Notes: generated by a model not told the origin, from the letters alone. DNA of 54,313 bases from Candidatus Acutalibacter pullistercoris (GCA_019115285.1 DXDU01000068.1:1-54313); one strand, 5' to 3'; shown: positions 1 to 54,313, counted from the stretch's first letter. A program made the numbers and translations.

Positions 1-66
1 GCGAGACCAGGGGGGTGGGTACTACAAAGCTTTCCCGCCTAGCTATGGCGGCGGGTTGGGTGCGCC
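1..66. repeat. Edge of an intergenic mosaic repeat island, truncated by the window start
   Basis: gcgagaccagggggg-tgggt...aaagctttcccgcctagctatggcggc...gggtgcgccc resembles 33470-33535 and shares motifs with 24950-25020 and 22715-22772. Confidence 0.75.
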
Positions 67-278
67 CTCCTCCACCCCGGGGGCGGGGTATAGGGGGAGG
101 TGGGGAGCTTCCAGGGGCGGGGCAGGCCCCCGGCGATGGGCACCCACCGCTTGGGGGGCGGGGCCTTGGGCCGTCGGCCCGCCACGGCCGCCACCCCCAG
201 GGAGCCCGCCGCCACCAGCCCCCAGCCCAGGATCCCCCACAGCCGGGCGGCCCCCTCTCCCCAGGGGAACAGGCTCAC
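39..278 (-). CDS. Putative small membrane protein (79 aa)
   Basis: The GTG start overlaps the upstream TGA (GTGA, 275-278). One hydrophobic stretch (LWGILGWGLVAAGSLGVAAVA) is followed by a Pro/Arg-rich tail. The C-terminus runs into repeat DNA. Confidence 0.35.
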   Translation of the reverse strand: MSLFPWGEGAARLWGILGWGLVAAGSLGVAAVAGRRPKAPPPKRWVPIAGGLPRPWKLPTSPYTPPPGWRRAHPTRRHS

Positions 279-544
279 GGCCGGGGCAGGCAGGCAAAGT
301 CGCAGAGAAACCCCACGGCCTTGTCCCACCAGGTCACGTCAAAAGAGGCCTCCTGCCCAAAGGCCTTCACCTCCAGCAGGGTGGCCCCGTCCCCCTGCCT
401 GCGCAGCTGCACCGGGGGCGTCCCGTCCCCGAAGCTCAGCCGCCGGCCCTGGTAGTCCACGGTCAAGGCCCCGCAAACCAGCAGCAGCGCCGCCAGGGAC
501 ACCCCCCAAGCCATCCAGAATGGCCTGGTATCTCTCTTTTTCAC
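275..544 (-). CDS. Small membrane-anchored hypothetical protein (89 aa)
   Basis: 3' part of ORF 275..1591. GTG start at 544 follows AAAGGGGGA. Basic N-terminus, then TM segment FWMAWGVSLAALLLVCGALTV. Lies directly downstream of spoIIP. Confidence 0.6.
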   Translation of the reverse strand: MKKRDTRPFWMAWGVSLAALLLVCGALTVDYQGRRLSFGDGTPPVQLRRQGDGATLLEVKAFGQEASFDVTWWDKAVGFLCDFACLPRP

Positions 545-609
545 AGCCGTCCCCCCTTTCCCTTTAGCATGACCGGGAAAGGGCGGTCTACTCCCCGCCG
601 TTTCTTTTT

Positions 610-1668
610 TTACACGCCCTCCAGCAGGGTATTCGCCAAGATCTCCCCGATGAGCTCCCCTGAGTGCCGGGCCTCCGCCACGGTGTTCACCTCGGTGCCC
701 ACCTCCACCAGCACAGAGCCGGTGGTGGCATTCATATTGTATTTGCTGTTGGAGAAGCTCATGGGCCGGGCCAAGCCTGGGTAGAGCCTGGCGGCGGTCT
801 GCTGCAAGCGGAGGATGAGCCGCAGGTTCTCCCGCCAAAGGGGGAAGTCCCCCCAGCTGCCGTCGGCGTCGCAGCCGGCTAAGAACATGATCTGGGCGGC
901 CTTCTCCCCGCCGATCTCCACGGTGGGTTTGTACTTCACCCCGTCCTCGGTGGTCATGGAGTCCCGGTGTATGTCCACCGTCACCTGGATGGTGGGGTAG
1001 GCCTCCAAATTCCGCTGCAAAGTCTCCCAGGACCTGGCGTAGGAGCCGTTGTACAGGGTGTCGTTGACGGTGGTGTCGTGAACGGTCCCAATGCCGTAGG
1101 ACTCCAGCACCCGGCGGATCTCCTCCCCCACCGCCACCACGCTCTGCTCCGGGTCCTCGGTGCGGGTGGCCATGTCCGTGTAGTAAAAGCCGGTGAAGTC
1201 CTGGCTGTAGGCCTCGCTGGTGTGGGTGTGGTACAGCAGCACCTCCACCGAGCCGTCCCCCTGTATCTCCACCGGGGAGGGGGCTTCCAGCTCCGCCAGC
1301 AGGTCTGTGCCGGAACCGGTGGTGTCCTTCACGGTGAAGTCCCCCACCTGCTGCCCCCCGGCGATCACCGTCTCCTCCACCGGGGCATAGTCCCGGTTGG
1401 GGTCCGGGGTACTCTGGACCTGGGGCAGGGAGATCTGGGGGTAGGGGGCCACCCCGTCCTGGGCGGGGGTGGGCACAGGCTCCGCCTCCTTCTCCGGGAC
1501 AGGGGAGGGAGAGGCCTCCTCCACTCCCAGCCCCGCGGCGAAGAGCAGCGCCCCGGCCCCTTTCTCCCCGGCCCAGGTCTGGGCCCGCCACACCAGGCAG
1601 GCGGCCACCAGCGCCGCCGTGCCCAAGGCAGCGGCCCCTTCCAGGAACCGGCGCAGTTTTCCTCCCAT
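610..1668 (-). CDS. spoIIP: Stage II sporulation protein P (engulfment peptidoglycan amidase/endopeptidase)
   Basis: Motifs VLLYHTHTSEAY, DIHRDS and LVEVGTEVNT; N-terminal TM segment; AGGAGG RBS. Confidence 0.9.
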   Translation of the reverse strand: MGGKLRRFLEGAAALGTAALVAACLVWRAQTWAGEKGAGALLFAAGLGVEEASPSPVPEKEAEPVPTPAQDGVAPYPQISLPQVQSTPDPNRDYAPVEETVIAGGQQVGDFTVKDTTGSGTDLLAELEAPSPVEIQGDGSVEVLLYHTHTSEAYSQDFTGFYYTDMATRTEDPEQSVVAVGEEIRRVLESYGIGTVHDTTVNDTLYNGSYARSWETLQRNLEAYPTIQVTVDIHRDSMTTEDGVKYKPTVEIGGEKAAQIMFLAGCDADGSWGDFPLWRENLRLILRLQQTAARLYPGLARPMSFSNSKYNMNATTGSVLVEVGTEVNTVAEARHSGELIGEILANTLLEGV

Positions 1669-1724
1669 GGCCCCTCCTTTCTCCGGCGGCAGGGGGAATT
1701 CAAAAAAAATTCACAAAAACCCCC

Positions 1725-1753
1725 TTGCGGCCGGCGGGATACTTTAGTATAAT
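1725..1753 (+). promoter_or_regulatory. Putative sigma-A promoter of citrate synthase
   Basis: TTGCGG-17 bp-TATAAT. Confidence 0.55.
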
Positions 1754-1830
1754 AAAGTTTAAATAACCTAAAAACCACTGAAAAACGCCGCGAAATTGCA
1801 GCAAAACAGCGAAGAAAGGAGATCGAGACT

Positions 1831-3183
1831 ATGTCCATCTATTCGGAGATCCGTCCAGAGGTCCGCAAGTTGGCGGACTTGTGCCTGGAAAACAGCAAGA
1901 TCGACCCGGAACTGTACGTGAAGTACGACGTGAAGCGGGGCCTGCGGGACTTAAACGGCAAAGGCGTCCTCACGGGCCTGACCACGATCTCGGAGATCAT
2001 CTCCTCGAAGACGGTAGACGGCAAAAGTGTCCCCTGCGAAGGGGAGCTGTACTACCGGGGCTACAGCGTGGAGGAGCTGGTGCGCCGCCAGCCCAAGGGG
2101 GACAACTTCGGCTTTGAGCGCACCGCCTACCTGCTGCTCTTCGGCGACCTGCCCACCCCGGAGGACCTGCAGGGCTTCTGCCAGCTGCTCTCCTTCTACC
2201 GGACCCTGCCCACCAGCTTTGTCAGGGACATCATCATGAAGGCCCCCAGCTCTGACATGATGAACACCCTGGCCCGCAGCGTGCTCACCCTCTATTCCTA
2301 TGACGAGGACGCGGAGGATATTTCCATTCCCAACGTGCTGCGCCAGTGCATCCAGCTCATCGCCCTGTTCCCCCTGCTGTCTGTCTACGGCTACCAGGCC
2401 TACCGCCACTACCACGACGGCCAGAGCCTGTTCATCCACCAGCCCGACCCCAAGCTCTCCACCTCGGAGAACATCCTGCGCATCCTGCGGCCGGACTGCT
2501 CGTACACCGAGCTGGAGGCCAAGGTGCTGGACATCGCCCTGATCCTCCACGCGGACCACGGCGGCGGCAACAACTCCACCTTTACCACCCACGTGGTCAC
2601 CTCTTCCGGCACGGACACCTACTCCGCCATTGCCGCGGCCCTGGGGTCTTTGAAGGGCCCCAAGCACGGCGGCGCCAACATCAAGGTGGTAAAGATGTTC
2701 GAGGACATCAAAGAGCACGTAAAAGACTGGGCCGACGATGAGGAACTCTACGCCTACCTGAAGAAGCTCCTGCACAAAGAGGCCTTCGACCGCTCCGGCC
2801 TGATCTACGGCATGGGCCACGCGGTGTACTCCCTCTCCGACCCCAGAGCCAAGATCATGTCCCAGTTCGTGGAGCGCCTCTCCGCAGAGAAGGGCCGGAA
2901 AGAGGAGTACCAGCTCTACTCCAACGTGGAGCGCCTGGCCACCAAGCTCATCGCCGAGGAGCGGAAGATCTACAAAGGCGTGGCGGCCAACGTGGACTTC
3001 TACAGCGGGTTCATCTACTCCATGCTGGACCTGCCCATGGAGCTGTACACCCCCATCTTCGCCATCTCCCGCATCGCGGGCTGGAGCGCCCACCGCATTG
3101 AGGAACTCATCGGCGGCGGCAAGATCATCCGCCCCGCCTACATGGCCGTGCAGCCCCACCGCCAGTTCCCCCAGGAGCTGTAA
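1831..3183 (+). CDS. gltA: Citrate synthase (citrate/2-methylcitrate synthase family)
   Basis: Motifs DHGGGNNSTFT, GPKHGGAN, GMGHAVY and NVDFYSG; AAGGAG RBS. Confidence 0.93.
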   Translation: MSIYSEIRPEVRKLADLCLENSKIDPELYVKYDVKRGLRDLNGKGVLTGLTTISEIISSKTVDGKSVPCEGELYYRGYSVEELVRRQPKGDNFGFERTAYLLLFGDLPTPEDLQGFCQLLSFYRTLPTSFVRDIIMKAPSSDMMNTLARSVLTLYSYDEDAEDISIPNVLRQCIQLIALFPLLSVYGYQAYRHYHDGQSLFIHQPDPKLSTSENILRILRPDCSYTELEAKVLDIALILHADHGGGNNSTFTTHVVTSSGTDTYSAIAAALGSLKGPKHGGANIKVVKMFEDIKEHVKDWADDEELYAYLKKLLHKEAFDRSGLIYGMGHAVYSLSDPRAKIMSQFVERLSAEKGRKEEYQLYSNVERLATKLIAEERKIYKGVAANVDFYSGFIYSMLDLPMELYTPIFAISRIAGWSAHRIEELIGGGKIIRPAYMAVQPHRQFPQEL

Positions 3184-3199
3184 GCGCGGGGGTCCGTGC

Positions 3200-4170
3200 C
3201 CGCCCGGGACAGGAAAATCCCTCTGGGCTACGCCCGCCGGGATTTTGGATGCGTCTTCCCAACCTGGCCGGTCAGAGCAATTGAAAATCCCGGAACGCCC
3301 TTTGTGGAGGGATTTTATTGGCCTGCGGTGCCAACCGCCCCACCCCCGGTCTCACCCACAGCCTCGCTCTGGAGGAGCGATGCCCACCCCCTGCCCCCTT
3401 CCATGCACTCACCGTGCGTAGGAGGATAGCCTGCCGGCATGGGAGGGGGTAACAATTATATAGTTTAATTCCAAAGGGGGGAGCTAACGCTCCCCCCTTT
3501 GAGAACCCCCCCAATTTTAAGGACGCCCTCTCAGTCAGCGCTATGCGCTGACAGCGTCTCACCTGCCGGTTCGGTCGGTCGCTGGACGCGTGCCACCGGC
3601 ACGCAGCGACCCCCATAGGGGGAGCCAAGTCTCGGCTCTCCCCCTGGGAGAGCTGGCACGACGAAGTCGTGACTGAGAGGGCAGCTCTCCTGCCCCCATA
3701 ACTGTTAGCCTCCCTTGAGGCAGAGAGCTATAAAACGTGGGGGTTCACAAAGGGGGAGGCATCGCCTCCCCCTTTGGAATTAAACTATATAACTTCCACC
3801 CCCTCCCGTACGCAAAAGGTTGAGACTTAAGCTCTCTATCCTTACGGGAGGGGGTGAGCGAGCGCCACTGGCGCTCTGCCGCGAACCGGTCTCAGCTCCC
3901 GCTTCGGTCGGCGCTGAACGGTCGCCACCGGCGACCAGCGCCCGACGCGGCAGCGGAGACCAGGGGGTGGGCTTGTATAAAGCTTGCCGCCAGGCGAGGC
4001 GGGAAGGGCATTCGCCCAGCCCGGGTCAACCCGCCCTTAAAATCCCGGAGCGCCCTTCAGCGGAGGGATTTTATTGCCCCGCGCGGGCACGCGCCCCGGC
4101 GCACGAAGTGCAGAGGGATTTTCCCGCCCCGTCCGGGCACGGACCCCGCGGTGCCAACCGCCCCATCTTC
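3200..4170. repeat. Intergenic mosaic repeat island 1
   Basis: Contains AAAATCCC..GGGATTTT hairpins (3214, 3284, 4039), CCCCTCCCG..CGGGAGGGG hairpins, CAAAGGGGG..CCCCCTTTG hairpins, module F (3556-3610), module G (3633-3680) and module A (3851-3945). All recur elsewhere in the window. Confidence 0.9.
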
Positions 4171-4259
4171 TAGGCGGGAGGGGAGGAGAAATTATTGTTA
4201 AAAATGGCTAAATTCTCGCCGGTGAAAAAGTAAAATTCAGATAATCTCTGCTTTTCTGC

Positions 4260-4288
4260 TTGTATTCCCTCTGGGAATGTACTATAAT
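4260..4288 (+). promoter_or_regulatory. Putative sigma-A promoter of the EF-G paralog
   Basis: TTGTAT-17 bp-TATAAT. Confidence 0.55.
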
Positions 4289-4387
4289 AAAGGAGCCTTG
4301 CATCGGAAGTTTTTTGCATAGTGATGAAAAAGCATGGCGCGGCGGCTTTTCGCCGCTGAAATCCTACCCGGGAGGGAGCAATCGACA

Positions 4388-6460
4388 ATGAACCAATATC
4401 AGGCGAACCATATCATCAACCTGGCGGTAGCCGGGCACAGCGGGGCGGGAAAGACCTCCCTGGCGGAGGCCATGCTCTATCTTTCCGGCGCCTCCGACCG
4501 GCGGGGCAAAGTGGGCGACGGCAACACCGTCTGCGACTACGACCCCGAGGAGATCCGCCGCAAGTCCTCCATCGCCGCCGCCGTGGCGCCCCTGGAGTGG
4601 AAAAACAAGAAGATCAACCTGCTGGACGCCCCGGGCCTCTTCGACTTTGAGGGCGGCATGATGGAAGCCATGCGGGCCGCGGACACGGTGCTGGTGGTCA
4701 TCTCCGGCAAAGACGGGGTGGCCGTGGGCACGGAGAAGGCCGTGGCTGCCGCCGAGAAGCGGGACCTGGCCAAGATCTTCTTCGTCAACGGCCTGTGCGA
4801 CGAGAGCGCCCGGTTCTACCGTGTGTTCGAGGACCTGAAGGCCCAGTTCGGCCCCTCGGTGTGCCCTGTGGTGGTGCCCTACATCCAGGACGGCCAGGCT
4901 AACATCTACATCAACCTGCTGGAGTACAAGGCCTACGACTACTCCGGCGGCAAGCCCGTGGCCGTGCCCATGCCCGACATGGGCGACCGGCTGGAAGGCC
5001 TGCGCACCGCCATTTACGAGGCCGTCGCCGAGACCGACGACGAGCTGTTTGAGAAATACTTCGCCGGCGAGTCCTTCACCCCCGAAGAGGTGATCCTGGG
5101 CGTGAGCAAGGGCGTCAAGGCCGGCACCATCACCCCCGTGTTCTGCGGCGACGCCATGCTCATGCGGGGCATGGAGCAGTTCCTGGACGGCCTGTGCTGG
5201 CTGGCCCCCACGGCCCAGGACAAGGCAGGGGAGCTGGGCGTGGACGTGGACGGCAACCCGGTGGAGCTCCCGGTCAACGAGGACGGGGCCGCGGCTGCCA
5301 TCGTGTTCAAAACCGTGGCCGACCCCTTCATCGGCAAGCTCTCTTACCTGAAGGTGATCTCCGGCAAGATCTCCACCGAATCCCAGCTCATCAACATGCG
5401 CACCGGCAATCCCGAGCGGGTGGGCAAGACCGTGATGATGGTGGGCAAAAAGCAGGTGGACGTGAAGTACATCGGCGCCGGGGACATCGGCGCCATCCCC
5501 AAGCTCTCTGCCACCAACACCGGCGACACCCTGTGCGCGCCTCTGCGGAAAGTCACCCTGGAAGGGGTGGAGTATCCCACTCCCACCCTGTCCATGGCCA
5601 TCGTCCCCCAGAAGAAGGGCGAGGAGGACAAGGTGGCCCAGGGCATGCTGCGGCTGTCTGAGGAAGACCCCACCCTGGGCTTCTCCACCAACGCCGAGAC
5701 CCACGAGATGGTCCTCTCCGGCCTGGGCGAGCAGCACCTGGACGTGGCCGTCTCCAAGCTGAAGGCCAAGTTCGGCGTAGACGTCTCCCTGAAGAAACCC
5801 AAGGTCCCCTACCGGGAGACCATCCGCAAGACTGTGCAGGTCCAGGGCCGGCACAAGAAGCAGACCGGCGGCCACGGCCAGTTCGGCGACGTGTGGATCG
5901 AATTCTCCCCCTGCGACAGCGAGGGCCTGGAATTCGGCGAGCGCGTGGTGGGCGGCTCTGTGCCCAAGGGCTTCTTCCCCGCCGTGGAGAAGGGCCTGCG
6001 GGAGTGCATCCAGAAGGGCCCCCTGGCCGGGTACCCTGTGGTGGGCCTGTCCGCCGTGCTGTACGACGGCTCTTACCACCCGGTGGACTCCTCTGAAATG
6101 TCCTTTAAGACCGCCGCCGCCCTGGCCTACAAGGCCGGTATGCCCCAGGCAAACCCCGTGCTCTTAGAGCCCATCGGCCACCTGAAGGCCACCGTGCCCG
6201 ACGCCAACATGGGCGACATCATGGGCGAGGTGAACAAGCGCCGGGGCCGGGTGCTGGGCATGGAGCCCGCGGGCCACGGCCGCCAGACCGTAGAGGCGGA
6301 AGTTCCCATGGCCGAGATGCACGACTTCACCACCTTCATCCGCCAGTGCACCCAGGGCCGTGGCAGCTTTACCTTTGAGTTCGAGCGCTACGAGGAAGCC
6401 CCCCAGAACGTGGCCCAGAAGGTCATTGAAGAGGCAAAAGCCGAGGCGGGCGACAACTGA
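4388..6460 (+). CDS. Elongation factor G paralog (EF-G2-like) with divergent GTPase motifs
   Basis: GHSGAGKT P-loop plus EF-G domain III-V motifs (GLGEQHL, VPYRETI, HKKQTGGHGQF, GSYHPVDSSEMSF, LLEPI, TQGRG). Not in a str operon. ATG at 4388 follows GGAGGGAG. Confidence 0.9.
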   Translation: MNQYQANHIINLAVAGHSGAGKTSLAEAMLYLSGASDRRGKVGDGNTVCDYDPEEIRRKSSIAAAVAPLEWKNKKINLLDAPGLFDFEGGMMEAMRAADTVLVVISGKDGVAVGTEKAVAAAEKRDLAKIFFVNGLCDESARFYRVFEDLKAQFGPSVCPVVVPYIQDGQANIYINLLEYKAYDYSGGKPVAVPMPDMGDRLEGLRTAIYEAVAETDDELFEKYFAGESFTPEEVILGVSKGVKAGTITPVFCGDAMLMRGMEQFLDGLCWLAPTAQDKAGELGVDVDGNPVELPVNEDGAAAAIVFKTVADPFIGKLSYLKVISGKISTESQLINMRTGNPERVGKTVMMVGKKQVDVKYIGAGDIGAIPKLSATNTGDTLCAPLRKVTLEGVEYPTPTLSMAIVPQKKGEEDKVAQGMLRLSEEDPTLGFSTNAETHEMVLSGLGEQHLDVAVSKLKAKFGVDVSLKKPKVPYRETIRKTVQVQGRHKKQTGGHGQFGDVWIEFSPCDSEGLEFGERVVGGSVPKGFFPAVEKGLRECIQKGPLAGYPVVGLSAVLYDGSYHPVDSSEMSFKTAAALAYKAGMPQANPVLLEPIGHLKATVPDANMGDIMGEVNKRRGRVLGMEPAGHGRQTVEAEVPMAEMHDFTTFIRQCTQGRGSFTFEFERYEEAPQNVAQKVIEEAKAEAGDN

Positions 6461-6480
6461 TCTTTTTCCAAAACCACCTA

Positions 6481-6511
6481 AAAAGAGGGGAGCCTCCGGC
6501 TTCCCTCTTTT
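6481..6511 (+). terminator. Intrinsic terminator after the EF-G paralog
   Basis: AAAAGAGGGGAGCC-TCC-GGCTTCCCTCTTTT hairpin. Confidence 0.7.
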
Positions 6512-6519
6512 CGCTCCCT

Positions 6520-7040
6520 CCTTGCCGCCAGTTGGTAAGTTTTGTGGTGCCCACCCCCTGGTCTCGCCCGCCGGCCTGCCCAGGGCTTGGTGCTGCCTAC
6601 CCCCTGCCCCCTCCCGCGCCCAAACTATGGCGAAAGCTGCTCCCCTTCTGGCGCGGGAGGGGGATTTTAATTTTAATATTTAATAGGATTTCCAAGGGGA
6701 CTCCGTCCCCTTGAACCCCTGTTTATAGATAGTCTCCCTTGATGCAGAAAGCTCTAAAATGTGGGGGGTTGTCAAAGGGGGGAGCGATAGCTCCCCCCTT
6801 TGGAATGAGAGTATAGACTTATATCCCCCTCCCGTACAGAAAAGGATAAGATTATAGCTCACTATCCTTACGGGAGGGGGGTAGGGGGGTGGGCAGCATC
6901 GAACTACCCCAAGCCGGCAGGCGAGACGGGGGATACGGCCCAGGTACGGTCAACCCGCCCCAAAATCCCGGAGCGTCCCTCAGCGGAGGGATTTTCCTGG
7001 CCCGTCCGGCCACGGACCCCCGCGCGGGCACGCGCGGATA
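6520..7040. repeat. Intergenic mosaic repeat island 2 (one ~295-bp core unit at 6598-6892 plus an AAAATCCC hairpin)
   Basis: Same module order as 19398-19680 and 24607-24945. Confidence 0.9.
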
Positions 7041-7133
7041 ATGTTTTTACGCAAAACCCTTGCAAGTTTTACGGGGATGTGCGATGATACTGGTAACGGA
7101 CGCCGCTTTGGCGGCGGGAGAGGAGCGTCCCCT

Positions 7134-8426
7134 ATGGACAGAGAGCAAAATAAATTTACCAAGACGGAAAAGAGCTGGATCCTCTACGACTGGGCCAACT
7201 CCGTGTACGCCACCAACATCATGGCGGTAATCTTCCCCATCTACTTCGGCAACGTGTGCGCCGCCGCCGGGGCGGACAACCTGGTGCTGTGGTCCTACGG
7301 CACCTCCGCCGCCACCTTCCTGGTGGCTGTGCTGGCCCCCATCCTGGGGTCCCTGGCCGATCACAAAGGCCACAAGAAAAAGCTGTTTTCCGCCTGCATG
7401 ATCCTGGGCGTGCTGTTCACCCTCATGAACGCCTTTACCGACGACTACCGCATGCTGCTGGTGGGCTATGTGATCAGCCACATAGGCTTTTCCGGCTCCT
7501 GCCTGTTTTACGACGCCTTTCTCACCGACGTGACCACCAGGGAACGGATGGACCGGGTTTCCGCCTGGGGCTACGCCATGGGGTACATCGGGGGCAGCAC
7601 CATCCCCTTTGTGCTGTCCATTGTGATCCTCCTGGTGCTGGGCATGGAGAACCCCCTGGCCTTTAAGCTCATCATCGTCCTCACCAGCGTCTGGTGGCTG
7701 CTGTTCAGCATCCCCTTCCTAAAGAACGTCCGGCAGATCCACTACGTGGAAGCCAAACGGAACTTGCTGCGCTCCACCTTCCACAACCTGTGGACCACCG
7801 CCAAGGACATCTTCACCCACAAGCGGGTGCTGCTGTTCATCCTCGCCTACTTCTTCTACATCGACGGGGTGAACACCATCATCTCCATCTCCACCTCCTA
7901 CGGCACCAAGCTGGGGCTGGACAACATCAGCATGATCCTGGCCCTGCTGGTCACCCAGATTGTGGCGGTGCCCTTCTCCATCCTCTTCGGCCGGCTGGCG
8001 GAGCGGGTGGGGTCCATCAACCTGCTGTGCGGGGCGGTGTGCGTCTACTTCTGCATCACCGCCGTGGGCTTCTTCATGGGCTTCAACATCGAGCAGAACC
8101 CCGGGGACGACAGCGCCCTGACCCTGTCCCTGGTGCTGTTCTGGTGCATGGCCTTCCTGGTGGGCACAGTGCAGGGGGGCATCCAGGCCCTCAGCCGGTC
8201 CTACTTCGGCAAGCTCATTCCCCCCGACCGCTCCAACGAGTACTTCGGCTTCTTCGACATTTTCGGCAAGTTCGCCGCGGTGATAGGTCCCCTGCTGGTG
8301 GGCCTGTTCACCCAGTTCACCGGTCGGGACTCCATCGGCGTCATCTCCCTGGCCATCCTGTTCCTCATCGGCGGGGCCATCCTCTTCTCCGGGAGGACCA
8401 CCCTCTTCGCCGGGGAGAAGAAGTGA
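7134..8426 (+). CDS. MFS transporter (UMF1/Atg22-like family)
   Basis: SWILYDWANSVY N-terminus; AYFFYIDGVNTI and GGIQALSRSYFGKLIP motifs; about 12 hydrophobic segments; GAGGAG RBS. Confidence 0.88.
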   Translation: MDREQNKFTKTEKSWILYDWANSVYATNIMAVIFPIYFGNVCAAAGADNLVLWSYGTSAATFLVAVLAPILGSLADHKGHKKKLFSACMILGVLFTLMNAFTDDYRMLLVGYVISHIGFSGSCLFYDAFLTDVTTRERMDRVSAWGYAMGYIGGSTIPFVLSIVILLVLGMENPLAFKLIIVLTSVWWLLFSIPFLKNVRQIHYVEAKRNLLRSTFHNLWTTAKDIFTHKRVLLFILAYFFYIDGVNTIISISTSYGTKLGLDNISMILALLVTQIVAVPFSILFGRLAERVGSINLLCGAVCVYFCITAVGFFMGFNIEQNPGDDSALTLSLVLFWCMAFLVGTVQGGIQALSRSYFGKLIPPDRSNEYFGFFDIFGKFAAVIGPLLVGLFTQFTGRDSIGVISLAILFLIGGAILFSGRTTLFAGEKK

Positions 8427-8444
8427 CAATCCCCTCGAAGCGCG

Positions 8445-8478
8445 AAAAAGGCGTCCGGGCTGCCCGGGCGCCTTTTTT
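8445..8478. terminator. Bidirectional intrinsic terminator
   Basis: AAAAAGGCGTCCGGGC/GCCCGGGCGCCTTTTTT between convergent genes. Confidence 0.75.
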
Positions 8479-8492
8479 GGCTCTATGTTCGG

Positions 8493-9506
8493 TTACAGGG
8501 TCACGGCCCTGCCCTCTCTGGCGGACTGGTACGTGGCCAACAGCAGCTCCGCCGTGTCCCGGATACCGGGGATGTCGTTTAAGAACCTCTCTCCCGTTTC
8601 CAGGCAGTGGTAAAAGTCCCCGATGCACAGGCCGTGGCTGGCGCCCCAGTAGGCCTTCCCCGTGGCGGGAGACTTGGGCTGGGCCAGGCTGAAGTGCTCT
8701 TTGGTGCCGTCTTTCCAGGAAAGGGCCACCTCCTGCTCCTCCATGCGCAGGGTCACGTTTTCGCAAACGAGCTCCACCAGCACGGGGGAGTCGGCGCAGT
8801 GGGCGGTGGTGGCGTAGAACAGGGCGTGGGCCCCCTCAAAGTCCAGGTAGGCTTCCAGGGTGTCCTCCACCTCGATCACCCCTTTTAGGTGGTGGTTGGC
8901 CATGGTGGCCTCCACCCCCTTGGCACGGCCCAGGAACTGCACCAGCAGATCCAGGGTGTGGATGGACTGGTTGATGAGCACTCCGCCTCCCTCTGTCTCC
9001 AGGCTGCCCCGCCAGCCGCTTTCCGTGTAGTAGGGAGCCTCCCGGTGCCAGGTGACAAAGGCCCTGGCCCCCAGGACCTTCCCCGCCTCCCCAGAGGCCA
9101 GCACCTCTTTCAGCAGGTGGACGCTCTGGTTGTACCGGTTCTGGAAGCACACCCCCACCCGCACCGGGGCCTGCTCCAGGGCCTGGAACTCCTCCCACTG
9201 GGCCCTATTCATCACCGGGGGCTTTTCCGTAAACACGTGGACACCCCGTTCCGCCGCCAGCTTTGCCATGGGGGTGTGCAGGTAGTGGGGGGTGCAGAGG
9301 TGCAGGCAATTAAGCCCCTCTTTCTCCAGCATCTCCTCCAGAGAGGGGTAGGGGACGCCCCCGAAGGTCTCGGCGAAGGCCTGGGCCCGCTCCGGCCGGA
9401 TGTCGGCGCAGGCGGCAAGCTCCACCCCGGGCAGCTCCCGGAGCACCCCGCCGTGGACCTGGGCGATGCCGCCGCAGCCCACCACTCCCACCCGATAGGT
9501 GTTCAT
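8493..9506 (-). CDS. Gfo/Idh/MocA family NAD(P)-dependent oxidoreductase
   Basis: Motifs VGVVGCGGIA, HVFTEKP and GGGVLINQSIHTLD. Confidence 0.9.
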   Translation of the reverse strand: MNTYRVGVVGCGGIAQVHGGVLRELPGVELAACADIRPERAQAFAETFGGVPYPSLEEMLEKEGLNCLHLCTPHYLHTPMAKLAAERGVHVFTEKPPVMNRAQWEEFQALEQAPVRVGVCFQNRYNQSVHLLKEVLASGEAGKVLGARAFVTWHREAPYYTESGWRGSLETEGGGVLINQSIHTLDLLVQFLGRAKGVEATMANHHLKGVIEVEDTLEAYLDFEGAHALFYATTAHCADSPVLVELVCENVTLRMEEQEVALSWKDGTKEHFSLAQPKSPATGKAYWGASHGLCIGDFYHCLETGERFLNDIPGIRDTAELLLATYQSAREGRAVTL

Positions 9507-9507
9507 G

Positions 9508-10377
9508 TCACAGCGCCTCCTTTGCCTGGGGAATGTCCCGAAGGATATCTTTGAGGGAATCCAGTGCCAGCTTCCAGGCGGACTTGCCGTCTAGGGCGGA
9601 GCCCCGCTTCTGGGGGTCCTGTTCCAGGGCGGCCAGGCCCATAAAGTCGGTGAGGTGGGGCTCCAGGGACAGGAAGCCCTTGTACCCCCCGGCGATCAGG
9701 TCGGAGAGGATCTCTTTTACATGCCCGTCCCCCTGCCCCGGGGGCACTACCGAGCCGTCGGCGAACAGGGCGTCCTTGACGTGGACGTAGGCGAGATAGG
9801 GCTTGAGCATCTCGTAGGCGGGCAGGGTCTCCTGGCCCACCTGGACGAAGTTGGCGAAGTCGAACACCCCCTGGTAGTGGGGGCCGTAGAACTGGTCCAG
9901 CAAGTCCTTGCACCGGGGTGCATTGTCCCCGTAGATGCCCTTCTCGTTCTCGTGGAGCAGCACGCTGTTCCAGGCCTTGGCCTCCTCCACCATGCGGCCG
10001 GTGCGGTCCAGCACTTCCTCGCGATAGAGGGCCGGGTCCTCCCCCTGGGGCAGGTAGAAGCTGAACATCCGCAGGTAGGGCGCCCCCAGCTCCTTTTGGA
10101 TTTCCAGGGTGCGCTTGAGTTTCTCCAGGTGGGGGGCGAAGTCGTCCCCAATGCCGATCTTCCCAATGGGGGAGCCGATGGAGGACACCCCCACCCCGGC
10201 GGCGGCCAGTTTCCCCTTTACCTCTTTCACTTTCTCCGGGGTGAAGTCGGAGACGTTGACGCCGTCGGCGGCCCGCAGCTCGATGTGGGTCAGGCCCAAC
10301 TGGGTCACCGCTTCCAGCTGTTTGTCAAATACCGGGGCGATCTCATCGGCAAACCCGGACAGTACCAGATGTTCCAT
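9508..10377 (-). CDS. Sugar phosphate isomerase/epimerase (xylose isomerase-like TIM barrel)
   Basis: Motifs SGFADEI, LLHENEKGIYG, FDFANFVQ, YVHVKDA and LSLEPHL. Confidence 0.88.
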   Translation of the reverse strand: MEHLVLSGFADEIAPVFDKQLEAVTQLGLTHIELRAADGVNVSDFTPEKVKEVKGKLAAAGVGVSSIGSPIGKIGIGDDFAPHLEKLKRTLEIQKELGAPYLRMFSFYLPQGEDPALYREEVLDRTGRMVEEAKAWNSVLLHENEKGIYGDNAPRCKDLLDQFYGPHYQGVFDFANFVQVGQETLPAYEMLKPYLAYVHVKDALFADGSVVPPGQGDGHVKEILSDLIAGGYKGFLSLEPHLTDFMGLAALEQDPQKRGSALDGKSAWKLALDSLKDILRDIPQAKEAL

Positions 10378-10386
10378 AAGTCCTCC

Positions 10387-11541
10387 TCAATAGGTGCCTT
10401 CTGTGGAGAAGGTGATGTCTTTGCTCTCTTTTTTCCGGGAGGTGGCCCGGCGGCGGTTCAGCTCCGCGAGGAACAGGTCCTCGTCGAAGGGAATGTCCAC
10501 AGGCTTTCCCAGCCAGCTGGAAAGGTGCATGGCGTTAGAAAGGGTCAGGCCGCGGATGCCCTCTTTCCCGTCGGCCACCAGGGGCGTGCCGTGGAGGATG
10601 GCCCCGGCGAAGGCATTGAGGACCCCCACGTGCTGGGGGTTCTCCCCGTCGGTCTCCACGGGGATCTCCTCGCAGCCGGGCTGGGCGAATCCTTCGGCAG
10701 CCGTGCGGCAGAACTCCCGCTCATCCTCAGAGAGCTTCCAGAAGGTGAGGGTGTCGTTCTCGCACACCAGCTTGCCCCGGGTGCCGGTGACCTCGAACCG
10801 GTTGGTGCCGGGGGCGTCCCCGGTGGTGGTGACGAACACCCCAGTGGCGCCGTTTTCAAACTGCAAATAGGCGGTGACATCGTCCTCCACCTCGATGTCG
10901 TGCCACTTGCCCTCCAGGCAAAAGGCCTGGACGGTCTTGGGCAGGCCGCAGATCCACTGCAAAAGGTCCAGCTGGTGGGGGCACTGGTTTAAAAGCACGC
11001 CGCCCCCTTCCCCTTCCCAGGTGGCCCGCCAGTCCCCGGAGTCGTAATAGATCTGGGTGCGGTACCAGTTGGTGATGATCCAGTTGACCCGCTTTAAGTC
11101 CCCCAGCTCGCCCCCCTGCACCATCTCCCGCATTTTCCGGTAGACGCAGTTGGTGCGCTGGTTGAACATCATCCCGAAGACCCTGCCGCTCTTCTCGGCG
11201 GCCTCGTTCATCTCCCGCACGGCCTTGGTGTAGACCCCGGCAGGCTTTTCGCACATGACGTGCAGCCCCGCGGCGAAGGCCTCCTTGGCCAGCACCGGGT
11301 GCTGGTAGTGGGGAGTGGCGATGAGCACCGCGTCGCACACACCGGATGCAATGAGCTCGCTGCCCTCCTCAAAGATCTGTACCGTGTCCGGCACGGTGTC
11401 CTTGGCCCAGTTCCGGCGGGACTCCTTCCGGTCCGCCACAGCGGTCAGGGCGATTTCCGGGCACTTGCCCGCCAAAATGTTCTGCACGTGGCCGGAACCC
11501 ATGTTCCCCACGCCGATGATGCCGAGACGTACTTTTTCCAT
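10387..11541 (-). CDS. Gfo/Idh/MocA family oxidoreductase
   Basis: Motifs GIIGVGNMG, HVMCEKP and GGGVLLNQCPHQLD. Confidence 0.9.
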   Translation of the reverse strand: MEKVRLGIIGVGNMGSGHVQNILAGKCPEIALTAVADRKESRRNWAKDTVPDTVQIFEEGSELIASGVCDAVLIATPHYQHPVLAKEAFAAGLHVMCEKPAGVYTKAVREMNEAAEKSGRVFGMMFNQRTNCVYRKMREMVQGGELGDLKRVNWIITNWYRTQIYYDSGDWRATWEGEGGGVLLNQCPHQLDLLQWICGLPKTVQAFCLEGKWHDIEVEDDVTAYLQFENGATGVFVTTTGDAPGTNRFEVTGTRGKLVCENDTLTFWKLSEDEREFCRTAAEGFAQPGCEEIPVETDGENPQHVGVLNAFAGAILHGTPLVADGKEGIRGLTLSNAMHLSSWLGKPVDIPFDEDLFLAELNRRRATSRKKESKDITFSTEGTY

Positions 11542-11598
11542 ATTGGTACTCCTTTCAAATCCATCATTCTATTATGATAAGCTGTTTTGATATTCCGA

Positions 11599-12054
11599 TC
11601 ATTCATGGTGGACATAAAGCCTGGTGAGCCCCGGCTCTCCATCCCCCTGAACCATACAGTAAAATTCCCAGCCGTAGCGCTCGTAAAAGGAGGTATGATC
11701 CGTCACCAGATACAAAGTGGGGATGCCAAGCTCCTTCATGTCCCGGCAGACCAGTCCCAGCAGTGCTCCGGCGATTCCTTGGCAACGCCGGTCCTCCTCT
11801 GTGTAAACGGCGCACACGTTGGGGGCAAGGTCTTTCCTGTGGTGGAAGTCGTTCTCAATGACCCCCATGCCGCCCACGATCCTTTCCCCGTCCAGGGCAA
11901 GATACCACTGGGGTACTGGGCCCTTTCCGGTCAGGCAGTCCTCCATGCTCTCCCGATAAGCTTCCATCGGGACCCCCCACTTCTGGTGAAACCAAGCGGC
12001 CGCCTTCTGGAGCATATCCGGTTTGTCTCGCAGAGGTACCAAACTGTATTCCAT
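11599..12054 (-). CDS. GNAT family N-acetyltransferase
   Basis: Acetyl-CoA motif VYTEEDRRCQGIAGALL and FYERYGW; GAGGAGGA RBS. Confidence 0.85.
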   Translation of the reverse strand: MEYSLVPLRDKPDMLQKAAAWFHQKWGVPMEAYRESMEDCLTGKGPVPQWYLALDGERIVGGMGVIENDFHHRKDLAPNVCAVYTEEDRRCQGIAGALLGLVCRDMKELGIPTLYLVTDHTSFYERYGWEFYCMVQGDGEPGLTRLYVHHE

Positions 12055-12070
12055 ATATGTTTATTCCTCC

Positions 12071-12418
12071 TCAGTCCCAGGGCAGCCGGACCGGGGTCTC
12101 TCCCACGGGGAAGTAGCCCACGAAGGCCACCAGGGCGATCACCGCGCCCACGCAAAGGACGCTCAGCGCCAGGCCGGGCCAGAATTTCCCCAGCCGCTTG
12201 TCCATGTCGTGGTAGAACTTGGCGTAGATCCCAAACTGGACGAAGATAACAAAAAGCCGCAGGGGGTGCGTCCAAAAGGACAGGGTCACCCAGGAGAGCA
12301 GGTACTGCAGCAGGGTAAACAGCAGACACTCGAAGATCACGTCCAGGACAAGGGCCCACTTTTTCTGGGGCCGCTCTGGGGCGGCTGAGGGCTGCTTGTT
12401 TTCCGGGAACTCACTCAT
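12071..12418 (-). CDS. Hypothetical membrane protein (about 3 TM)
   Basis: Three hydrophobic segments; ATG at 12418 follows AAGGAG. Confidence 0.7.
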   Translation of the reverse strand: MSEFPENKQPSAAPERPQKKWALVLDVIFECLLFTLLQYLLSWVTLSFWTHPLRLFVIFVQFGIYAKFYHDMDKRLGKFWPGLALSVLCVGAVIALVAFVGYFPVGETPVRLPWD

Positions 12419-12466
12419 GGGCAGCTCCTTTCTCCTCTTTTGGAACGGCAAGCCGCTTTACGCGGC

Positions 12467-13228
12467 TTAGTTGTACCCCAGGCCGTGGAGGTAGTCGAAG
12501 CTCTTCTGCAGGCACACGAAGGGGCTCTCCTGGCACACGTCCTGCTCCACCAGGATGTATTTGGTCTTGCCGGTCTTTTCCAGGGTTTGGAGAATTTTCT
12601 CCCAGGGCAGGTTGCCCTCGCCCACAGGGGCCATGATGGGCTCCCAGCCCTTGACGGCCATGTCCTTGAAGTGGACGCAGGGGATGCGGTCCCCCAGCTT
12701 CTCCATCCAGGCGCACACGTCGGCGCCGCCCATCTGCACCCAGTAGGTGTCGAGGGTGAAGCCCAGCTCGTCCGGGGAGAAGCTCTCCAGCAGGGTGTCG
12801 ATGACCAGTTTCCCATCGAACTTCTGGAACTCGATGTTGTGGTTGTGGTACATCAAGAGCTTCCCCGCGGCGGCGATCTTTTTGGCGGGCTCCTTGTAAT
12901 CCTTCGCGAAGTGGCACAGCCACTCGGGGGTGGCGTACTTTTTCGGCATCATGCCAATGCCGATGTAGTCGCAGCCCATGATCTCGTGCTCTTTGATGAC
13001 GGCCTCGGTGTCGTTTAAAATCCGGTCCGGGTTCCAGTGGGTGAGGACGATCTTCAGCCCGTGCTTGTCGCACAGCTCCCGCAGCTTTTCCGCGGGGATG
13101 GGCCCCACGGCGGAGAGCTGCACGGTCTTGTAACCCATTTTTGCCACCTCTCCCAGGGAGAAGTCCAAATCCTGTTCCGTCTGGGTGTAGTCCCGCAGGG
13201 TAAACATCTGGGCGCCCAGTTCCATCAT
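12467..13228 (-). CDS. Sugar phosphate isomerase/epimerase (IolE/TIM-barrel-like)
   Basis: Motifs LGAQMFTLRD, YHNHNIEF, TLDTYWVQ, HFKD and VEQD; GGAGGT RBS. Start could alternatively be 13234 or 13225. Confidence 0.88.
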   Translation of the reverse strand: MMELGAQMFTLRDYTQTEQDLDFSLGEVAKMGYKTVQLSAVGPIPAEKLRELCDKHGLKIVLTHWNPDRILNDTEAVIKEHEIMGCDYIGIGMMPKKYATPEWLCHFAKDYKEPAKKIAAAGKLLMYHNHNIEFQKFDGKLVIDTLLESFSPDELGFTLDTYWVQMGGADVCAWMEKLGDRIPCVHFKDMAVKGWEPIMAPVGEGNLPWEKILQTLEKTGKTKYILVEQDVCQESPFVCLQKSFDYLHGLGYN

Positions 13229-13327
13229 AAACACATACCTCCCAAAAACGCCGGGGACCGGCGCGGTTTCTTTGTACTAAGTATAGCAGTTCCTGGGAAA
13301 AATTCCATAGCTCCAGGGACATTTGGG

Positions 13328-13358
13328 CAAAAAAAGGAGCCGCCCGAGGGCGGCTCCC
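13328..13358 (-). terminator. Intrinsic terminator after the PPC-domain gene
   Basis: GGAGCCGCCC/GGGCGGCTCC stem followed by a T-run on the minus strand. Confidence 0.7.
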
Positions 13359-13369
13359 CTTGCACGCGC

Positions 13370-13789
13370 TTAAAACTGGAACAGATTCAGCCCCACGTCC
13401 GGGTCCCGGCGGCGGTCTACCCGGCCCTGAATCTGGGTGACCACCAGCTCTCCCGTGGCGCTGATGACCGCCCGGTTCAGGTGGCCGCCCACCACCAGGC
13501 CGTCCTCGCCGGCGGCGCTCATGTGCAGGTGGCAGTAGAACTCCCCGCCCATGGTATTGATGGTCCCCGTCAGGGACACGATCTCATAGGTGCCCCGGTA
13601 CTCCCTGGGGAGGAACTGCTTCTTCTCCAGGTCGTAGACCCCGGCGGTAAACTGGCTTACCGCCCCCAGCCCCTGGACGTTTGCCAGCAGCAGGTGTTCC
13701 CGCTGGGCCAGGGCCCTCATCTGCTCGGTAATCTCCTCCCCCGGGTCCAGCCGGACCACCAGGGTGTCCCCAAAACGTCTGTATTCCAT
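13370..13789 (-). CDS. PPC domain (DUF296) protein
   Basis: Motifs VRLDPGEEI, EIVSLTGTI, HLHMS and GGHL. Confidence 0.88.
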   Translation of the reverse strand: MEYRRFGDTLVVRLDPGEEITEQMRALAQREHLLLANVQGLGAVSQFTAGVYDLEKKQFLPREYRGTYEIVSLTGTINTMGGEFYCHLHMSAAGEDGLVVGGHLNRAVISATGELVVTQIQGRVDRRRDPDVGLNLFQF

Positions 13790-13793
13790 AGCC

Positions 13794-14819
13794 TCACTCC
13801 TGGACGTTGATGATGACTTTCATGGTGGACTCCCGGTTGTCGTCGATGTACCGGTAGGCCTCCAGGTAGTCTTTAAACGCGAAGTGCTTGGAGATCAGGG
13901 GTTTGAGCTGCACCTTGCCCTCTTCTACCAGGTCGATGGCGGTGAGGTAGTCCTCGCTGCGGTACATCATGGAGGTGTTCAGGTCCAGCTCGTGGTCGTT
14001 GAGCACTGCCAGGTCCACGTCCCCCCGGGTGGCGAACACCGCCACCAGGATGATGGTGCTGCCCTTTCTGGCGTACTGGATGGCCTGGCCCATGGTCACG
14101 TTGTTGCCGGCGCAGTCGTAGATCACGTCGGCCTTGTCCGGGCCGAAGCAGGCCACAAACTCCGTGCCGAAGTCCTTCTCCCGGGTGTTGACGCACACAT
14201 CGGCCCCGCACTCTTTGGCTTTTTGCAGCCGCAGGTCGGACACATCGGTGACCATGACCTTTCTGGCTCCCAGGCCCTTGGCCACCTGGGCCACCAGAAT
14301 GCCTATGGGCCCGGCCCCCAGCACGCAGATGTCCTTATCCCGCACGTCCCCGGCCCGGCGCACCGCGTGGACCGCCACGGCCAAAGGCTCGATCATGGCC
14401 CCCTCGTCCAGAGACATGGTCTCGGGCAGGGGGGTGACTTTCTCCTCGTCTACGGCGAAGTAGTGGGAGGCCACCCCGGTGGTCTGGAAGCCCATGACCT
14501 TCAGCTCCTCGCACAGGTTGTACTTGCCGTTGCGGCAGGGCCAGCACTTGCCGCACACCACCTGGGGCTGGATGGTCACCTTCTGGCCCAGGGAAAAGCC
14601 GGTGACCCCCTCCCCCAGCTGCTCCACGGTGCCGGAGACCTCATGCCCCTGGGTGATGGGGTATTTGGTAAAGGGGTGCTCCCCGTGGTACACGTGGATG
14701 TCCGACCCGCACACCCCGATCCTCTCGATCTTCACCAGCACCTGGCCGGGGCCGGGCTGGGGCACGGGCACTTCCCGAAATTCAATGACGCCAGGGGCGG
14801 TCATCACTTGCTGCAGCAT
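13794..14819 (-). CDS. Zinc-dependent alcohol/polyol dehydrogenase (MDR family)
   Basis: Motifs GVCGSDIH, GHEVSG, CGKCWPC..C and GAGPIG. True start is MLQQVMTAPG, after GAGGAGG. Confidence 0.9.
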   Translation of the reverse strand: MLQQVMTAPGVIEFREVPVPQPGPGQVLVKIERIGVCGSDIHVYHGEHPFTKYPITQGHEVSGTVEQLGEGVTGFSLGQKVTIQPQVVCGKCWPCRNGKYNLCEELKVMGFQTTGVASHYFAVDEEKVTPLPETMSLDEGAMIEPLAVAVHAVRRAGDVRDKDICVLGAGPIGILVAQVAKGLGARKVMVTDVSDLRLQKAKECGADVCVNTREKDFGTEFVACFGPDKADVIYDCAGNNVTMGQAIQYARKGSTIILVAVFATRGDVDLAVLNDHELDLNTSMMYRSEDYLTAIDLVEEGKVQLKPLISKHFAFKDYLEAYRYIDDNRESTMKVIINVQE

Positions 14820-15318
14820 AACGCATCCTCCTCGCAGGTTTTTTGCTGCTTTCAGTGTACCACATCTCCCCCCAAAAGAAAAGTGCCAACCGCCGCCCGG
14901 GGCCCGGGAAAATCCCGAAAAACCCCATGGACGCCCCCTTTTGAAAGGCGCACAAGCAAGGCAGAAAGAGAACCGTTTCCACCCCTGGGAAAAGAGGCCC
15001 TTTGGGAAGCGATTGGCCCCCATCGCCGCCTTTCCCCACCGGTTCTCCCCGGAGGACCTGACCCGGAATACCGCTTGACCATCCGATGGAACGAGACCTG
15101 GGCTTTGGGGCGCACTACCGGGCGGAGCGCCTGTACCAGGGAAAGCGGCAGGCATTGTACGACTTCCGGCCCTGTCCCGCCCTCGTCAACACCGTATCCG
15201 CTATGGGCAGCACTACCTGCAAGTGCCCCCTGCCCCCTGGCGGGGCTTTTTCCCCTTCTTTTTCCCCCGCCCCCCGCATATAGAGTAAAAGCATTCTGTG
15301 TGGAAAGGGGAATTCGCC

Positions 15319-16326
15319 ATGGCCTCCCTCTCGTATTTCGCCGAATCCCTGGGCCCAGAGCCCACCTCCTTTGTCGCCTCCAACACAGGGGGACTGGGCC
15401 GGTTCGTGTCCCTCTCCGGCTGGCCCGCCCCGGCGGCGGCCGGGGTCCTGTCCCACCTGCTGCGCCAAGGGGAACTGCGGGGGCTGGAGAGCCACAGTCT
15501 CCTCCACCCCCTGGACGGCTCCCTGCAAGGGGTGGTGTTCCCCCAGGTCTCCGCCGGGGCCTACAGCTTTGGCCCCTTCGACCCCCAGGTCCGCAGCGCC
15601 CTGGCCCTGTTCCCCCACCCGGACCTGCTGGGGGCCAGGGCCAGGCTGGCCGCCGCCCGGCGGACGTTCTCCCGGGCCAAGGCCTTTCACGACAGCCAGG
15701 AGAAGCTCTACGGCAAGCACATGGACTGGCGCGCTGCGGACCAGGCCGCCCAGGAACTGCTCCGCCGGCTGCTGGGGGGCAGGAAGCAGGAGGGCCCGGG
15801 GCGGGAAGTCCACCGGTTTTTCGGGGCGGCCCTGCCCCAGGGGGCCGTGGACTGCGTGCCCCAGCTCACCCAGGACCTGAACTGCCGGGTGCTGCTCAAG
15901 GGCCGGCCGGGGACGGGGAAGTCCACCCTGCTGAAAAAGATAGCCCGGGCCGCCAAAGAGGCGGGCTTCGCCGTGGAGCTCTACCACTGCTCCCTGGACC
16001 CCAAGAGCCTGGACCTGGTGGTGGTCCGGGAGCTCTCCTGGTGCGTGCTGGACAGCACCGCCCCCCACGAGTACTTCCCAGAGCGCCCGGGGGATCAGGT
16101 CCTGGACCTGTACCAGCGCTGCGTAGAGCCCGGCACCGACCAGGCCTGGGCCGGGGAGCTCTCCCACCTGGAGGACGCTTACCGGTCCCTGGTCAAGGCC
16201 GCCCGGGGCTTTCTGGAGGAGGCAAGGGAGTCTCTGGAGAAGTTTTACCAGTCCCTGCCCCAGCCGGACCCGGCCCAGCTGGACCAGGCCAAAGAGGAGC
16301 TGTGCGCCGCCCTGCTCCCCCGGTGA
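15319..16326 (+). CDS. PRK06851-like P-loop ATPase
   Basis: C-terminal half has RFFGAALPQG, LKGRPGTGKSTLLKK, YHCSLDPKSLD and DSTAPH. The N-terminal repeat is degenerate. Confidence 0.75.
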   Translation: MASLSYFAESLGPEPTSFVASNTGGLGRFVSLSGWPAPAAAGVLSHLLRQGELRGLESHSLLHPLDGSLQGVVFPQVSAGAYSFGPFDPQVRSALALFPHPDLLGARARLAAARRTFSRAKAFHDSQEKLYGKHMDWRAADQAAQELLRRLLGGRKQEGPGREVHRFFGAALPQGAVDCVPQLTQDLNCRVLLKGRPGTGKSTLLKKIARAAKEAGFAVELYHCSLDPKSLDLVVVRELSWCVLDSTAPHEYFPERPGDQVLDLYQRCVEPGTDQAWAGELSHLEDAYRSLVKAARGFLEEARESLEKFYQSLPQPDPAQLDQAKEELCAALLPR

Positions 16327-16327
16327 C

Positions 16328-16376
16328 AAAAAGAGCCGTCCCCTCTCCCGCCTTGGGAAAGGGAACGGCTCTTTTT
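16328..16376. terminator. Bidirectional terminator shared by the ATPase and the terminase operon
   Basis: AAAAAGAGCCGTCCCCTCTCCC...GGGAAAGGGAACGGCTCTTTTT abuts the terL stop codon. Confidence 0.75.
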
Positions 16377-17767
16377 CAGCTTCTGGTGACAGTGAGGGCG
16401 GGGAAGGCCCCGGCAGGTTCCGCCCAGCCCCCCTGCTCCCGGACCTCCAACGCGATACCTATGGCCATGACGCAGTCGTCGTGGGCCCCGGACTCCGCCT
16501 CCGGCCGGCCCCGGGCGTTTCTCACAAAGGTGAGCATCTCCTCCAGGGTGTCCCTGTCCCGGAGCAGTTCCGGCGTTTGCCGGACAAAGGCGGCAAGCCG
16601 CCCCAATAGCAGGGGCCGGTTGCCGCTGGTGGTGAGAAACCCCAGCTTCCCCCGGGAGGCGCCCTCCTCCCGGCGGCGGTAGAGGAAGGGGTACCCCAGC
16701 CGCTCCAACTCCCGGGCCGGGTAGGTGGAGAAGTTCACCTCCACCGCCACCAGGGCGTCATGGTAGTGACGGCCCAGGCAGTACACCTGCCGGGCGAACA
16801 GGTCCTCCTCCAGCCGCCCCCGGAGCACGCACACCTGCTCCCCGGTGACGGCGCTGACCACCTGGGCCACCCCGTAGTCCGAGCCCTCCCCCGCCGTGTC
16901 CACCCCCACCAGGTACCGGCCGCCGGGCTCCGGCCTCTTGTAGACCTTCACCGGCCCGCTGCCCGGCACCCACTCGGGGAGGGAATCCGGGTCCCCGTTC
17001 CAGACGAACTCCCCCTGGTCCAGGGGTGGGTCCAGCTCCCCCAGCCGTTTTGTGACGGCTTTCTGGTCAAAGTAGCTCTGTCCCAGCACGCCCCACTCCC
17101 CCAGGCAGTACACCCCGTAGTAGTAGGGGTCCGTGTCCTTGTAGCTCTCCAGGGTGGCGGCGTAGTCCGGGTCCAGAAAGTCGTTGTCCCGGTAGGTGGA
17201 GCGCAGCACCAGGGCCCGGGGGTCCTCCCGGTCGAAGAACCTGCGCTTCAGCCAGTGGACGGCGCTGACCGGGTTAAAGGTGAGCACCATCTGCTTCCGG
17301 CTGTTCCCTCCCCGCAGGCGCACATCCAGCTGATTGAAGTCCGCCTCCTGGATCTGGGAGGCCTCCTCCACCCACACGTCCGTCAGCTCCCCCCGGGGAA
17401 AGGTGAGGGACTTGAGCTGTTCCCGGTCACCCAGGCCCCGGAACACCACGGAATTCCCGTTGGTGCACAAGATCCTGGGCTCAGTCTCCCTGCAGGTGAA
17501 CAGGTCCTCCAAGCCCCACTGGCGGATGACCTGGCGGAACAGGGCGTAGGTGCTGTCCCGGTGGGTGTTGGCCGCCGCCCGCACCACCAGCAGGTCGCAC
17601 AAGGGCTTTGCCAGCAGCCGGTAGAGAAACCGCTGGGCGGCGAAGAAGCTCTTCCCCGACCCTGCCCCACCGCAGAGCACCAGGTACCGGTGGTCCTCCT
17701 CCAGCAGCAGGGGCCGGAACTTCCTGTTGAAGTCCTTCCAGGGAAGGCGCACCCTGCGCTCAGTCAT
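16376..17767 (-). CDS. terL: Phage terminase large subunit (PBSX-type ATPase domain plus RNase H-like nuclease domain)
   Basis: Walker A GGAGSGKS, Walker B VWVEE, motif C LTFNP, STYRDN and LGEWG; nuclease motifs VGVDTAGEGSD, AVEVN and HDDCVMA. Confidence 0.92.
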   Translation of the reverse strand: MTERRVRLPWKDFNRKFRPLLLEEDHRYLVLCGGAGSGKSFFAAQRFLYRLLAKPLCDLLVVRAAANTHRDSTYALFRQVIRQWGLEDLFTCRETEPRILCTNGNSVVFRGLGDREQLKSLTFPRGELTDVWVEEASQIQEADFNQLDVRLRGGNSRKQMVLTFNPVSAVHWLKRRFFDREDPRALVLRSTYRDNDFLDPDYAATLESYKDTDPYYYGVYCLGEWGVLGQSYFDQKAVTKRLGELDPPLDQGEFVWNGDPDSLPEWVPGSGPVKVYKRPEPGGRYLVGVDTAGEGSDYGVAQVVSAVTGEQVCVLRGRLEEDLFARQVYCLGRHYHDALVAVEVNFSTYPARELERLGYPFLYRRREEGASRGKLGFLTTSGNRPLLLGRLAAFVRQTPELLRDRDTLEEMLTFVRNARGRPEAESGAHDDCVMAIGIALEVREQGGWAEPAGAFPALTVTRS

Positions 17768-18095
17768 CGGGGCTCCCCGTTAGCTCCACCAGGATCTTCC
17801 CCGCCCCCTGGGGCTTTTCCCGGCCCCCGTAGCCAAAGTCCCGCTGCAAAATGAACTTGGCCCCAGCGGAGGTCTCCTTCTGGTACACCGCCTGAAGGTT
17901 CTCCTCCTCCACCCGGGACATGGCCTGGCGGAGCAGTTCCCCCTCCCAGCCGGGCCCCGCCGCCCGGCGGTCCAGCTCCTTCCTGCCCTCCATGCCCAGG
18001 AACAGGGCAAGGCCCGTCAGGGTGGCCCGGGGGCCCTCTCCCCCGCAGGCCAGAAAATACCGGCGGATCTCCTCCTTCAGCTCCTCCCGCTCCAC
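17760..18095 (-). CDS. terS: Probable terminase small subunit (DNA-packaging protein gp3-like)
   Basis: TLTGLALFLG..R..L, A..RVEE and GAKFIL..FGY pattern typical of gp3-like small subunits. GTG start follows AAGGAGG. Overlaps the terL start (ATGACTGA). Confidence 0.7.
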   Translation of the reverse strand: MEREELKEEIRRYFLACGGEGPRATLTGLALFLGMEGRKELDRRAAGPGWEGELLRQAMSRVEEENLQAVYQKETSAGAKFILQRDFGYGGREKPQGAGKILVELTGSPDD

Positions 18096-18331
18096 AGGCA
18101 GGCCTCCTTCCCCTGTCTTCGGTCCCTGTCCCTTCTGGCGAACAGGATCTGGTTGTGTCGCTGCTCCAGGTACATGGTGTACAGCATGCTGTTCTCCCGC
18201 TTCCACCGCAGCAGCTCTCCCGGGGGAGGCAGCTCCCGGCGGCGCTGGGCCAGCCTCTCCCGCAGGGCCTGGCACTCCCGCCGGGCGGCCTGCTCCATCT
18301 CTCCATAGTCGAACTCCTCTCGCGCGACCAT
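18077..18331 (-). CDS. Hypothetical 84-aa basic helical protein, first gene of the terminase operon
   Basis: ATG follows GGGAGGGG. Overlaps the terS start and lies directly behind the leftward promoter. Confidence 0.65.
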   Translation of the reverse strand: MVAREEFDYGEMEQAARRECQALRERLAQRRRELPPPGELLRWKRENSMLYTMYLEQRHNQILFARRDRDRRQGKEACLWSGRS

Positions 18332-18395
18332 AACGTCCCCTCCCTTTATTGACAACTTTTTTAAACAAAGATGGCGTTTTGTCATCTCGTTTTTT

Positions 18396-18424
18396 ATTAT
18401 AGCGGCGAATTGTCATTTCGTCAA
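18396..18424 (-). promoter_or_regulatory. Leftward sigma-A promoter (terminase operon)
   Basis: TTGACG (rc of 18419-18424), 17 bp, TATAAT (rc of 18396-18401). Confidence 0.75.
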
Positions 18425-18454
18425 GATGGCTCCCAAAGAAATTGACAATTCGCC
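18404..18454. promoter_or_regulatory. Putative repressor operator sites (perfect 12-bp inverted repeat)
   Basis: GGCGAATTGTCA (18404-18415) and TGACAATTCGCC (18443-18454); related site GGCGTTTTGTCA at 18373-18384. Confidence 0.6.
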
Positions 18455-18470
18455 AATCAGGGGGTATACT
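18442..18470 (+). promoter_or_regulatory. Rightward sigma-A promoter (repressor)
   Basis: TTGACA-17 bp-TATACT. Confidence 0.75.
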
Positions 18471-18511
18471 ATTCCCAGAACACCCGGCCTCGCCGGGAAA
18501 GGAGGAGGACC

Positions 18512-19225
18512 ATGGGATTTTCTGACACGCTGCGCGCCGCCAGGCAGGAAAAGGGCCTCACCCAACAGGAGGTGGCCCGGGTCCTGGAGGTGGACAAGAC
18601 CACCTACTCCGGCTACGAGACAGGCCGCCGCCAGCCGGACGTGGGCAAACTGCAGAAGCTGGCCCGGCTCTTAGAGCTTTCGGGGGACCAGCTGCTGGGC
18701 CTGCCCCCCCGGGCCGCCAACGCCCTGACCCCGGAGGAGCTGGGGAAGCTCAAACGCTACCGGCTGCTGGATGTCCACGGCCGGGAGCTGGTGGACCTGG
18801 TCCTGGAGAAGGAGTACCAGCGCATGACCCGCCGGGAGGAGAAGGAGGAAAAGGGCTGGGTGACCTACATCAACTGTTACGACCTGGCGGTCTCCGCCGG
18901 CACCGGCGAGCCCTGGAGCGGCACCGGCTACAAGACCCGGCTGGAGATCCCCCAGCAGCAGGTGCCGGAAAACGCCCACTACTGCGCCAGAGTCAACGGG
19001 GACAGCATGGAGCCGGCCTACAAAGACGGGGACATCGTCTTTGTGGAGCGGGTGGAGGGCTGCGTCCAGGAGGGGGAAGTGGGGATTTTCCTCTTAAACG
19101 GCGAGGGCTACATCAAGCGCCTGGGGGACCGGGAGCTGCTCTCCCTGAACCCCAAGTACGGGCCCATCGCCCTCCACGACTACGACGACTTCCGCTGCCA
19201 AGGCCGGGTCCTGGGCAAACTTTGA
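18512..19225 (+). CDS. CI/LexA-like repressor (XRE HTH plus S24 autopeptidase)
   Basis: HTH LTQQEVARVLEVDKTTYSGYETGRRQP; Ala-Gly cleavage site VSAGTG; catalytic Ser in GDSMEP and Lys in YIKRL; AAGGAGG RBS. Confidence 0.9.
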   Translation: MGFSDTLRAARQEKGLTQQEVARVLEVDKTTYSGYETGRRQPDVGKLQKLARLLELSGDQLLGLPPRAANALTPEELGKLKRYRLLDVHGRELVDLVLEKEYQRMTRREEKEEKGWVTYINCYDLAVSAGTGEPWSGTGYKTRLEIPQQQVPENAHYCARVNGDSMEPAYKDGDIVFVERVEGCVQEGEVGIFLLNGEGYIKRLGDRELLSLNPKYGPIALHDYDDFRCQGRVLGKL

Positions 19226-19229
19226 GCGG

Positions 19230-20010
19230 TCCGTAGCCGGACGGGCCAGGAAAATCCCTCCGCTGAAGGACGCTCCGGGATTTTAGGGCGGGTTGACCGA
19301 ACCTGGGGCGGGTTCCGCTTCCACTTCACCTGCGGATTCGGAAAGCTTTATGGGCCCCACCCCCGTCTCGCCTGCCGGGTGAGCAAGATTTGTGAAGCCC
19401 ACCCCCTGCCCCCTCCCGCGCCCAGACCATAGCGAAGGCCATTCCCTCGCTGGCGCGGGAGGGGGATTCTCTTTTATTATTTTAATAGGATTTTCAAGGG
19501 GCTTCGCCCCTTGGACCCCCATGGTAGATAACCTCCCTTGAGGTAGAGAGTTAAATATGAGGGGGTTGTCAAAGGGGGGAGCTATCGCCCCCCTTTGGAA
19601 TGAGATTATAGAATATACTCCCCCCTCCCGTACCGCTAGGGTACAGGCTATATCCCGCTGGCCTTACGGGAGGGGGGTGAGCGAGCGCCGGTGGCGCTCT
19701 GCCGCGAACCGGTCTCAGCTCCCGCTTCGGTCGGCGCTGAACGGTCGCCAGTGGCGACCAGCGCCCGAGCCGCCAGGCGAGACAGCGTCAGCTCCCCCCT
19801 TTGGAATGAGATTATAGATATTGTATCCCCCGCCAACGATTACCTCTCAGTAAATTTACGGGAGGGGGGCAGGGGGGTGGGCATCACCCGTCCCGAGCAA
19901 GGCAACAGGCGGGAGCAGCGGAATACCGCCTGGGTGGGGTAAACTCGCCCTAAAATCCCGGCGGGCGAAGCCCAGAGGGATTTTTCTGGCCTGCGGTGCC
20001 AACCGCCACA
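19230..20010. repeat. Intergenic mosaic repeat island 3
   Basis: AAAATCCC hairpins (19251, 19952), core unit 19398-19680 and module A (19675-19768). Confidence 0.9.
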
Positions 20011-20037
20011 GCGGGCTGGGCACCTCCAAAAACATGC

Positions 20038-20066
20038 TTGACAAGCGCTGATTTTTGTGCTATAGT
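20038..20066 (+). promoter_or_regulatory. Sigma-A promoter of the T-box/trpB2 transcript
   Basis: TTGACA-17 bp-TATAGT with extended -10 TG. Confidence 0.75.
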
Positions 20067-20074
20067 GTGCACAA

Positions 20075-20362
20075 ATCGAGAAGACGTGAAACCGGTGACC
20101 GGGACGAGTACCCTTTCACAACTGTCTTCCTAGCGAACCGCGGGCGGTGAGAGCGCGGCAGGACAGGGAGAGGGGAATGGACCCGCGAGGGCGGACCGAA
20201 CAAGGGGTGGTTGCTCCTTTAGTAGGGAAGACGGATGCTGACCGTTACAGCAGCTAGCGCATGGAAGTGCGTGAACGAGGCGCGTCCCTACGGGGGCGAA
20301 TTTAGGTGGCACCGCAGATACGGCGTATCTGTCCTAGAAACTAGGACGGATGCGCTTTTTTC
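20075..20362 (+). promoter_or_regulatory. T-box riboswitch, Trp specifier
   Basis: Stem I AGCGA..GGTGAGA motifs; specifier loop GAA-TGG-AC (UGG=Trp); T-box AATTTAGGTGGCACCGC (20299-20315); terminator GCGTATCTGTCCTAG-AAA-CTAGGACGGATGCGC-TTTTTT. Confidence 0.88.
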
Positions 20363-20408
20363 ATAGTCTTTTCGAACTACACTCTATCCCTGGAAAGGAA
20401 GGTATCCC

Positions 20409-21782
20409 ATGAGCAAACACGAGATCCCCTACAAGATCTATCTGGAAGAAAGCGAGCTGCCTACCGCCTGGTACAACCTGCGCGCCGACATGAAGAACAA
20501 GCCCGCTCCCCTGTTAAACCCCGCCACCCACCAGCCCATGGGCTTCGAGGACCTGCGGCCTGTGTTCTGCGACGAGCTCATCAAGCAGGAGCTGGACAAC
20601 ACCACCCCCTATTTCGACATCCCCGGGGAGATTCTGGACTTCTACAAGATGTACCGGCCCTCTCCCCTCATTCACGCGGAGTTTCTGGAGAAGGCCCTGG
20701 GCACCCCCGCCAAGATCTACTATAAGTTCGAGGGCAACAACACCTCCGGCTCTCACAAGCTGAACTCCGCCATCGCCCAGGCCTACTACGCCAAGAAGCA
20801 GGGCCTCAAGGGCGTCACCACCGAGACAGGCGCCGGCCAGTGGGGCACCGCCCTGTCCATGGCCTGCTCCTTCTTCGACCTGGACTGCAAGGTCTACATG
20901 GTAAAGGTCAGCTACGAGCAGAAGCCCTTCCGCCGGGAGGTCATGCGCACCTACGGCGCCTCTGTCACCCCCTCCCCCTCGGAGACCACCGTCGTGGGCC
21001 GGAAGATCTTAGAGGCCCACCCGGGCACCAGCGGCTCTCTGGGCTGCGCCATCTCCGAGGCTGTGGAAGTGGCCACCGGCCTGCCGGGCTACCGCTACGT
21101 GCTGGGATCGGTCTTAAACCAGGTGCTGCTGCACCAGTCCGTCATCGGCCTGGAGACCCAGGCAGCCCTGGAGAAATACGACATCCATCCCGACATCATC
21201 ATCGGCTGCGCCGGGGGCGGCTCCAACCTGGGCGGCCTCATCTCCCCCTTCATGCGGGATAAGATCCTGGGCAAGGCCGATTACCGCATCATCGCCGTAG
21301 AGCCCGCCTCCTGCCCCTCCTTCACTCGGGGCAAGTACGCCTACGACTACTGCGACACCGGCATGGTGTGCCCGTTGTCCAAGATGTACACCCTGGGCTC
21401 CAACTTCATCCCCTCCGCCAACCACGCCGGCGGCCTGCGGTACCACGGCATGAGCTCCGTGCTCTCCCAGCTGTACGACGACGGCCTGATGGAGGCCCGG
21501 GCCGTGGAGCAGACCAGTGTGTTCCAGGCGGCGGAGCTCTTCGCCCGAGTGGAGGGCACCCTGCCCGCTCCCGAGAGCAGCCACGCCATTCGCGCCGCCA
21601 TCGACGAGGCCTTAAAGTGCAAAGAGACCGGCGAGGCCAAGACCATCGTCTTCGGCCTGACGGGCACCGGCTACTTCGACATGACCGCCTACCAGAAGTT
21701 CAACGACGGTGCGATGACTGACTACATCCCCACCGACGAGGAGCTGCAGGCCAGTTTCGCCCAGCTGCCCAAAGTGGACTGA
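20409..21782 (+). CDS. trpB2: TrpB2-type tryptophan synthase beta-like PLP enzyme
   Basis: Motifs SGSHKLNSA (PLP Lys), TETGAGQWG, GGGSNLGG, HAGGLRYHG and PAPESSHAI. The long N-terminus LPTAWYN is typical of TrpB2. Confidence 0.9.
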   Translation: MSKHEIPYKIYLEESELPTAWYNLRADMKNKPAPLLNPATHQPMGFEDLRPVFCDELIKQELDNTTPYFDIPGEILDFYKMYRPSPLIHAEFLEKALGTPAKIYYKFEGNNTSGSHKLNSAIAQAYYAKKQGLKGVTTETGAGQWGTALSMACSFFDLDCKVYMVKVSYEQKPFRREVMRTYGASVTPSPSETTVVGRKILEAHPGTSGSLGCAISEAVEVATGLPGYRYVLGSVLNQVLLHQSVIGLETQAALEKYDIHPDIIIGCAGGGSNLGGLISPFMRDKILGKADYRIIAVEPASCPSFTRGKYAYDYCDTGMVCPLSKMYTLGSNFIPSANHAGGLRYHGMSSVLSQLYDDGLMEARAVEQTSVFQAAELFARVEGTLPAPESSHAIRAAIDEALKCKETGEAKTIVFGLTGTGYFDMTAYQKFNDGAMTDYIPTDEELQASFAQLPKVD

Positions 21783-22772
21783 GGCGCGTGCCCGCGCGGG
21801 GCGGGAAAATCCCTCCGCTGAGGGGCGCTCCGAGGCGGTTGGCACCGCGGGCCAGGAAAATCCCTTTGCACTTCGTGCGCCGGGATTTTAGGGCGAGCTT
21901 ACCCCGCCCAGGCGGTATTGCCCGCTCTTGCCTGCCGGGCGGAGAGGCCGTGTGAGGCCCACCCCCTGCCCCCTCCCGCGCCCATACCAAGGAGATATAA
22001 ATTCCCTTGCAGGCGCGGGAGGGGGAGTCTGATCTATAATCTCATTCCAAAGGGGGGAGACATCCGTCTCCCCCCTTTGATAACCCCCCACAGTTTACAG
22101 CTTTCGGCCTCAGAAGTGGCTATCTGTCATAAGGGGTCCAAGGGGACGGAGTCCCCTTGAAAATCCTATTAAAATAATTAAAAAAGAGAATCCCCCTCCC
22201 GCGCCTGTAAGGTTAGATATACCACCTAGGTCTGGGCGCGGGAGGGGGCAGGGGGTGGGAGCGCAGATAACTTGCCCCTCAGCAGGCGAGACCAGAGGGT
22301 GGGCTTTATAAGGCTTCCCCACAGGCAGGTGAGACTTGGCTCTCCCTCTGGGAGAGCTGGCACGACGAAGTCGTGACTGAGAGGGGCTGCCTTCAAAGGG
22401 GTTCGCAAAGGGGGATGAAATCCCACTTTGGAATTAAACTATAGTACTTTCTCCCCCTCCCGTACTGCAAAGGTGCGGATTATAGCTTTTGTCCCCTTAC
22501 GGGAGGGGGTGAGCGAGCGCCGGTGGCGCTCTGCCGCGAACCGGTCTCAGCTCCCGCTTCGGTCGGCGCTGAACGGTCGCCACTGGCGACCAGCGCCCGA
22601 GCCGGCAAGCGAGACCAGGGGGTGAACACCGCAATGCCGCGGGAAAGCCGCCCCAAAATCCCGGAGCGTCCTTTGCGGAGGGATTTTATTGCCCAGCGCG
22701 GGCACGCGCCGGCAGGCGAGACCAGGGGGTGGGCTTGTATAAAGCTTTCCCCCGACAGGCGAGGGTGCGCCC
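21783..22772. repeat. Intergenic mosaic repeat island 4, including a 302-bp unit with 27-bp perfect terminal inverted repeats (21958-22259)
   Basis: TIR CCCACCCCCTGCCCCCTCCCGCGCCCA at 21958-21984 and its reverse complement at 22233-22259; modules G (22338-22384) and A (22506-22600); AAAATCCC hairpins. Confidence 0.9.
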
Positions 22773-22773
22773 A

Positions 22774-22807
22774 AAAAGAGAGAGGAGAGCGTTTACTCTC
22801 CTCTCTT
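22774..22807 (-). terminator. Intrinsic terminator after the MATE gene
   Basis: AGAGAGGAGAG/CTCTCCTCTCT stem with a T-run on the minus strand. Confidence 0.6.
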
Positions 22808-22824
22808 GCCGTGGTGGGACGCGG

Positions 22825-24270
22825 TCAGATCTGGTCCGGCTCCAGGGGGACATCCTTGCCGCTGCCCTGCCCGGCGGGGACGGCGACAATGGACTTCTTC
22901 CGCCACCGGCCCTTCCGGTAGGCGATGGCGGTAATCACCGCGCCGGCCAGCCAGGAGATGAGCAGGGACAGGAACAGGGGGTCCGGGGTGCCGGAGCCCA
23001 TGGCCCCGCCCTCGGGACGGGTGAGGAACTCCAGGCCGTAGGCGATGGGCACCCGCACCACCACGGTGGTGACCAGGGAGATCCACATGGGGGTCATGGT
23101 GTCGCCCGCTCCCCGCATAACGCCGGAGAGAATCTGGGTGACACCCATGGCGACGTACCCCACCGCCAGAATCCGCAGCATCCGCATGCCGGTGGAGATC
23201 ACTTCCGGCGTCTGGGTGAACAGTTCCATCAGGTACTGGCCAAAGAGGAGGATCAGCGCCACCAGCACCACCGCCACCGACAGCCCCAGCTTTAAGCCGG
23301 CCTTGGTGCCCTTGACGCAGCGGTCCAGCTTCCCGGCGCCGATGTTCTGGCCGGTGTAGGTGGTCATGGCGGTGCCGAAGGTGAAGTTGGGCATCATGGC
23401 GAAGCCGTCCACCCGCATGACCACCGTGTTGGCGGCGATAACCACCGTGCCGAAGGAGTTGGTCAGGGACTGGACAATGATCATGGCGAAGGAGAAGATG
23501 GCCTGGGTCAGGCCGCTGGGCAGCCCCAGTTTGATGAGCTGCTTGATGTAGAAGGATCTGGGCCACAGGTGAGCGGGCCGCACCTCCAGCAGGTCCCGCA
23601 TCTTCAGCAGGCGGATGAGACATAGCGCCCCGGAGACGACCTGGGAGATGATGGTGGCGATGGCCGCTCCCGCCACACCCCAGTGTAACCCGGCCACGAA
23701 CCAGATGTCCAGGCCGATGTTGAGCAGGCAGGCGATGATCAGGAAAATCACCGGCATGACGGAATCTCCCAGGCCACGCAGCACGCCGGAGAGGATGTTG
23801 TAGTAGCCGCTGCCGATGATCCCGGCGAAGATGATGACCAGGTAGATGCAGGCGTCCTCGAAGATGTCCTCGGGGGTGCCCAGCAGGGACATGATGGGCC
23901 GGGTGACCAGGGGGCCCACAATCATAATGAACACAGAGGCCACAAAGGTGGCGGTGATGGTGGTGCCCACCGTAGCCGAGAGCTTGTCCCGGTCCTTGGC
24001 CCCAAAGTACTGGGAGACCATGACGGTAGCCCCCACGGAGATGCCCATAAACAGCACCAGGAGCAGGTTTAAAATGGGGTTGCTGGCCCCAACGGCCGCC
24101 AGGGCGCCGTCGCCCACGTAGTTGCCCACCACGATGGAGTCGGCGGTGGAGTAGAGCTGCTGGGCCATGTTCCCAATGAGCAGCGGCACGGAGAACCTGG
24201 CCAGGTTCCCCATGGGGCTGCCCTGGGTCATATCCTGGGCTTCGAACAGGGCGCTGAGTCTGCCTGCCAT
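22825..24270 (-). CDS. MATE family efflux transporter
   Basis: Motifs DMTQGSP, PLLIGNMAQQLYSTADSIVVG, LRGLGDS and GQNIGAG; about 12 TM. Confidence 0.92.
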   Translation of the reverse strand: MAGRLSALFEAQDMTQGSPMGNLARFSVPLLIGNMAQQLYSTADSIVVGNYVGDGALAAVGASNPILNLLLVLFMGISVGATVMVSQYFGAKDRDKLSATVGTTITATFVASVFIMIVGPLVTRPIMSLLGTPEDIFEDACIYLVIIFAGIIGSGYYNILSGVLRGLGDSVMPVIFLIIACLLNIGLDIWFVAGLHWGVAGAAIATIISQVVSGALCLIRLLKMRDLLEVRPAHLWPRSFYIKQLIKLGLPSGLTQAIFSFAMIIVQSLTNSFGTVVIAANTVVMRVDGFAMMPNFTFGTAMTTYTGQNIGAGKLDRCVKGTKAGLKLGLSVAVVLVALILLFGQYLMELFTQTPEVISTGMRMLRILAVGYVAMGVTQILSGVMRGAGDTMTPMWISLVTTVVVRVPIAYGLEFLTRPEGGAMGSGTPDPLFLSLLISWLAGAVITAIAYRKGRWRKKSIVAVPAGQGSGKDVPLEPDQI

Positions 24271-24409
24271 GAGATTCGATCATCCTTTCCCCAAAAGAAA
24301 ATAGTTCCGTTCCCGTCCATTATAGCATGGAGGGGCGGGTTTTGCTTTTGTGAACTTCTATAATTTTACCCGCCGCCCCTTTGTCCATCTCGCCCAATGA
24401 CTGCCCTCT

Positions 24410-25170
24410 CCCCTGCCGGGCGGGCACGGAAGTTATGTGATGCCCACCCCCGTCTCGCCTGCCGGCTCGGGCGCTGGTCGCCAGTGGCGACCGTTCAGCG
24501 CCGGTCTCCGCTGCCGCGTCGGTCGGTCCTGGACGCGCCCCACCGGGGCGCAGGACCCGAAGCGGGAGCTGAGACCGGTTCGCGGCAGAGCGCCACCGGC
24601 GCTCGCTCACCCCCCTCCCGCGCCCAAACCACGGTGAAAGCTGTTCCCTCGCTGGCGCGGGAGGGGAAATAAGTTTTAACAATAAATTGAATTTTCAAGG
24701 GGACTGCGGTCTCACCTGCCGGTTCGGTCGGTCCTGGACGGTGCCCACTGGGCACCAGGACCCCCTTGTACCCCTATTTAAAGACAGCCTCCCTTGAGGC
24801 AGAAAGCCATAAACGGTGGGGGGTTCACAAAGGGGGAGGCAATGCCTCCCCCTTTGGAATTAGACTATATAAAACCGTCCCCCTCCCATGCCGGTAGGCT
24901 ACCCTCTTTCGCACGGTGAGTGCATGGGAGGGGGTAGGGGGTGGGACTTATAAAGCTTTCCCCCCGGCAGGCGAGACGGGGGGATGGGCCTCACCCAGCT
25001 ATAGAGGCGGGCTGGGTGCGCAGCCATCCGGGCCGTCGGCCTATCGCCCTGCGGGCGCGTGCGGCCGCCGCCCCTGGCTTTCTCTTATCGCGGCTGCGCC
25101 GCTCTTTAAGGTCGTGGAGCTCCGCTCCACACTTCGCAAGCTTTTTGAAAAAAGCTTGACCAAAAACTTT
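24410..25170. repeat. Intergenic mosaic repeat island 5, with two nested module-F insertions
   Basis: Inverted module A (24467-24613) is interrupted at ~24504-24555. Core unit 24607-24945 is interrupted at ~24709-24761. Module H at 25091-25170. Confidence 0.9.
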
Positions 25171-25180
25171 TAATTTCCCG

Positions 25181-26302
25181 TTACTCCAGGGTGGCGGCGG
25201 CCTTTTTCAGCTCCTCGATGATCTGGATCTTCTGGGGGCAATGGGCTTCGCAGTTGCCGCACTGGATGCAGTCGCTGGCCTTGCCGCCTTCCTTCACCGC
25301 GTTCTGGTACCGGTTCTTGGCCCCGTTCTTGTCGTTGTACAGGGTGAACTGGTTCATGGCGGAGAAAATGTCCGGGATGCTGATCTTCTGGGGACATCCG
25401 TCCACGCAGTACTTGCAGGCGGTGCAGGGGATGGTGGGGATGCTGTTGAGGATTTCCACCGCCTTTCCGATCACCTGGCGCTCGCTGTCGGTCAGGGGCT
25501 GAAAGTGCTCCATGTAGGCCACGTTGTCGTTGAGCTGCTCCTCGTTGGACATGCCGGAGAGCACGGTGATGATGCCCTCCAAGGAGGCGCAGTACCGCAC
25601 CGCCCAGGAGGCCGGGGAGGCGTCGGGCGCGGCGTCTTTAAAGAGCTTCTGGATCTCGGGGGTCATGGTGGCCAGGGACCCGCCCTTGACGGGCTCCATG
25701 ATGATCACGGGCTTGTCGTACTTGCGGGCCACCTCGTAGCACTTTCTGGACTGGACGGAGTCGCTCTCCCAGTCGGCGTAGTTAATCTGCAGCTGGACGA
25801 ACTCCATCTCCGGGTGGTTCTTCAAAATGTCCTCCAACGCCTCGGCGGTGTCATGGAAGGAGAAGCCGATGTGTTTGGCTTTCCCCTGGGCCTTCACCTG
25901 CTTCATAAAGTCCCAGGCCTGCAGCTCGTCGGCTTTTTTGGCCCGCTCGGCGCTCATGGCGTGGAGCAGGTAAAAGTCGTAGTACTCCAGCCCCGCCCGC
26001 TGCAGGGAGGTGTCCAGAATCTCCTGAAGCTCCTCGTGGCTCTTCTGGTCCCACAAAGGCAGCTTGGTGGCGCACTGGAAGCTGTCCCTGGGGTAGCGGT
26101 CCACCACGGCCTCCTTCAGGGCCACCTCGCTTTTCCCGCCGATGTACACGTAGGCGGTGTCAAAATAGGTGAAGCCCTTGGCCATAAAGGTGTCCACCAT
26201 TTTCTTTGTCTGCTCCATGTCGATCTCGTCGCCGATCATGGGAAGGCGCATCAGGCCGAAGCCCAGCTTTTTAATGCTCTCCCCCAGGTACTTGTCTGCC
26301 AT
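25181..26302 (-). CDS. Aldo/keto reductase with C-terminal 4Fe-4S dicluster domain
   Basis: Motifs LGFGLMRLP, YFDTAYVY, IGFSFH and MEPVKGG; Cys motifs CTACKYC..CP and CIQCGNC..CP. Confidence 0.9.
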   Translation of the reverse strand: MADKYLGESIKKLGFGLMRLPMIGDEIDMEQTKKMVDTFMAKGFTYFDTAYVYIGGKSEVALKEAVVDRYPRDSFQCATKLPLWDQKSHEELQEILDTSLQRAGLEYYDFYLLHAMSAERAKKADELQAWDFMKQVKAQGKAKHIGFSFHDTAEALEDILKNHPEMEFVQLQINYADWESDSVQSRKCYEVARKYDKPVIIMEPVKGGSLATMTPEIQKLFKDAAPDASPASWAVRYCASLEGIITVLSGMSNEEQLNDNVAYMEHFQPLTDSERQVIGKAVEILNSIPTIPCTACKYCVDGCPQKISIPDIFSAMNQFTLYNDKNGAKNRYQNAVKEGGKASDCIQCGNCEAHCPQKIQIIEELKKAAATLE

Positions 26303-26599
26303 GGGTGATCTCTCCTCTCCTTGGGGCGTGCCCCTGTTTTCCTGTGTGCCCGGAGATCCGGGCGCGCCCCGCCGGTCTTTCCCAGAACCCGCGGGTCCCT
26401 CCCCAGAAAGGCCAGGCGCTGGCGCCGTTTCCCGATCCTCCGTGTGCTTTTAGTCGATTATACAACTTAAACCGCCCTTCAAGTCAATTGTTTTTTGTCC
26501 GATTTGTCCTCCCCTCCCGGGGCGGGGGTGAATTTCCCCTGGCCTTTTGCCCCCGCTGCTGGTATACTGGTAGCAGAAACGGGAAAGGAGGGAAAGGGG

Positions 26600-26995
26600 T
26601 TGGACCGAGAAACCAGGCGGCGGCTTTGCCGGGTGCTCCTTGTGTTTTTGGGGCTGGCGGCCCTGGCAGGGCTGGTGGTGCTCTTAAAGCCCCCCTGCCC
26701 CTTCTCCGCCCTCACCGGCCTATCCTGCGCCGGGTGCGGGGGCCAGCGAATGCTCTCCGCCCTGCTGCGGGGGGACGTTTCCCTGGCCTTCCGGCAGAAC
26801 CCCTTTCTCTTCTGCGCCCTGCCCCTGCTGGGGCTGTACCTGCTGGGGGAGGCGGTCCGCTACGGCAAGGGCCAGCCCCCCCTTTGCCGGCAGCTCTGGG
26901 CCGTGGCCTTTCTGGCGGCCCTGGCCCTGGGGGCGGTAGTCTTCACCCTGCTGCGCAACCTGCCCGGCTTTGAGATGCTGGGGCCGGTGGCCTGA
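26600..26995 (+). CDS. DUF2752-like membrane protein
   Basis: CPF..LTGLSCAGCGGQR motif, A...NP and C-terminal LRNLP; TTG start after AAGGAGG/AAAGGGG. Confidence 0.75.
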   Translation: MDRETRRRLCRVLLVFLGLAALAGLVVLLKPPCPFSALTGLSCAGCGGQRMLSALLRGDVSLAFRQNPFLFCALPLLGLYLLGEAVRYGKGQPPLCRQLWAVAFLAALALGAVVFTLLRNLPGFEMLGPVA

Positions 26996-27025
26996 CTTTC
27001 ACATCACTTGGAGAGGAGCAACCCC

Positions 27026-27991
27026 ATGGAAACTGTCTACGACCCCCAGGCCTTTTTTCAGATCGGCACCAGGGACCCGTCCATCGCCCTGCCCGGGCTC
27101 ATCCGCCGGCTGGAGCCTCCCACCGGCCCTATCGACGTGGTGCTGGACACGGACACCTTCAACGAGGTGGACGACCAGTTCGCCCTGTCCTACCTGCTGA
27201 AACAGGGGGACCGGCTGCGGGTGAAGGCCCTGTACGCCGCCCCCTTCTACAACGAGAAGTCCACCGGCCCGGCGGACGGCATGGAGAAAAGCTACCAGGA
27301 GATCCTCACCCTCCTCCCCCTGCTGGGCCGGGAGGATTTAAAGCCCCTGGTGTACAAGGGCTCTCCCCGGTACCTGCCCTCAGAGGGGGAGCCGGTCCCC
27401 TCCCCCGCCCCGGAGCACCTGGCCCGGCTGGCGGCAGCCTACACCCCGGAGCGGCCCCTGTACGTGGTGGCCATCGGGGCCATCACCAACGTGGCCTCCG
27501 CCCTGCTGCTGGACCCCTCCATCCGGGACAAGGTGGTCATCGTCTGGCTGGGGGGCCACGCCCTCACCTGGCCCAGGAACAACGAGTTCAACCTGGCCCA
27601 GGACATCGCCGCCGCGCGGGTGGTGCTGGGCTGCGGGGCGGCGGTGGCGCTGCTGCCCTGCATGGGGGTGGTGTCCGGCTTCCAGATCAGCAAGGCCGAC
27701 CTGGAGACCTACTTAAAAGGCAAGAACCCCCTGTGCGACTACCTGGTGGACACGGTCTTGCGCGACATGGCGGACAGCCCCCTGCCCACCTGGAGCCGGG
27801 TGATCTGGGACGTGACCGCGGTGGCCTGGCTGCTGGGCGGAGAATTCCTGGAGGACCGGCTGGAGCACAGCCCCATCCCCGAGTACGGCGGCCGCTGGTC
27901 CTTCGACCACAACCGCCACTTCATCCGCTACGTGTACCACGTGTACCGGGACAAGCTCTTCGCCGACCTGGTGGAGAAGCTCACCCAGTAA
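27026..27991 (+). CDS. Nucleoside hydrolase (IU-NH family)
   Basis: Motifs VVLDTDTFNEVDDQFAL, AIGAITNVA, EFNL and WDVTAV. Confidence 0.88.
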   Translation: METVYDPQAFFQIGTRDPSIALPGLIRRLEPPTGPIDVVLDTDTFNEVDDQFALSYLLKQGDRLRVKALYAAPFYNEKSTGPADGMEKSYQEILTLLPLLGREDLKPLVYKGSPRYLPSEGEPVPSPAPEHLARLAAAYTPERPLYVVAIGAITNVASALLLDPSIRDKVVIVWLGGHALTWPRNNEFNLAQDIAAARVVLGCGAAVALLPCMGVVSGFQISKADLETYLKGKNPLCDYLVDTVLRDMADSPLPTWSRVIWDVTAVAWLLGGEFLEDRLEHSPIPEYGGRWSFDHNRHFIRYVYHVYRDKLFADLVEKLTQ

Positions 27992-27994
27992 AGC

Positions 27995-28031
27995 AAAGGG
28001 ACCGCCCTGCAGGGCGGTCCCTTTCTTTTTT
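27995..28031. terminator. Bidirectional intrinsic terminator
   Basis: AAAGGGACCGCCCT/AGGGCGGTCCCTTT palindrome plus T-run between convergent genes. Confidence 0.75.
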
Positions 28032-28032
28032 C

Positions 28033-28428
28033 TCACAGGTACTGGTTGAACTCGATGCGCTCCCGGTTGGGTCCCAGGAGGATGAAGTACTTCACCCCGT
28101 TGTTCCAGAAGGGCAAAAACTCCACCCCATCGCTGACGATCTCGTACCCCTGCTCTTGGGCCAGGCGGTAGGCGGCCTCCACGTCCGTCACGTCGATGGC
28201 CAGGTGGTCGATGGCCCCGGACTCCATGGCAGCTTTCCCGTTCTCGTAGACCTCCAGGGTCAGGCCCTGCAGCCGCAGGAAGGCCACGTCCTCCCCGGCG
28301 GCTTCGTTTTTCACCTGGTACACGGTCTCAAAGCCCAGGCCCTCGTAAAAGGCCAGGGTCTTTTTCAGGTCGTTGGTGGGCAGGCCCACGTGCTGCAGGC
28401 CCAGGGCGAACTCTCCCAGCTGTTTCAT
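28033..28428 (-). CDS. VOC (glyoxalase/bleomycin resistance) family protein
   Basis: Motifs LQHVG, FYEGLGF, IDHLAI and GPNRERIEF. Confidence 0.88.
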   Translation of the reverse strand: MKQLGEFALGLQHVGLPTNDLKKTLAFYEGLGFETVYQVKNEAAGEDVAFLRLQGLTLEVYENGKAAMESGAIDHLAIDVTDVEAAYRLAQEQGYEIVSDGVEFLPFWNNGVKYFILLGPNRERIEFNQYL

Positions 28429-28429
28429 G

Positions 28430-29785
28430 TCAGGCTTCTCCTTTCAGCGCCGCTACGATCTCCTCTGTGTGCATCCCCCGGGAACCCTTCACCAGCACCG
28501 CGTCCCCTGGGGAGAGATGCTCTTTCAAATAGGCGATGGCCTCCCCGTTGGTGGCGAACCACACCGCCCCCGGGCCGAAGCCCGCGGCGGTGTCTTTGGA
28601 AAGGGGCCCCACCGCCACCAGCACCTCGATGCCCAGCTCTCTGGCGTGGCGTCCGGACTGGAAATGCCCCTGCTGGGAGAGGCTGCCCAGCTCCAGCATG
28701 TCCGCCAGCACGGCGGCCCGCTTGCCCGTCACCTTCCGGCCGGCCAGCACCTCCAGGGCGCTGCGCACCGAGTCGGGGCTGGCGTTGTAGCTGTCGTCGA
28801 TGAGGGTCAGGCCCCCTGCCTCCTCCAGCTGCTGGCGCATGGCCGGGGCCTTGTAGGCTGCGATGGCCCGCACGGCGTCCTGGGCGGGCACCCCCAGGTG
28901 CACCGCCACCGCCAGGGCCCCCAGGGCGTTGCGCACGTTGTGCTGTCCCGCCGCGGGGACGAACACCTGGGTCCGCTCCCCGCTGGGGGCCAGGGCGGTA
29001 AAGTAGGTGCCCCGGTCCGCCTCGTTCAGGTCCACCGCCCGCCAGCGGCAGCGGGGGTCAAGACCGTAGGTGACCACCCGGCAGGGCTTTTTCCCCTCCA
29101 GGGTGGGCAGCAGGTCGTCGTCCCCGCTGACGAACAGCACCCCGTCCTTCCCCAGGTAGTCGGCGATCCGGGACTTCTCCGCCATGATGTTCTCCCGGCT
29201 CTTCATGTACTCGATGTGGGACACCCCGATGTTGGTGATCAGGGCGCAGGTGGGCTTTACCACCCCGGCGATGCGCCCCATCTCCCCGGGCATGGAGACC
29301 CCCATCTCCACCACGGCGGCGGTGTGTTCCTTTTTCAGGCCGCACACGGTGATGGGCACCCCCACCTGGCTGTTCTGGTTCCCGGCGGTCTTGTGCACCT
29401 TGAATTTGGCGGAGAGGGCCTGGGCCACCATCTCCTTGGCGGTGGTCTTCCCCACGCTGCCGGTAATGCCCACCACGGGGATCTCAAACTGCTCCCGGTA
29501 CCAGGCCGCCGTCTTCTGCAGTGCCTCCCGGCAGTCCTTCACCAGCACCAGGGGCCGGTCCTCCCCGGGGAGGGGGTGGTCCGTAAAGGAGGCGCTGCCG
29601 CCCCCGGTAAAGAAGCTCCCGATGTAGTCGTGTCCGTCGGCCCGCTCCCCCCGGATGGGCACGAACATCACCCCGGGCTTTCCCTCCCGGCTGTCCGTGG
29701 CGAACCCGGTGATCACCAGGTCCCCGTCTCCCGAGAGCAGCCTGCCCCCGCAGGCCGCCGCGATCTGGCTCAGCTTTAATCTCAT
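28430..29785 (-). CDS. murF: UDP-N-acetylmuramoyl-tripeptide--D-Ala-D-Ala ligase
   Basis: Motifs TDSR, DGHDY, GITGSVGKTTAKEM, DDSYNASPDS, DMLELG and LVKGSRG. Confidence 0.93.
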   Translation of the reverse strand: MRLKLSQIAAACGGRLLSGDGDLVITGFATDSREGKPGVMFVPIRGERADGHDYIGSFFTGGGSASFTDHPLPGEDRPLVLVKDCREALQKTAAWYREQFEIPVVGITGSVGKTTAKEMVAQALSAKFKVHKTAGNQNSQVGVPITVCGLKKEHTAAVVEMGVSMPGEMGRIAGVVKPTCALITNIGVSHIEYMKSRENIMAEKSRIADYLGKDGVLFVSGDDDLLPTLEGKKPCRVVTYGLDPRCRWRAVDLNEADRGTYFTALAPSGERTQVFVPAAGQHNVRNALGALAVAVHLGVPAQDAVRAIAAYKAPAMRQQLEEAGGLTLIDDSYNASPDSVRSALEVLAGRKVTGKRAAVLADMLELGSLSQQGHFQSGRHARELGIEVLVAVGPLSKDTAAGFGPGAVWFATNGEAIAYLKEHLSPGDAVLVKGSRGMHTEEIVAALKGEA

Positions 29786-29837
29786 TCTTGCCGCTCCTTT
29801 TCTCCGCGTCCCCGCCGCCGGGGCGCCGGTGTTCTTC

Positions 29838-31172
29838 TCAGGCCAGAGACCCCATGGGGTCCCAGGGCTCCAGGGCGATGGGCGCCTGGTCCAGCTCCTC
29901 TCGCTGCTCTTCGGTGAGGTACTTCTTGTCCACCACCACCTGGTAGGTAAACTCGCTGAACCACTTGTCGCTCATCACGTAGTAGCCGCCATTTCCGGCG
30001 TCGGGGCCCCAGCTGTTTTCCACCCGCCAGCGGTCCGGCTTGCCGTTCTCGTCCAGGTTCACCCCCTGGAAGACCATGGCGTGGGTCATCAGGCTCTCGC
30101 CGTAGTCCAGGCGCTGGGCCTTGTTCATGCCGAAGGAGGTGCCGAAGAGCTCATCGGCCCGCAGGGCGTCCTGGTCCAGCACGCCCCCCTCCCGCAGGGA
30201 GAACTGCCCCACGTCGCAGCCGAACCACACCGGCTGGCCGTCCTGCAGCTGCCGGATGGCCGCGGCCTTCAGGTCCTCCACCGGCAGGTTCAGGTACTTG
30301 ACAGGCCGGCCCTCTTTCACGTTCCCCAAGAACTTCACGGTGTAGGTCTTGTGATAGGGCTTGTCCTTGGTGGGGGCGTTGATCAGGCTCACGTACTGGG
30401 ACAGGTCCCAGCCCACGTACTTCTGGAAGAAGTCCGTGCCCGTCAGGCCCTCCTCCCGGAAGAAGGCCTTGTTCTTGTTGCGCACCTCGAAGGTAAAGGT
30501 CCTGGGGGGCTTGCCCAGGGCGATGCACAGCATGTGGTAGATGGTCTGGAGCATCTCCTCTTTCCGCCCCCGCAGCTCCTCCGGGGACTGGCCTGCCTCG
30601 AAGCCGGTGCGCAGCTGGCAGGCGAACTCCCGCAGCTTTTTCGTCAGGTAGTTGTTGATCTCCCTGGTTGCGGAGGAGCAGGCGGTCTCGGGCATGGCGT
30701 CCTTGGGCGCCACGCCGTACTTTTCAATCAAGTTCACAAACATGTCCCACTGCCCCCCGTCGTTTAAGGGCGCGGACAACAGATAGGACACCAGCCGCCC
30801 GTTCACCGGCTGGTCCAAAGTCTCCAGAACGCTCTCCAGGAAGTAGTTGGACTTCTCCAGCTTGTCGTAGAACAAGGTGTAGTTCTGAGAGAGCTCGAAG
30901 GTCTCCAGGTCCAGCTTCTTCATCACGGCGAAGCGCATGGTGTTCAAGGCGGCGAACATCCAGCACCGGCCGCTCTGCTTCTGGTTGGTGATCTTCCCCT
31001 GCTCTAGGGAGACGGAGAACTGGTGCCGGTCCTTCCACACCGCCTCCGGGTCGGCGGCGGACTTCACCACGCCGTTGGCGGTGACGGCCCGCATGGCCAC
31101 CCGCTTGGCGGGGTCCCTATCGAAGGCCTGCTCAAAACGTTCCAGCTGTTCTAACGTAAGGTTTTTCTCCAC
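29838..31172 (-). CDS. pepC: Aminopeptidase C / bleomycin hydrolase (peptidase C1B)
   Basis: Catalytic motifs QKQSGRCWMFA, THAM and VENSWG. Probable GTG start at 31172 (VEKNLT). The frame stays open upstream to 31424. Confidence 0.9.
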   Translation of the reverse strand: MEKNLTLEQLERFEQAFDRDPAKRVAMRAVTANGVVKSAADPEAVWKDRHQFSVSLEQGKITNQKQSGRCWMFAALNTMRFAVMKKLDLETFELSQNYTLFYDKLEKSNYFLESVLETLDQPVNGRLVSYLLSAPLNDGGQWDMFVNLIEKYGVAPKDAMPETACSSATREINNYLTKKLREFACQLRTGFEAGQSPEELRGRKEEMLQTIYHMLCIALGKPPRTFTFEVRNKNKAFFREEGLTGTDFFQKYVGWDLSQYVSLINAPTKDKPYHKTYTVKFLGNVKEGRPVKYLNLPVEDLKAAAIRQLQDGQPVWFGCDVGQFSLREGGVLDQDALRADELFGTSFGMNKAQRLDYGESLMTHAMVFQGVNLDENGKPDRWRVENSWGPDAGNGGYYVMSDKWFSEFTYQVVVDKKYLTEEQREELDQAPIALEPWDPMGSLA

Positions 31173-31437
31173 AGCGCATCCATTCCTTTCTTTGTTCTGC
31201 AGTGATAAATCCAGCGCAGGACAAGGCCCGCCCAGGGGGACCTCCACGGTGCGCCGGAACACCCGCCCGGTGGTAAGTTTCAGGCGGTCCCCCGCCTTTG
31301 CCACCCGGACCAGGACCCGCCTCCCCCCGCAGGGCAGGAGAAAGGCGGTGGGCCCGTCTTCCAGGCATCCATCCATCTCTCCCAGCGCGGAGAGGGCTTG
31401 GGAAATCAGTTCCTTGCGGTTCACCCCACACGCCTCC

Positions 31438-32910
31438 TCAGACGATTTGGGGTGTTTTCCCCCTCTCTTCCAACAGCTCCCTGATGACCACCCGCTCGTC
31501 GAAGGGGTGCTTGACCCCGTTGATCTCCTGGTAATCCTCGTGGCCCTTGCCCGCGAAGACCACGATGTCCCCGGGCTGGGCGTGGTCCAGGCACCAGCCC
31601 ATGGCCTCCCGCCGGTCGGGGATGGTGACGTACTGGCCCTGGGTCTTTTTCATCCCCACCAGAATGTCGGCGATGATGTCGTTCACGTCCTCAAACCGGG
31701 AGTTGTCCGCGGTGATGACCGACAGGTCGGCCAGCTTGCCGCAGGCCTCGCCCATCTCGTACCGCCGCACCTTGGGCCGGTTCCCCCCCGCCCCGAACAG
31801 GACGATCAGCCGCCGGGGCTCATACTCCCGCAGGGTGGTCAGCAGGTTTTCCATGCTCACCGCGTTGTGGGCGTAGTCCAGCAGCAGGGTGTAATCCCCG
31901 GGCACGGGCACAGGCTCCACCCGGCCCTTGACCTTTACCTGGGACAGGCCCCGCTTCATGGCCTCCTGGGGAATGCCCAGCTGGTGGCAGGCGCCGATGG
32001 CCGCCAGGGCGTTGTAGGCGTTGAACCTGCCGGGAATGCCCACCTCGGCGGTGAAGTTCTCCTCCCCGGCCACGTCCACCGCCAGGCCCAAAAAGCCGGG
32101 CTTTGTCAGGTGGCGGCAGCCGGAGCCTGTCAGGTCCGCGGGGCGGTCCATGGCGTAGGTCTTCACCTGACAGGTGTGGCCCCGGAGCACCCCCTCCACG
32201 CTGGGGTCGTCGGCGTTGACCACCCCCACCTTGCACAGGGAGAACAGCTTGGCCTTGCAGGAGAGGTACTCCTCCATGTCCTTGTGCTCCACCCCGCCGA
32301 TGTGGTCCTCGGAGAAGTTGGTGAACACCCCCACCTGGAAGGGGAAGCCGTAGACCCGCATGTCCCGCAGGCCGATGGAAGAGGCCTCCATCACACAGTA
32401 GCGGCAGCCCTCGTCGGCCATCTGCCGCAGGTATTTTTGCACGTCGTAGCTCATGGGGGTGGTGTTGTCCGTCTGGATGAGCTTCTCCCCCATCAGCACC
32501 CCAATGGTGCCGATGACCCCGGTCTTGTGGCCCGCGGCCTCCAAAATCGCCCGAATCATGTAAGCGGTGGTGGTCTTGCCCTTGGTCCCGGTCACCCCGA
32601 TGACCTGGATGTCCCCCTCCGCCGGCTTTCCGAAGAAAGCGGCGCTCATCAGGGCCAGGGCCTTTCTGGTGTCCTCCACCAAAATCACCTGGGCCCCGGG
32701 GGCCTGCACAGGCTCCTCCGCCACGATTACAGAAGCTCCGGCCTCCGCCGCCTTTCCGGCGAACTTGTGGCCGTCCACGGCGGAGCCCCGCAGGCAGAAA
32801 AAGGCGCAGCCCGGCCCGGCCTTCCGGGAATCGTAGGCAAGATCGGCGATCTCCGTCTCGGCGAATCCCTCCCGGATTCCCAGGCTTTCCAATAAGATAG
32901 ACAATTTCAT
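31438..32910 (-). CDS. murE: UDP-N-acetylmuramoyl-L-Ala-D-Glu--diamino acid ligase
   Basis: Motifs YDSRK, GVTGTKGKTT, NTTP, MEASS, DYAHN, DNSR and AGKGHEDYQ. Confidence 0.93.
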   Translation of the reverse strand: MKLSILLESLGIREGFAETEIADLAYDSRKAGPGCAFFCLRGSAVDGHKFAGKAAEAGASVIVAEEPVQAPGAQVILVEDTRKALALMSAAFFGKPAEGDIQVIGVTGTKGKTTTAYMIRAILEAAGHKTGVIGTIGVLMGEKLIQTDNTTPMSYDVQKYLRQMADEGCRYCVMEASSIGLRDMRVYGFPFQVGVFTNFSEDHIGGVEHKDMEEYLSCKAKLFSLCKVGVVNADDPSVEGVLRGHTCQVKTYAMDRPADLTGSGCRHLTKPGFLGLAVDVAGEENFTAEVGIPGRFNAYNALAAIGACHQLGIPQEAMKRGLSQVKVKGRVEPVPVPGDYTLLLDYAHNAVSMENLLTTLREYEPRRLIVLFGAGGNRPKVRRYEMGEACGKLADLSVITADNSRFEDVNDIIADILVGMKKTQGQYVTIPDRREAMGWCLDHAQPGDIVVFAGKGHEDYQEINGVKHPFDERVVIRELLEERGKTPQIV

Positions 32911-32955
32911 AGGTGCGTCCCCCTTTTCTCGCTGTGGGGCGCGCCGCCCCGTTTG

Positions 32956-32984
32956 ATGATACTCTTTTCCCCGCCGCTTGTCAA
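32956..32984 (-). promoter_or_regulatory. Sigma-A promoter of the murE operon
   Basis: TTGACA-17 bp-TATCAT on the minus strand. Confidence 0.7.
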
Positions 32985-32989
32985 ATGGG

Positions 32990-33540
32990 GCGCGGCCCGC
33001 CCCGGCGCGAGGAAACCCCCTCTCCGTTCGCTTCGCTCACTCACCGGGGTTTTCGGGTGGGTTTTCCCAACCTGGAGGGATAGAGTGACCTAAAATCCCG
33101 GAGCGCCCTTTGCAGAGGGATTTTCCTGGCCTGCGGTGCCAACCGCCCCACCCCCTGCCCCCTCCCGTAAGGATAGTGAGCTATAATCTCATCTTTTTCC
33201 GTACGGGAGGGGGAATATATTCTATAATCTCATTCCAAAGGGGGGCCTAACGGCCCCCCTTTGATAACCCCCTCATGTTTAACTCTCTACCTCAAGGGAG
33301 GCTATCTACCATGGGGGTCCAAGGGGCAAAGCCCCTTGAAAATCCTATTAAAATAATAAAAGAGAATCCCCCTCCCGCGCCAGCGAGGGAATGGCCTTCG
33401 CTATGGTCTGGGCGCGGGAGGGGGTAAGGGGGTGGGGCGCAGATAACTCGCCCCCCAGCTTGCTGGCAGGCGAGACCAGGGAGTGGGCCTCATAAAGCTT
33501 TCCCGCCCAGCTAGGGCGGCCGGCCGGGTGCGCCCCCAGA
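32990..33540. repeat. Intergenic mosaic repeat island 6
   Basis: Core unit 33147-33436. Segment 33201-33433 is a near-identical inverted copy of 19401-19633. AAAATCCC hairpin at 33092. Confidence 0.9.
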
Positions 33541-33618
33541 AGCGGCCGAAGCCCGGGCGGGGGCCCGGGCTTCGGTCTGGGATATAGAATGATGAAAAGG
33601 TAAACTTATACGCGTCAG

Positions 33619-35280
33619 TCAGCGGGGGAAGGTGAGGGTCACCGTGGTGCCCTGGCCCTCCTGGCTCTCTAAAGAGACCTTGGCGTTGTGGAAGGCCGCC
33701 CCGTGCTTGACGATGGAAAGCCCCAGCCCGGTGCCGCCGATCTCCTTGGAGTGGCTCTTGTCCACCCGGTAGAACCGCTCGAACACCCGGTCCTGGTCCG
33801 CGGCGGGGATGCCGATGCCCGTGTCCTTCACAGACAGGGCCACCCCGTGGGGCACGTTCCCGATGGCGATCTCCACCCGGCCGCCCTGGCGGTTATACTT
33901 CACCGCGTTGTCGCAGAGGTTGAAGACCATCTCGTCCACAATGGACCGCACCCCGTGGATCTTGGAGCCTCCCCCGGTGACGGAGAAGGTGAGGCCCAGG
34001 TCGTCCATGGGCTTCTTCAGGCGCTCCCCTACGCTCCTGCTCAGCTCCGTCAGGTCGATCTCCTCCTGGGGGAGGTTTACCTCCTCCTCATCCAGGCGGG
34101 ACAGCCGCATGATGTCGTCCACCAGGGCGATGAGCCGCTGGGACTCGCTGTAGATGTTCCCGGCGAACCGGGGCACGTCCTCGGGCTTTACTATGCCGTT
34201 TTGTATAATCTCCGCGAAGCCGGAGATGGAGGTCAAAGGCGTTTTCAGCTCGTGAGAGACATTGGCGGTAAACTCCCGGCGCAGGCTCTCCCGGTCCTCC
34301 CGCTCGGTGATGTCCAGGATCACCACCACGGCGCCTACCACTTCCCCCTCTCGGAGCACCGGGTTTGCCAGCACCTGGCAGCACCGGCCGTTCTCCCGGA
34401 GCAGCTGCTGGCTGCGCTTGCCGGAGAGGGCCCCGTCCACCACGCTGCGGAAGCTGGAGCTGCGGTTTAAGGTCAGGGCGCTCTCCCGGCCGTCGGCGGA
34501 GGCGTCGGGGCAGCCCAGCAGCCGCAAGGCGCTGGTGTTGTAAGAGAGGATGTCCGTGTGGTGGTCCAGCACCAGAAAGCCCTCGCTCATGTTCTCGGTA
34601 ATGGCGGTGAACTCCTCCTGCTTTTCCCGCAGGGACTCCATCTGCCGGGCGATGGCCTGGTTCTGCTTGCTGATCTTGGTCAGCAGGGGAGAGAGCTCCT
34701 CATAGCAGGAGTTGTCGTCGGGGTGGTCCAGGTCCAGCCGGTTGATGGGCGCCACGATCTTCTTGGTCAGGTAGTTGGAGAGCAGGGCGGTCACCGCCAC
34801 CGCCGCCAGGGCCGAGGCGATGAGCCAGGGCAGAATCCCCAGCATGGCGGCGAAGATGGTGTCGGTGGTCACCGCCATGCGCAGCACCTGGCCGCTGCCC
34901 AGGCGCACCGCGTAGTAGAAGGTCTGCTCCGACAAGGTGTCGGACATGCGGGTCTCCTCCCCGGCCCCGTGTTCCAGGGCGTCGGCCACCTCCGGCCGGT
35001 CCAGGTGGTTCTCCATGGCGGCGGGGTCGGCCTGGTTGTCAAAGAGCACCGTGCCGTCCTCGTCGATGAGGGTCAGCCTGTTTTTGGAGAAGGCCAGGTC
35101 CTCCAGGTAGGCCGCTCCCAGCTCCTCCACCGCGGGCCGGAGGGCGGCGGTCTCTTCCCGCACCTCGTCCTCCATGTGGCCCTCGAAGTCGGCGTAGTAC
35201 ACCAGGGTGGTCAGCAGGGCGCACACCACCACGGTGGCCAGAGCGGTCAGGCACATATTGCGAAAGATCTTTTGTCTCAT
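33619..35280 (-). CDS. phoR: PhoR-like sensor histidine kinase (PAS, HisKA, HATPase)
   Basis: Motifs ANVSHELKTPLTSI, NLCDNAVKY, DTGIGI, FERFYRVD and GGTGLGLSIVKH; located in the pst operon. Confidence 0.88.
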   Translation of the reverse strand: MRQKIFRNMCLTALATVVVCALLTTLVYYADFEGHMEDEVREETAALRPAVEELGAAYLEDLAFSKNRLTLIDEDGTVLFDNQADPAAMENHLDRPEVADALEHGAGEETRMSDTLSEQTFYYAVRLGSGQVLRMAVTTDTIFAAMLGILPWLIASALAAVAVTALLSNYLTKKIVAPINRLDLDHPDDNSCYEELSPLLTKISKQNQAIARQMESLREKQEEFTAITENMSEGFLVLDHHTDILSYNTSALRLLGCPDASADGRESALTLNRSSSFRSVVDGALSGKRSQQLLRENGRCCQVLANPVLREGEVVGAVVVILDITEREDRESLRREFTANVSHELKTPLTSISGFAEIIQNGIVKPEDVPRFAGNIYSESQRLIALVDDIMRLSRLDEEEVNLPQEEIDLTELSRSVGERLKKPMDDLGLTFSVTGGGSKIHGVRSIVDEMVFNLCDNAVKYNRQGGRVEIAIGNVPHGVALSVKDTGIGIPAADQDRVFERFYRVDKSHSKEIGGTGLGLSIVKHGAAFHNAKVSLESQEGQGTTVTLTFPR

Positions 35281-35315
35281 GGGTCTCGGGCACTTCCTTT
35301 TCCGTGGTGGTCTGT

Positions 35316-36002
35316 TTACGAGAGGGGATGGGCCTTGCTGTCGATCTTATACCCCACGCCCCGCACCGTCTCGATGAGAGAGCCCATCTCCCCCAGCTTC
35401 TGGCGCAGGGTGCGGACGTGCACGTCCACCGTGCGGGTCTCCCCGTCAAAATCATAGCCCCAAATCTTCGTCAGCAGCTTGTCCCGGGTGAGCACCATGC
35501 CGTCGTTTTCCAGCAGGGTGCGCAGCAGCTCGAACTCCTTTAAGGTCAGCTGCACCTCTCTGCCCCCCACCAGCACCAGGTGCCGGGCCGGGGACACCCG
35601 CAGCTCTCCCAGAACGAACTCCTTGGCCTCCGGCTCTGGCTCCGCCCGGCGGAGCAGGGCCTTCACACGGGCCACCAGCTCCATCATGCCGAAGGGCTTG
35701 GGCAGGTAGTCGTCGGCGCCGGTGTCCAGGCCTAAGACCTTGTCGTACTCGCTGTCCTTGGCGGTGAGCATCATCACCGGCACTTTTTTGGTGGGGGCGG
35801 CCGCCCGCAGCTTTTTCAGCACCTGCAGGCCGTCCTCCTCCGGCAGCATAATGTCCAGCAGCACCAGGCTGGGGGCCTGCCGGTCCACCGCCGCCCAGAA
35901 CTGGCTGGGCTTTCCAAAACCCTGGGTCTCAAAGCCGGTGGAGTTCAAGGTGTACACCACCAGCTCCCGGATGCTGTTGTCGTCTTCCAGAATATAGATC
36001 AT
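35316..36002 (-). CDS. phoP: PhoP/PhoB-like OmpR-family response regulator
   Basis: Motifs EDD, LLDIMLP, GADDYLPKPF, RTVDVH and ETVRGVGY; located in the pst operon. Confidence 0.85.
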   Translation of the reverse strand: MIYILEDDNSIRELVVYTLNSTGFETQGFGKPSQFWAAVDRQAPSLVLLDIMLPEEDGLQVLKKLRAAAPTKKVPVMMLTAKDSEYDKVLGLDTGADDYLPKPFGMMELVARVKALLRRAEPEPEAKEFVLGELRVSPARHLVLVGGREVQLTLKEFELLRTLLENDGMVLTRDKLLTKIWGYDFDGETRTVDVHVRTLRQKLGEMGSLIETVRGVGYKIDSKAHPLS

Positions 36003-36044
36003 ACGCTGACGCCGGCTGCCTTGGGACAGACGGCCCCTCCTTTT

Positions 36045-36692
36045 TTAGAGAGATTCCTTGGTGCCGGTGACGGAGTACTGCACCCACTCGGCCACGTTCA
36101 CCGCGTGGTCGCCGATGCGCTCGAAGTACTTGGCCACCATCAGCAGGTCGATGCAGAACTCGCCGCTCTCCCTGTTTTCCGCGATGAGCCGGATGAGCTC
36201 GTCCTTCACCTTGTTGAACAGGTCGTCCACCCCGTTGTCGCACTGCATCACCTTCCGGGCCAGCTCCATGTCCCGGCGGACGAAGGAGTCCACGCTGTCG
36301 GTGACCATCTGGATGGTGGCCTCGGCCATCTCCTGGATGTGCACCCGGGAGAAGGAGATGTCCCGGTCCTTCAGGTAGGGCAGCAGCTCGGCGATATCGG
36401 AGGCCTGGTCGCCGATGCGCTCTAGGTCCGAGATCATCTTCAGCGCCGCGGAGATCAGCCGCAGGTCCCCGGCCACAGGCTGCTGCTGGAGGATCAGCCG
36501 CATGCACAGGCTCTCAATCTCCCGCTCTTTCTCGTCGATCTCCAGCTCGATGGGCTTTACCAGTTTGGCCAGCTTCAGGTCGTTTTCCAGCAGGGCCTTG
36601 GCGGCGGTGGAAATGGCGTCCTCGCACAGGGCCCCTGTCTTGATGAGCTCTACGTTCAGCTGTTCCAGCTGTTCCTCAAACTTGTTGCGCAT
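36045..36692 (-). CDS. phoU: Phosphate signalling/transport regulator PhoU
   Basis: Motifs QQPVAGDLR, DLERIGDQA and ERIGDHAVN. Confidence 0.93.
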   Translation of the reverse strand: MRNKFEEQLEQLNVELIKTGALCEDAISTAAKALLENDLKLAKLVKPIELEIDEKEREIESLCMRLILQQQPVAGDLRLISAALKMISDLERIGDQASDIAELLPYLKDRDISFSRVHIQEMAEATIQMVTDSVDSFVRRDMELARKVMQCDNGVDDLFNKVKDELIRLIAENRESGEFCIDLLMVAKYFERIGDHAVNVAEWVQYSVTGTKESL

Positions 36693-37441
36693 TAGCCAAA
36701 CCTCCCGGTGATGTAGTCTTCGGTCCGCTTATCCTTGGGCATGGAGAACAGCTCCTCCGTGGGGCCGGACTCCACCAGCTCTCCCAGCAGGAAGAAGGCG
36801 GTCTTGTCGGAGATACGGGCGGCCTGCTGCATGTTGTGGGTGACGATGACAATAGTATAGTTGGATTTCAGCTCCATTGCAAGGTCTTCGATCTTGGAGG
36901 TGGAGATGGGGTCCAAGGCGGAGGTGGGCTCGTCCATCAGCAGCACGTCGGGCTCCACCGCCAGGGCCCTGGCGATGCACAGCCGCTGCTGCTGCCCGCC
37001 GGAAAGCCCCAGGGCGCTTTTCTTTAAGCGGTCCTTCAGCTCGTCCCAGATGGCCGCCCGGCGCAGGGACTGCTCCACGATCTCGTCCAGCTTCACCCGG
37101 GAGCGCACCCCGTGGGTGCGGGGGCCGTAGGCGATGTTGTCGTAGACGCTCATGGGGAAGGGGTTGGGCTTTTGGAACACCATGCCCACCCGCTTGCGCA
37201 GGTGGTTGACGTCGATGTTCCCGTAGATGTCCTCCCCGTCTAAGAGGATCTCCCCGGTGATCTTGCAGCCCTCCACCAGGTCGTTCATGCGGTTTAAAGA
37301 TTTCAGCAAGGTGGACTTGCCGCAGCCCGAGGGGCCGATAAAGGCCGTCACCTCGTTGGGGGCAATTTTCAGGTTCACGGACTTCAGCGCTTTAAAGCTG
37401 CCGTAGTACAGGTCCAGGTCGTTGATGGTAAATTTATCCAT
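36692..37441 (-). CDS. pstB: Phosphate ABC transporter ATP-binding protein
   Basis: Motifs [31 protein letters not shown] and [10 protein letters not shown]. Confidence 0.95.
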
Positions 37442-37473
37442 GCTCGTGTTCCCTTCTCAAAAGATGCGGCGCT

Positions 37474-38385
37474 TTACGCCTTGGTAAACTTCTTGGCCAC
37501 AAAGGAGGACAGGGCGTTGATGCCCACCACCAGCACCAGCAGCACCACGGCGGTGGCGTAAGCGGCCTCCCGGGCCAGGCCCTCGTTTAAGAGGTTGTAC
37601 ATGTGCACCGCCAGGGTCCGGCCGGAGTCCGCCGGGTTTACGGCCACTTTGGCCACCGAGCCGGAGGTGAACATCAAAGCGGCGGTCTCGCCCACAATGC
37701 GCCCGATGCCCAGGATGATGCCAGACAGGATGCCGGGCATGGCCGAGGGCAGGATGATGCGGAACACCGTGCGCAGCTTGCCGGCCCCCAGGCCGAAGCT
37801 GCCCTCCCGGAAGGAGTCGGGCACGCTCATCAGGGCCTCCTCGGTGGTGCGCATAATCAGGGGCAGGATCATAATGGCCATAGTCAGGGCGCCGCCGATC
37901 ATGGAGTAGCCCCAGCCGAAGCTGATGACGAAGAACAGGTAGCCGAACAGGCCGTACACAATGGAGGGGATGCCGGACAGGGTCTCGGCGGTGATGCGCA
38001 CCACCCCTACCAGCTTGTTCCCCCGGCGGGCGTACTCCACCAGGTAGATGGCGGAGAAGATGCCCACCGGCACCGCCACCACCAGAGACAGCACCGTCAT
38101 AATCACCGTGTTGATGAGGGCGGGCAGCAGGGAGGCGTTCTCAGAGGTAAACTCCAGCTCGAACAGGGAGGGCTTTAAGTTTGGCAGCCCCATAATGACG
38201 ATGTAGGCCACCAGAAACAGCAGCACCGCCACGGTGAGGATGGCCGCCGCCGTCACCAGAATCCGCAGGGCTAAAGACAGGGGCGAGGCCTTATACTGCA
38301 GCATGGTCTGCCGGAAGGTGGGGGTGTTGATGGCCTGTACGGCCGCCTCCCCCTGGGTGCCGGCTTTCTTAAAAGGGTTGCTCAT
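37474..38385 (-). CDS. pstA: Phosphate ABC transporter permease PstA
   Basis: Motifs LSGIPSIVYGLFG, RTTEEAL and RIVGETAAL. Confidence 0.92.
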   Translation of the reverse strand: MSNPFKKAGTQGEAAVQAINTPTFRQTMLQYKASPLSLALRILVTAAAILTVAVLLFLVAYIVIMGLPNLKPSLFELEFTSENASLLPALINTVIMTVLSLVVAVPVGIFSAIYLVEYARRGNKLVGVVRITAETLSGIPSIVYGLFGYLFFVISFGWGYSMIGGALTMAIMILPLIMRTTEEALMSVPDSFREGSFGLGAGKLRTVFRIILPSAMPGILSGIILGIGRIVGETAALMFTSGSVAKVAVNPADSGRTLAVHMYNLLNEGLAREAAYATAVVLLVLVVGINALSSFVAKKFTKA

Positions 38386-39299
38386 GCCTGGGCCTCCTTT
38401 CTCTTCAGTACAGAGAACAGCAGGTTGATGATAAGGATGAACACGAAGAGCACCACGCCGGTGGCGATGAGGGCCTCCCGGTGCAGGCCGGTGGAGTAGC
38501 CCATCTCGGTGACGATGTTGCCCGTCAGGGTGCGCACCCCGTCTAAAATGCTGCCGGGGATGCGGGGCTGGTTGCCGGCGATCATGATCACGGCCATGGT
38601 CTCGCCGATGGCCCGGCCCACCCCCAGGATGATGCCGGCCAAGATGCCGGACTTGGCCGCGGGCACGGTGACGAAGAACACGCTGCGCTCGTGACTGGCC
38701 CCCAGGGCCAGGGCGCCCTCGTAGTAGCTGTCAGGCACGGCCCGGATAGCGCTCTCCGACACGCCGATGATGGTGGGCAGGATCATGATCCCCAGCAGGA
38801 TGGAGGCGGTGAGGATGCTTTTGCCGCTGGTGTTGGGAAAGAGCTGCTGCATCAGGGGCACGATGACCATCAGCCCGAAGAAGCCGTAGACGATGGAGGG
38901 GATGCCCGCCAGAAGGTCCACCGCGGGCTTTAAGATCTTGTAGATCCCCTTGGGGCAGAACTTGGCCATGAAGATGGCGGCCAGCAGCCCCAGGGGCACC
39001 CCCACCAGGATGGCCCCGGCGGTGACGTAGATGCTGCCCAAAATCATGGGGAAGATGCCGTACATATCGGCGTTGGGCCGCCACTCGGTGCCCAGGAGGA
39101 ACTCCACGGGCCCGATCTCAGCGATGGCGGGAATGCCGTTGGCGAACAGGTAGACGCAGATCAGGGCCACGCACAGGATGGAGATACAGGCGGCCAGCAG
39201 GAAGACGACACGCATCACCGTCTCCCGGAGATTCCCTTTCCGGTTCCCCAGCAAAGAGCTTTTCCCCTTGCTTTCCAGGCCGGAGCGATTCATATCCAT
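38382..39299 (-). CDS. pstC: Phosphate ABC transporter permease PstC
   Basis: Motifs LAGIPSIVYGFFG and GRAIGETMAV. Confidence 0.92.
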   Translation of the reverse strand: MDMNRSGLESKGKSSLLGNRKGNLRETVMRVVFLLAACISILCVALICVYLFANGIPAIAEIGPVEFLLGTEWRPNADMYGIFPMILGSIYVTAGAILVGVPLGLLAAIFMAKFCPKGIYKILKPAVDLLAGIPSIVYGFFGLMVIVPLMQQLFPNTSGKSILTASILLGIMILPTIIGVSESAIRAVPDSYYEGALALGASHERSVFFVTVPAAKSGILAGIILGVGRAIGETMAVIMIAGNQPRIPGSILDGVRTLTGNIVTEMGYSTGLHREALIATGVVLFVFILIINLLFSVLKRKEAQA

Positions 39300-39330
39300 T
39301 TCCGTATTGATTCCTCCTCAGTTCTGATAG

Positions 39331-39361
39331 AAAAAGGGCCGGCGCTGCGGCAGGCCCTTTC
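39331..39361 (-). terminator. Stem-loop between pstS and pstC (partial terminator or mRNA stabiliser)
   Basis: AAAGGGCC..GGCCCTTT stem with a T-run on the minus strand. Confidence 0.55.
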
Positions 39362-39381
39362 CCATTGACAGGTATGTTCTC

Positions 39382-40350
39382 TTAGGCCACTTCGCTCCAG
39401 TCGGTGACGTTGCCCAGGTAGATCTCCTTCACCTGCTCGGTGGTCAGGTCTTCGATGGGAGACTCGTTGTTCACGATGATGGCGATGCCGTCGGTGGCGA
39501 TGACGGTGTTCACAAGGCCAGCGTCCAGCTCTTCCTGCTTCAGCTCGCGGGAGGCCATGCCGATGTCGCTCATGCCGTTGATGGCGTCGGTCATACCGGT
39601 GGTGGAGTCAGAGGTCTGCAGCTCGATCTCCACGTTGGGGTTCACAGCGTTGTAGCCCTCGATGAGCTTCTGCATCAGGGGGGAGACAGAGGAGGAACCG
39701 GAGATGGTGACGGAGCCGGAGGCGCCGTTGCTCTCAAAGGCTTCCACGTCGGCCACGGGGATGTAATCCTCGGCCACAATGGCCTGGCCCTCTTCGCTCA
39801 TGATGTAGTTCATGAAGTCCTGGGCGGCCTCATTGGTCAGCTCGCCCTTGGTGGCCACGTTGAAGGGACGGGACACGGTGTAGCTGCCGTTCTCGATGTT
39901 CTCGGCGGTGGGCTCCACCCCGTCGATCTTCACGCCCTTTACGGTGTCGTCCAGAGAGCCCAGGGAGATGTACCCGATGGCCCCGGTGTTGCCAGCCACG
40001 GACTGGATCACAACCTCGGTGGAGTTGGAGATCTCAGCGTCCACGGTGGTCATATCGTTGCCCTCTTCATCCTCCACGCCGATGAGCTCCACAAAGGCGC
40101 CCCGGGTGCCGGAACCGTCCTCACGGGAGACCACGGTGATGGGGCCGGAAGCGGCGCCGCCCTCGGTGGATTCCTCAGAGGACTCGGCCTCGCTGGACTC
40201 CTCGGAAGCCTCGGAAGAGGTCTCGCTGGAAGAGGTGGAGGTGGAGGTGGAAGTGCTGCTTTCGGAAGAACTGCTCTCGGTCTCTCCGCAGGCGGCGAAC
40301 ACGGACACGCACAGCAGAGCGGCCATCAGAATGGAAATCGCTTTTTTCAT
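39382..40350 (-). CDS. pstS: Phosphate ABC transporter substrate-binding lipoprotein
   Basis: Lipobox FAAC; Ser/Thr/Glu-rich linker; motifs SREDGSGTRGAF, GSSSV and DIGMASRELK. Confidence 0.9.
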   Translation of the reverse strand: MKKAISILMAALLCVSVFAACGETESSSSESSTSTSTSTSSSETSSEASEESSEAESSEESTEGGAASGPITVVSREDGSGTRGAFVELIGVEDEEGNDMTTVDAEISNSTEVVIQSVAGNTGAIGYISLGSLDDTVKGVKIDGVEPTAENIENGSYTVSRPFNVATKGELTNEAAQDFMNYIMSEEGQAIVAEDYIPVADVEAFESNGASGSVTISGSSSVSPLMQKLIEGYNAVNPNVEIELQTSDSTTGMTDAINGMSDIGMASRELKQEELDAGLVNTVIATDGIAIIVNNESPIEDLTTEQVKEIYLGNVTDWSEVA

Positions 40351-40425
40351 AGCTTGTCTTGACCTTCCTTTGCGTTGGTTTCAAAAGATTTTTCTCAACT
40401 TGCAGGGCCTAGTTTACGGCCCCAT

Positions 40426-40465
40426 TGTAAAATGTAAAACCCGGGGTTTGTTAAATCTGGGTAAA
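40426..40465 (-). promoter_or_regulatory. Putative Pho-box-like direct repeats upstream of pstS
   Basis: Minus-strand TTTACC and TTAACA are 11 bp apart (40460-40465, 40449-40454), followed by two TTTACA (40433-40438, 40426-40431). They resemble the Bacillota TT(A/T/C)ACA PhoP box. Confidence 0.5.
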
Positions 40466-40554
40466 TGATTTTACAAACCAATTCCCCAATTGTAAAATCG
40501 CACGAAACACACAAAGAACCGGGAGACAGGTTGTACTCTTTGCCCAACGAGCGA

Positions 40555-41505
40555 TTGCACCCGCCGGGTCCGTAACCGGACGGGGCGAAAAAATCCCTAT
40601 CCGTTCGCTTCGCTCACGCACCGGGGCTTTCGGGGAGCGGTCATCCACGCCAAAGCAAGAGTTGGAAAGCTCATCCTTAAAATCCCGGAACGCCCTTTGT
40701 GGAGGGATTTTCCTGGCCTGCGGTGCCAACCGCCCCACCCCCCTGCCCCCTCCCGCGCCCAAACCACGGTGAAAGCTGTTCCCTCGCTGGTGCGGGAGGG
40801 GGATTTTAATTTTATTATTTAATAGGATTTTCAAGGGGGCGTTGCCCCCTTGAACCCCCACGGTAGATAGCTTCCTCTGACGGAGAAAACTTTGTATCGT
40901 GGGGGGGTATCAAAGGGGGGAGACGAATGTCTCCCCCCTTTGACAACCCCCTTTAAGGGATGCCCCCTCAGTCACGACTACGTCGTGCCAGCTCCCCCAT
41001 AGGGGGAGCCGAGTCTTACCCCCCATGGGGCGCAGGCGCCAGGTGGGCACCGCTCTGGGCCGACCGAACCGGCAGAGAAGACAGTGTCATCGCTTGAAGC
41101 ATTGACGGAAAGGAAGCACTTAAAAGGGGTTCAAGGGGACGAAGTCCCCTTGGAAATCCTATTAAAATATTAAAAGAGAATCCCCCCTCCCGCGCCACCG
41201 AGGCAACATATACCTCAATGGTATGGGCGCGGGAGGGGGCAGGGGGTGGGCTGAAGCCAACCAGAACAACGTGGCAGGCGAGAGGGGGCGGGTGCCATAA
41301 AGCTTTCCCGGCAGGCGAGGCGGCGGCCCTCCAGCGCAGAAGCTGGCAACAAGAAAGAGGGCCGGAGCATTGTTTACAGCCCTGCGGGCTGGTATGACAA
41401 TGCTCCTACCCTCTTTCGTCGCGGCTGCGCCGCTCTTTAAGGTCGCGAGACTCTGTCTCGCGCTCTGCAAGCTTTTTGAAAAAAGCTTGACCAAAAACTT
41501 TTCGT
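40555..41505. repeat. Intergenic mosaic repeat island 7
   Basis: TIR-bounded unit 40734-41250 with internal module G (40964-41010); AAAATCCC hairpins; module H at 41423-41501. Confidence 0.9.
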
Positions 41506-41522
41506 TCCGCGCTGCTGCGGCC

Positions 41523-42170
41523 TTATCCGCGCCACAGCCCTGTGCTGATCAGGTACAGCGCCCCCCAGTACAGGGCCATAATGGGCTTCTGCCATTTGTC
41601 GGGCCAGCGGGAGAGCTGGTTCTTCGCCACCAGCATGTCGGAGATATAGAATAATAGGCACCCTAGGGCCACAGGCCACAGGGCCTTCCCCGCCAGGAAG
41701 GGCAGGGGCAGGGCCAATGCCAGGCTGCCCCCCAGCAGGGCCGGGTACAGCAGGAAGGGTACGGTGAGCTTCCCCAGGGTGGGCAGCTCTTTTCGGAACA
41801 GCACGGCGGTGAGGACGTACACCCCCACCCACCGCCCTAGGCTCCACCAGGTGGGGGAGCTCAGGCCCCACAGCCAGAGGATCAGGCACACATGGGCCGC
41901 CCCGAACACCAGCATCCCCGGGACGAAGCTGATCTCCAGCAGGGCGTCGGCGGCGGTGCACAGCAAGAAGAACCAGAACACCACCTGGGAAAAGGGGTTC
42001 TCCCCGGCAAGGTGCAGGGCAAGCCCGGCACTGCCCACCGCCAGAAAGCTCCCGGCGCACTTGGCGATGAGGCTCTGCCGCTCCCGGCCGGCGGAGCGAA
42101 GGAAAAAGTACAGGGCGAACTGGGCCGCCCACAAGGGCAGCGCCACCAGAGAATACGCCAGCAGTGTCAT
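41523..42170 (-). CDS. YhhN / lysoplasmalogenase-like membrane protein
   Basis: Motifs ADALL, GMLVFGAAHVC and GCLLFYISDMLVA; multiple TM segments. Confidence 0.8.
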   Translation of the reverse strand: MTLLAYSLVALPLWAAQFALYFFLRSAGRERQSLIAKCAGSFLAVGSAGLALHLAGENPFSQVVFWFFLLCTAADALLEISFVPGMLVFGAAHVCLILWLWGLSSPTWWSLGRWVGVYVLTAVLFRKELPTLGKLTVPFLLYPALLGGSLALALPLPFLAGKALWPVALGCLLFYISDMLVAKNQLSRWPDKWQKPIMALYWGALYLISTGLWRG

Positions 42171-42309
42171 ACCACCGCCTCCTTTCTCACTCTATTCTAG
42201 CAGGGAGCGCCCCCCGGCGCAACAGCGCCTTGCGTTTTTCTTTTTCTTTCGCTATGCTTTGTAACAAAGGGGGACTTTCCCAGTCTTACAGGTGAAAAGG
42301 GGTGAGGGC

Positions 42310-42786
42310 ATGAAGGGATTCGACCAGATCTACGCCGAGTATTACGACGCGGTGTACGGCTACTGCCTGCGGCTGACCCGGGACCCTCACCTGGCGGAGG
42401 AGGTGTGCCAGGAGGCGTTTTTCAAGGCGCTGAAGGCCATCGACTCCTTCCACGGCGAGTGCAAGCTCAGCGTGTGGCTGTGCCAGATCGCCAAGAACAC
42501 CTGGTTTACCCTGCAGAAGAAGCGCCGCCGCACCCAGGCCCCGCCCCCGGACGAGGCCTGGCCCGACCCCGCCGATCTGGAGGAGCGCTTCGAGGACAAG
42601 GACACCGCCCTGCGGATCCACCAGGCGCTGCACCAGCTGCCCGACCCCTACCGGGAGGTGTTCTGGCTGCGGGCCTTTGGGGAGCTGAGCTTCGCCCAGA
42701 TCGCCGCCCTGTTCGAAAAAACCGAGAGCTGGGCCCGGGTCACCTACCACCGGGCGCGGCTGAAGCTGAAGGAGGAATTGGAATGA
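42310..42786 (+). CDS. ECF RNA polymerase sigma factor
   Basis: Region 2 AEEVCQEAFFKA..WLCQIAKN and region 4 LPDPYREVFWLR..ELSFAQIA..VTYHRAR. Confidence 0.9.
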   Translation: MKGFDQIYAEYYDAVYGYCLRLTRDPHLAEEVCQEAFFKALKAIDSFHGECKLSVWLCQIAKNTWFTLQKKRRRTQAPPPDEAWPDPADLEERFEDKDTALRIHQALHQLPDPYREVFWLRAFGELSFAQIAALFEKTESWARVTYHRARLKLKEELE

Positions 42787-43634
42787 AAGTCACCTGTAAG
42801 GTCATCCAAGACCTGCTACCCCTGTATGTGGACGGGGTGTGCTCCCCCGACACCGCCGCCCTGGTGGAGGAGCACCTGAAAGACTGCGCCCCCTGCCAGG
42901 AGGCCTACCACGCCCTGAAGGAGGCGCCCTCCCCTTCCCCTGCTCACGATACTACCCTCCCAAAAAAGGAAACGAAAATCGTGGAAGGGTTCAAACAAGT
43001 CAGGAGGACACTGCGAAAAAAGTGGGTGAAAATCGCGGCCTTGGCTGTGGCGGCCACCTTGGTGGTCACAATAGGGCTGGCGTTTTTCGCCAACACCTAC
43101 CGGATTGTCCCCAAGGCAGAGGAAATCCTCCAAGGGGTTTCTGTGGAGGACGGCCTGCTCACCGTCAATTTGGAGACCCCCTTCTTCCTGTCCCCTATGA
43201 CCTTGCTTACCCCCAGCACCACCCAGGCCCCGGGCGGGGGTGAATCCATCCTGCTGATCACCACCTCCTACACCCCCAGCGATTGGATCAACAACTGGTT
43301 TCATGTAACAGTCGGCCAGCACACCGGCCCTGAGGGCGGCTCCCCCTGGGACCTGACCTACACCCTCACGGAGGAGGCGTGGAACGACAAGTTTGGGGAA
43401 GAAGCCGCCCAGGCGAAAGCTCAGCTCCGGGCGAACGGTTTCACCGAGGATGAGATCAAATTCTTTGGCCGGAGTGTAGAGCAGGAACTCCCCCACGGGG
43501 ATATTCAAAAGGTGTACTACTACGACGTCGCGTCCCCTCGCGTTTGGGATTCCAACGAGGATGCCCAGCAGGCCCTTGCGGAACACGGCACCCTCCTGTG
43601 GACCGCGGAGGACGGGGTGGTGTACCAGCCGTAA
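42783..43634 (+). CDS. zf-HC2 anti-sigma factor with TM and extracytoplasmic domain
   Basis: CKVIQDLLPLYVDG..HLKDCAPC (HxxxCxxC); TM IAALAVAATLVVTIGLAFF; ATGA overlap with the sigma gene stop. Confidence 0.88.
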   Translation: MKVTCKVIQDLLPLYVDGVCSPDTAALVEEHLKDCAPCQEAYHALKEAPSPSPAHDTTLPKKETKIVEGFKQVRRTLRKKWVKIAALAVAATLVVTIGLAFFANTYRIVPKAEEILQGVSVEDGLLTVNLETPFFLSPMTLLTPSTTQAPGGGESILLITTSYTPSDWINNWFHVTVGQHTGPEGGSPWDLTYTLTEEAWNDKFGEEAAQAKAQLRANGFTEDEIKFFGRSVEQELPHGDIQKVYYYDVASPRVWDSNEDAQQALAEHGTLLWTAEDGVVYQP

Positions 43635-43639
43635 GCCTG

Positions 43640-43705
43640 TGGCCGGGGCGCGTGCCCGCGCGGGGCAATAAAATCCCTCTGCGCTCCGCGCTCCGGGATT
43701 TTAGG
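43640..43705. repeat. Single AAAATCCC..GGGATTTT repeat module
   Basis: GGCGCGTGCCCGCGCGGGGCAATAAAATCCC...GGGATTTT matches 21783-21830 and, inverted, 4039-4095. Confidence 0.8.
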
Positions 43706-43730
43706 AGCGTATAAGTCAATCGTCCTCCAA

Positions 43731-43772
43731 GAAAGAAGCCCTCAGGCTATGCGCTGCCTGGGGGCTTCTTCT
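43731..43772 (+). terminator. Hairpin, probable terminator of the sigma/anti-sigma operon
   Basis: AAGAAGCCCTCAGGC..GCCTGGGGGCTTCTT. Confidence 0.55.
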
Positions 43773-43773
43773 G

Positions 43774-43802
43774 TTGCAAGATGGCGTTTTTTCTGCTAGA
43801 GT
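43774..43802 (+). promoter_or_regulatory. Putative promoter of the small toxin-like gene
   Basis: TTGCAA-17 bp-TAGAGT with extended -10 TG. Confidence 0.55.
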
Positions 43803-43935
43803 GGGCTTGCGGGGACATCCCCGTGAGAGTCTGCCAGAAAAAAACGGTAGGCGGCTGGTCTTCCCCAGGAAGACTGAACTTCCTGTTACGATACCCCTGC
43901 TTTGACAGGAGAGCACGTAGGAGGGAGTGATACTG

Positions 43936-44025
43936 ATGAGCGAGTTTGAGATGCTCACCTTGGTGGTGGCCCTTTTGGGCCTGTTCACCACTTGGGTCAT
44001 TGCACTCCTAAACGCGAAAAAGTAG
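43936..44025 (+). CDS. Putative type I toxin (29-aa single-TM, holin-like peptide MSEFEMLTLVVALLGLFTTWVIALLNAKK)
   Basis: Strong RBS AGGAGGGAG; acidic N-terminus, hydrophobic core and C-terminal KK. Too short for the ORF track. Confidence 0.75.
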   Translation: MSEFEMLTLVVALLGLFTTWVIALLNAKK

Positions 44026-44107
44026 CCGCCCCGGTCAAGGAAACGGCTACTTTTCTAAAAGTAACTTAACCTAGGCCAGCCGTCTTACCGGCAGGCTCTC
44101 TTTTTCT
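44017..44107 (-). ncRNA. Putative antisense antitoxin RNA (~90 nt)
   Basis: Consensus promoter upstream on the minus strand. Ends at hairpin AAAAGTAGCCG/CGGCTACTTTT (44018-44054). Overlaps the toxin stop codon and 3' UTR. Confidence 0.65.
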
Positions 44108-44113
44108 GTCTTT

Positions 44114-44142
44114 ATTATACCGCGGCCAGGCGGAGATGTCAA
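44114..44142 (-). promoter_or_regulatory. Consensus sigma-A promoter of the antisense RNA
   Basis: TTGACA-17 bp-TATAAT (rc of 44137-44142 and 44114-44119), with no convincing protein gene downstream on that strand. Confidence 0.75.
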
Positions 44143-45473
44143 CCGCCCATCTTGTAGAGCTTCACCCCGTAACCGGGCAGTTCCACGGTGCCGTGCAGGT
44201 CGGTCTTCTCCCCGGTGAGCAGTTCCACCGCCGGGCCGTGGTAGGCGCAGTCCATTTGGCAGGGGTTCTCCTCGGCGTTCACCGCCGCGATTACCGTCTG
44301 CTGGGAGTTCTGCCGCACAAAGATCCACTGCTTGTTCTTCAGGTTCAGGTTCTGGAAGTCCCCGTCCCACAGGGCAGGGCAGCTTTCCTTCACCTGGGCG
44401 AGCTTCCCCAAAAACCGGGTGAGCTCCGTCTCCTGGGGCGCCTCAAAGCAGGGGCGCAAAGCGTCGTCCCCCTGGTGCTTGTCCCCTTTGGCGCCCCACT
44501 CGCTGCCGTAGTACAGGCAGGGGATGCCCGGCATGCAGTACAGCACGGCGTACAGGGCGGGCAGCTGCTTCTCGTCGGTGAGGATGCTGGCCACCCGGCT
44601 CACGTCGTGGTTGTCGGCGAAGTTAAACAGGTGCTGGCCCTTGTAGAGGGTCCAGGGCTCGGGGCCGAACTGCCGGGCCAGGGAGTGGCCGATCTCAAAC
44701 AGATTGAGAGAGTTGAAGGCGGAGTAGAGCCCCTTGTAGCACTCGTAATTGGTGACGCTGTCCAGCATCTCCGGGTTCATGATGCGCTTGTAGTCCCCGT
44801 GGATCATCTCCCCCACCAGGAAGAAGCCGGGCTCCCGGCCCTTGCAGAAGCTTCTGAGCCTGCGCAGGAAGTCCTCGTCTAAGGAGTAGGCCACGTCCAG
44901 CCGCAGCCCGTCGATCTGGAACTCGTCCATCCAGAAGCCCACGCAGTCCAGGAGGTAGTCCACCACCGCGGGGTTTTTCAGGTTCAGCTTCACCAGCTCG
45001 AAGTGGCCCTCCCAGCCCTCGTACCACAGGCCGTCGTTGTAGCTGCTGTTGCCGCCGAAGTTCAGATAGAACCAGTCTTTATAGGGGGAGGCCTCCCGGT
45101 TTTTCAGCACGTCCTGAAAGGCCCAGAAGCCCCGGCCCACGTGGTTGAACACCCCGTCCAGCACCACCCGGATGCCCTCCTGGTGCAGGGCGCCGCAGAC
45201 CTCTTGGAACTCCTCATTGGAGCCCAGGCGGCAGTCGATCTTCCGGAAGTCCCGGGTGTCGTAGCCGTGGCGGTCCGAGTCGAACACCGGGCAGAAGTAC
45301 ACGGCCCCCACCCCCAGCTTCTTCAGGTGGGGGATCCACTCCTTCACCTTCTGGATGCGGTTCACGGCGGCCCCGTCGTTTTCCAGGGGCGCCCCGCAGA
45401 AGCCCAGGGGGTAGATCTGATAAAACACGGTCTCGTTCTGCCAGCCAGGCTGGCGCAGCGTTTGCAGGTCCAT
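44139..45473 (-). CDS. GH13 alpha-amylase family glycosidase (neopullulanase/cyclomaltodextrinase-like)
   Basis: Motifs FYQIYP, HGYDT, VLDGVFNH, DGLRLDVA, GEMIHG, NFADNHD and PGIPCLYYGSE. Confidence 0.9.
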   Translation of the reverse strand: MDLQTLRQPGWQNETVFYQIYPLGFCGAPLENDGAAVNRIQKVKEWIPHLKKLGVGAVYFCPVFDSDRHGYDTRDFRKIDCRLGSNEEFQEVCGALHQEGIRVVLDGVFNHVGRGFWAFQDVLKNREASPYKDWFYLNFGGNSSYNDGLWYEGWEGHFELVKLNLKNPAVVDYLLDCVGFWMDEFQIDGLRLDVAYSLDEDFLRRLRSFCKGREPGFFLVGEMIHGDYKRIMNPEMLDSVTNYECYKGLYSAFNSLNLFEIGHSLARQFGPEPWTLYKGQHLFNFADNHDVSRVASILTDEKQLPALYAVLYCMPGIPCLYYGSEWGAKGDKHQGDDALRPCFEAPQETELTRFLGKLAQVKESCPALWDGDFQNLNLKNKQWIFVRQNSQQTVIAAVNAEENPCQMDCAYHGPAVELLTGEKTDLHGTVELPGYGVKLYKMGG

Positions 45474-45501
45474 ACAAAGTTCCTCCTTTGCTGTGCAGCC
45501 C

Positions 45502-46791
45502 TCAGCCCAGGCTGTAGCTGCCGTCTCCCTCCCGGCGGAGGGGAGTGTTGTAAAATGCGGTCATGGCGGCGATCATGTGGCCCAGGTCCTCCGCCCCGGC
45601 GGTCTCGTAGGGGGAGTGCATGGAAAGCTGGGCCAGGCCGATGTCCACCGTGGGGATGGACACGTGAGAGCCGGACAGGTTCCCCAGGGTAGAGCCCCCC
45701 GGGACCTTGGAATTGTTGTAATAGGCCTGGGTGGGCACCCCGGCCAGCTCGCAGATCCGCTGGAACACCCCGGCGGTGACGGCGTCGGTGGCGTAGCGGG
45801 TGCTGTGCTTGACCACCACGCCGCCGTTTAGGTAGCAGCGGTTGGTGGGATCGTACTTTTCGGGATAGCTGGGGTGCACCCCGTGGGCGTTGTCCGCGGA
45901 GAGGAGCATCCCGCCCTGGATGGCCCGAAGCTTACCCTCCTCCCCTTTCCCAAAGCCGGCGCACACCCTTGCGAGCACGTCGGAGAGGAAGGTGGAGTCC
46001 GCCCCCTGCCGGGTCAGGCTCCCGATCTCCTCGTTGTCGAACACGGCCAGCACCTTGCAGTCCTCCCCGTTGCCCCCCTGGAGTAAGGCGGTGACGGCGG
46101 AGAACACGCACTCCAGGTCGTCCAGCCTGGGGGCGGCGATGTACTCCCCCTTTGCCCCCAGCTGGGTGCCCCGCTGCCGGACGTACAGGTACAGGTCGTG
46201 GGTGAGCACGTCCTCTTTCCGCTCCCCGATGGACTGGGCCAGCAGCTCCAGCAGGTCGGCCCCCTCTCCCCCCAGCAGGGGCAGGGTGTCCTTCTGCCGG
46301 TCCAGCTTGCCCCCCTGTTCGGCGGTCTCCCGGTCCAGGTGGGGGGCAAGGCCGGGGATGATCAGCAGGTCCTGAGAAAGGTCCACCAGCCTGGTCTCCA
46401 CCCCCCGCTCCCGGCGCAGGGCCAGCCGCCCCGCCACAGAAAGGGGCCGGTCGGTCCACAGCCGGAGCAGCGGCCCGCCGTAGACTTCCGTGTTCAGCCG
46501 GGTGTAATGGCCCTCACAGGGCAGCTCCGGGGATTCCTTCACCTTAAAGCTGGGGGAGTCCCCGTGGGGGGCCACGATGGAGAAGGCGCTAAAGTCCCCC
46601 TTGGGCGCCTGGAAGGCGATGAGGGAGCTCATGGCCCGGGTGGTGAAGTACCCCCGGCCCGGCTCCAGCTCCCAGGGCTCCGTCTCCTGCAGCCGGGTGT
46701 AGCCCGCCGCCTCCAGCATGGCCCCCAGGGCGGCGGTGGTGTGGCAGGCGGTGGGGCAGCCCGCGATGAAATCAAACAGCTTTTGGATCAT
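45502..46791 (-). CDS. M18 family aminopeptidase (aspartyl aminopeptidase-like)
   Basis: Motifs HGDSP, EVYGG, PRLDDL, FDNEEIGS, SADNAHGVHP, GGSTLG and LSMHS. Confidence 0.9.
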   Translation of the reverse strand: MIQKLFDFIAGCPTACHTTAALGAMLEAAGYTRLQETEPWELEPGRGYFTTRAMSSLIAFQAPKGDFSAFSIVAPHGDSPSFKVKESPELPCEGHYTRLNTEVYGGPLLRLWTDRPLSVAGRLALRRERGVETRLVDLSQDLLIIPGLAPHLDRETAEQGGKLDRQKDTLPLLGGEGADLLELLAQSIGERKEDVLTHDLYLYVRQRGTQLGAKGEYIAAPRLDDLECVFSAVTALLQGGNGEDCKVLAVFDNEEIGSLTRQGADSTFLSDVLARVCAGFGKGEEGKLRAIQGGMLLSADNAHGVHPSYPEKYDPTNRCYLNGGVVVKHSTRYATDAVTAGVFQRICELAGVPTQAYYNNSKVPGGSTLGNLSGSHVSIPTVDIGLAQLSMHSPYETAGAEDLGHMIAAMTAFYNTPLRREGDGSYSLG

Positions 46792-46839
46792 GACCTCGCT
46801 CCTTTCCGGCCGGGGGCCGGTTTTTCTGCCCAGGTTGGT

Positions 46840-48465
46840 TTACCGGCCCTCGGCCAGCCGCCGGTTCACTTCCTCCCGCCCTGTAAGCAGGGAGCCGGCC
46901 TCCCCGGGGCAGCGGGAGAAAGTCAGCCCCCCAAAGCCGGGAAGGCACTCCTCCGCCGCCTGACGGCCCTGGCGGGCCTCCAGCAGCTCCAGGGCCCGCA
47001 GGTCCTGGAGGCCCTGGCAGAACACCTTCTGCCGCAGGGAGGGAACAGGCCCTTCCTTCCCCGGATACACGGAGAAGGGGTCGCCCCCGGGGAAGGCCCT
47101 GCCTCCATCGGTGACCTGGTAGGGGTCGATGGCCTGGCGGGACAGCTGGGTGTTCCAGAAGTTGTAGCCCCAGTGGAGGAAGCCCTCCACCTGGAACTTA
47201 TAAAGCTGCCAGCCCAGGATCCTGTTGCGGCAGGAGGGCATGGCCAAAAACCGGTTGGACACATCCACCCCCTGGGCGCAGCAGTAATAGGCCCAAAGGC
47301 CGGGGACCTTCCGCTCCAAAAAGGGCCCGATGCGGTCCGTGGCGGCCACCGGGTGGTCCACCAGGCCGCTGTCGTAGTAGGCCGGGTCCGACAGGGCGTC
47401 GTACAGGGGGAAGTCCCCCAGATAGGGCTTTACAAGCTCCTTGGCCCGGCGGTAATCGTCCAGGTGCTCCTCCCCCGGCTCGTCGGACAGGTGGAAGAAC
47501 ACCTTCCCCTCCAGGCCCTGCTCCCGGAAGAACCTGGTCAGGGCCGGGAGCATCTGCCCCAGAAACGCCCCGTAGCCGCCGGCTGCCGCCGGGGTGTCCC
47601 AGCCGAAGATCCGCCGCCGCGCCCCGTTCTCCCAGGCGTACACCGCCGGGGCGGCCTTGGCCCCCCACTGGGTGAACAGGTGCCCCACCTCGAAGTACCT
47701 CATCCCCGCCTGGCGGGCCACGGCGAGAAAGCGCTCCAGCCGGGAGAAGCCAAAGCGGTAGGTCTCCCCCTCTTTCTCAATGTCCAGCAGCTGGGTGGGC
47801 AGCCGCTCTTTTCCCACCTCCGTGTCCAGGGGCGGGGTGAGCGCCGGAGTGAGGACCACGTTCATGCCCTCCTGGGCGGCCAGGGTCAGGTACCGCCCCA
47901 GCAGCTCCCAGTAAGCCGGGCCGTACACCGGGGCCTGGTACCACTGGGCCAGGCAGTCCCCGTGGACCCACTGGGTGTAGCGCAGCTTTTGCTCCGGCAG
48001 GTCCGCCCCCACCACCTGCAGGGTGAAGTCCGCCCAGGCCCGCTCCCCCTGGCACTGGGCCAGGCAGCGGAGGGGGTACTCCCCAGGCGGGCAGCCCTGG
48101 GGCACCGCCGCCTCCACCCACACCGCCGTGGGGGAGAAGCTGCTGACCGGCACCTCCCCCTCCTCCAAGGGGAACAGGGGGTCGGGGAAAAGCCCGGGCC
48201 GGGTGGTCAGGTAGCCGCCGCCGCAGTTGGGGTAGGCGGGGAGCTGGCAGGGCACCTGCCCCACCAGAAACAGGGAGATCTCCCCCGGGAAGGGGGACTC
48301 CACCCACACCTTGCAGGGGGCGGTGCCCCGCTCTGTCCTGCCCAGCACCAGCTGGAAGGAAAACCGCTCTCCCCCCAGGGCGCTGGCCCGCTCATAGGCC
48401 GGGGCGAACGCCCCGCTGTCCAGAAAGATCTTCTCCAGAGACGACTGGAGCAGTACGGTGACCAT
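46840..48465 (-). CDS. DUF4091-domain protein (putative glycoside hydrolase)
   Basis: Motifs HLFTQWGA, HLSDEP, WAYYCC, RNRILGWQLY..GFLHWGYNFW and GDPFSVYPG. Confidence 0.75.
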   Translation of the reverse strand: MVTVLLQSSLEKIFLDSGAFAPAYERASALGGERFSFQLVLGRTERGTAPCKVWVESPFPGEISLFLVGQVPCQLPAYPNCGGGYLTTRPGLFPDPLFPLEEGEVPVSSFSPTAVWVEAAVPQGCPPGEYPLRCLAQCQGERAWADFTLQVVGADLPEQKLRYTQWVHGDCLAQWYQAPVYGPAYWELLGRYLTLAAQEGMNVVLTPALTPPLDTEVGKERLPTQLLDIEKEGETYRFGFSRLERFLAVARQAGMRYFEVGHLFTQWGAKAAPAVYAWENGARRRIFGWDTPAAAGGYGAFLGQMLPALTRFFREQGLEGKVFFHLSDEPGEEHLDDYRRAKELVKPYLGDFPLYDALSDPAYYDSGLVDHPVAATDRIGPFLERKVPGLWAYYCCAQGVDVSNRFLAMPSCRNRILGWQLYKFQVEGFLHWGYNFWNTQLSRQAIDPYQVTDGGRAFPGGDPFSVYPGKEGPVPSLRQKVFCQGLQDLRALELLEARQGRQAAEECLPGFGGLTFSRCPGEAGSLLTGREEVNRRLAEGR

Positions 48466-48485
48466 GGCCTTCTCCTTTCTCCCCC

Positions 48486-49388
48486 TTACCGGGGGCCGTC
48501 GAACTGGTGGAAATCCGGGATGTACTGGCTGCCCTTGGCCTTTCGGGACTGGACAAAGCCCTCCAGCCCCAGGGAGAACAGCTCCTCCTGGACCTTATCC
48601 CACTCCCGCCGGGTGAGGCTCCGGGAGAGCTCTGGGTACCCGGGCACCCCGCCTGGCTGGGCGGCCAGGCCCCAGGGGGTGTACTGGGCCATCAGGCTCA
48701 CCGGGATACCGGGGAAGCGCTGGCGGATCAACCGCAGCACGGCCATGGAGTTTCTCGTGTGGCCCGGCAGCACCAGGTGCCGGATGAGCACCCCTTTTAC
48801 CATCCGGCCCTCCCCGTCGTACTGGGGCGGGCCCGCCTGCTCCACCATCTCCCCGATGGCGGCGAGGGCTGTGTCCACGTAGTCCGGGGCGTGGGACAGG
48901 TCCCGGGCCAGGGCCTCCTCCCCGTATTTCAGGTCGGGCAGGTAGATGTCCACCAGGCCCTGCAGGCTCTTGACGGCCTCCCGCTTCTCATAGCCGGAGG
49001 AGTTGTACACCACCGGCACCGGGGGTTTTCGCAGCAGCAGGGCCTGGCGCACCTGGGGCAGGAAGTGCCCGGCGGTGACCAGGTTGATGTTCTGGGCCCC
49101 CTGGTCTACCAAATTCTGGAACAGGGCGGAGAGCTCCTCTGGGGTGACTTCCCGGCCCCGGTTCTCCCCGGCGCTGATCTCGTAGTTCTGGCAGTAGACG
49201 CAGCCCAGGGAGCACCCGGTAAAGAACACCGCCCCCGAGCCTGCCTTCCCGCTGATGGGCGGCTCCTCCCAGAAGTGGAGGGCCGCCCGGGCCACCCGGG
49301 CCTTCTCCCCGCTTTTGCACACGCCCTCCCCGGTGTCCCCCCGGGGGACGCCGCAGTTTCTGGGGCACAGCCTGCAGCGGGGGATCAA
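48486..49388 (-). CDS. PflX-like radical SAM protein
   Basis: Motifs CRLCPRNC, WEEPPISG, CSLGCVYC (CxxxCxxC), DIYLPDLKY and IRHLVLPG; TTG start overlaps the upstream stop. Confidence 0.85.
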   Translation of the reverse strand: MIPRCRLCPRNCGVPRGDTGEGVCKSGEKARVARAALHFWEEPPISGKAGSGAVFFTGCSLGCVYCQNYEISAGENRGREVTPEELSALFQNLVDQGAQNINLVTAGHFLPQVRQALLLRKPPVPVVYNSSGYEKREAVKSLQGLVDIYLPDLKYGEEALARDLSHAPDYVDTALAAIGEMVEQAGPPQYDGEGRMVKGVLIRHLVLPGHTRNSMAVLRLIRQRFPGIPVSLMAQYTPWGLAAQPGGVPGYPELSRSLTRREWDKVQEELFSLGLEGFVQSRKAKGSQYIPDFHQFDGPR

Positions 49389-51079
49389 CCCTGCCCCTCC
49401 CCGGAGAGGGCCAGCATGGCGCAGTTGCTGCCCCGGCGGCCCCTAGTCTTCCGGTGGGAGAAGAGCAGGTCGCTTTCGCACATGGTGCACACCTTCCCCA
49501 GGGTGATGCGCTCCTCCCGCACCCCGGCGGAGAGCAGGAACTGGCGGTTGCACTCCCACAGGTCCACGTGGTACTTCTCCCCCTGGGGTCCGGAGACGAA
49601 CTTCCCGCTCTGGGGGAGCTTTAAGAACTCCTCTCCCACAGGGGCGTCCACCTCAAAGCACTCCGGCCCGATGGAGGGCCCCACCGCCACCAGCAGGTCC
49701 TGGGGGCGGGTGCCGAACTCTTTGCCCATGCGCTCCACCATCTCTCGGGCCATGCCGGCGGCGGTGCCCCGCCAGCCCGCGTGGGCCAGGCCGATGGCCC
49801 GGTGGGCGGGATCGAGAAAATACAGAGGCACGCAGTCGGCGCAGTAGATCACCAGGGTGACGGCGGGGTCGTCGGTGCACAGCCCGTCGATGGACTCCAT
49901 GTCCTTCTCCCGCCAGATGCCGGTGCCCCGGTTCTCCGCCGTCACCCGGCGGATGTTCACGTGGTGGTCCTGGGCGCCGCACACCAGAGACTCCGGGTCA
50001 AAGCCGGCGGCGGCGCAGAACAGCCGGTAGTTCTCCGCCACCTTCCCGTCGTCGTCCCCCCGGCGGAAGCCCAGGTTCATGGCGGCGAACTCCTTCTGGC
50101 TCACCCCGCCCACCCGGGTGGTAAAGGCGTGGTTGACCCAGTTCTCCTCCCGCCACTGGGCGAAGCGCAGCACCCCCACCCCTTGGGGGAAGGTCAGGTC
50201 CATATTCCCCAGGGGGCCGGGCTGGGGAGCCCGGGGCGCCTGGATGACGGCCACAGGGTAAGTCTTTTTGCTCACAGTCAGTCCCTCGTATTTCTGTTTG
50301 ATGGTCAGCCGCCCGGCGAAGGGGTAGCCGCAGCTGCCGCACTGGAACTCCGCCCGGAAGCTCTTGTTCTTCAGGGCCCAGCGGGTCTTCCGGCGGCTCT
50401 CTCCCCCGCACTTGGGGCAGGGGAAGCGCAGATGCCCCGCCTCCACCAGGGGGCTGTTCAGGTCGCAGATGTAGGTGGTCTTAAAGGTGATCTTCCGGTA
50501 AAACTCCGCCCCGCACTCCTGGACGAAGGGGGCCATGGCCTGGGGGTGGTAGACTTTTTTCAAGATCTCCAGGGCCATGCGGCTGTCGTCCAAAGCCCGG
50601 TGGTGGTCCATGCCCGACAGATCCAGCCCCAGCAGTTCCGCCGCCTTGGAGAGGCCCACCTGCTCTTTGGTGCCCAGGCCCATGCGCTCCTGGGCGTAGC
50701 GCTGCAGGTCGCAGTACCGGGTGAGGAAGGGCACCTGCCCGTCGCCGCTGAAGTAACGGCAGTTCTCGATAAGGGCCAGAATGTCGGAGGTGCCCCAGGT
50801 CAGGAGCAGGCACTCCCCGGCCCATTTTTTAAACCGGCTCACCGCCTGCATAAAGGTGAGGCCGCCGGTGAGGTTGTCGTCGGTGATGCTGGTGAGGTCG
50901 GTGACCAGGGTGTTGACGTGCTTGCTCACCTGGGGTTTGACGAAGCAGGAAAAGCAGCTCTTCTCCTGCAGGCCCGGGGAGACCTTCACCGCCCCGAACT
51001 GGATGATCTCGTTGATATACCCTTTGATCCTGCGGCTGTACGCCGCGTTCCACTCCAGGTCTAAAATCACGATGTCCAA
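49385..51079 (-). CDS. pgeF: Fusion protein: DEDDh 3'-5' exonuclease, CxxC..CxxC Zn ribbon and PgeF/YfiH (laccase-domain) protein
   Basis: N-terminal ILDLEWN, EIIQFGAV, TWGTSD and HHRALDD; CPKC..CGSC; C-terminal HAFTTRVGGVS, ADCVP, HAGWRG, GPSIGPECFEV and FSHR. TTG start after AAGGAGG. Confidence 0.85.
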   Translation of the reverse strand: MDIVILDLEWNAAYSRRIKGYINEIIQFGAVKVSPGLQEKSCFSCFVKPQVSKHVNTLVTDLTSITDDNLTGGLTFMQAVSRFKKWAGECLLLTWGTSDILALIENCRYFSGDGQVPFLTRYCDLQRYAQERMGLGTKEQVGLSKAAELLGLDLSGMDHHRALDDSRMALEILKKVYHPQAMAPFVQECGAEFYRKITFKTTYICDLNSPLVEAGHLRFPCPKCGGESRRKTRWALKNKSFRAEFQCGSCGYPFAGRLTIKQKYEGLTVSKKTYPVAVIQAPRAPQPGPLGNMDLTFPQGVGVLRFAQWREENWVNHAFTTRVGGVSQKEFAAMNLGFRRGDDDGKVAENYRLFCAAAGFDPESLVCGAQDHHVNIRRVTAENRGTGIWREKDMESIDGLCTDDPAVTLVIYCADCVPLYFLDPAHRAIGLAHAGWRGTAAGMAREMVERMGKEFGTRPQDLLVAVGPSIGPECFEVDAPVGEEFLKLPQSGKFVSGPQGEKYHVDLWECNRQFLLSAGVREERITLGKVCTMCESDLLFSHRKTRGRRGSNCAMLALSGEGQG

Positions 51080-51214
51080 CCAGGTGCCTCCTTTCTGTAT
51101 TTGATGGCCCGCGGCCCGCGCGGGCCGGAAAAGCCTTTGCGCCCCGGGGGGTTGGACAGGCACTCCGCAGCACGGCGGCGCCCGCCCCCGCCGCTCCGCT
51201 CTGGATGGACGCTG

Positions 51215-51484
51215 CCCACCCCCATCTCACCTGCCGGTGGGCGGGGTTTATGGTGCCCACCCCCTGCCCCCTCCCGTAAGGATAATGAGATATAATTTGT
51301 CCCTTTTCCGTACGGGAGGGGGTGAGCGAGCGCCGGTGGCGCTCTGCCGCGAACCGGTCTCAGCTCCCGCTTCGGTCGGCGCTGAACGGTCGCCACCGGC
51401 GACCAGCGCCCGAGCCGGCAGGCGAGACGGTGGGTGGGCCTCACCTAGCTATGGCGGCAGGTTGGCCTGCGGTGCCAACCGCTT
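51215..51484. repeat. Intergenic mosaic repeat island 8
   Basis: TIR half-unit at 51256, module A (51319-51413) and GGCCTGCGGTGCCAACCGC motif. Confidence 0.88.
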
Positions 51485-53311
<1,827 letters not shown>

Positions 53312-53645
53312 ATCCCATCGTTCCTTTCTGCGGAGTGCCTGGCTTTTTCAATCCGCGGGGGCGCTTCCAGGCCTTTTCGCATTCCAATTTCACAAAGCGC
53401 TCGTTTCACATTAACCGATTTATTATAGCACCAAACGGCCCGCTTGAAAAGCCCGAATTTGGCCAAAAACCTGGGTTTTTGCCGTCCCTCCCTCCCTTGG
53501 TTGATTGTAGACAAAAGGGAGCGGGCTGCCCCCGCACTTTTTGGATGCGGGGCACTTGGGGGCCGCCGCTTGCATCTTGGGGGGATTTCCTGTAAAATAG
53601 TTGATAAAGCAACAAACTTCCCCCAGAAAGGAACGGATGCAGCCC

Positions 53646-54313
53646 ATGACCAACACCCAAACCAGCGATTTTTCCCAAGGCAGCGTATCCAGCAACATTT
53701 TGCGGCTGGCCCTGCCCATGACAGTGGCCCAGCTCATCAACGTGCTGTACAGCGTGGTGGACCGGATGTACATTGGCCACCTGCCCAACGCCGCCGCGGA
53801 CGCCCTGACGGGCATTGGCCTTACGTTCCCCATCATTTCCATCGTCACGGCCTTTGCCAACCTGTTCGGCATGGGCGGCTCCCCCCTGTTCTCCATCGAG
53901 CGGGGCCGGGGCCACCTGGACAAGGCCCGGCAGATTATGGGCAACACCTTTTCCCTGCTGGTGGGCACCGGCGTGGTGCTGACGGCGGTGACCCTGCTCA
54001 TCAAAAAGCCGCTGCTGTACGCCTTTGGCGCCAGCGACGTGACCTATCCCTACGCGGATGGGTACATCACCATTTACATCTGCGGCAGCGTATTCGTCAT
54101 GATCAGCCTGGGTATGAACCAGTTCATCAATGCCCAGGGCTTTGGGCGCAAGGGCATGATGACCGTGCTCATCGGCGCGGTGACCAACATTGTGCTGGAC
54201 CCCATCTTTATCTTCGTGTTTGGCATGGGGGTGCAAGGGGCTGCCCTGGCCACCATCCTCTCCCAGTTCCTCTCGGCGGTGTGGGCGGTTTCCTTCCTGC
54301 GGGGGAAGAAGGC
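53646..54313 (+). CDS. MATE family efflux transporter (truncated by the window end)
   Basis: Manual translation MTNTQTSDFSQGSVSSNILRLALPMTVAQLINVLYSVVDRMYIGH...NIVLDPIFIF..GVQGAALAT. Alternative ATG at 53637. Confidence 0.88.
   Translation, partial: MTNTQTSDFSQGSVSSNILRLALPMTVAQLINVLYSVVDRMYIGHLPNAAADALTGIGLTFPIISIVTAFANLFGMGGSPLFSIERGRGHLDKARQIMGNTFSLLVGTGVVLTAVTLLIKKPLLYAFGASDVTYPYADGYITIYICGSVFVMISLGMNQFINAQGFGRKGMMTVLIGAVTNIVLDPIFIFVFGMGVQGAALATILSQFLSAVWAVSFLRGKK

Follow-up and report, generated by a model that had tools for sequence, protein, structure and literature searches.

Terminase and portal are usually viewed as one co-evolving module, and trees of the large terminase (TerL) are used to classify gene transfer agents (GTAs) and phages. 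GTA particles carry mostly random host DNA, in pieces too short to hold the genes of the GTA itself, and deliver it to recipients. The small terminase (TerS) of RcGTA has no DNA-binding domain at its N-terminus. Killing by tailocins requires sheath and tube, and PBSX of Bacillus subtilis reportedly occupies a single contiguous locus that includes sheath, tube and tape measure. In FpGTA I of Faecalibacterium prausnitzii, terS-terL, portal and capsid lie in one operon and the capsid is labelled as N4-gp56 family (excerpts of PMC12946183); the terminase of RcGTA sits in the core cluster (excerpts of PMC6854486). Similarly, the candidate GTAs of mouse-gut Coprocola and Butyricicoccaceae have their terminases inside the core cluster, and in the excerpted text of that report the Acutalibacteraceae figure solely as a fraction of the packaged DNA (bioRxiv 10.64898/2026.07.08.737213). 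No description of an Acutalibacter GTA or of a displaced GTA terminase was found in the literature searched, most subscription papers lying outside that search, and the excerpts of two OMM12 virome papers (PMC10197239, PMC10892684) hold no mention of a GTA in A. muris.

The window analysed here is a stretch of 54,313 nucleotides from Candidatus Acutalibacter pullistercoris, which makes up the whole of contig C9 in a genome of 2.02 Mb (G000; 156 contigs, 87% complete). Its features, and two further loci of the same genome, are as follows.

16328..16376, no strand assigned: hairpin of 22 bp carrying U-runs on both strands, likely a bidirectional terminator (-40.4 kcal/mol)
16376-17767, minus strand: terL, large terminase (ATPase and nuclease) of 463 aa, Terminase_3 match at E=2.9e-51
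16379..16435, minus strand: C-terminal tail of TerL, residues 445-463, predicted portal-docking segment, without the motif of the P22-portal lineage
17760-18095, minus strand: terS, gp3-like small terminase of 111 aa, GP3_package match at E=3.7e-9
18077-18331, minus strand: orf84, predicted helical hairpin and candidate regulator, which remains next to the repressor also where the window-type terminase is missing
18372..18455, no strand assigned: operator-like 13-bp imperfect palindromes of presumed function, starting at 18372, 18403, 18411 and 18443
18396..18424, minus strand: predicted sigma-70-type promoter toward orf84-terS-terL, 11/12 match
18442..18470, plus strand: predicted sigma-70-type promoter toward the repressor, 11/12 match
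18512-19225, plus strand: CI-like XRE-S24 repressor of 237 aa, HTH_3 and Peptidase_S24
Contig C70 of G000, 5755-14354, minus strand: head/baseplate cluster, with portal (phrog_30703, E=1e-118) and major capsid (phrog_3922, E=1e-80)
Contig C111 of G000: lysis operon comprising a pair of holin-like genes plus a GH25 endolysin

A preliminary description of the window had claimed an intact XRE-S24 repressor divergent from a coupled operon, a TerL with its catalytic motifs kept and no frameshift, and a terminator abutting the terL stop, all of which could be confirmed. Profile matches identify the repressor, which carries the Ala-Gly site and the Ser/Lys motifs, and orf84, terS and terL overlap by 19 and 8 nt. 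Induction of the operon by DNA damage would be expected from the S24 domain. TerL scores above the TIGR01547 cut-off and its reading frame has no internal stops; the columns of Walker A (residue 33), Walker B (131), motif C (163) and the nuclease acids (near 290, 343 and 430-431) are invariant in 23 aligned orthologues. The hairpin, which begins at the stop codon of terL, folds better than any of 200 shuffles (z=-6.6). The back-to-back promoters and the 13-bp operator-like palindromes keep their positions in nine aligned genomes. No family match for orf84 (84 aa) was obtained in Pfam, PHROGs or NCBIfam, and its predicted fold (pLDDT 89) had no PDB counterpart at E<=0.001; Rfam gave no match within 15000-22500. 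The GC-rich, host-like coding style that had been described was also recovered, with GC3 at 0.88-0.91 in the four module genes and a median of 0.90 in the genome. An assembly join beside terL, named in the same description as a possible refutation, is ruled out by DNA contigs of other studies, which bridge the junction between the neighbouring gene and terL (X8, 15526-16486; X4, 16216-17111) as well as the stretch from terL to the repressor (X8, 17082-19215; X4, 17334-19258). In the nearest relative, G073, the module sits at the same site.

The operon had been called stand-alone. This holds for the contig, where the 39 other called genes gave no PHROG match to head, tail, lysis or integrase families at E<=1e-12 (an ATPase-like neighbour was scanned separately from those 39), but not for the genome, which contains the head/baseplate cluster on C70 and the lysis operon on C111. 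Besides portal and major capsid, the C70 cluster encodes protease-like, decoration and baseplate hub, wedge and J proteins, two small proteins without assignment and one with a tail-terminator fold in its first domain; a terminase gene is absent from it. Contigs from the RNA libraries of two studies overlap parts of both the terminase and the head locus; these contigs may hold DNA and cannot show transcription. None of 23 listed sequencing runs was labelled as a virome. The major capsid matches phrog_3922/PF25209 and none of the NCBIfam models. Of the portal models run against G000, PF05133 found nothing and PF04860 stayed short of E<=0.001 (E=0.021 on C70); the cluster was traced through weak PF04860 matches in relatives. 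The first interpretation, a terminase plus lysis module lacking a capsid, was abandoned once this portal cluster had been found. G000 has no match to the P22-type head genes seen in G030 or to those of G004/G013/G016. The C70-type cluster is flanked by TM2-like genes and, in many genomes, by hflX. Both the C70 and C111 loci are embedded among host genes, replication and integration genes being absent there, and all three loci read intact in G000.

A search for a head cluster under the same operator, which had been proposed earlier, was thus answered in part. The cluster exists, and in most inspected genomes a palindrome, AAGTTK-N12-MAACTT, lies upstream of it (no exact match precedes it in G019 and G024). 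G000 and G073 have only two exact sites each, ahead of the cluster and ahead of the lysis operon. However, the palindrome is absent from the terminase operon of the window, so co-regulation with the head and lysis loci is not established, and this counts against a three-locus reading. A 161-aa distal gene that is common in many relatives has no match in G000, which was also counted against it. On balance, the window operon probably forms both switch and packaging motor for a domesticated, three-locus GTA-like element, with its head and baseplate on C70 and its lysis genes on C111. The earlier suggestion of the packaging arm of a split GTA gains support from finding, in the same genome, a head/baseplate cluster that has no terminase as well as a lysis operon.

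The same pairing could instead produce PBSX-like killer or decoy particles, in which host DNA would be packaged and never delivered, with no gene transfer. Control by an S24-type repressor and a contractile-type baseplate would fit such particles. Neither sheath (PF04984) nor tape measure (PF10145) was found in G000 (87% complete), single-contig G042, G059 or G073, which puts the route of injection in doubt, a doubt that excerpts of PMC12946183 also voice about FpGTA. Among the five genomes searched G021 was the exception, with both genes present at other places. However, the missing sheath is also what tailocin killing would need, and purifying selection acts on portal, capsid and the catalytic residues of the motor. 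PBSX-like particles are therefore regarded as an unlikely explanation.

The distribution of terminases in the genus bears more directly on the proposed pairing. The genus sample comprised 58 genomes, the closest named relatives being titled Acutalibacter. A window-type terL away from a portal is referred to as orphan, and a different terL directly before a C70-type portal as native. The C70-type portal was found in 49 of the 58 genomes and a P22-type portal in 8 others, with both in none; in the remaining genome (G071) a fragment of native terS-terL lies on the edge of a contig. A native TerL adjoins the portal in 10 of the 49 (six loci inspected, four assigned from coordinates), at 64-100% identity to the G003 query, and the window-type TerL matches none of these 10. 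In the other 39 no native TerL lies beside the portal, and all 39 carry an orphan, one of them (G006) as a contig-edge fragment; 22 of the 39 loci were inspected. Throughout the 58 genomes searched, native and orphan terminases are complementary in their occurrence. Full-length orphan TerLs, present in 38 genomes, are 56-67% identical to that of the window (100% to itself). The window-type TerL also occurs in seven of the eight P22-type genomes, the one without it being G060 (84% complete), so that its lineage is matched in 45 of the 58 genomes, and no full-length match contains a stop. As a caveat to this pattern, six orphan- or P22-type genomes have further TerLs of the native family (36-55%); the two of these that were inspected adjoin SPP1-type portals. 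The repressor-orf84 pair is kept without the terminase in four of five native-type genomes searched, which suggests that the pair may serve the head cluster too. One native-type genome has a palindrome-led gene of 235 aa that belongs to no known family.

Outside the genus, native terS-terL precedes the portal in all five homologous clusters inspected, and the native state is therefore likely ancestral. The TerL lineage of the window was found in five genomes outside the genus among 300 family genomes searched; the C70-type portal was found in none of these five, one having an adjoining P22-type portal and four a further type of TerL tail. Among 50,697 records of cultured phages no TerL match covered 80% of the length of the window's TerL. 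Three capsid matches from that collection were opened and turned out to be chromosomal fragments with host genes.

The closest TerL relatives with an adjoining head gene have P22-type portals (G030, G016 and viral contigs), and in G070 an orf84-like gene, terS, terL and a P22-type head form one run. As this lineage otherwise stands before P22-type portals, the motor of the window would come from a P22-type element and the head from another. A motif past the last nuclease helix, W-x-x-DM-x-x-[DE]-[YW], is present in 13 of 14 P22-portal-linked TerLs and in none of 26 orphans (four of these tails are from loci typed by neighbourhood alone). The orphan tails are short, and 18 of the 26 beat shuffles when compared with native tails (p<=0.05), against 1/14 and 0/6 in control groups and 8/11 for natives compared with each other. 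The remaining 8/26, including the window's own tail (z=1.1, p=0.16), gave no significant resemblance. Because TerL C-termini dock on the portal in T3, lambda, SPP1 and P22 (excerpts of PMC13595956 and PMC3592435), docking by the orphan tail on the resident portal may be assumed; a complex prediction with three portal copies and a 36-residue TerL tail scored 0.03 and supports neither side. The terL of G009 is 98.8% identical over 1290 nt to that of the viral contig L113, which has a P22 portal, yet its tail is of the orphan type; this mosaic could be a product of recombination or an assembly chimera. Taken together, the orphan terminase is likely foreign to the head it would serve and re-targeted by a change of tail. 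That the terminase is foreign to its likely head was beyond the reach of the preliminary description, which had the nucleotide sequence of the window only. TerS measures 111-124 aa, compared with 126 aa in L113, and retains a segment that we take to be HTH-like; with this segment and its near-viral length, packaging may not be random.

The earlier description had also offered two other roles, both of which fit worse because the orphan TerLs have lost the P22-linked tail motif and their retention tracks the resident portal. In the first, the operon would hijack incoming or resident P22-portal phages, by loading host DNA into their capsids or by spoiling their packaging. Phage-like elements with this TerL lineage do exist (L094, L113, L258); they branch within the orphans (AU p=0.003) and seem to trade alleles with these. 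However, all 26 orphans lack the tail motif of P22-portal-linked TerLs, and orphan retention follows the terminase-less resident cluster; hijacking is considered very unlikely. In the second, the operon would be a repressor-controlled suicide module, in which terminase nuclease and holin/endolysin kill the cell and release its DNA, capsids being irrelevant. In relatives terL is followed by holins, often with a GH25 or amidase endolysin: of 20 orphan loci with sequence beyond terL, 18 have holins directly after it and none a portal, an arrangement that was also counted in favour of the GTA-like element. The two exceptions are G000 and G073, where a separate lysis operon carries the palindrome of the cluster. 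Moreover, in G053 terL is intact though the cluster is deleted from the portal end to the capsid, which favours a suicide module and counts against the GTA-like element. However, such a module would not account for the lack of the orphan in precisely those genomes whose cluster holds a terminase of its own, would leave the tail resemblance to native TerLs unexplained, and sits poorly with invariant ATPase motifs (Walker A in 21/21 copies). Its probability is judged to be very small indeed.

Inheritance was examined with trees of host genes. A nucleotide tree of rpoB/C for 53 genomes unites the 35 of orphan type in a single clade; in the protein tree the orphan type needs two changes, with weak support, and a single origin is still compatible. 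With one likely origin, the 39 orphan genomes are not independent. Native and P22 types are interleaved, and native-type genomes as one clade are rejected (AU p=0.0015), so the orphan-lineage terminase has likely been lost repeatedly in genomes that kept the native one. Among 15 genomes the cluster tree has 10 of 12 splits in common with the host tree and the TerL tree 9 of 12. The dN/dS of terL is 0.04-0.24 in nine pairs and 0.54 for G000/G073, a pair in which host genes are raised as well (rpoC 0.16, HflX 0.25); the TerL of G000 lies on a long branch, which was counted against the proposed element. Among the within-species differences listed for the four module genes, 15 of 23 are synonymous. 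Vertical inheritance under purifying selection was thus found, apart from the mosaic terL of G009, the deletion in G053 and the higher ratios of G000/G073, and the domestication proposed earlier is supported by the presence of the lineage in 45/58 genomes, the 9/12 splits and a dN/dS of 0.04-0.54. A functionless prophage remnant in slow decay, for which the long branch and the ratio of 0.54 might speak, is already largely refuted and barely credible given full-length matches without stops, dN/dS of 0.04-0.24 in the nine other pairs, the synonymous majority among listed differences and the conserved promoter and operator positions.

The GTA-like element may be specified further as a hybrid of two unrelated tamed phages, in which the switch and motor of a P22-type element were re-targeted, through a docking tail of ~20 residues alone, to the head of a baseplate-bearing element and became fixed across ~39 Acutalibacter species, the body of the motor being refreshed from circulating phages while the tail was kept. 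This fuller version is judged about as likely as not. For the GTA-like element in general, an ancestor would have held two tamed phages, and one lineage would have lost the terminase of the first element and the head of the second, keeping the switch, the terminase and usually the lysis genes of the latter. The TerL tail, grafted or converged, would then dock on the C70-type portal. Self-cleavage, likely triggered by RecA, would inactivate the CI-like repressor and allow transcription of orf84-terS-terL, and some regulator acting at the shared palindrome would turn on the head and lysis genes. TerS-TerL could then cut chromosomal DNA and fill small heads with a baseplate and without sheath or tape measure, after which the cell would lyse.

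If true, a foreign motor serving a resident head throughout a genus would mean that a short, exchangeable tail can decide compatibility; three tail/portal classes are available for testing this dependence. The question is open to direct test, because a single genus, one member of which is in culture, contains both the native and the hybrid form. The cluster itself, in 49/58 genus genomes and with homologues in two other families, would be an undescribed and widespread GTA-like cluster of gut Clostridia, and such split elements would be overlooked by search tools that look for terminase and capsid side by side.

Compared with known systems, the loci lack the contiguous terL-portal-capsid-tail run and integrase of an intact temperate prophage, and the integrase, replication module and patchy mobile presence of capsid-forming PICI satellites. 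With PBSX they share repressor control of a defective phage in a Firmicute and similar types of baseplate genes (the comparison being with excerpted sources), and both orphan and native TerL types pass the PBSX-family TerL model. However, three loci are involved here, and the sheath and tape measure genes of PBSX-like elements and R-type tailocins were not found in G000. RcGTA and CcGTA of Alphaproteobacteria, as far as the excerpts describe them, are likewise multi-locus, vertically inherited, host-like in codon use and without replication or integration genes, but the terminase of the present element has a locus of its own, comes from another phage lineage, is under a CI-like switch and has a TerS with an HTH-like segment. 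The Coprocola and Butyricicoccaceae candidates, in the excerpted text, are also from gut Clostridia, with separate core and lysis clusters, and were also recognized by gene content. FpGTA, again from excerpts, resembles the present element in its gut Clostridia host, tamed phage genes spread over at least two operons, near-ubiquity in the genus, lack of replication genes and separation of lysis from head genes; it is set apart, by description, by its single operon of terS-terL, portal and capsid and by its N4-gp56-type capsid. Host-encoded, phage-derived head, packaging and lysis genes stand at several loci, with no replication or integration genes among them, as in GTAs, and in gene content the element likely resembles a multi-locus GTA.

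The head and baseplate genes of Candidatus Acutalibacter pullistercoris (G000) formed a cluster on contig C70:

G000:C70:5755-14354 (locus L091), head/baseplate cluster without terminase

Neither a sheath nor a tape measure was found for this cluster. Its homologues in other families possessed their own terminase and were flanked by housekeeping genes, and the three "phage" records carrying such homologues, likewise with their own terminase, were chromosomal fragments. In G053, another genome, the portal end and the protease and capsid genes of the cluster (L191:12639-13499) were deleted and terL was intact at a separate place; G053 is possibly a non-producer. Positions 5560-5760 of G000 C70 held a terminator and a second copy of the terminal part of the final baseplate gene, and many relatives had a 161-aa distal gene at the matching place. 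The palindrome upstream of the head cluster and the lysis operon had a third copy in genome G003, upstream of a 235-aa gene (L170:776-1483, contig C42) that had no NCBIfam match and presumably, from its appearance, resembles a phage replication-initiator N-terminus.

One subclade (L024:8568-8888 and relatives) had an extra gene of ~105 aa between the orf84-like gene and terS, as well as a different repressor N-terminal domain. In the window, the intergenic repeats at positions 19226-20050 gave 284 blastn hits over 74 contigs of G000 and appear REP/MITE-like. A long leader with a terminator-like hairpin (20060-20360) preceded a trpB-like gene; it had no Rfam match at gathering score, and by eye we take it to resemble a T-box.

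Two further genera of the family carried TerLs of the window's lineage that end in a different conserved tail; these genes lay in compact clusters (L254-L257; G095, G354, G252, and G098). Within the genus, a second element, of P22-portal type, was present in eight genomes:

L071-L076, L179, L182 (G004, G013, G016, G030, G048, G070), P22-portal element

Its layout was contiguous, rearranged, or split, and in G013, G064, and G069 its terminase was also found alone, behind the repressor and a RinA-like gene. This element would be either GTA-like or a prophage.
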